Made by a program: the position numbers and the translations under genes. From a virus (taxonomy: Duplodnaviria > Caudoviricetes): a stretch of DNA of 56,547 bases. The first letter of the stretch is position 1. The number at the start of each line of letters is the position of its first letter. The notes beneath the pieces were generated by a model that saw only the letters and a list, made by a program, of their open reading frames with translations, made no database searches and was not told where the DNA came from. The stretch spans positions 1-56,547 of IMG/VR virus record IMGVR_UViG_3300003894_000008; one strand, given 5' to 3'. Positions 1-56,547 of the stretch are shown here, piece by piece.

Positions 1-68
1 TCCCCACTATCACGCAGCCCCATTAAGTAATCGAAGTATTTCTGATCTTCCTTACTCATTACGTCCTC

Positions 69-305
69 CTATATGTCTAATGCGTGAGGCTTAAGCCCCA
101 TTTCACGCTCGATGCGGATTGCGATGTTGTCTCGCGGCTCCGTATCCCAGATCTCGCCGTGGATCTTGGCAACCTTGTTCATCTCTTCGATGGTCGCCTT
201 GGTGATGCTCTTCTCGAACGGCGCTGCATATGTGCCTTTAACGATCTTATCGACAAGGCGCTGACAGGCTTGATCACCTGCCTCACTGAACATCTCGTAG
301 CTCAT
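69..305 (-). CDS. hypothetical early protein (78 aa)
   Basis: ATGA overlap with the upstream gene and a GAGGGAGG RBS. Confidence 0.6.
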   Translation of the reverse strand: MSYEMFSEAGDQACQRLVDKIVKGTYAAPFEKSITKATIEEMNKVAKIHGEIWDTEPRDNIAIRIEREMGLKPHALDI

Positions 306-733
306 GATGAACCCTCCCTCGCGGCGTTAAGTTTTGATGCCAACTCGCTGTCTGTTGCGAAGCACGAATCTATAAACTGCCAGTATTTCCCGTCGCGTCG
401 AGCAAACCAGTTCACAAGATTCCCTCGAATATGCTCGCAGACATGGAAGACGTTATAGCTCCCGACATCATGCCATCGTGAGGGTGGCAGGATGGATAGC
501 ATCTCATCGAAGCGCTCTTCCGTGATCTCGGTCGGCTTTGTTTTAAGATTCGATTCAAAGGCGTTGTCCAGTCTCTCCCATTCATTTTCACTTATCGCTT
601 TGATGGGGTGTGCGCATTTGTCGGCGTACTCTTCCAGCGTTAAGCCGTCGGTGTATGCAACGGTGCCGTCTGGCAGCATTACGCTCAAGACGGATCCCTT
701 GTATGGCTGGTCGGCTCTAATGATGAATTGCAT
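302..733 (-). CDS. DUF1419-like early protein
   Basis: EITEERFDEMLSILPP motif; AAGGAG RBS before ATG 733. Confidence 0.55.
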   Translation of the reverse strand: MQFIIRADQPYKGSVLSVMLPDGTVAYTDGLTLEEYADKCAHPIKAISENEWERLDNAFESNLKTKPTEITEERFDEMLSILPPSRWHDVGSYNVFHVCEHIRGNLVNWFARRDGKYWQFIDSCFATDSELASKLNAAREGSS

Positions 734-743
734 GTCTCTCTCC

Positions 744-938
744 TTATGGTGTCTGAATGGCGAAACGAGTCCCGCCGTCAATGGTGATGATCCGCTCGCC
801 CTCTTCGGCCTTCGGGGGGCCGATGTGAATTAGCTTCTCGTCGAGCTTGTCCTGGATATCGCGCTGGTCAAGCCCGTAATCGCTGTAGTAACAAACGGCG
901 GCGTGCTTACTGACGAAATGGCAGGTGGCATAGATCAT
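744..938 (-). CDS. hypothetical protein, full-length paralog of mini-ORF 3660-3728
   Basis: MIYATCHFVSKHAAVCY versus MIYGTSYFVSKHTALCY. Confidence 0.65.
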   Translation of the reverse strand: MIYATCHFVSKHAAVCYYSDYGLDQRDIQDKLDEKLIHIGPPKAEEGERIITIDGGTRFAIQTP

Positions 939-1237
939 GCTCCAACCCTCCGGAGGACTCGCTTTGCCTCCGCGACAAGCGCCTTGTGCGCCTTAGCGTC
1001 AACTGCGCGGTATTTCTCGTATCTCCCGCGAGAGACACACCAACCATCTAGCGGCTGATGTTCATCGCGAAAGCCCTCATCCTCACAAGCGAGCGTGCTT
1101 AGACAATACGAGCCAACCGTGAAGTCACGATCATGAACAGCGATAACAGGACCACCCTCCGGATATACCTTTGGCTTAGTTTCCAAAGTAAACGTGAGGT
1201 CTCCACATCTGGTTTTAAGTTTAACTTCCATTATCAA
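935..1237 (-). CDS. hypothetical protein
   Basis: ORF overlapping both neighbours by 4 nt in a coupled operon. Confidence 0.55.
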   Translation of the reverse strand: MIMEVKLKTRCGDLTFTLETKPKVYPEGGPVIAVHDRDFTVGSYCLSTLACEDEGFRDEHQPLDGWCVSRGRYEKYRAVDAKAHKALVAEAKRVLRRVGA

Positions 1238-1395
1238 CCCTCCTTGCTGTCTGGCTTCACGACTCGAATGTCGCAGTAGCGGTAGATTTTCCGCAGCCGG
1301 TCGGCCTTGGCATAGGCTGGCAGTTCACGGTTAAAGCAACCGTGAACCGACAACTGGTTGTTTCGCAGCATGGCGACATAATAAAACCCGCTCAT
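1234..1395 (-). CDS. small hypothetical protein, paralog of 4018-4173
   Basis: FYxVAMxRNNxxxVHGCFxxE...YCDIRV shared; ATGA coupling at 1392-1395. Confidence 0.7.
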   Translation of the reverse strand: MSGFYYVAMLRNNQLSVHGCFNRELPAYAKADRLRKIYRYCDIRVVKPDSKEG

Positions 1396-1757
1396 GCGCA
1401 GATCCTCCCACGAACATCCTCGTATATCTCGAACGGTCCATAACCCTTCGCGCCGTCCGTCAATAGACTCTCGTAGCATTTAGGCCAGTCACCATCCCAG
1501 AAACCCGCACCATGTCCGTTACGGGTCAACCAGAAGTCATGCCCAGCACGCTCGACGTAATCCTTATGGTGACGCTCATTCTCGATAGCGACGATATAAC
1601 ATCCGAAACGTCGCCAGAATGACCGGCAATCCGCCTTGATATCCAGAAGCGTCTCGGCGTGTATCTCCGCATCGCTCGCCGGTTGTCCTTCCTCGCCCGT
1701 GTCTGCGAAGTACATCGCCTCGATACAAGCGCCAGTGAAGCGTTTAAGGTTGTTCAT
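1392..1757 (-). CDS. conserved phage protein with GHDFWLTRNGHGAGFWD motif
   Basis: motif recurrent in phage early regions (from recall); GGAGG RBS. Confidence 0.7.
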   Translation of the reverse strand: MNNLKRFTGACIEAMYFADTGEEGQPASDAEIHAETLLDIKADCRSFWRRFGCYIVAIENERHHKDYVERAGHDFWLTRNGHGAGFWDGDWPKCYESLLTDGAKGYGPFEIYEDVRGRICA

Positions 1758-2296
1758 GCTGCTTCCTCCCTTGCCTTGGATTGTGGGGTGTGCTCCTTGA
1801 TAAGATCACGCAGGTATTCACGGCCCTCACCGATGGTCATCCATTCCCACGTTGAATATTGATAGCTACAGCCGCTCATTTCCGTACAACGAACCGCCCA
1901 GTCAAGCCTGAGCGCCTTACAGAGTGACCAGTAAACATCACCTGCCTCCGTTGAAGCGTCCTTCTCGATCTGCCGGTTGACCTTCTTGATGGTCTTGAGC
2001 ATCGAGGCGATCTCTTTCTCCTCGCAGCTATAGCGATTCATAAAAGCGGGTTGAAAACCGATCAGGCTATATCCACCCTCGTGGTGTTCGAAATAATGCC
2101 CACGTAGCGCCAAGCCGTTCACCGTCATATCAACCATGTGCTTAGGCGCATCCCAGATGTCGCTTTCAATATCTCTTCCGTTGATCGGGTGGTGCGCCTC
2201 ACCCTCGCGAACAAGAAGCCTCACGATGATGTATTGCGTGCCGTATTCTTCACACGCCTCTATTAAAGCGCCGTATGTCCTTTGTGTGTCATCCAT
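1754..2296 (-). CDS. hypothetical protein, paralog of 4170-4688
   Basis: shared PINxRDIESDIWxAPKHM, IEKDA and ALxLDW segments. Confidence 0.75.
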   Translation of the reverse strand: MDDTQRTYGALIEACEEYGTQYIIVRLLVREGEAHHPINGRDIESDIWDAPKHMVDMTVNGLALRGHYFEHHEGGYSLIGFQPAFMNRYSCEEKEIASMLKTIKKVNRQIEKDASTEAGDVYWSLCKALRLDWAVRCTEMSGCSYQYSTWEWMTIGEGREYLRDLIKEHTPQSKAREEAA

Positions 2297-2537
2297 TACT
2301 TACGCCCTCCTTAATGATCGCCCCAGTTGGGCATTCGTCCGAAATGATCTTGATCCTGGATTCGTCTTCCAGCACTCGACCGATGATTTTCGCGGCCTTC
2401 CTGGCTGACGCCATGCTCACATGACCGCAGGTGACAAGCCCTCGCTCTTGGCGAGAAAGCTTGCCCAGCTCGACCGTTACCCAGTAAGCGCCGGAATATT
2501 CGCACCAAGGCGTGCCGTCTATGGTGATGTGTACCAT
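2289..2537 (-). CDS. hypothetical protein
   Basis: coupled ORF with GGAG RBS. Confidence 0.55.
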   Translation of the reverse strand: MVHITIDGTPWCEYSGAYWVTVELGKLSRQERGLVTCGHVSMASARKAAKIIGRVLEDESRIKIISDECPTGAIIKEGVSNG

Positions 2538-2858
2538 TTACTCGGCTCCCTTGATGATGATGGTGCCCTCTGCGTAGATCACGTTCACCTTGTCGAAGCC
2601 GGTGAAAAATTCACAAACCTTCGCTCCCGTGATGTCGATGATCGGCTTGTCGGCTTTCCCGCTCACCTTGCTGGGCTTCGGATCGTGGTCGGCCTCGGCG
2701 CGAGTCAGGATCAATGTGCCGCTGGCAGTGTCCCAGACCTTGATGAAATATGTGTTTTTGGCGGTGAATCCGGCTTCCAAAAGCCTCCGCCCTTCGATCC
2801 AGATGCGGCTGCGTGAGCGCCCTTTAGCGGTGCCTAGCTTTGTTGTGAAGGTTTCCAT
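2538..2858 (-). CDS. hypothetical protein (METFTTKLG...)
   Basis: AAGGAG RBS before ATG 2858; follows hairpin A. Confidence 0.65.
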   Translation of the reverse strand: METFTTKLGTAKGRSRSRIWIEGRRLLEAGFTAKNTYFIKVWDTASGTLILTRAEADHDPKPSKVSGKADKPIIDITGAKVCEFFTGFDKVNVIYAEGTIIIKGAE

Positions 2859-2883
2859 GTCTCTATCTCCTTGTGGTTTGTTA

Positions 2884-2935
2884 CTCTCACCCCTTAAGCC
2901 CCAACCGTTGCCGGTATGGGGCCGCTGGGGGCGTG
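2884..2935 (-). promoter_or_regulatory. conserved intergenic hairpin A
   Basis: + strand CACCCC-TTAA-GCCCCA-ACCG-TTGC-CGGT-A-TGGGGC-CGCT-GGGGG; GCAA tetraloop on the transcribed strand. Confidence 0.75.
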
Positions 2936-2944
2936 CTGGAGCGC

Positions 2945-3370
2945 TTAACAGTCGTCCTCCGCTCCATCGGCGATGCGCTGGGCTATGGCTGCGTCTGCCT
3001 CGTCCTCGGCTTCCGAGGGCAATCCCAGACCGTTGCGGATGTCGTACATGGCCTCGCAGACAGCCGTCCATTCTGCGACGTATTCCTCGTCGTTCTCTTC
3101 ATACCGGCCTTGACCTATCCGGCCTCCGAGCGAGTTCTCCGCCCAGTCGCCCAGCGCGTCCCAGACAGTTGCAAGGTCTTGACGCGCTCCCTCGTATGCT
3201 TCTGGATCGAGGCCATAGTCACCGACCCAGTTTCCGTTCAGGTCGCGGATCACGCCTGATAGTTCGGCGTTGCCGACCCTGTTTGCGAGACTGGCGAGGA
3301 TGCGGTGAAGCTCGCTGGGGAGATTCATGAATGCGTCGTTTTCGCATTCGATTTCGATTTGGAATTTCAT
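2945..3370 (-). CDS. acidic hypothetical protein, paralog of 4956-5249
   Basis: MKFxxEIExxxxAF...ELxRI...NGNxVG and ADAAIAQRIADGAE shared. Confidence 0.75.
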   Translation of the reverse strand: MKFQIEIECENDAFMNLPSELHRILASLANRVGNAELSGVIRDLNGNWVGDYGLDPEAYEGARQDLATVWDALGDWAENSLGGRIGQGRYEENDEEYVAEWTAVCEAMYDIRNGLGLPSEAEDEADAAIAQRIADGAEDDC

Positions 3371-3663
3371 GGTGTGACTCCTTTTGCTTTGGCGATGGCG
3401 GCTTCAATTTGTTGATCAAGTGGCCAGTCTCTGTTTAAGGCGCACTCTCGTTCCCAGCTATCGCCGTAACCGCAATAGTCAAGATGGTTTAGGGCGGCTT
3501 CCAATGCCTTCAACAAATCCGGCGCTGCGGCTGCGAGGCGACAATTTGCGTCGCGCTCCATCGGTATAGTTTCCCGGTTCTCCCGGTCGGCAAGCAAAAC
3601 CCTGCCCCTGTCGGCGTAGACTGAGCCATATTCGTATGTCCATGTTCCCGGTGTGTTACTCAT
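3367..3663 (-). CDS. conserved phage protein (ANxRLxAAAPDLL family)
   Basis: TPGxW N-terminus, ANCRLAAAAPDLL, AAIAKAKG. Confidence 0.7.
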   Translation of the reverse strand: MSNTPGTWTYEYGSVYADRGRVLLADRENRETIPMERDANCRLAAAAPDLLKALEAALNHLDYCGYGDSWERECALNRDWPLDQQIEAAIAKAKGVTP

Positions 3664-3728
3664 GCTGCTGCCTCCTCATAGCAAAGCGCCGTGTGCTTGC
3701 TGACAAAATAGCTGGTTCCGTAGATCAT
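3660..3728 (-). pseudogene. 22-codon truncated copy of gene 744-938 between 17-bp direct repeats
   Basis: MIYGTSYFVSKHTALCYEEAAA; TCATGCTGCTGCCTCCT at 3660-3676 and 3725-3741. Confidence 0.65.
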
Positions 3729-3739
3729 GCTGCTGCCTC

Positions 3740-4021
3740 CTAGTTATAAAAAGAAACGTCGGGCCATTGATCGCGCACAATGCCTTTTGCGATCTCCCGG
3801 TTAAGCGCACGAAAGAACATGTGTGCGCACTCGTCGTCGTCGTTGGCCTCCGCTAAATAAAGCGGAGCGCCGACGCCCCAGTAAGCGCCGCCGTTATCGT
3901 AGCCGCCGGAATCAATGGCGACCTTGCGCAAGCGACACATGCCGCTTGGCTGCAAGCCGGGGTGACTGTTGCGGCGTCCCATTGGTGCGCCGTACTGGCT
4001 GGAAACGTTGGGGAGTTTCAT
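3740..4021 (-). CDS. conserved phage protein (YGAPMGR / GGYDxGGAYWG)
   Basis: distinctive motifs; ATGA coupling. Confidence 0.7.
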   Translation of the reverse strand: MKLPNVSSQYGAPMGRRNSHPGLQPSGMCRLRKVAIDSGGYDNGGAYWGVGAPLYLAEANDDDECAHMFFRALNREIAKGIVRDQWPDVSFYN

Positions 4022-4173
4022 GCGCTGCCCTCCGGTGGGATTACGCGAATGTCGCAATATGGGTGCTGCATTTTCATGCGATGGCGCTTCGCAAAGGCCG
4101 CAAATTCATGACTAAAACAGCCGTGAACAGTCATGCGGTTGTTGCGATACATGGCGACTGTATAAAAGTTCAT
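4018..4173 (-). CDS. small hypothetical protein, paralog of 1234-1395
   Basis: sequence similarity; GAGGAGG RBS. Confidence 0.7.
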   Translation of the reverse strand: MNFYTVAMYRNNRMTVHGCFSHEFAAFAKRHRMKMQHPYCDIRVIPPEGSA

Positions 4174-4688
4174 GCTGCGGCCTCCTCTGGCTTTGCCTCT
4201 TGAATGATTGAACGAATGCGGTTGCGGCCTTCTGCTGGCGTCATCCAGTGCCATTCATTGTCGCTGTATGTGCAACGGTCGCCACTGGTGCGCTCGACTA
4301 CCCAGTCCAGTTTGAGCGCTGCGCAGAAAGCAAACAGAACGTCCCCCGGTTCGCGGGCTGCGTCTTTTTCGATGCGCATGTTCACCTTGGTGATGGTTTT
4401 CGCCATCGCTTTGATCTGGCGTTCTTCCATTTGAACAACGTCCCGGTAAAGCGCATAGTTGAATGAAATAAAATCTTGCGATCCAATGTCCGACCAGAAG
4501 CCCCACAAGCCCAAACCGTCGAGCGAAAGCCCGTCCATGTGTTTAGGTGCGCCCCAAATGTCCGACTCAATGTCGCGTGGGTTGATCGGACTGGGCGAGT
4601 CGTCTTCGCGAACCAATACTTTCGCTGTGACGTATGCGCTGCCGTGGCGTGTGTCTGTGCCTATCATTAGGCCGTATGTGCGTTTCAT
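4170..4688 (-). CDS. hypothetical protein, paralog of 1754-2296
   Basis: sequence similarity; AGGAGAG RBS after hairpin B. Confidence 0.75.
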   Translation of the reverse strand: MKRTYGLMIGTDTRHGSAYVTAKVLVREDDSPSPINPRDIESDIWGAPKHMDGLSLDGLGLWGFWSDIGSQDFISFNYALYRDVVQMEERQIKAMAKTITKVNMRIEKDAAREPGDVLFAFCAALKLDWVVERTSGDRCTYSDNEWHWMTPAEGRNRIRSIIQEAKPEEAAA

Positions 4689-4719
4689 TGTTCTCTCCTA
4701 TTCATGCGGGCCATTCCCG

Positions 4720-4763
4720 CACCCCTAAAGCCCGCAGGGCGAACCTAGCGGGCTTGTTGGGGG
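4720..4763 (-). promoter_or_regulatory. conserved intergenic hairpin B
   Basis: CACCCC-TA-AAGCCCGC-AGG-GCGAA-CCT-A-GCGGGCTT-GTT-GGGGG. Confidence 0.75.
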
Positions 4764-4776
4764 ATTGGCTGCGCTG

Positions 4777-4926
4777 TTAGCTGTTGGAGCGCTTGCCCCG
4801 GCGTGAAGCGAAGCCGTGGCCCTTCGTCCAGCTAAACCCAGCGATCTTCGTGCGCTTGGCTGGTTCTTCAATGCGTCCCGCCTTAATGTTGCGGCGCTCG
4901 ATGCTGCGTTTGGTAATTGTCGTCAT
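4777..4926 (-). CDS. small basic protein (49 aa, not in the ORF track)
   Basis: MTTITKRSIERRNIKAGRIEEPAKRTKIAGFSWTKGHGFASRRGKRSNS; AAGGAG RBS. Confidence 0.55.
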   Translation of the reverse strand: MTTITKRSIERRNIKAGRIEEPAKRTKIAGFSWTKGHGFASRRGKRSNS

Positions 4927-4955
4927 TTCAATCTCCTTGATTGTGGGTAAATGGT

Positions 4956-5249
4956 TCAGTTATCAAAATGCGGCGTGTCGCGGCGCCTCCAGTCCGTGTC
5001 GCTCTCTGCGCCATCTGCAATGCGCTGTGCGATGGCTGCGTCGGCGTCGGCGTCCATTTCGTCTTGCTCCTCCTGCGCCGTCATTTCATGCCAGAAGGAA
5101 CCGACGGTGTTACCGTTGTATTCACGCACCTTGCCTTCTGTGCGCCCGTGGCTTACTGCCTCCGCAACGTCGGCAATGATGCGCCGCAATTCGTCGGGAT
5201 TGTCTTCAAAAGCTGCGCCGACAATTTCGATTTCGAGTTTGAATTTCAT
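4956..5249 (-). CDS. acidic hypothetical protein, paralog of 2945-3370
   Basis: sequence similarity. Confidence 0.7.
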   Translation of the reverse strand: MKFKLEIEIVGAAFEDNPDELRRIIADVAEAVSHGRTEGKVREYNGNTVGSFWHEMTAQEEQDEMDADADAAIAQRIADGAESDTDWRRRDTPHFDN

Positions 5250-5336
5250 GGCTCTATTCCATTCCTAAAATGATTGTTGCCCAGATCGCGGCCCACATGA
5301 TGAAGCCGCCAAGAATGTCGTCTGTTGTGGGGCCGC

Positions 5337-5537
5337 TCATAACGACGCATCCATTTGCAATACTTCCCACTGGTGCGTTGGAACCATGAAGTTCATAACG
5401 GCGCTTGCGCGACGGTCGTGGTCGTGCTGGGTGGGCGCTTCGCGGAGGAATGTTTCAACCAGCGCCATGTAGTCAGCGCCGTTGTCGAAGGCTTCGCCAA
5501 TTTGGTCGAGGATGTGTTGCTCTTGGTTGCGGGTCAT
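5337..5537 (-). CDS. hypothetical protein
   Basis: AGGAG RBS after hairpin C. Confidence 0.6.
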   Translation of the reverse strand: MTRNQEQHILDQIGEAFDNGADYMALVETFLREAPTQHDHDRRASAVMNFMVPTHQWEVLQMDASL

Positions 5538-5565
5538 TGTCGTGTTCTCCTGTGGTTAAATGTTG

Positions 5566-5617
5566 CTCTCACCCCTTTAGGCCCAGCGCTGGGGAGCGTC
5601 TGGGCCTGTTGCGGGGT
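5566..5617 (-). promoter_or_regulatory. conserved intergenic hairpin C
   Basis: CTCTCACCCC-TTT-AGGCCCAG-CGCT-GGGG-AGCG-T-CTGGGCCT-GTT-GCGGGGT. Confidence 0.75.
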
Positions 5618-5627
5618 TGCGGGGCGT

Positions 5628-5903
5628 CTATGCTGGTTCGCCCTTCCAGCGCACGAATAAGGGGATCAGGACGAGCGCTGCGCCGCAGCCGATGAACGTC
5701 CCCAGCCCGAACACTGGATCAATGGGCAAGCCTCCAAGGAAGTCGCTCACGGCGTTGCCGATCCCTGCGCCGATAACTGCGCCAAGACCGACGGTTTTGA
5801 ATGGAAGGTATTTCTCGACTTCCAGCCCAGTGAAAGCGCCGACGATCAAAACGGCGTTGTCGATGAAGCCAAAGATTGATCCGTTGGTTAATGCTTCGAT
5901 CAT
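5628..5903 (-). CDS. small membrane protein, TMEM65-like
   Basis: FGFIDNAVLIVG and AGIGNAVSDFLG motifs; about three hydrophobic segments. Confidence 0.6.
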   Translation of the reverse strand: MIEALTNGSIFGFIDNAVLIVGAFTGLEVEKYLPFKTVGLGAVIGAGIGNAVSDFLGGLPIDPVFGLGTFIGCGAALVLIPLFVRWKGEPA

Positions 5904-6139
5904 GCTGCGTCCTCCTTGTATGCTGCGTCCAGTTCAGCGCTGACGATTTTGGCGGTGCGTATCCATGCGTCACCGTCGATAAAACTGTTCTTCATGCTTT
6001 CGCGGATTTCGTCGGCGTTGTCTGCGACCTGTGCTGCGTACTTCTCAATGGCGCAGATAATGAATGACTGGGCGAGCGGTCCAGCCTTGGAAAATTCCAT
6101 GATCTCTGTGATTCTTTCGACGTTGGTTTTGCGTTTCAT
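5900..6139 (-). CDS. hypothetical protein (MKRKTNVE...)
   Basis: AAGGAG RBS after hairpin D. Confidence 0.65.
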   Translation of the reverse strand: MKRKTNVERITEIMEFSKAGPLAQSFIICAIEKYAAQVADNADEIRESMKNSFIDGDAWIRTAKIVSAELDAAYKEDAA

Positions 6140-6161
6140 TTCTCTCTCCTTTGTTTCTACT

Positions 6162-6207
6162 ACCGCCTCAAGCCCGCTGGGATCATCCATGCGGGGCGTT
6201 GGCGGGT
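6162..6207 (-). promoter_or_regulatory. conserved intergenic hairpin D
   Basis: ACCGCC-TCAA-GCCCGC-TGG-GATCAT-CCA-T-GCGGGGC-GTT-GGCGGGT. Confidence 0.7.
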
Positions 6208-6220
6208 GTGTGGGGTGGGG

Positions 6221-6436
6221 TCAGGCGCGATAGATGCGCCCGAATGTCTCGATGTATCGCCAGATCGGGCCATTGCGCTTGATGGTGCGCACATAGTCTC
6301 CGACGATCTGTTCTGCGTCGTTAAGCTTGCCGTCTGCGTCGAAGTATCCGGAAGCCTTGCCTTTGAAGTCTCCCGTGATGCCGTGGAGGAAGAAATCTCC
6401 GTTGCTGAATGGTGCGTGCTGGATGTTCATGTTCAT
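6221..6436 (-). CDS. hypothetical protein
   Basis: AAGGAG RBS before ATG 6436. Confidence 0.6.
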   Translation of the reverse strand: MNMNIQHAPFSNGDFFLHGITGDFKGKASGYFDADGKLNDAEQIVGDYVRTIKRNGPIWRYIETFGRIYRA

Positions 6437-6453
6437 TGCTCCTTGGTGGTGGG

Positions 6454-6657
6454 TTATGCGCTGCGGTGGCGTTTGCCTTGGGTGTATCCAGACCAGAAGA
6501 TGTTGATCTGCCAGAACACGTAATCGGGGTGCGCTTGCCATGCGTCGGAATGGGACTTGTAAAGGCGGGGTGCGTCCATGCCTTCCGTGAATGCGTCGTG
6601 GAAAATCTCGGCTGCGTCGGCTGCGATCTGGTCGCGGGTTCCGTTGTCTGTCTGCAT
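6454..6657 (-). CDS. hypothetical protein
   Basis: GGAGG RBS; fills the operon gap. Confidence 0.55.
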   Translation of the reverse strand: MQTDNGTRDQIAADAAEIFHDAFTEGMDAPRLYKSHSDAWQAHPDYVFWQINIFWSGYTQGKRHRSA

Positions 6658-6660
6658 GGC

Positions 6661-7137
6661 TCATGCCTCCTGCTGGGTTTTGTGTTCGCGAATGGCTTTG
6701 TAGAGGCTCTTGATGGCGCTGCGCTCTTGGCGGGTGCGATCCATCTCGTAATCGTTTTCGCGGTAGCGCTTGGATACGTAGTCCGTGATGTGGATCGGAA
6801 ACTTCGACGCTCTAACGATGCCAGTGATGCCACGTGAGCCATCTACGAATGCGATCCGTCCGTCTGGCAGTTCTCGGCACGCCATCAGTTGCTTCCACTC
6901 GTCGTACCAGCCGCCACCTTGAAAGATGTAAATGTCACTCCGGAGCTTGGCCTCTGCGTCGTCGCCAGTTTCCATTTCATCCAGAAGCACGTCGAAGCGC
7001 TCGATGTCGTCGCAGGATGCCGGATCGTCCGTCGCTGGTGTGATGTGCAGGAAACCCAGCATGTCCATGCTGGCTTCATATCGGGATGCTTTCGCGATCT
7101 TGTGAAAGTCTCTTGTGGTGATTCGTTCGGTGGTCAT
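6661..7137 (-). CDS. first gene of the early operon, hypothetical
   Basis: GGGAGAG RBS before ATG 7137. Confidence 0.6.
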   Translation of the reverse strand: MTTERITTRDFHKIAKASRYEASMDMLGFLHITPATDDPASCDDIERFDVLLDEMETGDDAEAKLRSDIYIFQGGGWYDEWKQLMACRELPDGRIAFVDGSRGITGIVRASKFPIHITDYVSKRYRENDYEMDRTRQERSAIKSLYKAIREHKTQQEA

Positions 7138-7186
7138 TTTTTCTCTCTCCCATATGTGTTGTGTCACGATCAATGATCGAGGGTTT

Positions 7187-7215
7187 ATTCTGCGCTCTTA
7201 TTTACTCAGAGTCAA
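7187..7215 (-). promoter_or_regulatory. sigma70-type early promoter
   Basis: TTGACT-17 nt-CAGAAT on the minus strand, 50 nt upstream of the first early gene. Confidence 0.65.
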
Positions 7216-7244
7216 CGCAATATATATGGGATATACCTTTTGTG

Positions 7245-7600
7245 ATCCAGTCAGGTAATTAAATTCGGTTTACTGGTAATTAAATCAGGTGAACACAATT
7301 TTATTCAATGGGCCTGAAACCCGCAGAAACCCTAGAGTCTTAGTAGTAATAATAATAATAAAATAATATAATAATATAATATACATAGACTCTCTCTCTC
7401 TTGGTGACTCCGCGAGAGAGGATTCTTTTTTAGACGATCAAACGGAAAACGTGATTTTATTATTTTATTCCGATGACGGGTCATAAGTGATTGAAAGTAA
7501 AGGGGAAATCGGGATTTAATTTAATTCAGTTGCTGAATTTAATTATTTTTAATTCTGTAAGTTGTTGATATTCCACGATAATTATTCGTTTTTATTATTT
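7245..7600. other. AT-rich non-coding region with direct and inverted repeats; candidate replication origin or control region
   Basis: GGTAATTAAAT at 7254 and 7275; inverted GAATTTAATTA at 7535; (TAA)n tract around 7345-7382. Confidence 0.5.
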
Positions 7601-7707
7601 CGGGTGAAGCGTTTAGCTGGGATCAACATTCCTGTTGGATCAAGGGGCGATTCGTGTATGGTGAGTGGAGAGGAAAGAGTGATGTCAATTCACCAGAGAG
7701 AGGCACA

Positions 7708-8094
7708 ATGTCCCAGTTGCTTAAACACGATCCCGAAGACACATCCGTTCGATGGTCAGAGGACGATATCCAGTTGGCAGTCGTCACATGGCTCCGGAAG
7801 CATAAGTTCATGTTCGCGGCGGATCAGAATGCTGGTCGTCGATCCAGACGCGATGGTGCAAGGCGGAAGGCACTCGGCATGGCGGCAGGTGAACCAGACT
7901 TGCGAGTGTATCGTCAAGGTGGCGTCGTCACGTTCATCGAGTTGAAGACGGCTCGTGGTCGGGTCAGCCCAGCGCAGAAGGATCGTATCCAATCGCTCAA
8001 CGATCTGGGGTTCGTCGCTGTCGTCGTCGCCGCATCGTGTCCAGCCGATGCGGTTCGAGATGTCGCGGCGGTTCTCGATGGGGGTGCAGCATGA
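7708..8094 (+). CDS. VRR-NUC domain nuclease / Holliday junction resolvase
   Basis: SEDDIQ, GEPDL, FIELK, GRVSPAQ motifs. Confidence 0.9.
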   Translation: MSQLLKHDPEDTSVRWSEDDIQLAVVTWLRKHKFMFAADQNAGRRSRRDGARRKALGMAAGEPDLRVYRQGGVVTFIELKTARGRVSPAQKDRIQSLNDLGFVAVVVAASCPADAVRDVAAVLDGGAA

Positions 8095-8576
8095 CGGACT
8101 CATACAAGCCATTCATGGATGTCAAAGGAGATCCGGCACAGTTCGAGCCGGTTAATTCAAAGGCGGGATCTGAAGTCAGGAAGCGCCGGTTGTCGCCAGC
8201 GCAGGATTGGTTCAAGCGAGAGATGATCGACAAGGAAGCGCTGGTCGCAGCCCAGCGTTTCGCCAAGGATTACGAGGAATCAGCCCTGAAACCGCGATAT
8301 ACGTCGAGTTCATGGGGAGTTGATCGTGTATCCGGTGGCGAAGAAGCTCCAGATCAGTGGTTTATGAGGCAGAAGGCGGCGGGTTCCGCCTTTTTAGCTG
8401 CTATCGAGGCAATACCGCCTCGCGCACGTCCGGCATCAGAAGCGCTGCTGGCTCAGGAGTTGAGCGTCAGGGAGTACGCCAGCGGCGGTGTGCAGGCGGC
8501 AGAGGCGCGAACGCTGGCTTTAATCGGGCTGGATGCGCTGGTCCTGCACTATGATCATGTAGTTTCGCGCCGGTAA
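8091..8576 (+). CDS. DUF6456-like putative late transcription regulator
   Basis: AAQRFAKDYE ... GLDALVLHY pattern; position upstream of the packaging genes. Confidence 0.5.
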   Translation: MTDSYKPFMDVKGDPAQFEPVNSKAGSEVRKRRLSPAQDWFKREMIDKEALVAAQRFAKDYEESALKPRYTSSSWGVDRVSGGEEAPDQWFMRQKAAGSAFLAAIEAIPPRARPASEALLAQELSVREYASGGVQAAEARTLALIGLDALVLHYDHVVSRR

Positions 8577-8759
8577 TCACTTTGATATGTTTCGATCAGG
8601 CTTCGGTTGGTGCGCCCAGTCGGGGCATTTCATTGTGGTTTTGGTGAATTTCACCACATTGCTCATGGCAACTCATTGATATTGCAGCATTTGGAGATGC
8701 TGGGGCAGTATCTTAAGCGTTTTTTTCGATGGTGGCGGCTCTTTTTCATCCCAGACGGC

Positions 8760-8849
8760 AAGGGGGGGAGGGGGCCGAGATTGCGCGGGGCCTCCCCCCC
8801 TTCTATATACCCCCCACCCTCAAAAAAAATCGTTGGCGAAAAAAATCGA
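8760..8849. repeat. 12-bp perfect inverted repeat plus A-tract direct repeat; candidate pac or terminus signal
   Basis: AAGGGGGGGAGG (8760-8771) / CCTCCCCCCCTT (8791-8802); AAAAAAATCG twice. Confidence 0.5.
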
Positions 8850-8861
8850 GGATAGAGGTTA

Positions 8862-9626
8862 ATGGCTTACGGTCGCGATGGCATCGGCAATGAGGGCGGT
8901 CAGACTGGCGGGGGCCATGCTGGTGACGGTTCTGATCACGAGTTAGGTGCTGCCGCACAGGCCAACCGCTCGCGGGAGGGCAGGGTTGGTCAGGAGATAC
9001 GTGACCGTGCTGCTGCTGCGGAACGGGTTGAGTTACGTGCGAAGGAAGAGCGTGCCAAGCGAGCACGCGCCAAAGAGATTGAAGATATTTCGTTGTTTAA
9101 GGAGGCCCAGCAAAGGGGTGTCTGGGGTGCGGCATTAAACCATGTGAAGGGTTTGTTGCCTGGTGTGAATGTTCAGGCGAGGAATTACAAGAATGCGACG
9201 ATCAAGGGGCAACCGATTGATGCCCCGAATGTTGTTGATGTCAGTGCGGCTCGTGCTGTTGGTGACGTTATGGGCTTGGCTTTTGGTGTTCCTGGGGTGG
9301 GTGACGTTGCTGACGCTGCTACGAAGTCCATTGGTTTTGATACGACGGTTAATGATTACACGAAGGGCATGAGTGGTCCGAGCAGCACGCCTTCCAAGAA
9401 GGGCACGCCTGTTGGCGGTGACACCACTTTCGCGTCACGAGTCGCTGCTCCGACGACATCGGTAGCTCAGGCGGCACCGGCTCCAACGGGGAGTTACGGC
9501 ACGTCTCCGAGTGGTTTGTTGAGTAAGAACGTTGATTTATCGGCTTCACGCATTGAGCGGTTATCGCCGGTAGATCGGTTTCGGTCTGATTATTACAACG
9601 GTTATTATGGGAACAGGTACGGATGA
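8862..9626 (+). CDS. hypothetical protein (Gly/Ala/Thr-rich)
   Basis: 254-aa ORF with GAGG RBS, coupled to terS. Confidence 0.7.
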   Translation: MAYGRDGIGNEGGQTGGGHAGDGSDHELGAAAQANRSREGRVGQEIRDRAAAAERVELRAKEERAKRARAKEIEDISLFKEAQQRGVWGAALNHVKGLLPGVNVQARNYKNATIKGQPIDAPNVVDVSAARAVGDVMGLAFGVPGVGDVADAATKSIGFDTTVNDYTKGMSGPSSTPSKKGTPVGGDTTFASRVAAPTTSVAQAAPAPTGSYGTSPSGLLSKNVDLSASRIERLSPVDRFRSDYYNGYYGNRYG

Positions 9627-10210
9627 AGCGGTCGAGGGAAGAGCGCAAGGCTGAGAATTTGGCTGTTAAGGAGAATGAGATTGCTGTTGTTGCGGCTGAG
9701 AATGAGGCCAAGCGCGGCATGACGACGGTTCCGACGCCTTACAGTCCGGAGGTTGCTGAGGAGATTTTCGAGTGTCTGGCGAATGGTCAGAGTTTACGGG
9801 AGATCTGCAAGCGGCCTGAGATGCCTGCCCGTGGGAATGTTTACGCTTGGATACGGCATAATACGAATGGCTTTGCGGATCATTGGCGTGATGCGAAGCT
9901 GGCTGGCATTGAGTCGTTGGCTGATGACATTCTTGACATTGCTGATGATGGCACGAACGACTGGATGGAGCGTGCTGGCAAGGATGGCAAGGTTGAGGTT
10001 GTTGCTGACAAGGAGCATATTCAGCGTTCCAAGGTCCGGATTGACACGCGCAAGTGGTTGTTGGCGAAGTTGCTTCCGAAGGTTTACGGGGACAGTACGA
10101 AGGTACAGGTTGAGGATGTTACGGTTCGGGATCTGTCGGACGACCAGTTGCTGAAGAAGATTGCTTCGATGCAGAAGGTTATCGCTGATGGCACTGTCAT
10201 TGACGGCTGA
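9623..10210 (+). CDS. terS: terminase small subunit (Sf6-like)
   Basis: YSPEVAEEI..LANGQSLREIC HTH; DDILDIADD; RIDTRKWLLAKLLPKVYGD. Confidence 0.9.
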   Translation: MKRSREERKAENLAVKENEIAVVAAENEAKRGMTTVPTPYSPEVAEEIFECLANGQSLREICKRPEMPARGNVYAWIRHNTNGFADHWRDAKLAGIESLADDILDIADDGTNDWMERAGKDGKVEVVADKEHIQRSKVRIDTRKWLLAKLLPKVYGDSTKVQVEDVTVRDLSDDQLLKKIASMQKVIADGTVIDG

Positions 10211-10949
10211 TTCTTCTGGTTTGGCTCAGTTGAGTCGGAAAGAGCTTGAAGAGTACATGGCTGCTCTTGAGGAGCAGAAGCGGCGGATACAGCGGCGGTA
10301 TTACTACACGTTGTTTCCGGATGATGGGCCGTTGCGGCGGGATTTATATCCGAAGCACGTAGAGTTTTTTGCTGCTGGCATTGATTGTCGGGAGCGGTGT
10401 TTTATGGCTGCCAACCGTGTTGGCAAGACGGTTTCCGGTGGTTTTGAACTGACGGCTCACTTGACGGGTGAATATCCTGACTGGTGGGAGGGTCGGCGGT
10501 TTGACAGGCCGATACGGGCTTGGGCTGCTGGTAAGACGAACGAGACGGCGCGAGATATTGTCCAGATGAAGTTACTGGGGAAGATCACGCACGCTGATGG
10601 GCCGAGGAAGAAGCCTGACGGCACTGGAATTATTCCTGGTGATCTGCATGGCAGTTGCACATGGAAGCAGGGCATCACGGATTTTATTGATACGATTTAT
10701 GTGAAGCATGTTCCGACTGGCGAGTGGTCGCTGCTGGGGTTGAAGTCCTATCAGCAGGGGCGCGGGTCGTTTGAGGGAACGGAGCAGGATGTTATCTGGC
10801 TGGACGAAGAGCCGCCGGAGGATGTTTACGGTGAGTGTTTAATCAGGACGGCGACGACGAAGGGGTTGATTATGTTGTCGTTTACGCCGTTGGAGGGCAT
10901 GTCGTCGGTTGTGTTGTCGTACATGCCGCAGGAGATCAGGCCGGATTAG
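10188..10949 (+). CDS. terL: terminase large subunit, N-terminal (ATPase) part, P22 gp2-like
   Basis: Walker A AANRVGKT, Walker B IWLDEE, motif III SFTP; stops shortly after motif III. Confidence 0.9.
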   Translation: MALSLTADSSGLAQLSRKELEEYMAALEEQKRRIQRRYYYTLFPDDGPLRRDLYPKHVEFFAAGIDCRERCFMAANRVGKTVSGGFELTAHLTGEYPDWWEGRRFDRPIRAWAAGKTNETARDIVQMKLLGKITHADGPRKKPDGTGIIPGDLHGSCTWKQGITDFIDTIYVKHVPTGEWSLLGLKSYQQGRGSFEGTEQDVIWLDEEPPEDVYGECLIRTATTKGLIMLSFTPLEGMSSVVLSYMPQEIRPD

Positions 10950-11004
10950 GTTCGCCGCTAAATAGGCGCGACGGCTGCTACGGTAAGCGGCTACTGGGGC
11001 AATT

Positions 11005-11175
11005 ATGAAAATAGTTTTGTTGATTGTGACGTTGTATTTCGGCGGCGGTGAGTTGCGGTTGATTGCTGGAATCACGCATGAGGCAAGGGCCTGCGCGGAG
11101 ATGCGGCAGGATCTGTTAAGGGAAAACACGCTCTTGGTTGAGGGTGATGTGCGCTGCGCGAGGATTACGTTGTAG
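11005..11175 (+). CDS. inserted ORF 1 (56 aa, hydrophobic N-terminus)
   Basis: MKIVLLIVTLYFGGGEL...; its TAG abuts the next ATG. Confidence 0.5.
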   Translation: MKIVLLIVTLYFGGGELRLIAGITHEARACAEMRQDLLRENTLLVEGDVRCARITL

Positions 11176-11493
11176 ATGAAAAACAAGGCGGCTGAGGCAG
11201 GCAGGGACGGTCACAACTGGCTCTCTAATGGTCGGTCGCTGCGTGAGGAGCTGGGTGACTGGCTATCTCCGAGGGACACTTCGGAGGAGGATCAGGCGAT
11301 TGAGGATCTGAAGGCTGTTTTGCAGGCGATCATCAAGATCCGGCAGGAGCGTAATGAGTTCATGCGGAATAACCCGCAGCACACGATGAGGGCTGAGGTT
11401 GAGTTTGATGTCGAGAGGCGGATTGCGCTCCTTTCGCGGGAGGGTGATTGCATTCTGGCATTCCTTGAGGCGCTGAACGGTAAGCCGCGATGA
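11176..11493 (+). CDS. inserted ORF 2, hypothetical
   Basis: 105 aa; GAGG RBS. Confidence 0.6.
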   Translation: MKNKAAEAGRDGHNWLSNGRSLREELGDWLSPRDTSEEDQAIEDLKAVLQAIIKIRQERNEFMRNNPQHTMRAEVEFDVERRIALLSREGDCILAFLEALNGKPR

Positions 11494-11624
11494 CGGACTT
11501 GCAGGCGATATTACTGGGTTTTGGTTGGGGCGCTTTTATCGGCGTCCCTTTTGGTTATGGGGTTGTTGCGATTCTGTGGCGCATCGAGAAGCGCAGCATG
11601 GAGAAAGAGGGGAAGAATGGTTGA
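11490..11624 (+). CDS. inserted ORF 3, single-TM peptide (44 aa)
   Basis: MTDLQAILLGFGWGAFIGVPFGYGVVAILWR...; ATGA coupling. Confidence 0.5.
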   Translation: MTDLQAILLGFGWGAFIGVPFGYGVVAILWRIEKRSMEKEGKNG

Positions 11625-11817
11625 TTATGCAAGGCGGGATTTCCGCAAGTGGCAGAACAGGCCGCGAGGCACGGCGGAGATTTCGCCGGAAGCAGTTGAG
11701 CGCTTGGCTGAAAAGCGGAGGGCGCTGGTTATTAAACGACAGAATCGGTATGCGCGAGCGCACCCAGGAGAGTTCCTGAGTCGCAAGGAAACGCCGCGCC
11801 ATATTGCGGAAGGGTAG
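11617..11817 (+). CDS. inserted ORF 4, basic protein
   Basis: GAGGGG RBS; MVDYARRDFRKWQ... Confidence 0.55.
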   Translation: MVDYARRDFRKWQNRPRGTAEISPEAVERLAEKRRALVIKRQNRYARAHPGEFLSRKETPRHIAEG

Positions 11818-11822
11818 ACGTT

Positions 11823-12011
11823 ATGGGCCAGCGTGATCGTTACGGAGAGATCGCACTGGGGATTGCGTCAAGGGAACTTAGCAGGGAATGCGAACACGGT
11901 TATCGCCGCTCACAACTGGCATGGCGCTGGGTTGATGTGATGGCGCATGACCATGAATTGCAATTACCGCCAGAAGAGATGGAAGAGTATGAGAGCCTTC
12001 AAGATCGTTGA
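11823..12011 (+). CDS. inserted ORF 5, hypothetical
   Basis: 62-aa ORF in a packed operon. Confidence 0.5.
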   Translation: MGQRDRYGEIALGIASRELSRECEHGYRRSQLAWRWVDVMAHDHELQLPPEEMEEYESLQDR

Positions 12012-12306
12012 GGCCGATGAGGCTGGTATACGGACGTTATTTCACGGCCTGAACGGCAGTCGCACGATTGAGAAGGGTGTATGGCTGAAGGCTGACAAGA
12101 AGATGGTTAAGGATGGCACCAGCAAGACCACGTACTTGTCTGGCTGGCATGTTCTACCGACCTATGAGGACTGCGCGGAATACATGACGCGGTTCACGAA
12201 GCGTCTTGATTTGCTGAAGATTGTTGAGTGTGAGGTTCGGGATACGAGGCCGAAGGAGCATTCTCCGTCGCCAGTGTTGCTGGCTGATTACATGAAGTTG
12301 GTTTAG
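11989..12306 (+). CDS. inserted ORF 6, hypothetical
   Basis: MRAFKIVE...LFHGLNGSR...YLSGWHV; its stop abuts the TerL-C ATG. Confidence 0.65.
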   Translation: MRAFKIVEADEAGIRTLFHGLNGSRTIEKGVWLKADKKMVKDGTSKTTYLSGWHVLPTYEDCAEYMTRFTKRLDLLKIVECEVRDTRPKEHSPSPVLLADYMKLV

Positions 12307-13053
12307 ATGCCGAGAATTAGCGCATCGAAATATCTGGTCAACGCTGGCTGGGATGATGTGCCGCATCTTGACGAACAAACGAAGTCGGAATTGCTGGAAG
12401 CAACGCCGCCGTTTCTGAGGGACGCCAGAACGAAGGGCATCCCGTCGCTGGGGGCTGGTGCGATTTATCCGGTTGTCGAGAGTTCTGTTGTCTGTGATCC
12501 GTTTGAGATCCCTGAATACTGGCCCCGCTGTTACGGGCTTGACGTTGGCTGGAAGAAGACGGCGGCTGTGTGGGGCGCTTGGGACCGTGATGATGATGTT
12601 GTTTACATCTACACGGAGCATTACCGAGGGCAGGCAGAACCGGCGATACACGCGGCTGCGATTAACGCTCGCGGCACATGGATACCAGGAGTTATTGACC
12701 CCGCCAGTCGCGGCAGGGGTCAGAAGGACGGCGAGATGCTGTTCGAGGAATATGAGGGCCTTGGTCTAACGCTAGACAAGGCTGACAACGCCGTGGAGGC
12801 AGGCATTCACAAGATCTGGATGCGGCTTTCAACGGGCAGGCTAAAGATCTTTAGCACTTGCCAGAACTGGTTTTCGGAATATCGGCTTTATCGCCGGAAC
12901 GAGAACGGCAAGGTCGTTAAAGAGTTTGATCACTTAATGGACGCCACTCGCTACATGATTGCGAGCGGCTTGGACGTTGCGGAGGTTCAACCGATGAATC
13001 GGAGTTCCTTCACGACAAGGCCACACGCAGGCGACCAAGTAGCGGGATATTAG
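12307..13053 (+). CDS. terL: terminase large subunit, C-terminal part (lid plus RNase H-like nuclease)
   Basis: WDDVPHL, ARTKGIPSLGAG, GLDVGW, YRRNENGKVVK, DHLMDATRY. Confidence 0.9.
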   Translation: MPRISASKYLVNAGWDDVPHLDEQTKSELLEATPPFLRDARTKGIPSLGAGAIYPVVESSVVCDPFEIPEYWPRCYGLDVGWKKTAAVWGAWDRDDDVVYIYTEHYRGQAEPAIHAAAINARGTWIPGVIDPASRGRGQKDGEMLFEEYEGLGLTLDKADNAVEAGIHKIWMRLSTGRLKIFSTCQNWFSEYRLYRRNENGKVVKEFDHLMDATRYMIASGLDVAEVQPMNRSSFTTRPHAGDQVAGY

Positions 13054-13054
13054 T

Positions 13055-15127
13055 ATGAGCAACGGAAAAACCGACGCAAAGACGAAAGCGCCCATCGAGG
13101 AACAGATGCGTGCGATTGTTTATTCTTTGCAGACGCTTGCTGATGAGCAGGTGAAAAAGAAGGTTAGCACGGAAGACCGCTGGCTTGAAGATCTACAGAA
13201 TTATCATGGTCAGTATGATGCGGATACGCTGGCTAACTTAAAGGCGTCGAACAGTTCGCAGGTATTTGTGAATCTGACTCGATCAAAAACGAACGCTTGG
13301 GAAGCGCGTCTTTCAGACATGCTGTTTCCGACCGATGATAAGAACTGGGGCGTTAAACCGACGCCGGTTCCTGAGTTGGCTCAGGCGATTCAACGGGGTG
13401 ACGACACCGCACCTGATGAACATGCGGTAGCAGAAACTTCATCGAAAGCGATGGAGATTGAAATTGAGGATCAGTTTCGCGAGTGTCGTTACAACATAAA
13501 ATCGCGTGACATCATTCGCGACAGTTGTGTGCTTGGTTCCGGCATTATGAAGGGGCCGCTCACGTCTGAAAAAATGAAGCGCAAGTGGGTCGCTCCGCAG
13601 GAGGGTGGAGCGTTCGAGTTGACGCAGGTTGCAGATCCTGCGCCGAGCATGGAATGGGTTGATCCTTGGAATTACTTCCCTGACATGAACGCTCGCCGCA
13701 AGGGTGAGGAGGAATTTGAGTTCGAGCGCCACCTTCTGAACAAGAAGAAGATGCGCCAGCTTGCGAAGCGCCCAGGATTTTACAGGGACGCCATTCGCGA
13801 GATTCTGAAAGAAGATGCGGCGGAAGGCTTGCCTTCTTACGTTGCCCAGTTGAAGGCGATCACGGGCAGCGGCGAAACGATTGATCAGCGGTATCATGTC
13901 TGGGAATACCACGGTCCGATATCCGGTGAAGATCTGAAGTTGCTGTGTGAATGCCACGGCGAAAATGAGATGGCGAAAGCCTATGAGGATGATCCGCTTG
14001 AAGAGCTGAACGTGATTGTTTGGTTTTGTCAGGGCAAGATCCTGAAGTTTGCCGAGCATCCGCTCGACAGTGCCGAGAGCATGTACAGCGTGTTTAATCT
14101 GGAAAAGGACGACAGTTCCATTTTCGGTTATGGCGTGCCGTACCTGATGCGGAACAGCCAGAAGGTTATCAACTCTTCATGGCGCATGGTTCTGGACAAC
14201 AGTGGCCTTTCGACGGGACCGCAGGTTGTTGTGAACAACCAGATGATTGAGCCTGCTGATGGCGACTGGAAGCTGACGCCGCGCAAGTTGTGGAAGGCCA
14301 AGAACAAGAGCAATATCCCGATGGATCATGCTTTCAAGGTCTATCACATTGACGGCAGGCAGGAGCAATTGCTTCGCGTGATTGACGTTGCAAAGAGCTT
14401 TGCTGACGAAGAGACGAACCTGCCGTTGGTTGCGCAGGGCGAAAGCGGCTCGCACCAGACGCAGACATCCGGTGGCATGTCGATGCTGATGAACAGCGTC
14501 AACGTGGTTTTCCGGCGCGTTGTTAAGAACTTTGACGATGACTTCACCACGCCGAACATCCGGCGCATTTACGACTGGAACATGCAGTTTTCACCGAAGG
14601 AGCACATCAAGGGTGACTATGCTGTTGATGCTCGTGGTTCGAGCGTTCTCCTGGTTCGTGAAGTGCAGGCGCAGAACCTGATGCAGATCTTGGTTCAGTT
14701 CTCCGCGCATCCGGTGCTTGGTCCTTTGACGAAGGCTGCGAGCGGGTATCGCCAGATGGCGCAGGCTCACATGCTATCGGCTGACAGTCTGGTTAAGACT
14801 GATGAGGAACTGGAACTTGAAGCGAAGCAGGCGGCAGAAAATCCGCCTCCGCCAGATCCGGAAACAATGAAGATTCAGGCGCAGATGGAGCTTTCCAACA
14901 TGGAGTTGGAGGGCAAGATTGCGCTGGCAGAGATGGATCGCGAGACGAAGCTTATGGCTCTTGCGGCACAGAACGATATGCGGCTTGAAGATCTGCGCAC
15001 CAAGCTTGGTATGCACCAGATCGCCATCGACTCCAAGGAGCGTATGGAGCAGCACAAGACGGCTTCCAAGGAGCGGATCTTTGCTGCCGAAGCTGGCATG
15101 AAGCAGAAATACGGTGAGGGCATCTAA
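13055..15127 (+). CDS. portal protein (P22-like)
   Basis: 690 aa directly after terL; FVNLTRSK, VDPWNYFPD; helical C-terminal barrel-like region. Confidence 0.85.
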   Translation: MSNGKTDAKTKAPIEEQMRAIVYSLQTLADEQVKKKVSTEDRWLEDLQNYHGQYDADTLANLKASNSSQVFVNLTRSKTNAWEARLSDMLFPTDDKNWGVKPTPVPELAQAIQRGDDTAPDEHAVAETSSKAMEIEIEDQFRECRYNIKSRDIIRDSCVLGSGIMKGPLTSEKMKRKWVAPQEGGAFELTQVADPAPSMEWVDPWNYFPDMNARRKGEEEFEFERHLLNKKKMRQLAKRPGFYRDAIREILKEDAAEGLPSYVAQLKAITGSGETIDQRYHVWEYHGPISGEDLKLLCECHGENEMAKAYEDDPLEELNVIVWFCQGKILKFAEHPLDSAESMYSVFNLEKDDSSIFGYGVPYLMRNSQKVINSSWRMVLDNSGLSTGPQVVVNNQMIEPADGDWKLTPRKLWKAKNKSNIPMDHAFKVYHIDGRQEQLLRVIDVAKSFADEETNLPLVAQGESGSHQTQTSGGMSMLMNSVNVVFRRVVKNFDDDFTTPNIRRIYDWNMQFSPKEHIKGDYAVDARGSSVLLVREVQAQNLMQILVQFSAHPVLGPLTKAASGYRQMAQAHMLSADSLVKTDEELELEAKQAAENPPPPDPETMKIQAQMELSNMELEGKIALAEMDRETKLMALAAQNDMRLEDLRTKLGMHQIAIDSKERMEQHKTASKERIFAAEAGMKQKYGEGI

Positions 15128-15324
15128 TGTCAATTGAACCCTTCTCACTCACATGGATGACGATTGATGAGTGGGCTAGGGGAGAGATTGAGGATGCTCG
15201 CGACAACCTAGAAGAATACGACGACGAAGCGCTACGAGGCAGGATCGCGGCTTTACGCGAATTACTGGCCTTGGGTGATTCCGAGCAAAAAGAAGAAATT
15301 ACGTCAGTCGATTACTCGAACTGA
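15127..15324 (+). CDS. small conserved head-module protein
   Basis: LRGRIAALRELL; lies between portal and scaffold. Confidence 0.65.
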   Translation: MSIEPFSLTWMTIDEWARGEIEDARDNLEEYDDEALRGRIAALRELLALGDSEQKEEITSVDYSN

Positions 15325-15394
15325 TGGGCCGTTGGCATTGTGCCGACCGCCATTTAACTGAGCCGCTTAACTGCCGCTCCGAAAGGCCAAGTCT

Positions 15395-16291
15395 ATGCGA
15401 TTAGATCAAGACGGTAATGAACCCCAAGCAGAGGAAACATTAGACGACTTTGAGGCTGAGTTTGCAGCTATGACTTCTGAAGCACCAGAAGATGAGCCGC
15501 AGCCTGAGCCACAACCAGAGCCGGAAGATGCTCCGATGGACAGTGAGGAATTACCTGCTGACGATGGTGAAGACGACGATGCACAAGGCGACGATCCGGA
15601 TGAACCGGACGCCGAAGAAGATAGTCCGGAAGATCCTGTAGCCGCCCTTGAGGCCGCTAAAGCTGAGATTCAGGAGTTGCAGCATCGTGCGAACTCAAAC
15701 GCGGGCCGGATAGCTGCGTACCAAAGACAGATTGCAACACTCTCTGCTCCTAAGCCTGAGAAGGCTGAAGAGGAAGAGAAGGGGCCGGAAGATCCGGATC
15801 TGGTTGCATTCCGTGAAGAGTACCCAGAAGTCGCAGGCCCGATGGACAAACTACGCCAGCGAGACGCAGAAAAGATCGCATCACTTGAAAGGCAGATCTC
15901 CGCGCTTACGGAAGATCAAGCTGCCAGAGCGGTTGCTTCGCAGGAAGACTTCCTGACAAGGCAACATGGTGACTGGCTTGATGTAGTCGGCTCTGAGGAC
16001 TTTATGGAGTGGGTGTCCAAACAGCCTAAATTCATTCATGACGCAGCGTTGCGCAATGGCGAGCGGATTGTAGACGGCGAAGAAGCCGCTACGGTTGTCA
16101 GTCTCTACAAAGCCTTCAATCGTCAGAATGAACCTGAACCGCAGCCAAGTGCTGCATCACAAAAAACTGCTGATAAGCGTAAACGTCAACTCAAGTCTGC
16201 GGCGACTGTTCCGCAGGGTGACGCCGGTTCTACGACTGGTGTTCCCGAAGACTTCGAGGCGGCATTTAATTTTTACGCCAGCGAAGGTTAA
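15395..16291 (+). CDS. scaffolding protein
   Basis: highly acidic N-terminus, coiled coil, directly upstream of the capsid gene. Confidence 0.75.
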   Translation: MRLDQDGNEPQAEETLDDFEAEFAAMTSEAPEDEPQPEPQPEPEDAPMDSEELPADDGEDDDAQGDDPDEPDAEEDSPEDPVAALEAAKAEIQELQHRANSNAGRIAAYQRQIATLSAPKPEKAEEEEKGPEDPDLVAFREEYPEVAGPMDKLRQRDAEKIASLERQISALTEDQAARAVASQEDFLTRQHGDWLDVVGSEDFMEWVSKQPKFIHDAALRNGERIVDGEEAATVVSLYKAFNRQNEPEPQPSAASQKTADKRKRQLKSAATVPQGDAGSTTGVPEDFEAAFNFYASEG

Positions 16292-16305
16292 AGGAAACCT
16301 GAAAT

Positions 16306-17301
16306 ATGACCACGACTGCTTATGGCGATATTAGCCAGCGTACCGCTGCCTACGCCGCAAAAACGATGCTGTCTCACGCCGAGCCGGTATTGATCCTTCA
16401 GAAATTCGGCATGACGAAGCCGGTTCCGAAGAACACCGCGAACAACGTTAAGTTCCGTCGCCCTGTTCCGTTCTCCGCTGAGACGACTCCGTTGGTTGAA
16501 GGCGTTACGCCGACCGCCCAGCAGATGTCTTACGAAGATGTCTCTGCCACGCTGTACCAGTATGGCAAGCCCATCGAGATCACGGATCAGGTTGCCGATA
16601 TGTCGGAAGATCCTGTTCTTAAGGATGCCGCCATGCTGGCTGGCGAGCAGGCTGCTCTGACCACTGAAATGGTCACTTACGGCGCAGTCAAAGCCGGAAC
16701 GAGTGTTTTCTATGCTAACGGCTCCGCCCGTACATCTGTCAACACCGCGATCTCGCTGAATAAACAGCGTGCCGTGACTCGTTCGCTCAAGGCTCAGAAG
16801 GCCAAGAAGATCACCAGCATCCTTGATGGTAATGTCAACTACAACACCACGCCGATTGAAGCGGCTTATGTTGCTGTTGCTCACACCGATCTGGAAGCTG
16901 ACCTTCGCGGTCTGACCGGCTTCACGCCTGTTGCCGAATATGGTAGCCGCAAGCCGATCTGTGCTGAAGAAATCGGTTCTGTTGAAGACGTGCGCTACGT
17001 CCTCTCTCCGGAACTGTCTCCGTTCCAGGCTGGCGGTTCCGCCACTCTGAACGGCATGGTCGCTGATGACTCAACGAACGTTGATGTATATCCGGTCCTG
17101 TTCTTCGGTCGTGAGGCCTTCGGTGTTGTTCCGCTTAAGGGCGCGAACTCCATGACGCCGATGGTGATCAATCCTGGCACTCCTTCGAAGTCTGATCCTC
17201 TGGGTCAGCGCGGTTACGTTTCTTGGAAATGTTACCACGCTGCCGTGATCCTGAACCAGACTTGGATGGCTCGTTTGGAAGTTGGCGTTACCGACCTGTA
17301 G
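16306..17301 (+). CDS. major capsid protein, N4-gp56 family
   Basis: YGDISQRTA, PLVEGVTP, DPLGQRGYVSWK, WMARLE. Confidence 0.9.
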   Translation: MTTTAYGDISQRTAAYAAKTMLSHAEPVLILQKFGMTKPVPKNTANNVKFRRPVPFSAETTPLVEGVTPTAQQMSYEDVSATLYQYGKPIEITDQVADMSEDPVLKDAAMLAGEQAALTTEMVTYGAVKAGTSVFYANGSARTSVNTAISLNKQRAVTRSLKAQKAKKITSILDGNVNYNTTPIEAAYVAVAHTDLEADLRGLTGFTPVAEYGSRKPICAEEIGSVEDVRYVLSPELSPFQAGGSATLNGMVADDSTNVDVYPVLFFGREAFGVVPLKGANSMTPMVINPGTPSKSDPLGQRGYVSWKCYHAAVILNQTWMARLEVGVTDL

Positions 17302-17323
17302 GCCGGTAGCACTATAAACCCTT

Positions 17324-17356
17324 AAAGGGGCGCTCTTAACGGAGCGCCCTTTTTTC
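17324..17356 (+). terminator. rho-independent terminator after the capsid gene
   Basis: AAAGGGGCGCTC-TTAACG-GAGCGCCCCTTTTTT. Confidence 0.85.
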
Positions 17357-17378
17357 TTAGATATAAGGAATCCTGAAA

Positions 17379-17696
17379 ATGGAAATCAAGATTGGTACGG
17401 TTGAGGGAACTGGTTCCGCGATCAACGTTTCGTGTGGCTTTATTCCCGATTATGTCGAAATCATCAACATCGACAGTGCTGCTGGCTTTGAAAAAGGCGA
17501 GTGGATCACTGGCATGGCTGATCCTTCGGCTTACAAAACTGTTGCTGCTGGTACTCGCACGAAGATCACCAGCACGGGCATCGGCACTTATGCCGGTTCC
17601 ACGACTGCCGGTAAGGGCTTCACCATTGGCGCAGATACGGATCTGAATGTCAGCGGCGAAACCATTGCTTATCGCGCAATTCGTAACGTTCTGTAA
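17379..17696 (+). CDS. putative capsid decoration protein
   Basis: GTGSAINVSCGFIPDYVEIIN; beta-rich; follows the capsid gene. Confidence 0.6.
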   Translation: MEIKIGTVEGTGSAINVSCGFIPDYVEIINIDSAAGFEKGEWITGMADPSAYKTVAAGTRTKITSTGIGTYAGSTTAGKGFTIGADTDLNVSGETIAYRAIRNVL

Positions 17697-17745
17697 AACC
17701 CCTCCTTCGCTCTCTCTCTCCCCTCCCTGTGGTGAGCGAAGGGAT

Positions 17746-17784
17746 GGCGGCTCCACTGTGATACGGCGGTGGAGCCGCCTTTTT
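17746..17784 (+). terminator. rho-independent terminator
   Basis: GGCGGCTCCACTG...CGGTGGAGCCGCC-TTTTT. Confidence 0.8.
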
Positions 17785-17803
17785 ATTTAGGAGAATAAAT
17801 GCA

Positions 17804-18115
17804 ATGGCAAAGTCGCCAGCGAAAGAAGCGAAGCCCACGAAAAAACGTGCGCACAAAGAAGATGGAAAGTTTAAGGCTGATGATCCGTCAACGCCGGATG
17901 TTAATGAAGCATTTGAACAGCCTGTGGAAGAAGCGCCTAAACCGGCGAAGGCTTCCGTAAAGAACGTAACTGTTGTGGTTTCTCACAAAGATCAGGTCTT
18001 TGTGAACGTCAATGGTCGTCGTCGCGACATCGAGCGTGGCGTTCCCACAAGCATCCCAGCCGAAATGGTTGACGTGCTTATCAATGGCGGTGTGTCCGTC
18101 GAAATCAAGAAATAA
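17804..18115 (+). CDS. hypothetical structural-module protein
   Basis: AGGAG RBS; GKFKADDPSTPDVNEA motif; VFVNVNG..IERG. Confidence 0.7.
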   Translation: MAKSPAKEAKPTKKRAHKEDGKFKADDPSTPDVNEAFEQPVEEAPKPAKASVKNVTVVVSHKDQVFVNVNGRRRDIERGVPTSIPAEMVDVLINGGVSVEIKK

Positions 18116-18125
18116 GGAAAAGAAC

Positions 18126-18641
18126 ATGGCAGACGGCATGAGAGATGTCGCTCTCGAAGATGCGACAGTGGATGACCTGACTTGGCACGCCAAGAACGTG
18201 CTGGGTCTTGATATTTATCCTGGAACGGGCAAGCCGAAGCTTCTGGCGAAGATCAAAGAGGCTGGCTGGGAGCGTGCAAACATTAGCGTTCCAGTGGAGG
18301 CAAAGCCGGTTGACGGTGAATTTGTCAAGCCGACTTCACCAACGCCAGCGCCTCAGAAGATTGGCGAGGACAGGTCAGGAAAGAATGATCCAATGGTTAA
18401 GATCATGATTCCAAAGCAAGCTGGTCCTGGCGGTGATCGTCCGGTTTCCGTTGGCGTGAACGGCACACACATCCTTATCCCTCGCGAGGAAGAGGTTGAG
18501 GTTGCTGCTCGCTATGTTTTGGTTCTTCAAAACGCTGTGCAGACGGAATATTTGCAGAACGAAGAAACCAATGAGGTCATTGGTCGCGATGTTCTGATGC
18601 ACCCCTTTAACATTTTGTCGGGACGTGAACACGTACAATGA
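18126..18641 (+). CDS. conserved structural-module protein
   Basis: VSVGVNG..ILIPREEEVEV...VLQNAV. Confidence 0.7.
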   Translation: MADGMRDVALEDATVDDLTWHAKNVLGLDIYPGTGKPKLLAKIKEAGWERANISVPVEAKPVDGEFVKPTSPTPAPQKIGEDRSGKNDPMVKIMIPKQAGPGGDRPVSVGVNGTHILIPREEEVEVAARYVLVLQNAVQTEYLQNEETNEVIGRDVLMHPFNILSGREHVQ

Positions 18642-19309
18642 GTACATTCCTTGAACTCTGTCAGGATGTAGCACGCGAAAGTGGCACTATATCCGGAACT
18701 CAGCCCACAACCGTAGCCAGCCAGACAGGACGTTTGGCGAAGATTGTTGACTGGACGATTGATGCTTGGCGTCGAATCCAGAATGATCGCAACGCATGGA
18801 AGTGGATGAGGACAGAGTTCTCTGGAAGCATCACATCGGGAACGGCGCGGTACACTGCCGCATCGTTCTCGTTATCCCGCCATGCTCGCTGGCTGACAGA
18901 CGCCAATAACCTGACGATCTACAAGACGGCGACGGGCGTATCTGATGAAAGCGCCTTGACGGTTATAAGCTGGGATACATGGCGACAGACATACGGGCGC
19001 GGTAGCCAGACGAACAACCGGCCTGTTTCCTATGCAGTGTCTCCGTCCGGAGAACTGTGCTTTGGTCCGATTCCGGATGACAGTTACACCATTAATGGTG
19101 AATACTACAAATCCCCCCAGATACTAGCAGACAACACTGATGAGCCGGAATGTCCTGCTCGCTTCCATCAGATCATTGTGCAGAGGGCGCTTGTGTCGCT
19201 CGCAGAGCATGACGAGGCACTGGTGACGGCTGCTGCTGCTCAGAAGAACTACAATGAGATCATGCTCGACCTTGAGAGTGATCAGCTTCCAACCATTGCT
19301 CTAGGCTAA
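18638..19309 (+). CDS. head-tail adaptor (tail tubular protein A-like)
   Basis: MSTFLELCQDV, WKWMR, GPIPD..Y, PARFHQIIV. Confidence 0.75.
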   Translation: MSTFLELCQDVARESGTISGTQPTTVASQTGRLAKIVDWTIDAWRRIQNDRNAWKWMRTEFSGSITSGTARYTAASFSLSRHARWLTDANNLTIYKTATGVSDESALTVISWDTWRQTYGRGSQTNNRPVSYAVSPSGELCFGPIPDDSYTINGEYYKSPQILADNTDEPECPARFHQIIVQRALVSLAEHDEALVTAAAAQKNYNEIMLDLESDQLPTIALG

Positions 19310-19314
19310 TCATA

Positions 19315-19740
19315 ATGGCTCAGAAGACGCATTACTTCGCCTTTAAAGGTGGGCTTGATCTTGTCACGCCTTCAATTACCAAGCCGGAAGGTGCGTTGAT
19401 TCAGGGTTTGAATTATGAGCCTGTGTCGCGCGGCTACAGGCGCGTTGACGGCTACGAGCGCTTTGATGGTCAGCCACAGCCGTCGCAACAGCAGTATTGG
19501 ACGCTTGCGTTTACGTCAGGCCAGAACGAGCCGACTGTTGGATATGTGGTTACTGGCGCTACGAGCGGCGCAACTGGCGTTGTGGTAGATGTGGTCGTTT
19601 CAAGCGGCTCATGGGCTGGCAATGACGCTGTTGGATACATCGTTATACGACTCGCCACGGGGACGTACTCAGCGTCCGAAAACATAACATTATCTGCGCC
19701 TGTCAGTTTCGACAGCGGCTTTACATCGGGATTCTACTAA
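19315..19740 (+). CDS. tail hub / stabilization protein, N-terminal fragment
   Basis: FKGGLDLVTP...NYE...GYRRVDGYERFDG start typical of podoviral hub/nozzle proteins; ends FDSGFTSGFY. Confidence 0.7.
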   Translation: MAQKTHYFAFKGGLDLVTPSITKPEGALIQGLNYEPVSRGYRRVDGYERFDGQPQPSQQQYWTLAFTSGQNEPTVGYVVTGATSGATGVVVDVVVSSGSWAGNDAVGYIVIRLATGTYSASENITLSAPVSFDSGFTSGFY

Positions 19741-19741
19741 T

Positions 19742-20419
19742 ATGGCTGATACTGAAAGAACACTCACCTCTCTACAGACGCTTATGGCGGATAACGCGAC
19801 AGGTGACATTAGTCCGCAAGATATTCGTGATATGCTCGTTTCAACGTCCAGCGAGAAAATCTTGAAGGCGGCGACGACACCTTTGTATGACGATTACATT
19901 ATCCCCGGTATTTCGCTTGGGAAGACAGCCACGAACCCGCCTGATCTTGTGGAACTCAGGAATGGAATCTACCTGAATGCGTTCGATCAGACCACATCCG
20001 AACAGGGTTTTTTCGCGGTTCATCTCCTGCACGATCTTAAATATGGAACGGATATGACGTGGCATGTGCATTGGACACACAACAACGCATCTCCTTCCGG
20101 CGCTGTAAAATGGAACATTGATTACTCAATGGCGAAGGGCTACGAAACGGACACTTTCGACGCGCCAACAACGATCACAACCACTCAAACTGCGGCGGCA
20201 CAATACACGCACCATATCACTCCGGACGATATGACTGTTCCATTTTCAGCTTCGATGGAACCTGACAGTGTTATCATAGGGCGCATCTACCGCGACGCTG
20301 GTGACGCCGCCGACACGTTTGCAGATGACGCATTCCTGATCCAGTTCGACCTTCATTATCAAATGGCTCAATATGGCACAGAAGAGCGCAACAGGCCGTT
20401 CACTTCGGCGGGCTGGTAA
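19742..20419 (+). CDS. inserted virion-appendage-like protein
   Basis: helical N-terminus ADNATGDISPQDIRD, then a beta-rich domain. Confidence 0.65.
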   Translation: MADTERTLTSLQTLMADNATGDISPQDIRDMLVSTSSEKILKAATTPLYDDYIIPGISLGKTATNPPDLVELRNGIYLNAFDQTTSEQGFFAVHLLHDLKYGTDMTWHVHWTHNNASPSGAVKWNIDYSMAKGYETDTFDAPTTITTTQTAAAQYTHHITPDDMTVPFSASMEPDSVIIGRIYRDAGDAADTFADDAFLIQFDLHYQMAQYGTEERNRPFTSAGW

Positions 20420-20422
20420 GCA

Positions 20423-22108
20423 ATGAGCGTTGTTACTGTTGGTGTTGCGACTGGGGCCGCAAGCCTTTCAGGAGCGGCTACTGACGCGCTTGACTCGACA
20501 TACACGCAGGCCGCTATTGAGGCTGCTCGATCATTGATAAGCTCGCCAACCGGCTCCGGCTCTGTTCTTGGCGTGTGGCGATATAACGGCAAGACATACG
20601 CTTTTCGGAACAATGCAGGCGGCACTGCCTGCGATATGTTTGAAAGCAGTTCAAGCGGCTGGTCACAGATCACGCTTGGCAACACGGTTGATTTTACTGC
20701 TGGCACGACAGCCTTCGCTGTTGGCGAAACCTTGACAGGCGGGACATCCGGCGCGACTTCAATTATTAGCAATGTGGTGGTTACATCTGGCGACTGGTCA
20801 ACGAATGATGCAGTCGGCTATTTGGTTATCGGCACAGTGACAGGCGGGCCTTATCAGGCGGAGACAGGAACCAGTGTGTCGGGTAGCGCGACGATAGCAG
20901 CCGAGGCAGCTATCACGCTACAGCCCAGCGGTCGCTTTGACTTTGTGAACAACAACTTTGGCGGCTCTGCCGGTTCCGTGAAGATGTACGGCGTCGATGG
21001 CGTGTCAGAGGGTTTCGAGTGGGATGGCACGGTGTTCACGCCGATCCGCACCGGAATGTCCACGGATACGCCGACAAGGGTGTTCGCGCACAAGAAGCAC
21101 CTTGTATACGCTTATCCTGGCGGCTCTTTGCAGCATTCGGGCATAGGAACGCCCTATGTCTGGACTTTGCTCTCTGGGGCGGCGGAAATCGGCTTAGGTG
21201 ACGAAATAACAGGCTTTATTAATGCCGCTGGTGTCCTTGGCATATACACGAAGCGCACGACATCCTTCCTTTACGGATCGAGCGCCGCTGACTGGGAATT
21301 GAAAACGCTCAGTCAGGAATCAGGTGCGCATGACTGGACGATGCAAGAAGTCGCTGGAAAGTATGTTCACACCGACGCTGCTGGTGTTCGCGATCTCAGC
21401 GCAACCACGGCATATGGCGACTTTGATATCGGGCGCATGTCGTTCTTAACAGATCCTTGGTTTGATACTGTAAAGACGACTGGCGGAAGTCTCGCGGCTA
21501 CAACTCGCGTTAAGGCGAAAAACCAGTATCGGATCTTCTACGACAATGGCTCCGGCATGACGATGGACATGAGTAAGGGGGTTGCTGAATTTGTACCTTT
21601 TAATCTTGGTATCACAGTTACATGCGCCTGTTCTGTTGAGGATGATGATGGAACTGAGTGGGTGCTTGTGGGCGCAAGCAATGGATATGTCTATCGGCTG
21701 GACGTTGGCACCAGTTTCGATGGAAGTGCCGTAACAGCTTATGTTCGCTTCTCGTTCAATAGTGTGAAGTCGCATTCGTACAATAAGCGTTTCCACAAGG
21801 CTTTGCTTGAACTTGAAGCGGGTCCGTCAACTGTTGTGAAGATCTCCGCAGACTTTGCGTATGGAGATCCTAATGCGCCGTCACAGATCGAGGAATCATT
21901 CACCGTGTCTGGTGGTGGTGGTTTCTGGGGTGAGGCCAACTGGAATGAATTTTATTGGTCGTCGCAGGCAGAGGGGCTTGCAGATGCCGACATCGACGGA
22001 TTCGGCAACAACGTCAGTATCGTGCTGGCGTCTGAAGCAACTTACGAAGAACCCCATACCCTGCACGGTATGACCATTTATTACTCAGATCGAGGATTGA
22101 AGCGGTGA
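20423..22108 (+). CDS. tail hub / stabilization protein, main C-terminal part
   Basis: GSGSVLGVW..YAFRNN, beta-propeller-like repeats, KNQYRIF, GTSFDG, KRFHK, WGEANWNEFYW. Confidence 0.75.
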   Translation: MSVVTVGVATGAASLSGAATDALDSTYTQAAIEAARSLISSPTGSGSVLGVWRYNGKTYAFRNNAGGTACDMFESSSSGWSQITLGNTVDFTAGTTAFAVGETLTGGTSGATSIISNVVVTSGDWSTNDAVGYLVIGTVTGGPYQAETGTSVSGSATIAAEAAITLQPSGRFDFVNNNFGGSAGSVKMYGVDGVSEGFEWDGTVFTPIRTGMSTDTPTRVFAHKKHLVYAYPGGSLQHSGIGTPYVWTLLSGAAEIGLGDEITGFINAAGVLGIYTKRTTSFLYGSSAADWELKTLSQESGAHDWTMQEVAGKYVHTDAAGVRDLSATTAYGDFDIGRMSFLTDPWFDTVKTTGGSLAATTRVKAKNQYRIFYDNGSGMTMDMSKGVAEFVPFNLGITVTCACSVEDDDGTEWVLVGASNGYVYRLDVGTSFDGSAVTAYVRFSFNSVKSHSYNKRFHKALLELEAGPSTVVKISADFAYGDPNAPSQIEESFTVSGGGGFWGEANWNEFYWSSQAEGLADADIDGFGNNVSIVLASEATYEEPHTLHGMTIYYSDRGLKR

Positions 22109-24861
22109 CGAACGGATTTTTTAACCATACGAACACTGTTACAGACCATACCCTTGCCCGTGGCAGCGATATAAATAATATTGCTGATAGCGTTGAGGCC
22201 GGTTTTGATAAGCTTCCCACGGAAGCGGAGTTAAAGGCGAATACGGATTACGCGCCTTCTGACACAGGCGCGGCTGATGCTTATGTCGTATCATTGACAT
22301 ACGCTCCCAGCGCTTATGCTGCTGGCATGAAGGTAATGTTTAAGCCTGCCAACACGTCTACAGGCGCGAGTACCATTAACGTTAATAGCCTGGGCGCGGT
22401 GGCAATCAAGCAGTATGACGGCACCGCAATCGAGGCTGGTGACATCACGGCAGGCCGGATGGTTGAGTTGCGCCATGACGGCACGAACTTTGTTTTAAAT
22501 GCACCCACGGATGCAGCGGCAAACGCCACTGCTGCTGCTGCTTCAGCTTCCGCCGCTTCTACCAGTGAAACGAACGCTGCTTCATCTGCCAGCGCAGCCT
22601 CCACGAGTGAAACGAATGCTGGCACGTCTGAAACGAATGCAGCAGCATCTGCGTCTGCCGCTTCTACAAGCGCGTCCAATGCCTCCACATCAGAAACGAA
22701 TGCCGGAACTTCAGCTTCTAATGCCTCAACGAGCGAAACGAACGCAGGGACTTCAGAAACGAATGCTGCCGCTTCTGCTGCGGCTGCTTCAACATCAGAA
22801 ACGAATGCGGCGGCTTCAGCGAGCGCCGCTTCAACCAGCGAAACAAACGCGTCTACCTCGGAGACGAATGCTGCTGCGTCTGCTTCTGCCGCTTCGACCA
22901 GCGCATCCAATGCGTCCACTTCAGAGACGAATGCTGCTGCGTCTGAAAGTGCTGCGGCGACTTCTGCAAGTGCTGCTGAGGCCGCTGCTGCTTCTGTATT
23001 CTGGAACTTCGACAGCACGACGACGATGGCTGATCCTGGCACGGGTGATATTCGCCTGAACCATGCAACGATTGCCAGCGTGACGCAAATCGCGGTTAGC
23101 GCAAATTCAGCATCGACAGGTAATCCTGACGTGTCAGATTTCGTGACGGTTTGGGATGATAGCAATAACGCAACGGCAAAAGGTTATATTGTCATGCGGG
23201 AAGCTGGCGCACCGGATACGGTGTGTGTGTTCGCTGTATCAGGAACGATAACGGACAACACAACCTGGCTGCAAATTCCTGTCACGCATATTTCCAGTTC
23301 CGGCACCCTAACGGCTGGCGATGACCTGTATTGTTCATTCTCCCGTTCTGGAGATGATGGCGCTGGTTCTGGTGATCTGCTTGCTGTTAACAACCTCTCT
23401 GATGTATCTAATGCAGCCACATCCAGATCAAATCTTGCTGCTGCTGGGACTGGTGTCTCTAACACCTTCACCAACATCCAGACGATTGAAATCGGTGGTG
23501 GTTCTGGAACTGCTGCTAATACGTCAATGGATGATCTGGTTATTGACAGCAACGGAAGTGCTGTAGGCATCAATATCCTTGGTGGACTTAATAACATTGG
23601 CTACCTCGGATGGGGTGATAACGCTTCAGCAATTGGAGGTTATCAGCAATATTCCCATGCCACGAATGAACACATGTGGGCGGCTGGTGGTTCCGCAAGG
23701 ATGCGTCTTGCCACTGGTATGTGGATGGAAGGTGCCACAGGTACGGATCAAGGCGCTGGCACAATTAATGCCACAGGTGTTTACGTTAACGGTACGGAGC
23801 TTTCAACTAACCCAGCTCCTGCTCAGAACCTTATTATCAACGGTGCAATGCAAGTAGGGCAGCGAGGCACTGTTGGAGGGCTAACGGGTGGTGGTTATGG
23901 TGGTGCTGATAGGTTCCCCACAGCTACAAGTGGCCATGGGACTTGGCAGTTATCTAATGATACAGATGCCCCTACAGGATACGGGCTGATTAAATGTCAA
24001 AACGCAACTTGTGCTTCTGGTGGCGGCTCTCCTGCTGCGGGTGATCTACAGGCGATGAATTACAGGTTTGAAGGACAAGACATCCAATCAATTAAAAAGG
24101 GGACTGCTAATGCTGAACAGGTGACGTTACAATTTTGGGTAAGGTCTACTCAGACAGGAACAGCTATTGTTGAGTTATATGACAGCGACAATAGCCGTCA
24201 TGTAGCTGCTTCTTATACCATTGATGTGGCGAATACTTGGGAGCAGAAAAACGTCACGTTCCCTGCCGATACTACTGGAACCTTTGATAATGATACTGCT
24301 TCATCCATGACTATCGTTTGGTGGATGGATGCAGGAACTACTTACACTGGTGGTACACTTGCTACTACTTGGGCGTCTGTTGTTAACGGCAATCGTGCTG
24401 CTGGTCTAACTCTTGCTTGTGGCCGAAATACCAACGACAATTTCAAACTAACCGGCGTGGGTTTATATGTTGGCGACACAGCCCCGTCCTCCTTTGTAGC
24501 GGCTGGTGGTGGTTCTTACGGTGCAGAATTGGCCTTGTGTCATAGGTATTTCTGGAAGTACACATCCGATACTTCTAATGAAACAATTGCAACGGGAGTA
24601 TGGGATAGCTCAACTGTATTCCTCCCTGTTGTTAATTACCCAGTTATGATGCGAACAGATGCACCAACACTTGCGTCTAGTGGGACATGGCAAGTCAGGC
24701 ACAATTCATCTAACAGAAGTGTTTCAGCAATTTCCACTTCAGGCAGAACTACAAATACAACATTCGCTCTTAGTGTCACGTCTTCCAGTGGTGTTGGCGG
24801 CGAGTGTGGGAACCTGATGTCTACCAGTGGCGCAACGCTGTCATTTAGCTCGGAGTTATAA
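22105..24861 (+). CDS. tail fibre / receptor-binding protein
   Basis: AGFDKLP anchor, Ala/Ser coiled repeats, NNLSDV, NLIINGAMQVGQRG, ELALCHRYF. Confidence 0.85.
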   Translation: MTNGFFNHTNTVTDHTLARGSDINNIADSVEAGFDKLPTEAELKANTDYAPSDTGAADAYVVSLTYAPSAYAAGMKVMFKPANTSTGASTINVNSLGAVAIKQYDGTAIEAGDITAGRMVELRHDGTNFVLNAPTDAAANATAAAASASAASTSETNAASSASAASTSETNAGTSETNAAASASAASTSASNASTSETNAGTSASNASTSETNAGTSETNAAASAAAASTSETNAAASASAASTSETNASTSETNAAASASAASTSASNASTSETNAAASESAAATSASAAEAAAASVFWNFDSTTTMADPGTGDIRLNHATIASVTQIAVSANSASTGNPDVSDFVTVWDDSNNATAKGYIVMREAGAPDTVCVFAVSGTITDNTTWLQIPVTHISSSGTLTAGDDLYCSFSRSGDDGAGSGDLLAVNNLSDVSNAATSRSNLAAAGTGVSNTFTNIQTIEIGGGSGTAANTSMDDLVIDSNGSAVGINILGGLNNIGYLGWGDNASAIGGYQQYSHATNEHMWAAGGSARMRLATGMWMEGATGTDQGAGTINATGVYVNGTELSTNPAPAQNLIINGAMQVGQRGTVGGLTGGGYGGADRFPTATSGHGTWQLSNDTDAPTGYGLIKCQNATCASGGGSPAAGDLQAMNYRFEGQDIQSIKKGTANAEQVTLQFWVRSTQTGTAIVELYDSDNSRHVAASYTIDVANTWEQKNVTFPADTTGTFDNDTASSMTIVWWMDAGTTYTGGTLATTWASVVNGNRAAGLTLACGRNTNDNFKLTGVGLYVGDTAPSSFVAAGGGSYGAELALCHRYFWKYTSDTSNETIATGVWDSSTVFLPVVNYPVMMRTDAPTLASSGTWQVRHNSSNRSVSAISTSGRTTNTTFALSVTSSSGVGGECGNLMSTSGATLSFSSEL
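22520..22995 (+). repeat. 7/14-aa tandem repeats (SETNAAASASAAST) in the fibre stalk
   Basis: about ten SETNA units, similar to lambda Stf-type stalks. Confidence 0.9.
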
Positions 24862-24863
24862 AA

Positions 24864-25040
24864 ATGGCCTATGAAAATCCCCAATATTTTCAGAATGTTT
24901 TCGGTGATGTGGTGGCAATAAACTGCCAAGTGAATAGTGAGAATGTATCCATTCCGATCAACGACGAAAACACCGACTATCAAGAAATCATGAGACAGGT
25001 AAACGAGGAAGGGCTTGTTATCCAGCCCTATGAGGGGTAG
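24864..25040 (+). CDS. small fibre-associated protein (58 aa)
   Basis: SIPINDENTDYQEIM motif directly after the fibre gene. Confidence 0.65.
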   Translation: MAYENPQYFQNVFGDVVAINCQVNSENVSIPINDENTDYQEIMRQVNEEGLVIQPYEG

Positions 25041-25049
25041 GTCAGTGAC

Positions 25050-25403
25050 ATGAGTGACGGCGATCATATGGCGTTATCTAAGGACATCGGCAAGGTTGCC
25101 GCTGCTCTTGAAGGATTGACAGGTAAGTTCGAGCAATTCGAGAAGTATGCTCATGAACGCAACCATGAGATATTGAATCATATGCAGGGTCGTGATGGTC
25201 AGATTCATGTGCTGAACAACAAGATCGACCTGATTGTTGCGCGGCTTGATGATCATGGTGAGGAAATCACAATCATTAATGGGCATGTCGAAAACTTTAA
25301 AGCGCTCCGCAATAAAGGCGCTGGGATCTTAATAGCTGTTGCAGTAGCGGCTAGTGCGCTTGGCCCGATTTTACAGAGTGTGTGGAGTGCCGTTACAAAA
25401 TGA
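25050..25403 (+). CDS. coiled-coil protein with C-terminal TM helix (holin-like)
   Basis: KGAGILIAVAVAASALG. Confidence 0.55.
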   Translation: MSDGDHMALSKDIGKVAAALEGLTGKFEQFEKYAHERNHEILNHMQGRDGQIHVLNNKIDLIVARLDDHGEEITIINGHVENFKALRNKGAGILIAVAVAASALGPILQSVWSAVTK

Positions 25404-25666
25404 GCGAGCAGTCAAAACACATTGCGAACTGGTTTAAATCATGGTGGTTCGCCATCGCCTTTGGATTATCTGTCCTGGGCGTGTCGATCACAACATGGTT
25501 CCAGTTGCAGTTTGTTATCGCGGCTGTGAATCCAGAGGCTATTGCTGAATATGAAGTCAGGCAAGCTGTATTAGAAGTTAAGCGTGAAGTGCGCTGGTGT
25601 CTTGGTAAATTGCTTATCGACGGGCAACCTATCTCAAAGCAATCAGTTTTAAAATGTGCAGATTAA
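25400..25666 (+). CDS. membrane protein
   Basis: WWFAIAFGLSVLGVSI TM segment; ATGA coupling. Confidence 0.55.
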   Translation: MSEQSKHIANWFKSWWFAIAFGLSVLGVSITTWFQLQFVIAAVNPEAIAEYEVRQAVLEVKREVRWCLGKLLIDGQPISKQSVLKCAD

Positions 25667-25677
25667 GGGGCGTGACA

Positions 25678-26028
25678 ATGCTGAAGATGATGGCCCTTGC
25701 AGGGGCCTTTTTTATTGGTTTAACGGGATCTGCGAACGCTTGGGAGGCGGGGTCACGTATCGCGGCTGCGACAATCTGCTGGGAACGGACTGATGCGCAT
25801 CATCTGGCATCGATGCACGAATCGAAAGGCCATGAAGCCGCCGCTGATGTGTTCTTTGAATACGTGATGTCTGGCAAGTGTGAGTATCATAAATCGCTTT
25901 TCACCGTATACCTTGTGAAGCGTTTGGAATCGTATGTGATTGATGGCGTTCATCACAGCTTATGGAGCGTCAACGACAAGAACCTATTCGGCTACATCAT
26001 TCTTCCAGCCGAAACCCGACAATCTTGA
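25678..26028 (+). CDS. exported hypothetical protein
   Basis: signal-peptide-like N-terminus ending ANA. Confidence 0.55.
   Translation: MLKMMALAGAFFIGLTGSANAWEAGSRIAAATICWERTDAHHLASMHESKGHEAAADVFFEYVMSGKCEYHKSLFTVYLVKRLESYVIDGVHHSLWSVNDKNLFGYIILPAETRQS
25692..25713 (+). terminator. terminator-like hairpin inside the 5' end of the ORF
   Basis: GGCCCT-TGCA-GGGGCC-TTTTTT. Confidence 0.55.
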
Positions 26029-26042
26029 ACGGAGAATAACAA

Positions 26043-26663
26043 ATGCCTTATGCAGCAGATGGAACGTGGACGCCTGACGATACAGATACGGCAACTCGCG
26101 TGAACAATCTCACGGCCCAGAACAGCCCTTTAATGCAGCAGGCTCGCACGCAAGCGAAGCAGGCATCCAATCAAAAGGGATTGCTTAACTCTTCTATGGC
26201 TGTGCAGGCTGGCGAGATGGCGGCTTACAACGCCGCATTGCCGATTGCGTCTCAGGACTCTACGCAGGCGCACGCGAGCAACCTTGCTAAGCAGAACTAT
26301 AAACATAGCAGCGACATCTCTGCGCAGGAGTATACGCAGAAGTCAGGGTTGCTTAACACTGAACTGGCAAGTCGCGAGAAGATCGCCGCTGAAGCGAATG
26401 AGATGGAGATCTCCAAGGCCAACATGAATGTGGCTGCGAACGACCGTGAGAAAGCAACGCAGTCGCTTGTGTCGATGGAGCAGGTGTATGCCGAGATGTT
26501 CAAGAGCATTGCAGGCAACGAAAACATCCCATCCGCTGCTCGTAACGCTTATACGGAGCATATCGGCAAGTTGCGTGATTCTTCGCTGGGTCTTGTTGAG
26601 CAGATGTTCAACATCAACTTGCAGTGGGGATCTTCCAATAGCACTGGCGGCGTGAATACTTAA
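26043..26663 (+). CDS. putative internal virion / ejection protein
   Basis: SPLMQQA...GLLNSSMAVQAG...ALPIASQD; Ala/Gln-rich. Confidence 0.65.
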   Translation: MPYAADGTWTPDDTDTATRVNNLTAQNSPLMQQARTQAKQASNQKGLLNSSMAVQAGEMAAYNAALPIASQDSTQAHASNLAKQNYKHSSDISAQEYTQKSGLLNTELASREKIAAEANEMEISKANMNVAANDREKATQSLVSMEQVYAEMFKSIAGNENIPSAARNAYTEHIGKLRDSSLGLVEQMFNINLQWGSSNSTGGVNT

Positions 26664-27118
26664 TGATCAGGGTCGCGCTTTTTTCGGACATCCCGCGCTT
26701 GTGTGAGTTGCTGGATGAGATGCACGCTCGCAGTAAGTATGCGGAATACCCTGTCAGCAAGAAGAGGTTTAAGGATCTTTGTATGGAATCGATCCGTTCA
26801 GGCAATGGCTGCTTGTTCGTGGTTGAAAAGAACGAGGTTGTCGAGGGCTTCCTGATTGGAACTATGGACAACCTTTACCATGTCCTTCGCGTGAAATACG
26901 CGACGGATCTCTTCTTCTATATATCTGAGCGCACTCAGTACGGGGCGCTTGGGTTGATCAAGGAGTTTATTGACTGGGCGTTATCAAAGCCGGATGTGGT
27001 TTCGATACGCATGGGCGCAACCGATGCCATCGAGAACTTTAATAGGGTGGCGAAATTATACAAACGAAAGGGCCTTGTTCAAGAAGGCGTCATGTATGAA
27101 ATGAGGATTGAGCGATGA
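26663..27118 (+). CDS. GNAT-fold acetyltransferase-like protein in the tail module
   Basis: MIRVALFSDIPRL, GFLIG, DLFFY, LYKRKG. Confidence 0.7.
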   Translation: MIRVALFSDIPRLCELLDEMHARSKYAEYPVSKKRFKDLCMESIRSGNGCLFVVEKNEVVEGFLIGTMDNLYHVLRVKYATDLFFYISERTQYGALGLIKEFIDWALSKPDVVSIRMGATDAIENFNRVAKLYKRKGLVQEGVMYEMRIER

Positions 27119-27927
27119 GCGGAGTTTTTAAATCTGTAAAGAAGGTTTTCAAGAAGGTGGCAAAGGTCGCTAAGAAGGTTGCGCCTGTGGCAATTGCCGC
27201 TGGTGCCATCTACATGACAGCAGGCATGGCTCTTGGTAGCACGGGAATGATTCCTGGCTTTGGCCCAGGAGGCGCGGTCAGTGGATGGCTTAATAGTTCG
27301 TCGGGCGGCATAATGAGTAGCGTCTTAAAGGGCGCGGTCAAGCAGGCCAGTTATGGCGCTTTGATTGGTGGCGCAACGGCGGCTGTTACCGGCAATGATA
27401 TCGGTAAGGGTGTCATGCTTGGCGCGGCTGGTGGTGCTGTTACAGGCGGCATTACAGGCGGCTTGACGCATACGCCTACGACAAATCCCGCCGTCGCCGC
27501 TCCTGTTCCTGCCGGTCCTGGCGGCGCACCTGCTACACCCGCCACCCCGACTCCTCCTGTTGCTGGTGCCGCTCCCACTTCGACTGTGGCATCCACCCCA
27601 TCAACCATTGCGGAGTGGTTGAACTCTCCGACCGGCGCTGAAATGGCTGGCGGCTTAGTCAGTGGCGCTGCCAAGGGTGCAGGCGCTTATTTCGGTTCTG
27701 TTGCGGAAGCTGAGGCAATGGAAGAGGCCGCTAGGCTGGACATGGAAAAGGATCGTCGTGCTCGCGAATCCATTAACGCCAATTACGGCGGTGTCGGTGC
27801 TGGCCTTGTGAACACGACAAACACTGCACCGGCTGCTCCATCGCCACTACCGGCGAACACGCAGACATATACGCAAACCATGTGGCGCTACGATCCTGAG
27901 CAGGGCCGCATTGTAAAGATCGCATAA
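27115..27927 (+). CDS. putative ejection (pilot) protein
   Basis: amphipathic KSVKKVFKKVAK start followed by Gly/Ala-rich hydrophobic helices. Confidence 0.65.
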   Translation: MSGVFKSVKKVFKKVAKVAKKVAPVAIAAGAIYMTAGMALGSTGMIPGFGPGGAVSGWLNSSSGGIMSSVLKGAVKQASYGALIGGATAAVTGNDIGKGVMLGAAGGAVTGGITGGLTHTPTTNPAVAAPVPAGPGGAPATPATPTPPVAGAAPTSTVASTPSTIAEWLNSPTGAEMAGGLVSGAAKGAGAYFGSVAEAEAMEEAARLDMEKDRRARESINANYGGVGAGLVNTTNTAPAAPSPLPANTQTYTQTMWRYDPEQGRIVKIA

Positions 27928-27942
27928 CGTAAGGACGGAATA

Positions 27943-28464
27943 ATGCAACAGCAAGGACTCATTAAGCAGCAAGATCCAGTCGCTCCTGAAGTCGGCTATC
28001 AAGGCGAGCCGAACGTCACGCCGGAAGAGCAGGAACTGTATGATCAGGTGGTAGATAATGCCTACCAGATTATCTACGATCCCAAGACCACAGAAAATTT
28101 GCTGTCACGCATATCGCAGAGCGGCAATCCCGTTGAGGGTCTGGCGAGCGTTGCATTCATGGTTGTTACGACTTTAGAGAATAGTGCCGATCAAGCGGGA
28201 ATGCCTATTCCACAGGATGTCTTGTTTCATGCAGGTATCGAGATCCTTGAGGAAATAGCGGAGTTCGCAGAAGAGAAGGGGGTTCACTCCTTTTCTGATG
28301 AAGAGATCGAGCAGGCTTTGTTTTCCGCGCTGGATATGTACGGCGCACAAGCAGAGAGGTCTGGCAAAGTTGACAAGGAATCGGCGCAGGCGGAGTTTGC
28401 CGCTATCGAGAAGGCCGATAAAGACGGGACGCTCAAAGAGCAGATTCCCCAGTTAGGAGCGTAA
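27943..28464 (+). CDS. acidic hypothetical virion-module protein
   Basis: 173-aa ORF with AAGGA RBS. Confidence 0.7.
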   Translation: MQQQGLIKQQDPVAPEVGYQGEPNVTPEEQELYDQVVDNAYQIIYDPKTTENLLSRISQSGNPVEGLASVAFMVVTTLENSADQAGMPIPQDVLFHAGIEILEEIAEFAEEKGVHSFSDEEIEQALFSALDMYGAQAERSGKVDKESAQAEFAAIEKADKDGTLKEQIPQLGA

Positions 28465-28466
28465 TC

Positions 28467-29429
28467 ATGGCTGGTCTTGGTGCATTTATGGGGAGAACAC
28501 TCGCAGGCGCTGCCGAGGGTGCTGGCGAAGCCCTAAAGCGGCGCGGTGCTGTTATGCGTGAGGATGCTCGACGCAAGGAGGATCGTGATCACGCCATTGC
28601 CTTGACGGATAAAAAGATCGCTGCCGATAAAGAGCAATGGCAAGCCAAGATTAAATCTGATGACGCGCAAGCTGCTGCTGGCCTGAAAAACAAGCTTGAC
28701 CTCCTGGAAATGCAGATTCAGTCGGCGGAAAGAGAGGGTGAACTTGATCGCCTGAATAAACTGAAGGTGCAGCAAGCGGGTATTGCTGGTGAGTTGGACG
28801 CCATCAAGGAACGCAATAAGGGTGCGCTTGAGGTTGCTGACGCTAATAATACGAGCCGCGAAAACATTACGGAAATGAATAATCAGAGCCGTGAAAAAGT
28901 CGCTGATTGGGCGAATAATGTTTCTAAGGAAATTGCCAACCTTAAAATCACATCTGCCGAGAAGATGCAGGGTATTAGCCTTAAAACTAAGTCTAGTGAT
29001 CTTATGGCTGAAATTTCTGCAAAGAAAGAAATGCTGCAATCCCAGCTAGAGGCGGAAGCGGATAATCTGGATCAGAAAATTGTTGCTGAATGGAAACAGA
29101 CGATCCAGAAACTTGCGTCTGCTGAACGTCAATTGGCTAAGAAGCTTGTATCCGCAGACAAGGATCGCACATCTAAGGAAGCCATGAACCGAGAGAATAA
29201 CGCGGTGGAGCTTGCCACGGGCGCTATGAAGGATCAGGGCTATGGCGGCAGCATGGACGCTCCCACGATGGGCGGCTTGTTCCAAGGTGCCAAGAAGGTT
29301 CTTGAGGGTGGTGAAGTTCCTCCTGCCGAAACGCCGCCTGCCAATTTAGTGCAGGAAGGCAAGGTGACGACATTTAAAAACGGCGAAAGCTGGACAAAGA
29401 AAGACGGTAAACTTTTAAGGGTTAATTAA
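28467..29429 (+). CDS. putative ejection protein, coiled coil
   Basis: Gly/Ala N-terminus and long helical body; precedes the giant gene. Confidence 0.65.
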   Translation: MAGLGAFMGRTLAGAAEGAGEALKRRGAVMREDARRKEDRDHAIALTDKKIAADKEQWQAKIKSDDAQAAAGLKNKLDLLEMQIQSAEREGELDRLNKLKVQQAGIAGELDAIKERNKGALEVADANNTSRENITEMNNQSREKVADWANNVSKEIANLKITSAEKMQGISLKTKSSDLMAEISAKKEMLQSQLEAEADNLDQKIVAEWKQTIQKLASAERQLAKKLVSADKDRTSKEAMNRENNAVELATGAMKDQGYGGSMDAPTMGGLFQGAKKVLEGGEVPPAETPPANLVQEGKVTTFKNGESWTKKDGKLLRVN

Positions 29430-29431
29430 GT

Positions 29432-32400
29432 ATGGCAAACGAATGGGAAGTTATTTCCGCCGTTCCATTCGATAGTGAAAAGCATTCACTTGTCGAAAGC
29501 AATGATCCGTGGGGTATTGCCAGTGTCGAGGACATTGCCGAGGAACCAGGCCGCATAACAACGGGCGTCAGTAACTTCGGTCGCGGTGTTGCGGATATTG
29601 TTTCTGGTATACCGAAATCCGTTTCCATACAACATGCGCAGAATGCCGATAAAGCGCTATCCATCTTTGATCGCATGGATGGAGGCGAGTTGCAGCAATA
29701 CTCCCCAGCCGAAAACGATACTGCCTTCGGCTTCGAGTTGGAGTTATCACGCTATCGAAGTGGAACGCCGGAAGAGCGAGCCGAAATTCGCAAGCGCGTC
29801 CAAGATGCGCGAGATCCCAGAAACTCAGACTTGTATAAAGCTGGCAAGTGGCTTGATGATGTCGTTGCCGATGCTCTGCCCGTAAACGAAGAATATCAAG
29901 ATGAGTTCTGGGCTACAAAGTTCTCTCGTGGTCTTGGCTCGATGGTCGGCTTTACTGGCGTTGGCTTGGTTGGTCGCGCTGCTGGCTTCGGGACGCTTGC
30001 CACAACCGGCACGTCTGGTATGGCGCTTGGCTCTGTTGAGGGTTTTGAAGATGCTGTACGCAATGGCGCGTCCCTGAAAGAAGCATACGAATCAGCAAAC
30101 CTGAATGGCGTTGTTGGCGTTTCTGAAGCGCTCCCTATCAGCCGCATGTTCAAGCGCCTCGATGATCTGTCGGGCGGAACTGTTGGCACAGCCATCAAGG
30201 AGGCCGTTAAGGAAGGCACTGAAGAGGCTATTCAGGAAGCGTTCCAAACAGTCATGGGCAATGTTATTGCCAATAATGATGCTTTAGGCGTTGGCTATGA
30301 TCCTGATCGCGGCACGTTCGAGGGATCAGGCGAGGGCGCTGCTGTCGGCTTTACAACTGGTGGCGTTGTCGGCTTTATCACTTCTCTGGTGTTCGGTCGT
30401 CGCGGCGGTCATAATGCTGGCGACGAAACGCCTCCGCCTCCTGGTATTCGTGAGAACGCCGCACCAGCACCGCTGACAGAAGCGGATCATAACTCCCCCA
30501 TCCCTGACGAACTTATTCAGCGTGGCAATGAAGAGATTGCCGACACAGATGCTATTGCATCAGCGAATGAGTCGCTGTCCAGATCTGGACTCCCAGAAAT
30601 CAATACGCATGTTGATGTTGATCTTGGCGACGGTCGGGGTGCGTCTAGGGGTGTTGTTACAGACGCCTTTGAATATGACGACCCCGTGGATGTAGGGGAG
30701 AAGGTTGCAGGCGTCACGATTGAGATGGCTGATGGTCGCAAGCTGCACAAGACAGCCAGTGAAATAGCGGCTACCGGCATACAAATCACACCGGCACAGG
30801 AAGAGACGCCTGTGACGCCCTCAGAAGAGGACACAGAGGCAACTGCCCCAGAGGCACCTGTCGCCCCAGAAGCTCCTATGGAGGACGCCACGCCCTCAGA
30901 TCCGGAGCCTGACGCTGCCCAGAGCATTGATTCTGACACAACGCCCGTTAAGCCTGAGCAAACGCTCGATGATGACGACCCATATGCGCCGCTCGATGAT
31001 GACAGTCTTGGCACTGATGAGCCGATGCCGGAAGAGGCGGCGCAGCCCCTTGAGCCGCAGTTGGCAAAAGGTGAGCTACCGATTATAGACGATAGGGAGC
31101 GCCAGCGCCTTGAAAACATTAAGGCGATGGAAGAGGCGCAGAAAGATAAACCGAAAGCTATCGGTCAAAACATCGACGGCGACGACATCTTTGAGGATGA
31201 TCGCGGTGTACGCCATATTGTGCGCGACGGCTTTAAGCACACCGAAAAAGTTGGCATCAAGCCTGACGGCAGTATCAGCGTTACACGCGACGACGACACG
31301 TACCTGACTGACGATGAACGAGCGCCAGCAAAAGAAGAGCAGGTAAAGACCAGCGCTTCCGATTCTGTCGTTGAGCATTTCCGCGCAGGTGGCAAGTTCA
31401 AGAATATCGTTGAGGCTCGCAAGTTTGTTCGTGAGCGCGATGGAGAACTGGACGATAAAGCTGTCGAGGAAGCGGTTGAAGCAGGCGTTGTAAAGCGTGC
31501 GCGTGAGATCGTGGCGGAAGGCAATGACGCCTCGGAGACGTACCAGCGCCTTGTCGATCTGTATTCATCGCAGCCCAACCTTAATACCCGCACCAGCACC
31601 AGCATCGAGAATCAGGCGTATAGCACGCCTGCGCCGTTGGCGTACTTGGCGTCACATGCGGCTGGTATCGACCAGAATACGACCGTTTATGAGCCGACCG
31701 CTGGCAATGGCATGTTGCTGATTGGTGCAGATCCAAGCAAATCAACTGCCAATGAATTAAATCCAGATCGCGTCAAGAGCCTAGAGGGGCAGGGCTTTAA
31801 GCCGTCTCAGGGCGATGCGATGGAGCATACGCCAAGCGGGAAGGTTGACGTTGTTATCGCTAATCCGCCTTTCGGCAGCGTCCTGATGGATGATGGCAAA
31901 ACAAACAAAACCTTTCCCTTGAGTGGCACGACGACAAATAAGATTGATGAAGCAATCTCCCTGCGTGCACTTGAGAGCATGAAGGATGATGGTCGTGCTG
32001 TCCTGATTATTGGCAGCAAACACGGCAGGAATGTAGACAGCACGCCACAAGAAGCAGCGATCAAGTATCGCTCTGGCAGGAAGTTCTTTAAGAAACTATA
32101 TGACGGCTACAATGTGATTGACCATTACACGGTCGATGGAAAGTTGTATAATAAGCAAGGCGCTCAATGGCCTGTCGATGTAATCGTTATTGAGGGCCGT
32201 GGCGGGTCTAAGCTTGATCTGCCAATGAAGACAGCCCCACAGGTCTTGAAGTCGTGGGATGATTTAAGGAGTAAGTTAGATGGCAGCAATCGCTTGGACA
32301 CCGCCGAGCAGCAAGATGGGGATGGGAACGATTCTGTTACGGAACGGTCTGAACAAGCCCCTGACGCTGGATCATTACAGGGGGGCGCTGGCGTCGCGAA

Positions 32401-35400
32401 TCGACCGGATGATTCGGAAGGAGTCTCCGGAAGTGGCAGCGGAAATGCTGAAAATAACGGACGAGCGGGAGAACCTACGGACGGACAACAACCTGAAAGC
32501 GGCAGGGGAGATACTGGCGGAGAACAGCGACCGCCTGATGTCGATGGCGGCACCAGGAATATTCCCAATGCAGGTGACGGAAGTGGAGAACAATCCAGCG
32601 GCCCATCAAATGATGAGGGAGGAAACGCTGGAGGACTTTCTGGCGATTCTGTATCCGTAGATCCCTTTGATGACATCTTCGATAGCGCTCTGAATGAAGC
32701 GTTTGGCGAGGAAGTCGAGAAAACTGCCCCGAAGGAAAAACCCAAAGCCGGTAAAGCAGCCAAGTCTGCCGCCGTGGAAACGGCAAAGGGGCTTGATGAT
32801 GTCACGGCTGGCCTTGCTGCGTTGTTCGGCGCAGATCCTAATCGTGTAAATTCCGGCTTGTCTTTCGATAAGGATACTTATGAGAAGGCGAAGCCGCTCT
32901 TTATCGCTGGTGTATCTCACTTCAAGACGGCTGGCGCTGATGTATCAGAAATGGTTAAGGCGCTGGTTGGTCACTTGGCTACGGTTGCCAAATTGCCCCG
33001 TGAGACGATTGAGCGTATGCGCCCATACGTCAAGCAGTTCATCGAGGATGTAAAATCTGGTGTTGTAGATCTGGCAGAGAAGGTAACGCCGAAGAAAAAG
33101 GCGCAAGCCAAGAAAGAAGATCCTTACGGCCTGACGGTTCCTGAGTACATCAACGTAGACAATGTTACAAACAGGCAAGAAATTCTTGATGCTGAAGAGC
33201 AAACTGATGCTCGTGAATTTGTCGCGGAGATTGTTAAACGTAAGATCTACGAGAACTTTGAAAGCTACGATCCCGAAAGCAAAGAAAGCAAAGCTGGCAT
33301 CCCGTGGTTTTATCAAGTGCGAAAGAAGTGGGAAGACAAGTACGACTCCAATGCTGACTATGTAAGTGCAAGCTGGGAGAAAGCGCCTAAAGGCGCAGAT
33401 GCCTCTAACTCTTTTAAAGGTTGGGTGCTGGCAGATGTGCTCGCTCTTAATCAAGCCATCAAAGAATACCGCAAGCTTACGAACAAAAGGCCAGAGCGTA
33501 AGGCTCCGGAAAAAGCAACTGATCGTGTGAATGAGGAAGTCGAGACGGACTTTCAGGTTCAATATGAGCCAACATCGCAGGCACGATATGCCGTTGGCAC
33601 ACTGGTTCCCCGCAACATGCAGACAGCTATGACCAGTGCGCTTGACGAACTGAAAGAGCGTGTTGGCGATATTGATGCTTATGTTGCTGATAAACTGGAT
33701 TACAGCGTTGATGAGGTTGTTGGCACAGACAAAGCGCCAGGATACTTCTCCGCCGAGCAGGTGGACGCCCTCGCGCTGGCTATCGACAACGTAGAGAACG
33801 GCGGCGGCTTTATCGTTGGTGATCAGACCGGCGTTGGCAAAGGTCGCTTTGTTGCCGGTATGCTCAAGTACGCCATGATGCAGGGCAAGACGCCTATCTT
33901 TGTTACAAAAAGTCCAGGATTGTTCGCTGATATGGTTCGCGATATGCGCGACATCGGCATGAATGACATCAGCGATAGGGTTATGGTGACGAACAATGGC
34001 TTGCGTAATGATAAAGCTATCCCGCTCGATGCAGATAATGCCGAAGATGTCCTCTCGTCTATGTCTAATGCGCAACAGAAGAGCGCGATGGAAAAGATTG
34101 AGTCCACTGGCGAATTGCCTGATGGCTCAGATATCCTTTTCACCAACTACAGCCAGATGCAATACATCAAAGGTCAAGATAATGTTCGGATGCGTGCGGT
34201 TCAGGCGCTCGCTCCTAACGCTGTAATCGTCCTTGATGAGAGCCATCTTGCAGGTGGTAGTGATGCCCCCAGAAGGATTAACCCTGAAACGGGCGAAGCA
34301 ATGCCAACAGGCGCTGACTTTGTGCGTGAAGTTTTGGAAGAAGCTCACGGCGTCGTTTACTCGTCTGCAACCTACGCTAAGAACCCTGCCGTTATGTCGC
34401 TGTACTTTAAGACCGACATCTCTCTTGGTGTAGATAATATCGGAGACTTGGCGGAAACCATTCGCGCTGGTGGCGTGCCGTTGCAGCAAGTCGTAGCGAA
34501 CATGCTGGTTGAATCTGGTCAGTACGCAAGACGTGAGCGCTCATTCGATGGCGTGAGCATCGAGCAAAGGCCACTTCCGACTGACCATGAAGCAGCAGAC
34601 ATCGCTTCTGATGCGCTTCGCAATATCTTTACGCTCGACAAGGATCTGATGACAGAAGCGCGTGAAGCCTTCATTGAAAGCTTTGCGCAGGCAGGCGCTG
34701 AGGGCGCGACTGACAATGCTGTAGGCGAGACGGGTGCCACGCAAACCGGCTTCTCTTCTATCATGCACAACGTCATCAACCAGATGCTCTTGGCTTTAAA
34801 AGCCGAGGCGGCTGTGGATCTCGCGATAGAACTACACAAGAACGGCGAAAAGCCCATCATCGCGCTCGCTAATACGAACGAGCAAATCATGCAGGACTAC
34901 ATCAGCGACCACAACATAGCGTTTGGCGATGAGATTAACGTCCCCTTTAACACCGTGCTTGAGCGTTACGTGCATCGTCTTCGTCGCATTACGATCAAGG
35001 ATGAGAACGACGAGAAGCAGCATATCACCATGACGGATGAGCAAGTCGCTGAATATGGCGGCGCTGATGCCTTGTCTGAACTGAAGCGTGTTGAGCAACT
35101 GGTCAAGGAGGCCAACCTTTCGCACCTGCCAGGAAGTCCTATCGACTACATTGCTGGCAGACTAAAGAAAGCAGGCGTCAATGTTGGCGAGATAACGGGG
35201 CGCTCGATCATCATCGAGGACGGACGGCTTACAAAGCGAGCCGGATCTGAGGCCGAGAAAAAACGGATTATGAACGGCTACAATAGCGGCGAGTTGGATT
35301 CATTGATTATCAATCAGTCTGGCTCTACTGGCTATTCCATGCACGCAACGGACAAAGCGGGGAATGACGGCAAGCAGCGACACTTGATTGTTCTGCAACC

Positions 35401-38400
35401 TGACGGGAACATTGACGTGTTCATGCAGATTCTTGGTCGTATCCACAGAACAGGCCAGATCAAGCTTCCAAATTACACTATCGGCATATCTGACTTGTCT
35501 GTTGAAAAGCGCCTTGCCGCCGTGCTGATGCGTAAGATGGCATCCCTTAACGCCAACACCACGGCTTCTAAGGACTCTGCGGTCAGCCTGAAAGAATCGG
35601 TGGACTTCCTGAACAGGTATGGCGACGAGATCGTGCAAGAATATCTGACAGAAAATCCTGAGATCGCCTCCATGACTGACATGGAAGAAAAGGCCACTGA
35701 CGGGATAGCTGCCAAGTTTACAGGCAGGCTGGCAATCATTGAGCCGGAAGTTGTCGAAAAGATATATGACGAGATCGAGGCGAACTACGTGGCGCATATC
35801 GAGGCGCTTGACCGTATGGGGATGAACACCCTTGAAGCCAAGACACTTGAACTGGATGCCAAGACGATAGACGAGATGGAACTGGTTCCTGCTGTTGATG
35901 ATGGCGATTCTCCGTTCACGGGCGCTGCTGTTGCAGAGACAGTTGATGTCAAGAAGCTTGGAAAGCCTTTCACAGAGGAAGAATTAAAAGCTGAAGGCGA
36001 AAAAATTCTTGATGGCAAAAGCCCCAGTGATTTTGTTGATGAGCAAATCGCAGAGATCAAGGCGAAGATGCCTCCATATATCGAGACTATCGACAAAAAG
36101 ATTGATGCTGCTGAACAGCTTGGTCAGGAATTAATGCTGGAAGCTGATGCAAAAGCTGCCGCCTTAGCAGAGGCGAGGGGTGAAGAATATAACGGAGTCC
36201 ACAAAAGCACAGCGAAAGAAAGAAAAGCATCCGAGACTAAAGCGCTATGGGAACTCAATAAACGCACCGCACAAGCCAAGCTGAATGTTATTCTGGACAA
36301 GCTTGAGCAATATAAGCCAGGAAAGTCTTTGCGTATCCGTGTGGCTGATGGTGAAAATGCGCAGTATCTCTACGCTGTTTCCCTTGGCGTGAACATTAAG
36401 GGTGTGTCGCACAACCCGACTGCTGCAAGTTCGTACAAGGTTCGCTTTGCTATTGCAGATTCAGGCCGTGAAATCACGATACCTCTATCCAAGATAGTTG
36501 GTGAGGAAGCATCATATTCGACAGAGGCTGTTGATCAAAGCACAGTCCTTGGCTTCTTCCGTGACGGCTTCCATGAATCCCGCGAAACGCGGCAGATGAT
36601 CACGGGCAACCTGCTACGTGGTTACGCCCAGTTTAAGAAGGGCCAGATCGTAATGTTCACTCGTGAGGATGGCTCAATCGAGCAGGGCATCCTCATGCCG
36701 AAAGAGTTCGACACGGCGACAGAGCTAGCGAAGCAGCCCGTTGAGTTCAAGGCGGCTAATCAAGTCCTTGAGTTTTTAAGGGATGGTCTTAATAGGCGGG
36801 TTCACTCCAAAGATGAAGTGATGTCATTCACCTATGAGCGCGGCATGTATGGCGGTGCGCCTAAGTGGAAGCTGCAAGTCAAGACTCGTGGCGGAAAGTC
36901 GTACTACCTGAACAAAGCTGTTCGCAAGCTGACCGGCGATTTTGTCAAAAGAAAAGGCGTTATGAGCGTTGAGATCAAGAGCGAGAACGATCTCAGGAAG
37001 ATCTTTGATATCTACCAAGAAAACCTTGGCACACGCTACGAAACCAAGACACACAAGCCAGAGGCGCGTGCGGTTACTGGTCAGGAAATTAAGGGTGAGG
37101 ATAAAGGTCAGGAAAAATTCTCGCGCCGCGACGATCTTCGCGCAGACGTTCTCGACCGCCTGCCGCGCATCGAGGCTGAATTGCAGGAGCGCCTTAAAGC
37201 GCTTGGCCTGAGCGGGAAGATCGCGTTGCGTTTTGTTGAAGCCATCAAGGCAAGGAATGAGGATGGCTCGTTCAGCCTTGCTGATGGCGTGTATCACCGC
37301 AAGCTGATCCGCATTGCGATGGATACGCTGGACAAGACGTTCACATTCAACCACGAAATCATTCACGCCTTACGAGATCTTGGCGTGCTGCGTGACATGG
37401 AATGGCGGAAGCTGGAGCAGGCTGCGCTGGCTGACACGCAAATGATGGATCGCGTTCGCCGCGAGAATGAAGGCGCTAACCTGACGGAAGAGCAGCTTAT
37501 CGAGGAAGCTGTTGCCAATATGTTTGGTGAGCGCAACGCCCAGAATGGCGGCTTCTTTAAACGCGCAATGAAACGCATCTCTGCATTCTTCAAAGCTGTT
37601 AGGGCTGCGTTCTCCAAGGAAGGCTACAAGACTGCCGAAGACATCTTCGAGGGCATCGAGGAAGGTTATGTCGGGCGGCGCTCCGGCAAGGGGCGTGGTG
37701 GCGTAGCTGACCGCATGGCATACTCCCGCCGCTTCGAGCATGGCGTGGAGATGCCGAAGCGCGACAGCGAGGCGCGGTGGCGTGACGCAACGAACGGCGT
37801 GAGCGATGCGTCAACACTGGTTGATCGCTTGAATGAATGGTTTGACGCGGTGATCCAAGGGTTCTCGCGCCACTACAAGCACCTTCCTAACGACCGCCGC
37901 TTTGCTAACGTTAAAGAGCAGTTGCGCAAGATGGAGGCCGCGCCGCAGGCTGCGAAGGATGACATCGTGCGTATGCTCCGTGACATCACGGAAGGCATGA
38001 CACCAGCGGATCTGGATCTCTTTACTCGTAAGGTTGTCCTTGAGGATCTTCTCTGGGAAGCGCAGAACGACCACGACCTGCCATTCGGCTTAAAGGATGA
38101 AGCAGGCGTTCGCGAGGCTCTTGCCGCCGTTGACTCCGCTTTGCAGGGGCGTGCAGATCTACAGGAGAAGCTGCGCAAGAGGCAAGCGCTGTCCTCACGT
38201 ATCGCGGCGGCAATGGTTGAGGCTGGCGTGCTGACTAAAGAGCAGGTCGCCAACCCGTCATATTACCGGCACATGGTCCTCGAACATGCACGTTCGCAGA
38301 ACGCATTTGTTTCGGACGCAACCAAGAAAATTAAAAGCCCGTTCTGGTTCGCTCGCAAAGGCTCAAAGAAGGACATCAACGCGAACCTTCTGGAAGCCGA

Positions 38401-40825
38401 GTTCGACTGGATGCACAAAGCGCTTGTGGATATTCAGACAGCCAAGACGATTGAAGCTATTAAGAAGTCGAAGCTGAACATCCGCGACAAGGTGGTTGCG
38501 GCAGCTAAAAGGCTCAACGCTGAGATGATGCAGCGCTTGATCAACGAGGACATCGACAAGAACGGTTACGACAAGCTGAACTCTAAGGGTGAAGTCGAGC
38601 GCACCAGCCCCATGAATGAGCAGATGAAGGCTTATAAGCAGCAGATAGCTATGGGCCTGAACTTTGTTGCGCAGGCGCTTGAGGATAATGAGATCCGCAT
38701 CCCTGCACGCTTTGAATCCACTGTCGAGGGCTTGCTCGATAAGGATGCTGAAAGCGGTGGAGAGTTGTTCCCGTTCCTGACATGGCTTCTCGATAACGGA
38801 CTTCCAGGATCTAACGGGGCGGCTGTGGTTTACAAGGCAGTGAACGCAAGGAAAGCTTGGGTTAAGGAGTCTCTGGGATCTGATTACACAAACCCGCTCA
38901 AGATTGATGAGTTGATCGCTCGCGGCCTAGCGCCTGAAGGGTATACGTCCTGGCAACCGGAAGAAGGCAAGATCCTTTACACGGCTCAGACGCTTTCTGA
39001 ACACGCGCAACAGAAGATGTTACGCACGATCATGCAATCGCCTTCGGATTATATGCCGAAAGATATTGCTGATGTTGTAAGCGCTGAACTGAGTGATCAC
39101 CTGACTGAATCATTGGTTGTCGGTGGCGATAAATACAAGCTTATCATTCCAGAAGAACTCGCAGTGACGCTTGACAGTATGCGTGATGTGCCAGCGAGCA
39201 ATGCGCTTTCATACACAACCGGCAAGACGCTTTCAGCTTGGAAGATCTGGACGCTTATCAACCCGCGCCGCGTTATTAAGTACAACCTGAACAACCTGTC
39301 TGGCGACCTTGATGCTGTAATTGCTGGCAATCCTAGCGCACTGAAGCATATGGGGCAGGCGATCCGCGAATTGACGGACGTGATGCTCAAAGGCAATGAG
39401 CCTTCTGCACGCTACCGCGAAGCCGTTGATCGAGGTGTGTTTGATAGCGGCATGTCTATTCAGGAAGTTCCGGACATCTCCTTCCTTGGTGAGTTCGAGC
39501 ATTTGCGCGATCAATCAAATCGGCTCGACAAGCTGAGTGCACGGGCAATCAAGAAGATCTGGCGCGGCATGAAGAAGGGGACTCAATGGCGTGAGAACTG
39601 GTTGCGTTACGCTGCGTATCTCGATTATGCGGAGCGCCTTGAGGCAGGCGAAAGCATGGAATCGGTTGGGTATGGCGCTGCCATTCCTGAGATCGTTGAT
39701 AACGTTCACGACAATAAAGACAAGGCTGCGCTGCTTGCTCGTGAACTGGTTGGCGATTACGGAAATGTTTCTGAAATCGGTCAAGGGCTGCGCCGCCATG
39801 TGATGCCGTTCTATTCGTGGATAGAGATCAACACCAAGCGTTACTGGCGCTTGAACGCGAACGCATGGAGCCAGGGCGTAGCTAAGGGTGCCGCAACATC
39901 AGGCGGTCTGGCTGTCGCGAAAGGCGCACGGTTTACAGCGTGGGCATATATCCGAATGGCAATGGTCTATGGCCTTGTCTCGATGTGGAACAACCTGTTC
40001 TTTGGGGATGAAGAGGAAGAACTGGACGAAGCGGATCGCGTTCGCCTCCACATCAACCTTGGCAAGTGGGACGGCGAGATCCATACGATTAAGTTCCAAG
40101 GCGCATTGTCTGACTTTATGGGCTGGGTTGGCTTCGAAGATGCAATGACAATGTACCTGAAGATTGATGAAGGCAAGGCGGATTGGGGCGATGTCGCGGA
40201 GAAAATATACAAAGCGCCAGTCAATAGGCTGGTCAGTGCGGTACGCCCTGACTTTAAGTTGCCTGTTGAATTGCTTGGCGAAATAAGCTTCTACCCTGAC
40301 GCCTTTGAGCCGAGCAGTCTACGCGATGGATGGCGTCACACCTTCCGCACATTCTCCTTCGAGCATGAGTATGATCTTGTTGCAGGCAAGCCTTCGCGTG
40401 GATATGCGCAGTCCCTGAAGAACACGGTTGTATATACGCGAGATCCCAATGAGGTCGCTTATAATGCCGCACGCAAGCTGGCAATTGATTGGAATCAAGA
40501 GCGCCTTGGGATGTCTGGCAGTGGCGGATACCACACAGAGCGTGGCGATCTGGTTTACCAGATCAAGAAGGCGGTTCGCTTTAAAGATAAGGCTGTACGG
40601 GCTGCGAAGGAGCAGGAGCTTCGTGATCTGATTAAGCGTGATAATGCTAGTGGCCTGCGCAAGCGAACAAGCTTCGAGAAGGTTATTCAGTCATCAGTCA
40701 AAAGGGCGCATCCCCTCTATAGAATCCCGAAAGGTCTGCGCATGACGTACCTGCGAACCCTTTCGAGCGCTGACAGAAGGGCGTTAAACACAGCAATTCA
40801 ATGGTGGGAAAAGGTATATAAATAG
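29432..40825 (+). CDS. giant polyvalent DarB-like protein: amino-methyltransferase, Strawberry-notch SF2 helicase, HExxH domain, LPD-like C-terminus
   Basis: YSTP / EPTAGNG / IANPPF (about 31.6-31.9 kb); GDQTGVGKGR (33818), DESH (34235), SAT, QILGRIHRTGQ; HEIIH (37352). Confidence 0.85.
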   Translation: MANEWEVISAVPFDSEKHSLVESNDPWGIASVEDIAEEPGRITTGVSNFGRGVADIVSGIPKSVSIQHAQNADKALSIFDRMDGGELQQYSPAENDTAFGFELELSRYRSGTPEERAEIRKRVQDARDPRNSDLYKAGKWLDDVVADALPVNEEYQDEFWATKFSRGLGSMVGFTGVGLVGRAAGFGTLATTGTSGMALGSVEGFEDAVRNGASLKEAYESANLNGVVGVSEALPISRMFKRLDDLSGGTVGTAIKEAVKEGTEEAIQEAFQTVMGNVIANNDALGVGYDPDRGTFEGSGEGAAVGFTTGGVVGFITSLVFGRRGGHNAGDETPPPPGIRENAAPAPLTEADHNSPIPDELIQRGNEEIADTDAIASANESLSRSGLPEINTHVDVDLGDGRGASRGVVTDAFEYDDPVDVGEKVAGVTIEMADGRKLHKTASEIAATGIQITPAQEETPVTPSEEDTEATAPEAPVAPEAPMEDATPSDPEPDAAQSIDSDTTPVKPEQTLDDDDPYAPLDDDSLGTDEPMPEEAAQPLEPQLAKGELPIIDDRERQRLENIKAMEEAQKDKPKAIGQNIDGDDIFEDDRGVRHIVRDGFKHTEKVGIKPDGSISVTRDDDTYLTDDERAPAKEEQVKTSASDSVVEHFRAGGKFKNIVEARKFVRERDGELDDKAVEEAVEAGVVKRAREIVAEGNDASETYQRLVDLYSSQPNLNTRTSTSIENQAYSTPAPLAYLASHAAGIDQNTTVYEPTAGNGMLLIGADPSKSTANELNPDRVKSLEGQGFKPSQGDAMEHTPSGKVDVVIANPPFGSVLMDDGKTNKTFPLSGTTTNKIDEAISLRALESMKDDGRAVLIIGSKHGRNVDSTPQEAAIKYRSGRKFFKKLYDGYNVIDHYTVDGKLYNKQGAQWPVDVIVIEGRGGSKLDLPMKTAPQVLKSWDDLRSKLDGSNRLDTAEQQDGDGNDSVTERSEQAPDAGSLQGGAGVANRPDDSEGVSGSGSGNAENNGRAGEPTDGQQPESGRGDTGGEQRPPDVDGGTRNIPNAGDGSGEQSSGPSNDEGGNAGGLSGDSVSVDPFDDIFDSALNEAFGEEVEKTAPKEKPKAGKAAKSAAVETAKGLDDVTAGLAALFGADPNRVNSGLSFDKDTYEKAKPLFIAGVSHFKTAGADVSEMVKALVGHLATVAKLPRETIERMRPYVKQFIEDVKSGVVDLAEKVTPKKKAQAKKEDPYGLTVPEYINVDNVTNRQEILDAEEQTDAREFVAEIVKRKIYENFESYDPESKESKAGIPWFYQVRKKWEDKYDSNADYVSASWEKAPKGADASNSFKGWVLADVLALNQAIKEYRKLTNKRPERKAPEKATDRVNEEVETDFQVQYEPTSQARYAVGTLVPRNMQTAMTSALDELKERVGDIDAYVADKLDYSVDEVVGTDKAPGYFSAEQVDALALAIDNVENGGGFIVGDQTGVGKGRFVAGMLKYAMMQGKTPIFVTKSPGLFADMVRDMRDIGMNDISDRVMVTNNGLRNDKAIPLDADNAEDVLSSMSNAQQKSAMEKIESTGELPDGSDILFTNYSQMQYIKGQDNVRMRAVQALAPNAVIVLDESHLAGGSDAPRRINPETGEAMPTGADFVREVLEEAHGVVYSSATYAKNPAVMSLYFKTDISLGVDNIGDLAETIRAGGVPLQQVVANMLVESGQYARRERSFDGVSIEQRPLPTDHEAADIASDALRNIFTLDKDLMTEAREAFIESFAQAGAEGATDNAVGETGATQTGFSSIMHNVINQMLLALKAEAAVDLAIELHKNGEKPIIALANTNEQIMQDYISDHNIAFGDEINVPFNTVLERYVHRLRRITIKDENDEKQHITMTDEQVAEYGGADALSELKRVEQLVKEANLSHLPGSPIDYIAGRLKKAGVNVGEITGRSIIIEDGRLTKRAGSEAEKKRIMNGYNSGELDSLIINQSGSTGYSMHATDKAGNDGKQRHLIVLQPDGNIDVFMQILGRIHRTGQIKLPNYTIGISDLSVEKRLAAVLMRKMASLNANTTASKDSAVSLKESVDFLNRYGDEIVQEYLTENPEIASMTDMEEKATDGIAAKFTGRLAIIEPEVVEKIYDEIEANYVAHIEALDRMGMNTLEAKTLELDAKTIDEMELVPAVDDGDSPFTGAAVAETVDVKKLGKPFTEEELKAEGEKILDGKSPSDFVDEQIAEIKAKMPPYIETIDKKIDAAEQLGQELMLEADAKAAALAEARGEEYNGVHKSTAKERKASETKALWELNKRTAQAKLNVILDKLEQYKPGKSLRIRVADGENAQYLYAVSLGVNIKGVSHNPTAASSYKVRFAIADSGREITIPLSKIVGEEASYSTEAVDQSTVLGFFRDGFHESRETRQMITGNLLRGYAQFKKGQIVMFTREDGSIEQGILMPKEFDTATELAKQPVEFKAANQVLEFLRDGLNRRVHSKDEVMSFTYERGMYGGAPKWKLQVKTRGGKSYYLNKAVRKLTGDFVKRKGVMSVEIKSENDLRKIFDIYQENLGTRYETKTHKPEARAVTGQEIKGEDKGQEKFSRRDDLRADVLDRLPRIEAELQERLKALGLSGKIALRFVEAIKARNEDGSFSLADGVYHRKLIRIAMDTLDKTFTFNHEIIHALRDLGVLRDMEWRKLEQAALADTQMMDRVRRENEGANLTEEQLIEEAVANMFGERNAQNGGFFKRAMKRISAFFKAVRAAFSKEGYKTAEDIFEGIEEGYVGRRSGKGRGGVADRMAYSRRFEHGVEMPKRDSEARWRDATNGVSDASTLVDRLNEWFDAVIQGFSRHYKHLPNDRRFANVKEQLRKMEAAPQAAKDDIVRMLRDITEGMTPADLDLFTRKVVLEDLLWEAQNDHDLPFGLKDEAGVREALAAVDSALQGRADLQEKLRKRQALSSRIAAAMVEAGVLTKEQVANPSYYRHMVLEHARSQNAFVSDATKKIKSPFWFARKGSKKDINANLLEAEFDWMHKALVDIQTAKTIEAIKKSKLNIRDKVVAAAKRLNAEMMQRLINEDIDKNGYDKLNSKGEVERTSPMNEQMKAYKQQIAMGLNFVAQALEDNEIRIPARFESTVEGLLDKDAESGGELFPFLTWLLDNGLPGSNGAAVVYKAVNARKAWVKESLGSDYTNPLKIDELIARGLAPEGYTSWQPEEGKILYTAQTLSEHAQQKMLRTIMQSPSDYMPKDIADVVSAELSDHLTESLVVGGDKYKLIIPEELAVTLDSMRDVPASNALSYTTGKTLSAWKIWTLINPRRVIKYNLNNLSGDLDAVIAGNPSALKHMGQAIRELTDVMLKGNEPSARYREAVDRGVFDSGMSIQEVPDISFLGEFEHLRDQSNRLDKLSARAIKKIWRGMKKGTQWRENWLRYAAYLDYAERLEAGESMESVGYGAAIPEIVDNVHDNKDKAALLARELVGDYGNVSEIGQGLRRHVMPFYSWIEINTKRYWRLNANAWSQGVAKGAATSGGLAVAKGARFTAWAYIRMAMVYGLVSMWNNLFFGDEEEELDEADRVRLHINLGKWDGEIHTIKFQGALSDFMGWVGFEDAMTMYLKIDEGKADWGDVAEKIYKAPVNRLVSAVRPDFKLPVELLGEISFYPDAFEPSSLRDGWRHTFRTFSFEHEYDLVAGKPSRGYAQSLKNTVVYTRDPNEVAYNAARKLAIDWNQERLGMSGSGGYHTERGDLVYQIKKAVRFKDKAVRAAKEQELRDLIKRDNASGLRKRTSFEKVIQSSVKRAHPLYRIPKGLRMTYLRTLSSADRRALNTAIQWWEKVYK

Positions 40826-41910
40826 TGAGTGACATTGATGCAGCGGCAGAGGCCGTGAGATCTGGGGCGATGTCTCAACGTGCGGCGTCAAAGAAGTATG
40901 ACGTGCCACGTACAACTCTAAGGAGGCACTTAGCGCGTGCTGAGGTTCCTGACGGCTTTATGGTGAAGGGAACAAGCACGCTGGTAGATCCGAATGGAGC
41001 CGTTAAGCTGCAATGGATCAAGATGTCGGCAGATATGGAGCGGCAGAAAGCCATGCTCATGGAAACTGTCGAGGCCATGAAAGAGAGTATGCCACGTATG
41101 AAGCCGGTGAGTGCACCGAAGAAGGCGCTCGATGAACTGGTTAATACATACGTCATTACAGATTTCCACTACGGGATGCTCGCTCATTACCGTGAGGGCG
41201 GGGCCAACTGGGACTTGAAGATCGCAGAGAAAACCCTCCTTGGCTGCTTCTCGCACATGATGGCTGGCGCTCCGAATGCTAAGGTGGGGATCATTGCCCA
41301 GCTAGGGGATTTCCTACATCAAGACAGCATAGCGCCAATGACAGGCACGGTCGGCACCACACACACGGTTGATGCTGACGGACGCTTCTCTAAGATTGTG
41401 AGATCCGCGATTAAGTCTCTTCGTGCCATTGTGGATATGGCGCTGGCAAAGCATGAACGTGTTCACGTCCTGATGGCAGAGGGCAATCACGACCTATCAA
41501 GCAGCATCTGGCTCAGATCGCTATTCGCGGCGCTGTACGAGAACGAGCCGCGAGTAACGATTGATGATTCTGATCTGCCGTTTTACGCATATCAGCACGG
41601 CAACACGATGCTTGCTTTTCATCATGGACATTTGAAAAAGTTTGCCGCACTGACAAACCTTTTCGCCGCTGAGTTCGCCCAGATGTGGGGCGCGACGACA
41701 CACCGTTACGGTCATTGCGGTCACTTACATCACAAAGAATCCAAAGAGGATATGGGGATGACGATCACCCAGCACCGCACGCTCGCTGCAAGGGACTCAT
41801 TCTCTTCGAGGCACGGCTACCACTCGAACAGAGGCGCACAATGCGTCACCTACCATTCCAAGTATGGAGAGGCAGGAACAAACAACGTAACACCGGAGAT
41901 GATTCAATGA
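40825..41910 (+). CDS. calcineurin-like metallophosphoesterase with N-terminal HTH
   Basis: TDFH, GDFLH, GNHD, HHGH, GHLHH; SQRAASKKYDVPRTTL. Confidence 0.8.
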   Translation: MSDIDAAAEAVRSGAMSQRAASKKYDVPRTTLRRHLARAEVPDGFMVKGTSTLVDPNGAVKLQWIKMSADMERQKAMLMETVEAMKESMPRMKPVSAPKKALDELVNTYVITDFHYGMLAHYREGGANWDLKIAEKTLLGCFSHMMAGAPNAKVGIIAQLGDFLHQDSIAPMTGTVGTTHTVDADGRFSKIVRSAIKSLRAIVDMALAKHERVHVLMAEGNHDLSSSIWLRSLFAALYENEPRVTIDDSDLPFYAYQHGNTMLAFHHGHLKKFAALTNLFAAEFAQMWGATTHRYGHCGHLHHKESKEDMGMTITQHRTLAARDSFSSRHGYHSNRGAQCVTYHSKYGEAGTNNVTPEMIQ

Positions 41911-42062
41911 GGGTAGATGAAGTTAAGGTTAAGGATATTCGCGCAGAGCGGGTTGATGGCGTTAAGTCGCTTGTAATCGAAGATGAGATGGAGAGGCAGG
42001 TCATCTTCATACCCGACGAGAAATGGACGGTATTGGTTGACGAAATGGATAAGCTGAGATGA
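41907..42062 (+). CDS. small hypothetical protein
   Basis: ATGA-coupled at both ends. Confidence 0.5.
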   Translation: MRVDEVKVKDIRAERVDGVKSLVIEDEMERQVIFIPDEKWTVLVDEMDKLR

Positions 42063-42493
42063 GTTATTCATTTGGCAAAGCTTCAAGCCGCAGGCTCGCA
42101 ACCTGTCATCGCGATATATTTATGATCGTTAATGTGGTCATCACCAGGACGCCAGTAGATTTCACTGTTGCTGATGGAAGGCGCGGTCGAGTAGCGCAAG
42201 AGGCCGCGTTCGAGGCTGGCAATAGCAAGGCGCGTTACGGTGAGTCTCCGCATAACGCCGCGCCTCTTTCGCTGGCTGTCGATCTGGTGCCGTACATCGA
42301 CGGGCGGCTGGCTTATGAAAACGATGAGGCTTTTGATCAGCTTCACGACTGCGTTCGTGAGGTTGAGGGGGAGTTGTTAAGTGACGATGTGATCACAAAC
42401 CGGCTTGACTGGGGCGGTGACTGGTCAGGCTTTGTAGATAAACCGCACTGGCAGATTCGTGGCTGGCGCAAGATGGTGAAGGAGGCGGCGTAA
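42059..42493 (+). CDS. endolysin, M15-family peptidase
   Basis: SxHN...SLAVD, WGGDW, DKPHWQ. Confidence 0.85.
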   Translation: MSYSFGKASSRRLATCHRDIFMIVNVVITRTPVDFTVADGRRGRVAQEAAFEAGNSKARYGESPHNAAPLSLAVDLVPYIDGRLAYENDEAFDQLHDCVREVEGELLSDDVITNRLDWGGDWSGFVDKPHWQIRGWRKMVKEAA

Positions 42494-42867
42494 TGATCGG
42501 GATTTTAGCAAGCATCCTCGGCAACGGGGATGTTATCAGCAAGGGCATGGAATTGATTGATGATGCCTTTGAAAGCGACGAAGAAAAGCGGGAAAGCAAG
42601 ACCAAGGCGAAGATTGATCTTATGAAGGCGTATGCACCTTTTAAGGTGGCGCAGCGTTATCTGGCTTTGATGTTCGGCTTTACCTATCTGTCCAGCTTCT
42701 TCCTTGTTCTGGGCATGACGCTTTACGGCTCCCCTGTCGAGCATGTATTCGCAGTCCTTGAAGAGTTTCAGGTGGGCTGGATTATGATGGCGATCATTAT
42801 GTTCTACTTCGGCGGTGGCATGGCTGAAAGTTTCGGCAACGCCGGTAAGAAGATGAAAACGAAATGA
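42493..42867 (+). CDS. holin-like membrane protein
   Basis: IDDAFESDEEK, two TM segments, IMFYFGG; follows the endolysin. Confidence 0.7.
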   Translation: MIGILASILGNGDVISKGMELIDDAFESDEEKRESKTKAKIDLMKAYAPFKVAQRYLALMFGFTYLSSFFLVLGMTLYGSPVEHVFAVLEEFQVGWIMMAIIMFYFGGGMAESFGNAGKKMKTK

Positions 42868-42943
42868 AACCCGGCAAGGTCGAACAATGGTATTTAGACA
42901 ACAAAGAAGAAGTCTTGATGCTTCTTCGCAAGGCGCTGTTTAA

Positions 42944-43381
42944 ATGACCTTCCTAGCAGCCCCTCTCCTTGCCCTGTGGCGCTTATCTGATGGTGGGTGG
43001 CACCGTCTGCCCTACGGCTCCAACATCGTCGGCTACGGCCTCTGTGTGGGCTTCTCGTATATGGCTGTTGACCACTGGTTCGGCATCATCGTGGGGCTGC
43101 TTTATGGTCGAGGCTTAACTCAGGGCTACCGAGACTGGAACTCTTTCGACGAACAGATGCTTCGATCTTGGTATGCCTTCGCTGTCGGGGTCGTTTTATT
43201 CGCTTTCGCCACGTATGGCATGTACGATTTCACCTTGTGGATGATGGCTGTTGTTGCCCTGCCGATAATCGGAAATGTCATCCAGCCTTGGTTGCGTAAA
43301 CAGTTTGACGGACATGCTTCGAACCGTGTTGCCGAGACATTCGAAGGCTTCTGCGTGGGGCTGGCTATAGCCTGTCTTTAA
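42944..43381 (+). CDS. multi-pass membrane protein
   Basis: several hydrophobic helices. Confidence 0.65.
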   Translation: MTFLAAPLLALWRLSDGGWHRLPYGSNIVGYGLCVGFSYMAVDHWFGIIVGLLYGRGLTQGYRDWNSFDEQMLRSWYAFAVGVVLFAFATYGMYDFTLWMMAVVALPIIGNVIQPWLRKQFDGHASNRVAETFEGFCVGLAIACL

Positions 43382-43553
43382 GACTTAATCTGGCGGCTTT
43401 TCGATCCCGCCTATTCATTTTCTTTTTAATAGTTTTTGTCACGCCGGGGCGGGAGCAATAGACGAGGATTTTACGCCATTTACTTACAACGTCCCATTCA
43501 TCCCCACCCTTCAGCTTTTGTCTGCGCCCCATCATCGTTATCTTCCTTTTACG

Positions 43554-43877
43554 TTATTTCTGATTAACGTCATCTGATGGTTGCTTTTTATAAACAACGA
43601 ACCAATCAAGCCCGTAAGCGGGGCAGACAAGCAGTTTGTTAGGCATCCCGTTCCTGTCCTTCTCGCCACTTTCGCCACAGATGAAGAAACCGCCTGATTG
43701 TTCAGGAAACGCAGCCTTCAACACGGTGGCTTGCTTGTCACATTTGTCACGCAGCCTTTCGATTTCCTCTTGTGCGTCTAGTAACGCCTTGCGAGTGGCC
43801 TCAGTTCTTTCTTCTTCTCTTTTAAGCATCTGTTCGAGGTAGTCCACTTCAAGATAAAGGTTGCTTCTACCTGTCAT
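43554..43877 (-). CDS. hypothetical protein
   Basis: coiled coil plus FICGE...VCPAYGLD. Confidence 0.6.
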   Translation of the reverse strand: MTGRSNLYLEVDYLEQMLKREEERTEATRKALLDAQEEIERLRDKCDKQATVLKAAFPEQSGGFFICGESGEKDRNGMPNKLLVCPAYGLDWFVVYKKQPSDDVNQK

Positions 43878-44176
43878 CCTTCCTGCTCCGTTTTCTCGGA
43901 CGTTTTCAGGGCGCGGATGGCGTTGATAACGTCGATAACTTTCTTCGACGGCATCTCGCCTTGGTCTGGTCCACCAATTTGCAGGGCCACCTTCGCCGCC
44001 TCTTCCAGCGCCTCGTTCCTGATGGTGTCCCGACAGGCGGCAAGGGCGGCTTTGGCTTGTGCGCGATATTGTATGATCGCGACCTTGAAGTGACGGTCAT
44101 CGACGCCTAAGCCAAACTTATCGGCCTTATGGATAGACTGCATAATCGCTTCTATTAGCTGTTCGTCAGTGGTCAT
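43874..44176 (-). CDS. hypothetical protein
   Basis: NEALEEAAKVA...AIRALK; AGGAG RBS. Confidence 0.6.
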   Translation of the reverse strand: MTTDEQLIEAIMQSIHKADKFGLGVDDRHFKVAIIQYRAQAKAALAACRDTIRNEALEEAAKVALQIGGPDQGEMPSKKVIDVINAIRALKTSEKTEQEG

Positions 44177-44194
44177 CGGGGGTCTCCTTTTTGG

Positions 44195-44374
44195 CTAAAT
44201 AAATTCGGTTTTGCATAAACGACAGACCCATACGAAATCATAGCTAGATGTTGTTCTAACCTCGATCTGGTCTGTATGACATTTCGGGCAGGGACGCCTG
44301 TGGCTCTCCACAAAATCCTTCCGGCGTTCTCCTTGGTGTGCTGCTGCTGCAATATCTAATTTACTTAACTTCAT
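44195..44374 (-). CDS. small Zn-ribbon protein
   Basis: CPKC...CRLC. Confidence 0.5.
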   Translation of the reverse strand: MKLSKLDIAAAAHQGERRKDFVESHRRPCPKCHTDQIEVRTTSSYDFVWVCRLCKTEFI

Positions 44375-44813
44375 CGGGGTTCTCCTCTGCATATGGGCAA
44401 TGCCGCAACGACGGAATATCCGGCGCACACGTCTGGTCTTCCGAGCCGCAGACTGGGCAGGTGATATGGTTCTCCTGTGCCAAGGCACGTAATATCGCAG
44501 CGACCCATGCTCGGCTTGGCGTGGGGGCTTCGCTATAGAATTTTCTGTTGGGCCAGTAGTACACCTTTGCATAGCTTTCTTCTGGCTGGACCTTTATATC
44601 TGCGATCCACTTAGGCAACACCGCATTGTGTATGGTACGGGCTGCGTTAAGAGAGCCGTTAAGGGCATTACGGATTACAGTTCTGTAGGAGGCATCAAGA
44701 TCAAGGACATCCGCTATAACAAAATGCAGCGCCTTTAATTTTCCATCTTTCAGATAACCTACATAGCGTTCACCGGCTTCCACACGATCCGCAAGGGCGT
44801 TAAGGTTTGTCAT
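44361..44813 (-). CDS. hypothetical protein
   Basis: SLNAA..IH..VLP.W...APTPSRAWVAAILRA; GGAGG RBS. Confidence 0.6.
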   Translation of the reverse strand: MTNLNALADRVEAGERYVGYLKDGKLKALHFVIADVLDLDASYRTVIRNALNGSLNAARTIHNAVLPKWIADIKVQPEESYAKVYYWPNRKFYSEAPTPSRAWVAAILRALAQENHITCPVCGSEDQTCAPDIPSLRHCPYAEENPDEVK

Positions 44814-45294
44814 CACCCGCCTCCTTGCCTGTGAAGTACCACACAAGGTCATCGTGCATTTCTTTAAGGAGGGTTGCGTCTTCGGTGGGGAAGTGGATGG
44901 TGCCTTGTTGTTGACTAAACAAGTAACTTCTCCAACGAAGCTGATTGGAGTCATGGTCAAAGTAGACGCACCATTTCTCCTGATTATCATCACCCCAATC
45001 AGGCTTAAACCCGCCAGCCCTCCTACGCAACTCAGCCTCAATCCGTAGGCGTCTGGCGTGGTCAAGGGCTTCCTGTTCGGTGCGGAAGATGTTGCCCATA
45101 GATCGACGGTCTGTATCGAAACCTGCGCCTTCCCATGCGCCTTCCCACCCACGTCCCCATGTATCCAAGTGCCAATATTCATCACCCATTTGAGGCCACG
45201 ACTTCGGTGGGTCTTCCGCTTTACCCTTCAGCTTCTCGATTTCTGCCAACAGGTTGTTGGCGATTTCTTCAAGGTGTTCGATGGGTTGGGTCAT
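44800..45294 (-). CDS. hypothetical phage protein
   Basis: GNIFRTEQEA, FKPDW, QEKW. Confidence 0.65.
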   Translation of the reverse strand: MTQPIEHLEEIANNLLAEIEKLKGKAEDPPKSWPQMGDEYWHLDTWGRGWEGAWEGAGFDTDRRSMGNIFRTEQEALDHARRLRIEAELRRRAGGFKPDWGDDNQEKWCVYFDHDSNQLRWRSYLFSQQQGTIHFPTEDATLLKEMHDDLVWYFTGKEAGDDKP

Positions 45295-45456
45295 TTCTCT
45301 TCCTTCCTTAAACAAATCCATTGAGGGTTCTGGTCCTGGGTCGGCTTCATTTCAGCGCGAGCATGAAAGCAGTCCATGATCGAGTCGTATGCGCCCTTGT
45401 CCTGAGCGACAGGGCCAACATTCGTTAAGGCAATGTAGATAAGAATCCACTTCATA

Positions 45457-45648
45457 TTTTCACCACTCCGTTTTGTAAGTGCCTGATAACACTTGACATT
45501 ATTTAGTGATGAAAAGCGGTGAAAGCGTTGATTTAATTGAAGCTTCTAGCCTTCGGGGCGGTTGCTCCACTCCAATAAAATCAATGACTTAGGGGGCCGT
45601 TTTCACCACTTTCCTTTTTCACCAGTTTTCTAGTAAAGATTCACCACT
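45457..45648. other. attP-like site
   Basis: six TTTCACCACT-like repeats (45457, inverted 45505 and 45515, 45600, 45615, 45639); IHF consensus AATCAAtgacTTA at 45579; immediately 3' of int. Confidence 0.65.
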
Positions 45649-46712
45649 TTTTTGTTCGCGGAGTGTTCACTTCTTGTCCACTCTGCATATCGGCTCATCG
45701 CCGTTTGCGCAAGCTTCATCTGACTGATCTGACGAGCATAATAATTCACCGTCTCATTCGTCTGCCCCGTGATAGATCCGGCCTCTGGGATCGTCACACC
45801 CAGCATCAACATCCGAATGACGGCATTCTTGCGAAGGCCATGCGTCTTCAGAGACGACTCCGCACCAAGAATACGCCTGCGCTCCGCCGTGTACTGCGAC
45901 CAGAAGTTATTGTAACGCAGCCGCACACCCGTCTCCGACATGAACAGATACTCACCCGCTCGCCCCATCCCGTCCCATAACGAAACAAGATCCGGATGCA
46001 GCGGGATATACAACTCCTTGCCAGTCTTCTGCTGCTTCACATACAGAACATCATCGTCACTCCGATCAGCATGGCGGATCATCAGGACATCACCGACACG
46101 CTGCCCCGTCAGCACGCACGTCAGCATCACCTGACGCACACGATCCGTTGTCTCGGCAAGAAAACGCTCAAGCACATCTTCAGGCCAAGGCATGTGTTCC
46201 CCCGTGCCAAGCTTGCGGATCGTCGTGCCTGAGAAGTCGGCAGGATTATGCTTGACCCTGCCCCTCGGTATAGACCAGCCGTAGATGATACGGATCACCT
46301 TCATCAACTGGTTCGCCTTTCCTGGCATATCCGCATAAGCGTCACGGATCTCCAAGATCTGCGGCATGTCAATGTCGGACGCATCTTCGTGACCCAGCAA
46401 CTCAACAGCTAGATCAATCGAATAACGATACTGCTGGCGGGTACGCCTGCCGAGGTTCAGGTAATCCTGAGATCCCATATAAGCAACGGCAAGATCGCGG
46501 AAGCTGCCGTCCAGTATCACCGTGTCGGCTGGCTGAACCGCTGCCTTCGGCTCCTCGTAACTGCTTAGGGCGTGCGCATAATCCACGATGAAGTCAGGAT
46601 CACTCGGAGCGCCGCGAAGACGTAAACGAGTGCTCCCTCTACGGAAATAATAATATCCCCGCTCGTACTTAACGTATTTAAGTTTTACGGTTTTGCTTGA
46701 TTCTGGCATCAA
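45630..46712 (-). CDS. int: tyrosine integrase
   Basis: TGQRVGD (R), QQKTG (K), HGLRK, TGQ, YYA (Y). Confidence 0.9.
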   Translation of the reverse strand: MMPESSKTVKLKYVKYERGYYYFRRGSTRLRLRGAPSDPDFIVDYAHALSSYEEPKAAVQPADTVILDGSFRDLAVAYMGSQDYLNLGRRTRQQYRYSIDLAVELLGHEDASDIDMPQILEIRDAYADMPGKANQLMKVIRIIYGWSIPRGRVKHNPADFSGTTIRKLGTGEHMPWPEDVLERFLAETTDRVRQVMLTCVLTGQRVGDVLMIRHADRSDDDVLYVKQQKTGKELYIPLHPDLVSLWDGMGRAGEYLFMSETGVRLRYNNFWSQYTAERRRILGAESSLKTHGLRKNAVIRMLMLGVTIPEAGSITGQTNETVNYYARQISQMKLAQTAMSRYAEWTRSEHSANKKVVNLY

Positions 46713-46941
46713 TCCTCTCCTTCATTGTGCTAGAAGTCTCTATTATACCACAATCATGTTGTATCCCGCTCAACTTATCGAGCGTCAGGTCTATTTTTTT
46801 CTTGTCGTAAACCTTCCGCGCCCCCAACTGAATCGGCTTCGGAAACCGACCAAGCCGCACATACGACCGGAACGTGTTCACCGAAACACCAACATAACAC
46901 GCCGCCTCCTTGGCGCTGATCAGGCGAGGAGGCAGGCTCAT
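46678..46941 (-). CDS. AlpA/excisionase-like HTH protein
   Basis: EAACYVGVS..TF...GRFPKPIQLG. Confidence 0.8.
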   Translation of the reverse strand: MSLPPRLISAKEAACYVGVSVNTFRSYVRLGRFPKPIQLGARKVYDKKKIDLTLDKLSGIQHDCGIIETSSTMKERIDARIKQNRKT

Positions 46942-47297
46942 TCGCCCCTCCCCATAGGCCAGACCACATCAACACCACGCCGTAACGCCTGATCCGCCAT
47001 ATTCCGCGTCCCAGCGCCACCAGGAAACGCAATCACAACATCCGGATCACCATCATCCAGCATCTGCTTGTTGCGAATAGGACCAGCCGCACGACCATGC
47101 GCCGACCAGTCGGCAGGATAAGGACGACACGCAATGCCGCGCAGGTTCGCCCATAACCCCGCCAAGCCATCAGCGCCACGCGCCGCACCATGAATAAGTA
47201 AACTCACCGGCTGCTCCTTGTGGAATTTATTCAGAGCCTCGGTCAGCCCATCCACATCACGGAAGTCCCTGCCGCCACATACCAATACCTTCGTCAT
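46938..47297 (-). CDS. DUF2493 / YspA-like SLOG protein
   Basis: VCGGRDF, HGAARGAD, PADW, AAGPIRN, AFPGGAGT. Confidence 0.85.
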   Translation of the reverse strand: MTKVLVCGGRDFRDVDGLTEALNKFHKEQPVSLLIHGAARGADGLAGLWANLRGIACRPYPADWSAHGRAAGPIRNKQMLDDGDPDVVIAFPGGAGTRNMADQALRRGVDVVWPMGRGE

Positions 47298-47476
47298 AAG
47301 CCTGCCTCATATGCCTCGACATCCTTCATCTTGTAACGAACGATGCCATCAAGTTTAACCCAGCGCGGCCCCTTACCCTTCTTGCGCCAACCATGAACAG
47401 TCTGCGTTTTCAGGCGCAGCCGCTCCGCCAGTTCATCCGTTGTCAGCCAGATCTGGACCTCATTCTCCTTCGTCAT
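47294..47476 (-). CDS. HTH_17 excisionase-like protein
   Basis: LTTDELAERL...WRKKGKGPRWVKL..VRY. Confidence 0.8.
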   Translation of the reverse strand: MTKENEVQIWLTTDELAERLRLKTQTVHGWRKKGKGPRWVKLDGIVRYKMKDVEAYEAGL

Positions 47477-47811
47477 GGCAAATCCCCTGCGGTCGGGAAA
47501 GGCGGTCGGCAGTAGTTGGCAAGCGTCTCTGTATACGCACCAGCAAAGCAAAGGCAGAACTGGTCCCACTCCGCCTGTGACGGGATGCGGTTGAAAGACA
47601 AGCCAATGGATTCCGCATATTGCATAGCGGCTGAACCCCCCTTCATGGCAGACATCTTCTCATTCGGTGTCGGGTCTATCATCTTGTGTGATTCCTTAAA
47701 TACAAATTCAAGCCAGTGCATATGCGCCATCGAGCAGGCCATTGCCTTCAGTCTCCGTGACGGCATGAAGCCGAAGCCCCGCGCCTCCCGATGGCACACA
47801 CGACACAGCAT
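47473..47811 (-). CDS. DUF6511-like protein
   Basis: CRVCHREARGFG...CSM, MIDPTPNE. Confidence 0.6.
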   Translation of the reverse strand: MLCRVCHREARGFGFMPSRRLKAMACSMAHMHWLEFVFKESHKMIDPTPNEKMSAMKGGSAAMQYAESIGLSFNRIPSQAEWDQFCLCFAGAYTETLANYCRPPFPTAGDLP

Positions 47812-48338
47812 TACCCCAGCACCACAGCGTCAATCTTATGGGTCAGATCCTGAATGGTTCCCTCGTTGTAAAGAACCGCATCAGGCTCAAAGCCATACAG
47901 AGTCTCGCTGGCATGACTATCATCATGCTTGATCCCAGGACGCATGATCTCGATCAGGATGCCACCCATGCTGCGCACGGCTGCGGCCTCATTCTCGAAA
48001 CGCACATCATCGGCAACAAGCACACCATCATGGTCCAGCACATCCCGCGCAACACGCTCCCACTGGAGAACCCAGAAGTCCTCACCCATGCAGTCGCGAC
48101 CCCACTCCGTTCCCAGCGACTGCATCGCCCAGCGCGGCGTGTTGCCATCCAGCAACGGCGACGGCTTCTCCTTCAGGCTTCCCTCGATATGCGCCTCACC
48201 CAGCCCCAGCGACCGGAGCATGGTCTTCAGCGGCTGCGCAAACTTGACCAGCGTGAAGCCAGCCCCTTCGACAAGGTAGCTTGACGCCACACCCTTGCCG
48301 CTTCCCTTCCTGCCACACAGGCCGACTACCTTTTGCAT
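47811..48338 (-). CDS. deoxynucleoside monophosphate kinase
   Basis: GRKGSGKG, FAQPLK, PRWAMQSLGTEWGR, DVRFENE, HASE. Confidence 0.9.
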   Translation of the reverse strand: MQKVVGLCGRKGSGKGVASSYLVEGAGFTLVKFAQPLKTMLRSLGLGEAHIEGSLKEKPSPLLDGNTPRWAMQSLGTEWGRDCMGEDFWVLQWERVARDVLDHDGVLVADDVRFENEAAAVRSMGGILIEIMRPGIKHDDSHASETLYGFEPDAVLYNEGTIQDLTHKIDAVVLG

Positions 48339-48572
48339 TTACGCGCATACCTTTTTGTCCAGAGGAATCCATCAAGTTTACAAACCATGCGAGCGAACAG
48401 GCGCACAGGGTAGGAATGCCAAAACAGGCTTCTATTCAATTTAACTTCTCCAATATGTCGAGGGTTACACACATGCCATCCAGCTTGCTTGCCGCCGTCA
48501 GGCAGATGTCGAGGTTGTGAAAGGTCCGGATCAGGTCGTAATAACCGTGATGCAGGACGATCAGGGCGAAGG

Positions 48573-48836
48573 TCATTTGTCTTCCCCTATCATCTGAACG
48601 ACATCTCTCTCAGCCCAACGATACGTCCTCCCCGTCTCGTGAGGTTCGCACGTCCTGAGACTGCGGATATGCTTGGATACGGTTACATTGCAGATCCGAT
48701 GACCAGCGACTTCAAAGATGTCGTCAGAAATTTCCACAGCGCAAGGCGTGCGCCTGAGTTGTGTGCTTAACTTGTGATACGAGCGCCACACCATGAAGCT
48801 GTTCACGATGCCATCAATCTCATGCTTGGTCTTCAT
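48573..48836 (-). CDS. hypothetical protein
   Basis: GGAGG RBS; ATGA coupling. Confidence 0.5.
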   Translation of the reverse strand: MKTKHEIDGIVNSFMVWRSYHKLSTQLRRTPCAVEISDDIFEVAGHRICNVTVSKHIRSLRTCEPHETGRTYRWAERDVVQMIGEDK

Positions 48837-49351
48837 GCGATCCTCCCGTAGAACTTGGCGGGGCCAAAGTAATTCTTGTCGAACAACGCCCACATGCAGT
48901 TTTCCTTGCCGACCTGACCGTTCCCCATCCAGGAAACACGCCCAACCGGCACGATGGATTGACACCGCTGGATGCACGCGCTCGACTGCTTGGTGAACAG
49001 CCAGTCCGAATAGAACAGCAACCATGTCGGCGCGATGTTGCTCAGGTGATCAATGATGTCGTGCAGCATCGGCGTTGCCCAAGGCGGATTGGTGATGAAC
49101 ACGTCACCGCGACAGTGCTGGACATCAAAAAGATTCTGCGTCTCGATGTCCTGACGCTGAGGCTCGATGTCCGTCATGCCGCCAGCGTGATGCCCGAAGG
49201 ACTGAAGAACATCGACCAGCGCCCCATCGCCTGCACACGGCTCATGGAAGACGGTTTCCGGACGCAGGTGCGACAGCAAAGGGATGACGGCGCTCTTCGG
49301 CGTCTGGTAAAAGTCTCTCGGCTTGCGCTCGAAGTTGGAATACTTACCCAT
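48833..49351 (-). CDS. DNA amino-methyltransferase (orphan)
   Basis: DFYQTP, EPCAGDG, ITNPPW. Confidence 0.85.
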   Translation of the reverse strand: MGKYSNFERKPRDFYQTPKSAVIPLLSHLRPETVFHEPCAGDGALVDVLQSFGHHAGGMTDIEPQRQDIETQNLFDVQHCRGDVFITNPPWATPMLHDIIDHLSNIAPTWLLFYSDWLFTKQSSACIQRCQSIVPVGRVSWMGNGQVGKENCMWALFDKNYFGPAKFYGRIA

Positions 49352-49553
49352 AATGTTGAAACCCCCAGTAAACGGCGATGTTCCTGAGAACAGCGGCGAC
49401 GGTATAGATTGATGTGATTAACAGGCTCACCGACTTGCGGCGTGCGGCGTGCAGGCCAAACAGGGGGAGCATGTAATAAGTGAGGAGCAGGCTGATAAAG
49501 AAACCAACCCCCACGTTGACGAACGAGAACACTGTCGATTCAAGCAAACTCAA
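49344..49553 (-). CDS. small two-TM membrane protein (start uncertain)
   Basis: SLLES...NVGVGFFIS...IYTVAAVLRN. Confidence 0.55.
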   Translation of the reverse strand: MSLLESTVFSFVNVGVGFFISLLLTYYMLPLFGLHAARRKSVSLLITSIYTVAAVLRNIAVYWGFQHYG

Positions 49554-51126
49554 CCTCCATGATCTTCGAGTATTTGCCCTCTGGCTTGACCTTGATACGG
49601 ACAGGTGACGGGGCATATTGACGGGATTGCTCGATAGCGTGCTGGCAATCGAGCGGCGCAGCGGCACCAGGAAATCTTGTTGACCACCACTGCTGCGCCT
49701 TCTGGCGTGCGTAACCTTCATGTTCGAAACAAACCCACTCGCTAAACTTTTCGCGACCAGCGGCGCACATATAATCAACGCGCATGGAACGGGTTTTTCC
49801 TGGACGTGCGTGCATCGAGTAATTGGTGAACATCACATCCCAGATCATCGGCCTGATCTGGCTGGTCAGGATGGCGTCTGTCGCGGCGGAGCGTGACAGC
49901 TTGATTTCCGGTGGCGGGAACTCATGCTCGCACACCGGACAGATCCTGACGGCTGCGTGCAGGATCGTGTCGCAGTCGGGGCAGATTTTTATTGGCGCTT
50001 CTCCGTCGCCGTCGCCCTTCACTTCCTTGACGTTCAATTGATCGAGGGGGCCGTGTCGTGCAACGTTACGAGCGAAGTCCAGAACGAGGCAATCCTCCTT
50101 GCCCTCGGCAATGCGCGTGCCGCGACCGATCATCTGCACATGCAGGCCAGTGGATTCTGTCGGGCGCATCAGCGCAATCAAGTCCGTGCCAGGAGCGTTG
50201 AAGCCCGTGGTCAGGACATTGGCATTGGTCAGGGCGCGAAGCCTGCCAGCCTTGAAGTCGGCAATGATGCGGTCGCGCTCGGCTGGGTTGGTTTCACCAA
50301 GAACGGTTTCGCACGAATAACCTTTTTCACGGATCGCCTTGGCAACGGCTTGGGCGTGCTTTACGCCGGAGCAAAAGATCAACCAAGACCCTCGCTCCTG
50401 TCCCTGCTCGATGATCTCATTGACAGCGGCCTCTGTGATCTCGTCATTGTTGACAGCGGCCTCCAGTTCGCCAGCAATGAACTCACCGCCGCGACGGTGC
50501 ACGCCATCAACACTTAATTCTGTAACGGTTTGTTTCGGGACTGGTGCGCAGAGATAACCCTGCTCGATCATGTCAGCGATGCCAGCCTCGTAACAGATGT
50601 CCGTGAAGATCGCGCCATCGCCCTTGTGCAGCATCCCGCTATCAAGGCGGTATGGCGTAGCGGTCAGGCCGATAACCTTAAGGCGCGGGTTCTTTTCCTG
50701 CATGGCAGCAAGCGCCTTGCCATACATCGTGTTCGCGTTGCGCGGGATCAAGTGCGCTTCGTCAATGATAACCAGATCGAAGCGATTAAAACTCGATACT
50801 TTTCTGACAAAAGACTGGATGCCAGCATAGACAATCTGCGAATACATATCGCGGCGACCGACACCGGCAGAGTAGATCCCTGCCGGTGCGTGAGGCCACA
50901 GGCCAATGAGTTCGTCGTAATTCTGCGCGATCAATTCCTTAACGTGAGTCAGCATCAGGACTCGCGTCGAGGGATAACGCTCAATGGCAGAGCGAACGAA
51001 CTCGCCCAAGACGATTGACTTCCCCGTACCAGTCGGCAGAACGATCAGCGGGTTGCCATCGTTCGACATGAAATACTGGTAGATGGAGTCAATCGACTCG
51101 CGCTGGTATGGCCTGAGTTCAATCAT
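49540..51126 (-). CDS. SF2 DEAH helicase with Zn ribbon (RadD/YejH-like)
   Basis: LRPYQ, PTGTGKS, DEAH, TATP, QMIGRG, CPDC..CPVC. Confidence 0.92.
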   Translation of the reverse strand: MIELRPYQRESIDSIYQYFMSNDGNPLIVLPTGTGKSIVLGEFVRSAIERYPSTRVLMLTHVKELIAQNYDELIGLWPHAPAGIYSAGVGRRDMYSQIVYAGIQSFVRKVSSFNRFDLVIIDEAHLIPRNANTMYGKALAAMQEKNPRLKVIGLTATPYRLDSGMLHKGDGAIFTDICYEAGIADMIEQGYLCAPVPKQTVTELSVDGVHRRGGEFIAGELEAAVNNDEITEAAVNEIIEQGQERGSWLIFCSGVKHAQAVAKAIREKGYSCETVLGETNPAERDRIIADFKAGRLRALTNANVLTTGFNAPGTDLIALMRPTESTGLHVQMIGRGTRIAEGKEDCLVLDFARNVARHGPLDQLNVKEVKGDGDGEAPIKICPDCDTILHAAVRICPVCEHEFPPPEIKLSRSAATDAILTSQIRPMIWDVMFTNYSMHARPGKTRSMRVDYMCAAGREKFSEWVCFEHEGYARQKAQQWWSTRFPGAAAPLDCQHAIEQSRQYAPSPVRIKVKPEGKYSKIMEVEFA

Positions 51127-51797
51127 GTGATGTCGATGCGAACAGGCTGACGACGAACCAGTGCCAGCCTGCACTTGGCTGGGTTGACAGTTACGCCTGT
51201 GCTTTTATCCTCAAGCACGGGATCATAGCCATCAAGCTCGCACGCCTTAATCGCACTCTCATAGGCACGCCACGCCTTTTGAAGATCTGCAATTGGGTCT
51301 TTAAACTCGATGATAGGAAGATTCGGTTGGGTGGGAGTCTTGGCCTTCTTTGTCGGCCCATCGCCAACAATTGAAGAAAGATCAATCTCTATGCTTTTGC
51401 CATGCTGGAATGCAGCTTCAAGAACAGTGATCTTGGATTTATAGCGTGCTGGGAAGTTGGCTTTTTGTTTCGCGAGTTGAGCAAAGGCAATCTCGGTGCC
51501 AGCTTGTAAAACTTTTAGAGCAATCTTCACGCCATTGATCTGGTCAGTTGTGACCCTTAAAACTTTTCGGCTCGCGATGTACTTAGCAATAACCCTGTCG
51601 TGAATGGTGAACCCTGCGCCCATAAGGTCGGGCATCTCTATGTTTATGTGAATCGCTTCACCTGTGATCGAGGTTCTAACGGGGATCACACCAGCCTCTG
51701 AACTGGCCTGCTTTTCTCTGTTCTTGAAAAAATTAACTTGATTTGAGTTAAGTTTTTTTTCTGACACTTCTATTGCGTTAGCTAATGCGGTAGTCAT
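51123..51797 (-). CDS. hypothetical protein
   Basis: ATGA-coupled on both sides; more AT-rich than its neighbours. Confidence 0.6.
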   Translation of the reverse strand: MTTALANAIEVSEKKLNSNQVNFFKNREKQASSEAGVIPVRTSITGEAIHINIEMPDLMGAGFTIHDRVIAKYIASRKVLRVTTDQINGVKIALKVLQAGTEIAFAQLAKQKANFPARYKSKITVLEAAFQHGKSIEIDLSSIVGDGPTKKAKTPTQPNLPIIEFKDPIADLQKAWRAYESAIKACELDGYDPVLEDKSTGVTVNPAKCRLALVRRQPVRIDIT

Positions 51798-52756
51798 CCT
51801 TCGTCCTTCCATGTAGTGCCGTCTGGCATTGTGTATTCCACCCAGTTCCCTTCATCGCTTCCGCCGGAAACGGTTCCAGGAATAAGGCAGGGGAGGTAGC
51901 GCTGCTCTTCGCAGCCGACTTCTTGAAGCTCAGGCGATATGAATTGACCGCTTCGATTGCACGCCCAGCCACCCTCTTCGCAGACGATGGCGTGCAGGCA
52001 TGTGCGACAGTTGCGATCAGCCGCCTTTCCTTCGTGGCATATCTCTGAGAAATCACACCAGCGGCACTTGTAGAAATCAGGTGTGCCGATTCTTTCCGGT
52101 GCGGAATCAGAGAAGATGATCCGCTTCGCCTTCTCTTTTAAGTTCTGTGCTTCGTTCGGATCTTCGTTTGTGCGGACGCTGGTATAAGCGCGACCGCCAG
52201 GAGTGCAGGCTGTCAGGTAGTGGCGGGAGTATCCGCCGTATTCCATATAAAGGACGCCCTGCGCGTAGTACACTTGGTCCCATTGGCGCAGGGCGCTCTT
52301 TTCCCCCACCTTATCTTTCAAGTCATTTAGTTTCTTAAACTTCTTCTCGTTGATTGACTTGTGTTCCCACACATGCGGCGTCACGGGAGCCTGCAAGATC
52401 CCCGTAATGTCGCCGTCCATGTGGCCCCGAAAGTGACCGCCGAAATCGGAGTATCCGATCTGGCGACCACTCGCAGGATCTAGCGTCAGGAGAGTAACGC
52501 CAGAGATTGCACGCAGACGTTCAATCGCAACGTCCTCTTGCGTGAAGCCGTCATCAAAGGCGCGGAGAGTTGACGCCTTGAAGACGACATTCATAGCCCA
52601 GCGAAACTGATACCAAAGCATCCGTGCGCATTCGTTGCCAATCGAGGACATGCCAAGGTAGAGACGCCGCTTCTTCCGGCGGCTTATCTCGACCATCGCA
52701 TCATCCATAGCGTCGAGCGTCGGGTCAGTTTCGGGGGGCCATGTAACATTCGTCAT
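51794..52756 (-). CDS. Cas4/YqaJ-like PD-(D/E)XK exonuclease
   Basis: YLGMSSIG.EC.R, GHMDG, WEHKS, Q..LYM, CRWCDF..IC, NCRTC. Confidence 0.85.
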   Translation of the reverse strand: MTNVTWPPETDPTLDAMDDAMVEISRRKKRRLYLGMSSIGNECARMLWYQFRWAMNVVFKASTLRAFDDGFTQEDVAIERLRAISGVTLLTLDPASGRQIGYSDFGGHFRGHMDGDITGILQAPVTPHVWEHKSINEKKFKKLNDLKDKVGEKSALRQWDQVYYAQGVLYMEYGGYSRHYLTACTPGGRAYTSVRTNEDPNEAQNLKEKAKRIIFSDSAPERIGTPDFYKCRWCDFSEICHEGKAADRNCRTCLHAIVCEEGGWACNRSGQFISPELQEVGCEEQRYLPCLIPGTVSGGSDEGNWVEYTMPDGTTWKDEG

Positions 52757-52878
52757 TTAATCTTCCTTCGCCTCTTCACAAGGAGGGCATTCGGGATTGT
52801 CGTGGAAGCCTTCGAGTTGTTGAGGGACCAGCGGCCCCTCAACTTCGACAACGGTTACGCCGTCACTCGCCCAGACCT

Positions 52879-53424
52879 TCATCCCCAAGGTGCCGATCCG
52901 GCTGGAGGTGTGGCTGGCGTTGCGGGTGCAGCGGGGAAGCCGCCTGCGGCTTGCTCTGCCGCAGGAGCGGCAGCAGCAGCAGCGGAAGCAGCAGCGGCCT
53001 CGGCGGCAGTAGGAGCAGCAGGAGCAGCAGGAGCCGCCGCTTCAGGCATGATGAAACGCGCAATGTCGTTGCGGGTTGGATCATTCTTCTGCAAGCGAAC
53101 AGATGCCACACACACGCGCCCTGCGAGTTCATTCACATCGTTATTGATGCGAGGAACGCCACAGGCCAGCGCCATGTTTCCAAGATCACGCATACCCATC
53201 TCACGCACATCGGTCTTTGCGTGGAAGATGTTAATGTTGAACCACAGCTTGCGGCCTTGGAACTCGGCGGGATTAACCACGTCGAACTCGCAGACCACAC
53301 CGCCGCCAGTGCTGTTTGTCTTGGCGGTAGTGAACATCAACTGGTAGTCGCCAACCGGCAGCGGCTCAAATTCTCCGCCGCCAGCGTGATCAGCAGCTTC
53401 AAAGGGGGTTTGTAATTGCGTCAT
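52879..53424 (-). CDS. DUF669 ssDNA-binding protein
   Basis: FEPLPVGDY, GRKLW, Ala/Pro tail ending APWG; follows Sak4. Confidence 0.8.
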   Translation of the reverse strand: MTQLQTPFEAADHAGGGEFEPLPVGDYQLMFTTAKTNSTGGGVVCEFDVVNPAEFQGRKLWFNINIFHAKTDVREMGMRDLGNMALACGVPRINNDVNELAGRVCVASVRLQKNDPTRNDIARFIMPEAAAPAAPAAPTAAEAAAASAAAAAAPAAEQAAGGFPAAPATPATPPAGSAPWG

Positions 53425-54206
53425 TCTGCAATTCCTTTCTGATTAAAAAACGGGATAGTGTTTGAGAGGGAGTCCCATGCGAGCGGCATATCCGCAGGCA
53501 TGGCGTAGCGATTCTTGGCCTGAAAGGCCGGTCGCTCTTCGGTGTAGAGAAGCCGCTCACCAGATCCGATGGCGCGTGTCTTCTTGTTCCCGAAACCTTG
53601 ATCGCTCTGAGTCGTGGCGACTCGATAGTTTGTGAAGAGAATGCAATCGGCCCATTCACGCACCTTGGCGCTCGCGCCCTTGTGCAGCTTCACTTGATAG
53701 CGGTCGTAGGGTTCGCTTGATGGATCATCGAAGCGTTTGACTTCGCTGTGCGCTACGAGGATGACTGCCATCCCCTTTTCGTCGCGCAGGTAGTTAAGCG
53801 CCTTGATGAAATCCAGCCAGTAATCGAGGGCGATGCCGTAGCCCTTACCGAAGCCGTAATCATCAATGTGATTAACAGCGTGACCCTTCTCATTGGTCGG
53901 GTGCTTGGTGAGGGTGTGCTGCCAGACCAGATTCTCTAACCAGTCAAGCGAGTCGACAACCAGCGTCTTGTATTTGTGATCTTCGGTAGCCAGCGAGGAC
54001 ATCGCCTCGATCACATCTTCGTAGGTCTTCGCGAGAGGAAAGTGCGGGACATCAATCACGCCCAGCCCGTCCTCGGTTTGGATAAAGATCGCATCCGGAG
54101 CCGCAGCGGCGAGCGATGTCTTGCCGATGCCTTCCACCCCGTACACGATCATTCGAGGCGGCGTAGATGTTGCCCCCTGCGAAATGTCTTTAAGAGACAA
54201 CGCCAT
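53421..54206 (-). CDS. sak4: Sak4-like AAA_24 ssDNA-annealing ATPase
   Basis: YGVEGIGKTS, VVDSLDWLE, GFGKGY, LVAH, EWADCILF, AKNRY. Confidence 0.88.
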   Translation of the reverse strand: MALSLKDISQGATSTPPRMIVYGVEGIGKTSLAAAAPDAIFIQTEDGLGVIDVPHFPLAKTYEDVIEAMSSLATEDHKYKTLVVDSLDWLENLVWQHTLTKHPTNEKGHAVNHIDDYGFGKGYGIALDYWLDFIKALNYLRDEKGMAVILVAHSEVKRFDDPSSEPYDRYQVKLHKGASAKVREWADCILFTNYRVATTQSDQGFGNKKTRAIGSGERLLYTEERPAFQAKNRYAMPADMPLAWDSLSNTIPFFNQKGIAE

Positions 54207-54694
54207 TATTCAGCGTCCTTTCGTTTTATCTTGAATGTGGTTTTGCCAGGAGCAACGGTTCGGGCAGGGTTGAAAGATGCCTGCCAGTCTGGCGGTAGCG
54301 CCTGATAGGTACGCTCCTGAACGCCATACTTGACGCTCACGTACTTATCGGGGTCGGTGATTGCGGGATCTGCGACCAGTCGCTCGCGGAGGTCGCCCAG
54401 CTTTTCTTGATCCCAGTTCACACGGCGGGGTTTATCCACGCTCAATGTTATTGTGTCAGAATCAATGTGAACGACGCCGAGAGGCTCGTCCTTGTTCAGA
54501 TAAGCTTCTTTAATGGCTTCTTTAAACTTGAGTTCGATAGCTGCATCGAGCATAAAGCGTATGGAATCGAGAACTGATTTTTCTGCTTTTAGTTGCTCTG
54601 TAATCGTGGCGAAAACGCTATCGGGTAGTTCGCTCACGTCTTCAACTGACATAGCCAGAAGGTCATGCAGTTGTGGAGTATTGGGGATATTCAT
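54206..54694 (-). CDS. conserved recombination-module protein
   Basis: RVNWDQEKL...PARTVAPGK; first gene of the leftward operon. Confidence 0.7.
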   Translation of the reverse strand: MNIPNTPQLHDLLAMSVEDVSELPDSVFATITEQLKAEKSVLDSIRFMLDAAIELKFKEAIKEAYLNKDEPLGVVHIDSDTITLSVDKPRRVNWDQEKLGDLRERLVADPAITDPDKYVSVKYGVQERTYQALPPDWQASFNPARTVAPGKTTFKIKRKDAE

Positions 54695-54734
54695 TGTTTA
54701 TCCTCGTATAGAGTTTAGCCTGACTAAACGCACC

Positions 54735-54756
54735 ATGCGTAAATCGGCATACGCAT
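54735..54756. promoter_or_regulatory. candidate repressor operator
   Basis: ATGCGTA-N8-TACGCAT inverted repeat in the divergent intergenic region. Confidence 0.45.
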
Positions 54757-54888
54757 AATCGCAGAGATAAACAAAATAGGAATAGTAAAAAATGATACTA
54801 TATGCTAAAATATCTTTTGACACTGGGGAGTGCAGGGCAATACTTTTCGCGATTCGTATCACAGGGGATATGCAAAGGAGAGATTGCT

Positions 54889-55515
54889 ATGAAGTCCATT
54901 GACGGAGAATGGTTTAAAGAAAGACTTAGAGAGATTAGAAAGTCACAAGCTGGATTATCTCGGCACATAGGAGCGAACACAGCGACCGTTAATCACATGC
55001 TGCATGGTCGTCGTACAATGTTGCTACCGGAGGTAGAGGACATTGCACGTTATTTAGAGGTCACACCTGCTGAGATCTTGATGCGTGTCGGCCTCCCTAT
55101 CGTCGCCATCCCTGAGAACACCCAGGCCATACCATTAGCGGAAGATAGCGACGGCGAACTCAAGGCGTCGGGATCTAATGGCTGGATCATTCCGAAAGAT
55201 TTTATCTCGAACAACCTGAACGCCACCCCAGAGGGGCTGGTCATTACTGAAGTTAAGGACGATTGCATGTCGCCGACCATGCGCGTTGGTGATCGTGTGC
55301 TGATCGACACTAGCCACACAAAACCAACACCGGCTGGCGTGTTCGCTATCAATGATGGGTTCGGGGTGTCGCTAAAGAGGATTGCGCATCTGCTGCACAG
55401 CAACCCGCCAGAACTGCGCGTCACGTCTGATTCTTCTGATGAAGACGCCGCCACAGTCCCAGCGAGTGACCTTAAAATCTTAGGCCGCGCTGTCTGCGTC
55501 TTGAATAGACTCTGA
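54889..55515 (+). CDS. CI-like repressor (HTH plus S24 peptidase)
   Basis: SQAGLSRHIG HTH; DCMSPT..GD.VLID; LKR. Confidence 0.85.
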   Translation: MKSIDGEWFKERLREIRKSQAGLSRHIGANTATVNHMLHGRRTMLLPEVEDIARYLEVTPAEILMRVGLPIVAIPENTQAIPLAEDSDGELKASGSNGWIIPKDFISNNLNATPEGLVITEVKDDCMSPTMRVGDRVLIDTSHTKPTPAGVFAINDGFGVSLKRIAHLLHSNPPELRVTSDSSDEDAATVPASDLKILGRAVCVLNRL

Positions 55516-55756
55516 TTCGTTTAGCATTCTGCCGATGGTTTCGTCTGCTAAGTATAGAAGGCTGGTGACGGTCGCTCGTTCTCGTTTGTCATCAGCCAAT
55601 CTTGCGCCACGAATCAGCGCCGCAAGATTGTGTATTTCAAAATTATCCATTAACACACCCTATAATTATATTTATCTGAAATAATTATGCCCCTTACACC
55701 GCTTAGATATTATTGAGCGGTGAAAAAACATACTCAAAATATTTGCAACAAGTGAT

Positions 55757-56547
55757 TTAGTCCAGCGCGACATAAGCAACCCTCGGTCGCCCAGCCTTGC
55801 CTGTATGGATTGTCTCCTTTGATGCGAGTTCGGCATCAACCAATGCCGACAGGATCTCCTTCATGTCCTTTGGTTTATGTGTGCTGAACGGTGGGCGCTT
55901 CTGCATTTCCGTCCATGAAACGCCATGCTCACCGGCTTCTCTTATAGCGAGCAAGATGGATTTCTTATTCCCTTCAAACTCAGATCCGGATACGCGCATC
56001 TTGAGGACTGATATCGTCTGATTGACACAGAACTTGACGTATTCCATCGCCCAGTTCGTCTCGATGTCCTCGATCACGGTCGCATCCGGATCTTTTGCAA
56101 GAGCGCATATCAAAGCGATCCTCATGGAAAATTCCCTGATCCGTGAGGGCAATTCCTCCAAGCCGTAAGGCTCAAGCTCATTGCACATCGACACGCGCAG
56201 CTTATCAAACTCCTTAAGCACCCTTGTCGCGGGACCACTGAAGGGTATTGTGATAATGTCAGGTCGTTCTGATGAAGACACCGTTCCAGCGTCATAACCT
56301 GCTCTTCTATTCACCTTCTCGATCCAGTCAGTGATTCTATGTGGCACTTCGATAATGCCCTTTAATTCGTGAACCATTCTCGGTTGGTTCGATTGATGAA
56401 TTAAAAGCCTGCCGATAAAACCATCTGCAACACTCGTGGAGTTTAGATTCCGATACAGCGTCACGGGAGTCGTCATTGCTAACATCGTGATCGCTGGGTT
56501 GTGTACTTTACGGTTTATTAATTCTTCTGCCTTGTCCTTGGTCAATC
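55757..56547 (-). CDS. primase-associated helicase C-terminal part (DUF3987-like), 5' end outside the window
   Basis: VHNPAITMLAMTTP, DGFIGRLL, RIALI, winged-helix-like end GRPR. Confidence 0.7.
   Translation of the reverse strand, partial: LTKDKAEELINRKVHNPAITMLAMTTPVTLYRNLNSTSVADGFIGRLLIHQSNQPRMVHELKGIIEVPHRITDWIEKVNRRAGYDAGTVSSSERPDIITIPFSGPATRVLKEFDKLRVSMCNELEPYGLEELPSRIREFSMRIALICALAKDPDATVIEDIETNWAMEYVKFCVNQTISVLKMRVSGSEFEGNKKSILLAIREAGEHGVSWTEMQKRPPFSTHKPKDMKEILSALVDAELASKETIHTGKAGRPRVAYVALD

Follow-up and report, generated by a model that had tools for sequence, protein, structure and literature searches.

Mechanical models of the packaging motor treat the terminase large subunit (TerL) as a single chain in which force passes between an ATPase and a nuclease domain. 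TerL is single-chain in every solved structure matched here, and its gene, terL, is a standard marker for phage phylogeny and completeness checks. Two-gene enzymes are familiar from N4-like phages, where RNAP1 and RNAP2 form one enzyme. The number of spacer genes between the two ranges from zero to eight, and some encode HNH endonucleases (PMC5418858, excerpts). In Aeromonas phage Aeh1, a free-standing homing endonuclease gene, mobE, divides the ribonucleotide reductase gene nrdA (Friedrich et al. 2007, as quoted in excerpts of PMC5418858; Crona et al., PMC3045599, excerpts). Interruption of terL by group I introns or inteins is described for Jug phages and for the crAss-like phages cited with them (PMC12880540, excerpts). 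A comparable GenBank record is MW202785.1 (uncultured Podoviridae sp. ct2G2228), the best match to both halves described below in a phage collection (50% identity for the N-half, 62% for the C-half). It contains two adjacent CDS of 255 and 243 aa, separated by 133 nt and split in the same loop; both are called 'large terminase protein' by automatic annotation only, and no paper discussing the record was found. A literature search covering main texts and few subscription journals found no paper on a two-gene TerL without intron or intein, which is not proof of absence.

The window, i.e. the whole stretch of 56,547 nt (56.5 kb) analyzed here, belongs to a temperate phage with an integrase and a CI-like repressor, and it encodes TerL in two separate genes. 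All genes of the region are on the plus strand. The small subunit gene terS (9623..10210; Pfam Sf6_terminase, E = 9.1e-35) overlaps by 23 nt at its 3′ end with the gene for the ATPase part, TerL-N (10188..10949, 253 aa). The gene for the remainder of the ATPase domain and the RNase H-like nuclease, TerL-C (12307..13053, 248 aa), is followed after 2 nt by the portal gene (13055..15127; Pfam SU10_portal, PHROG 332 and 1216). The split pair therefore occupies the position between terS and portal that is typical of large terminases of the P22/Sf6 type. The stop codon of TerL-N lies at 10947-10949 and TerL-C starts at 12307 in a different frame, so the two do not form the one polypeptide of Terminase_6. 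None of the 46 other ORFs of the phage matched any terminase family.

TerL-N has the motifs of an ASCE ATPase (Walker A NRVGKT, Walker B WLDEE, motif III SFTP) and aligns to positions 1-145 of the 215 of Pfam Terminase_6N (E = 7.3e-13). The match ends within this ATPase model, so the break is internal to it. The protein ends in ...SYMPQEIRPD followed by the stop, 16 residues past motif III and within a variable loop; a PDB sequence search with TerL-N gave no match. TerL-C begins with MPRISASKYLVNAGWDDVPHL. Its residues 1 to ~47 comprise a first beta-strand (SKYLVNA) and helices of the ATPase domain, followed by the nuclease, which is identified by Pfam Terminase_6C (E = 2.2e-14), by the match of residues 48-217 to 4DKW, the nuclease domain of P22 gp2 (E = 3.2e-25), and by the motifs LDVGW, IDPAS, and DHLMDATRY with the catalytic Asp residues of an RNase H-like fold. 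The pair thus shares with one-chain P22/Sf6-type TerL (Terminase_6N plus Terminase_6C) the family, the motifs, the order of elements, and the flanking terS and portal genes, but its chain is interrupted within the ATPase domain, after 145 of the 215 Pfam model positions, by 1357 nt containing six ORFs. When aligned to the one-chain TerL of EBPR podovirus 1 (JF412294.1), to which they are 52-57% identical, the halves abut with an adjusted gap of 0 and no residue missing or added, so that terL consists of two ORFs with no coding sequence lost. ORF coordinates, Pfam matches, and this alignment bear out the initial annotation, which had described a terL split at 10188..13053 around a six-ORF insert, with all catalytic motifs intact and apparently nothing lost.

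The residue-for-residue correspondence also bears on post-translational ligation of the halves by a split intein, as in 'fractured genes'. Split and atypically split inteins are known from terL genes (PMC2677866, excerpts), and the family is a frequent intein host, with intein or homing-endonuclease domains, at other sites, in all six long N-halves tested. The present halves, however, leave no room for an intein: neither matches a Hint or intein Pfam model at E <= 1, the end of TerL-N lacks an intein N-piece, and the initial Met-Pro of TerL-C is not preceded by a C-piece. We consider ligation of this kind extremely improbable.

The gap between the halves (10950-12306, 1357 nt) is filled by six packed ORFs on the same strand. 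These are (i) ORF1 (11005..11175, 56 aa); (ii) ORF2 (11176..11493, 105 aa), whose start abuts the ORF1 stop (TAG ATG); (iii) the hydrophobic ORF3 (11490..11624, 44 aa), overlapping ORF2 by ATGA; (iv) the basic ORF4 (11617..11817), with 66 aa from an in-frame ATG or 98 aa from a TTG at 11521; (v) ORF5 (11823..12011, 62 aa); and (vi) ORF6 (11989..12306, 105 aa, or 119 aa from 11947), whose stop abuts the TerL-C start (TAG ATG). Judging from the hydrophobic stretch in its translation, ORF3 is possibly a small membrane peptide. The six ORFs gave nothing significant against Pfam (best E = 0.03, under curated cut-offs) and no match against PHROG. No homing endonuclease or other nuclease family, recombinase, or reverse transcriptase was found among them in these searches, as the initial reading of six small packed genes without resemblance to endonucleases, reverse transcriptases, or inteins had it. 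ORF6 belongs to an unnamed virus-only family (in an Atlas feature search the nearest clusters, with 55-245 members and a score of 0.97, were 100% viral and had no Pfam family); a scan of viral contigs gave no relatives. Promoter-like and terminator-like sites were not above shuffles. Among the sequencing runs listed as containing the stretch none was of RNA, and two runs of the same study labeled as metatranscriptomic contained nothing matching it.

A survey of this breakpoint among homologs, which the initial annotation had proposed, revealed the same variable loop cut in 27 of 80 related viral loci, with varying inserts. Both halves were separate ORFs in 23 loci; in four more the N-half ends at a stop, and for three of these the C-half was found further downstream in the same orientation, at 5.8 or 9.2 kb. 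The loop that contains all breaks is bounded by F-[LM]-P and S-K-[YF]-V-V. Wherever the contig is long enough, both halves are present in one orientation, flanked by terS and portal. The N-half tree (83 rows), obtained by a quick search and with long branches, places the window inside an 18-row clade in which every row is split (SH-aLRT 98). In further searches, 117 of the best 120 N-half-length relatives from a word-index search (60-70% identical) end at most 40 residues past motif III, 60 of the best 150 from a representative search at 50% identity end in the loop, and a genome-contig search gave 21 loci, too few to assign hosts: four with a split N-half (L093, L094, L095, and L097), 14 one-chain, and three partial. 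Two N-half-length relatives carry NCBI names, one from a Comamonas MAG and one from Cupriavidus sp. USMAA2-4. Rather than being peculiar to one contig, the split is an old, clade-wide arrangement kept by selection. All split members seen were uncultured contigs, MAGs, or unstudied prophages; no cultured phage with this split was among the 60 matches listed from the phage collection of 50,697 records.

The junctions differ between lineages. In some, the halves overlap by 1-23 nt with a frame of +1 or -1; in others an in-frame TAG precedes an ATG, or the halves are separated by 108 nt to 9.2 kb. Every split lineage retains a stop and a start at the junction. In about half of the distinct split lineages the C-half begins with Met-Pro in front of the S-K-Y-L-V strand, and two further lineages use GTG or TTG there and have Val-Pro or Leu-Pro. 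Two split rows were odd: the match of the L058 C-half begins only at residue 88, and L019 lacks an ATG or GTG start. In L015-L018, homology of the C-half continues upstream of the first GTG, and such adjacent forms might, to judge by their sequences, yield a fused chain through frameshifting. For the window, with 1357 nt and six ORFs between the halves, a programmed frameshift or translational bypass, which requires a shift site and adjacent or overlapping halves, gives no explanation.

A continuous TerL could also be restored by removal of the insert, either at the RNA level (a group I or II intron, or a ribozyme of unknown type) or at the DNA level. For the latter the initial annotation had pointed to ATGCCG, which does occur in frame at 10923 and 12307: joining the copies would leave the frame open and yield a loop of 12 residues, a length that also occurs naturally, in Rhizobium phage RHph_N2. 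Spliced group I introns in phage terL are documented, too (PMC12880540, excerpts), and the window resembles terL genes with introns or inteins, as far as these excerpts describe them, in being annotated as several ORFs and in a gene targeted by mobile elements. Unlike those genes, whose single chain is restored by RNA or protein splicing, the window contains neither an intron model match nor intein sequence. A search of positions 9500-14000 against Rfam (E <= 10) returned no family except a chance snoRNA match, and nine split relatives had no intron family at E <= 1, in line with the original impression that a group I or II intron core is absent. As had been suspected, the hexamer may be a chance occurrence: it is common (53 matches in the window versus 44 ± 6 in shuffles), and no direct repeat longer than ATGCCG or than expected by chance flanks the insert. 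It encodes Met-Pro at both sites because the tail of the N-half has the conserved F-[LM]-P and C-halves the conserved Met-Pro start. Moreover, the gap is full of packed coding ORFs, none of them a recombinase, reverse transcriptase, or homing endonuclease; simply joining the two halves end to end gives the 20-residue loop of the EBPR podovirus 1 TerL; and among relatives the distance between the halves ranges from 0 to 9.2 kb, and virion structural genes can lie in it. In some the halves overlap in different frames, so that no rejoining is needed. Removal of the insert is thus very unlikely, and the rejoining option of the initial annotation is not supported.

Both halves appear to be maintained. 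In close split pairs, dN/dS was 0.042 (N) and 0.031 (C) for L015 versus L017 at dS 0.35-0.40, and 0.037 (N) and 0 (C) for L005 versus L006; these comparisons support purifying selection on both halves. All 28 split rows compared retain Walker A GK[TS] and Walker B DEE, and the first nuclease Asp is present in all 25 rows compared for it. A broken terL, either in a decaying prophage or through an assembly or sequencing artefact, with functionless halves, might be suspected for a temperate phage known solely as a metagenome contig, and the short C-half match of L058 would fit such decay. However, the decay of either half that the initial annotation had named as counter-evidence is not seen at ratios of 0.03-0.04, all catalytic motifs are kept, and the identical break occurs in many independent contigs and samples. 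Misassembly was checked against a 23,245-nt contig from a second assembler, possibly of the source sample and not independent data, which covers 9600-13600 at depth 42 with 0 differences; near-identical DNA was not present in the phage collection. The record has a completeness rating of 95%, and its structural module is otherwise intact. All six long N-half-only representatives carry the intein or homing-endonuclease domains mentioned above, and such elements would be expected to persist in genes still in use. We regard a broken terL as highly improbable.

A complex model of TerL-N with TerL-C, another check that had been suggested, gave an ipSAE of 0.83 (runs 0.82, 0.83, and 0.83) versus 0.00 for the best control, passing a mark that 116 of 157 solved complexes attain, as do 2 of 215 mismatched pairs; this score may stem from the model's memory of one-chain terminases (5OE8, 4IDH, and 3CPE) and would then indicate likeness rather than binding. 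At least 80% of contacts were common to the runs, with a partner pLDDT of at least 79, and the closest contacts were between TerL-N residues 69-75 (the Walker A strand) and TerL-C residues 8-14 (the first beta-strand), which in the sheet order common to ASCE ATPases would correspond to core strand five. In the model of a one-chain relative, whose fold matches the TerL of D6E, HK97, T4, and Sf6, the break site is a loop between helix and strand (residues 225-234, pLDDT <50).

We propose that TerL of this phage probably consists of two polypeptides from two genes that reassemble noncovalently, the split being old and selected and the interval a slot for accessory genes. This is the natural two-chain terminase sheltering cargo that the initial annotation had offered as one option, and it accords with the recurrence in 27 of 80 loci, the purifying selection, and a spacing from overlap to 9.2 kb with changing genes. 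TerL-N would supply the ATPase strands that bear Walker A, Walker B, and motif III, and TerL-C the next beta-strand, the helices after it, and the nuclease. In the predicted complex, TerL-C residues 8-14 would lie beside the Walker A strand (TerL-N 69-75) without a covalent bond; by such strand pairing the nuclease would be joined to the motor by a shared sheet and not by a continuous chain. Of the earlier statement that the break is in the ATPase domain and that the halves must reassemble, the first part stands, with the break inside Terminase_6N and, in the model, before the strand that pairs with Walker A; reassembly, and terminase activity of the reassembled halves, we infer. The interval would be transcribed with the packaging operon, and translation of TerL-C is presumably coupled through TAG ATG. 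No Shine-Dalgarno-like core precedes TerL-C, which says little because only 10 of 30 genes of the phage carry one. A selected natural cut in the ATPase sheet beside the Walker A strand would be a ready test of the connections that the motor needs.

The N and C trees are discordant: the C data reject the N-clade (delta lnL 61, p-AU 0.029), and in six split rows an N-half resembling that of the window is paired with a distant C-half of the P22/Rhizobium kind, which has an AWPHDG or AWPADG motif. This conflict hints at half-swapping. Together with distances of up to 9 kb between the halves, it might also indicate that two chains are made without rebuilding a classical TerL, one half being repurposed, e.g. 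as a stand-alone nuclease or as an ATPase with another partner. We consider this unlikely, given that both halves are always on the same strand between terS and portal where the contig suffices, that the window has no other terminase, and that the predicted interface uses residues flanking the break.

For the two-chain terminase, the contents of the gap differ from phage to phage, as would be expected of a slot for accessory genes. In relatives it contains an endonuclease VII gene, Tad2-like anti-defence genes (two relatives), or virion structural genes. At least one such split probably arose by insertion of a free-standing endonuclease VII gene into the loop: L026 and L027 have a 120-aa gene of this kind (phrog_2914, E = 5.8e-32) exactly at the break, and their sister L034 has a one-chain TerL. 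These two relatives resemble Aeh1 with its mobE in the break (PMC3045599, excerpts). The window shares with Aeh1 nrdA, as described there, an essential enzyme gene in two ORFs that need reassembly without intron or intein, with reassembly here predicted by a model; it differs in that its clade has no endonuclease in the break, the split is old and clade-wide, and the cargo is unrelated and spans 0 to 9.2 kb. The arrangement of two half-enzyme genes with variable, unrelated genes between them is also that of RNAP1 and RNAP2 in N4-like phages, for a different enzyme (PMC5418858, excerpts).

A more tentative extension, which we hold possible but somewhat doubtful, is that the break is a standing cargo slot, with the halves of this indispensable gene serving as conserved homology arms and as an anchor against deletion, and that ATPase and nuclease halves are exchanged independently. 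Its cargo would then comprise anti-defence genes, host-range or virion proteins, and homing endonucleases, and many temperate phages, this large group at least, would have a packaging motor built of two interchangeable parts. Half-length terL genes risk being called fragments or pseudogenes, and the N and C halves may give different histories. The slot is also a place to search for new accessory and anti-defence genes, including the six window ORFs without known family. Within the 9.2-kb gap of one relative (L088), we noted a PDDEXK_14 gene.

The window spans an entire IMG/VR virus record (56,547 bases; completeness rated at 95%) and represents a podovirus-like phage. This phage is temperate, as it encodes a tyrosine integrase (45630–46712, minus strand) and, at 54802–55515 on the plus strand, a CI-like repressor carrying a Peptidase_S24 domain. 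It also has genes for an SU10-type portal and adaptor, for a major head protein, and for a tail fibre. The late region includes a single ORF of 3797 aa (29432–40825, plus strand) with Strawberry-notch-type helicase domains (AAA_34 at residues 1440–1720, E 4.2e-22; Helicase_C_4 at 1917–2076, E 1.1e-18).

The packaging genes were found in the order terS (9623–10210; Sf6_terminase, E 9.1e-35), TerL-N (10188–10949), six small ORFs, TerL-C (12307–13053), and portal (13055–15127). TerL-N matched Pfam Terminase_6N over model positions 1–145 of 215 only, and TerL-C matched Terminase_6C; a further match linked residues 48–217 of TerL-C to the nuclease structure of P22 gp2 (4DKW, E 3.2e-25). An alignment to the one-chain TerL of EBPR podovirus 1 places the two halves end to end, without gap or overlap: the stretch that starts at the F-[LM]-P aromatic residue and closes with the following strand is 20 residues long in both cases. 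None of the 46 other ORFs of the window matched a terminase family. ORFs, Pfam matches, and this alignment therefore bear out in every particular the initial annotation, which had described terL as two genes around a six-ORF insert. An assembler quirk is excluded as the cause of the split by a contig from another assembler that covers 9600–13600 with no differences at a depth of 42, although its sequencing run is possibly the source sample of the window and hence not independent data.

The initial annotation had proposed a survey of how often this breakpoint recurs. We retrieved 80 TerL-N-related viral loci and aligned both halves on each; the same loop was cut in 27 of them. In 23 loci the halves were separate ORFs, and in a further four the N-half stopped and the C-half was absent from the fetched stretch. 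In three of these four, the C-half turned up at a greater distance, downstream and on the same strand (5.8 kb away in L010; 9.2 kb in L012 and L013), and the record of the fourth (L028) stops 2.8 kb past the N-half stop codon. The 27 split loci include near-copies (L005/6, L008/9, L012/13, L015/16, L017/18, and L026/27). One open frame was found in 52 loci, and L037 also reads through the loop before its contig ends. Every break falls within a single loop, between the F-[LM]-P-x-G motif and the S-K-[YF]-V-V strand, which is variable in length and sequence among one-chain relatives. At the same site, two 'large terminase protein' CDS are annotated in an uncultured podovirus in GenBank (MW202785.1). 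In a collection of 5.8 billion proteins, TerL-N matched 4188 proteins of 139–443 residues at E ≤ 1e-20. The best 120 of these include the protein of the window itself; in 117 the chain stops no more than 40 residues past motif III, and the other three lack a recognisable motif III. One such N-half protein is assigned by NCBI to Cupriavidus sp. USMAA2-4. Among the best 150 representatives at 50% identity, 60 end in the loop, 35 continue into the C-half by a strict pattern, 36 have no recognisable motif III, and 19 fall outside the patterns (by eye, 14 continue and five are ambiguous). The cultured Xanthomonas phage DES1 (L003, OK624832.1; 2902–5235) also has terL annotated as two CDS, but the cut is at another site, about 118 residues in, and a hypothetical ORF of 166 aa separates the two. 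One split locus (L019) carries two tRNA genes upstream of the packaging genes (601–758; Rfam tRNA, E 1.9e-10 and 1.1e-09).

Interruption of terL by introns or inteins is well known (PMC12880540; PMC2677866). In agreement with the initial annotation, which saw no group I or II intron core, no intron was detected by Rfam in 9500–14000 of the window (E ≤ 10), nor in nine split relatives (E ≤ 1). An intein does not fit either, since the halves contain no extra residues compared with one-chain TerL and no Hint match was found in them with Pfam. The initial annotation had also raised the possibility that the halves are rejoined at two in-frame copies of ATGCCG. This idea did not hold up: the hexamer is common in the window (53 occurrences versus 44 ± 6 in shuffles), its copy at 10923 encodes Met-Pro of the conserved F-[LM]-P motif, that at 12307 is the conserved Met-Pro start of the C-half, and no longer repeat flanking the insert was found. 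Pfam and PHROG searches of the gap detected no recombinase, reverse transcriptase, or endonuclease family, matching the earlier impression that none of the six genes resembles an endonuclease or reverse transcriptase. An intron or excisable element is, moreover, implausible for the 5.8- and 9.2-kb gaps, which hold large virion structural genes (phrog_10356 and phrog_2804). In L008 (723–1241) and L009 (5655–6173), the spacer between the halves is 519 nt long, with neither a convincing ORF nor an Rfam match.

Junctions vary among the split relatives: the halves may overlap by 1 to 23 nt (in the +1 or −1 frame), meet at an in-frame TAG with an ATG directly behind it (L036 and L097), or lie 108 nt to 9.2 kb apart. 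No one rule of frameshifting or bypass accounts for all of them. Every junction offers the N-half a stop codon and the C-half a start codon. In about half of the distinct split lineages, including L026/27 and L070 outside the window's clade, the C-half opens with Met-Pro ahead of the S-K-Y-L-V strand; Val-Pro (L007) and Leu-Pro (L019) occupy this position via GTG and TTG codons. In the proteins most closely related to that of the window (P0002–P0120), the N-half tail carries, past F-[LM]-P, a short shared motif P-x-[DE]-x-R-[PL] (e.g. PADQRP, PKEYRP, and PQEIRPD in the window). In the window, the stop codon of gap ORF6 directly adjoins the TerL-C start (TAG ATG), which fits translational coupling of TerL-C to gap ORF6. 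No Shine-Dalgarno-like core precedes TerL-C, which is uninformative because such cores are rare across the phage (10 of 30 genes). A distinct arrangement was detected in L015–L018 (L015:1660–1710; L017:1540–1590), where the halves overlap by one base and homology to one-chain TerL extends in the −1 frame 5′ of the first C-half GTG, just after a GGGAGGG run; this layout is preserved between variants at dS 0.35. Possibly, a programmed −1 shift yielding a fusion protein, or an unusual start codon, operates in that lineage only.

In an AlphaFold model of the one-chain relative L023, which is of moderate quality given its mean pLDDT of 73, the break lies in a loop (residues 225–234, pLDDT under 50) flanked by a helix (218–223) and a strand (237–242). 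The fold of this model matched the D6E, HK97, T4, and Sf6 TerL. A complex of the window's TerL-N and TerL-C, whose modelling the initial annotation had suggested, was built with alignments of split relatives and reached an ipSAE of 0.83 (runs 0.82, 0.83, and 0.83) against 0.00 for the best control; the mark applied was attained by 116 of 157 solved complexes, compared with 2 of 215 mismatched pairs. The runs agreed in at least 80% of their contacts, and partner pLDDT was at least 79. The tightest contacts join TerL-C residues 8–14 (KYLVNAG) to TerL-N residues 69–75 (ERCFMAA), the strand that runs up to the P-loop NRVGKT. Motif III, the N-half tail (233–248, of which 244–248 touch the C-half), and C-half residues 17–21 and 40–49 make additional contacts. 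The ASCE sheet order is usually 5-1-4-3-2, and by this order strand 5 would come from the C-half. The complex model shows that the halves could rebuild the known fold, which does not imply binding, and its high score may reflect memory, as one-chain terminase structures have already been solved.

In a quick IQ-TREE run on N-halves (83 rows; L003 was omitted because its match is only partial), the window fell in a clade of 18 rows, all of them split (SH-aLRT 98). Branch lengths of 0.3 to 1.1 changes per site within this clade show that the split state is old. The split label requires nine changes on the tree, at least two of them forced by starred branches; gain, transfer, or reversion of the split has thus occurred more than once. 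Every one of the 28 split rows retains both Walker A (GK[TS]) and Walker B (DEE); for the first nuclease Asp the figure is 25 of 25. Decay of either half, which the initial annotation had regarded as counting against its reading, was not seen by Nei-Gojobori estimates in close split pairs (dN/dS 0–0.043), more distant pairs being saturated. The N- and C-half ratios were 0.042 and 0.031 for L015/L017 (dS 0.35–0.40), 0.037 and 0 for L005/L006 (dS about 0.09), and 0.043 and 0.024 for L062/L058 (dS about 1.2, near saturation). Neither of the TerL halves is thus decaying. Among the 60 N-half-only representatives, 20 exceed 400 residues. All six of these long ones that were tested have intein or LAGLIDADG domains located elsewhere in the chain, indicating that split halves themselves serve as intein hosts. 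In these six (P0121, P0124, P0125, P0127, P0131, and P0246; 552–892 aa), the intein-splicing, Hint, or LAGLIDADG domains are inserted close to Walker A or beyond it.

The clade of the N-half tree was not recovered in the C-half tree (77 rows; rows with a match of at most 150 residues were left out). The N-halves of L005/6, L007, L008/9, and L019 are 62–65% identical to that of the window and their C-halves only 40–47%; these C-halves lie near the tree base and have an AWPHDG or AWPADG motif in common, with WPHDG at the same place in P22 gp2 and a Rhizobium phage. Keeping the 17 rows of the N-half clade together in the C-half tree costs 61 log-likelihood units (p-AU 0.029). Given the long branches and the quick search, this discordance is moderate evidence for an exchange of halves, specifically of the nuclease half.

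The contents of the gap differ among relatives, and in some the position is empty. For the six gap ORFs of the window no family was found, and ORF6 resembles unnamed virus-only clusters. The gap of L026/27, whose sister L034 is one chain, holds a 120-aa endonuclease VII gene (phrog_2914, E 5.8e-32). This case shows one route by which a split can arise, the insertion of a free-standing homing-type endonuclease gene into the tolerant loop. It parallels the nrdA-mobE 'genes-in-pieces' of phage Aeh1; splitting of an enzyme gene by an endonuclease gene is known for ribonucleotide reductase (Friedrich et al. 2007, cited in PMC5418858; PMC3045599). In N4-like phages, RNAP1 is separated from RNAP2 by zero to eight spacer genes (PMC5418858). 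In the literature covered, which was incomplete, we found no published two-gene TerL that is stable, clade-wide, free of introns and inteins, and associated with a variable cargo slot. In L088 (2573–2851; PF11195, E 1.6e-25) and L089 (5072–5476, minus strand; E 1.8e-21), the space between the terL halves encodes Tad2-like domains (Thoeris anti-defence 2), and the L088 gap also holds a PDDEXK_14 endonuclease (E 1.3e-13). Also encoded between the halves of relatives are virion structural proteins, one of 767 aa and one of 1262 aa; the shorter one weakly resembles the tail fibre of the window (23% across 217 residues).
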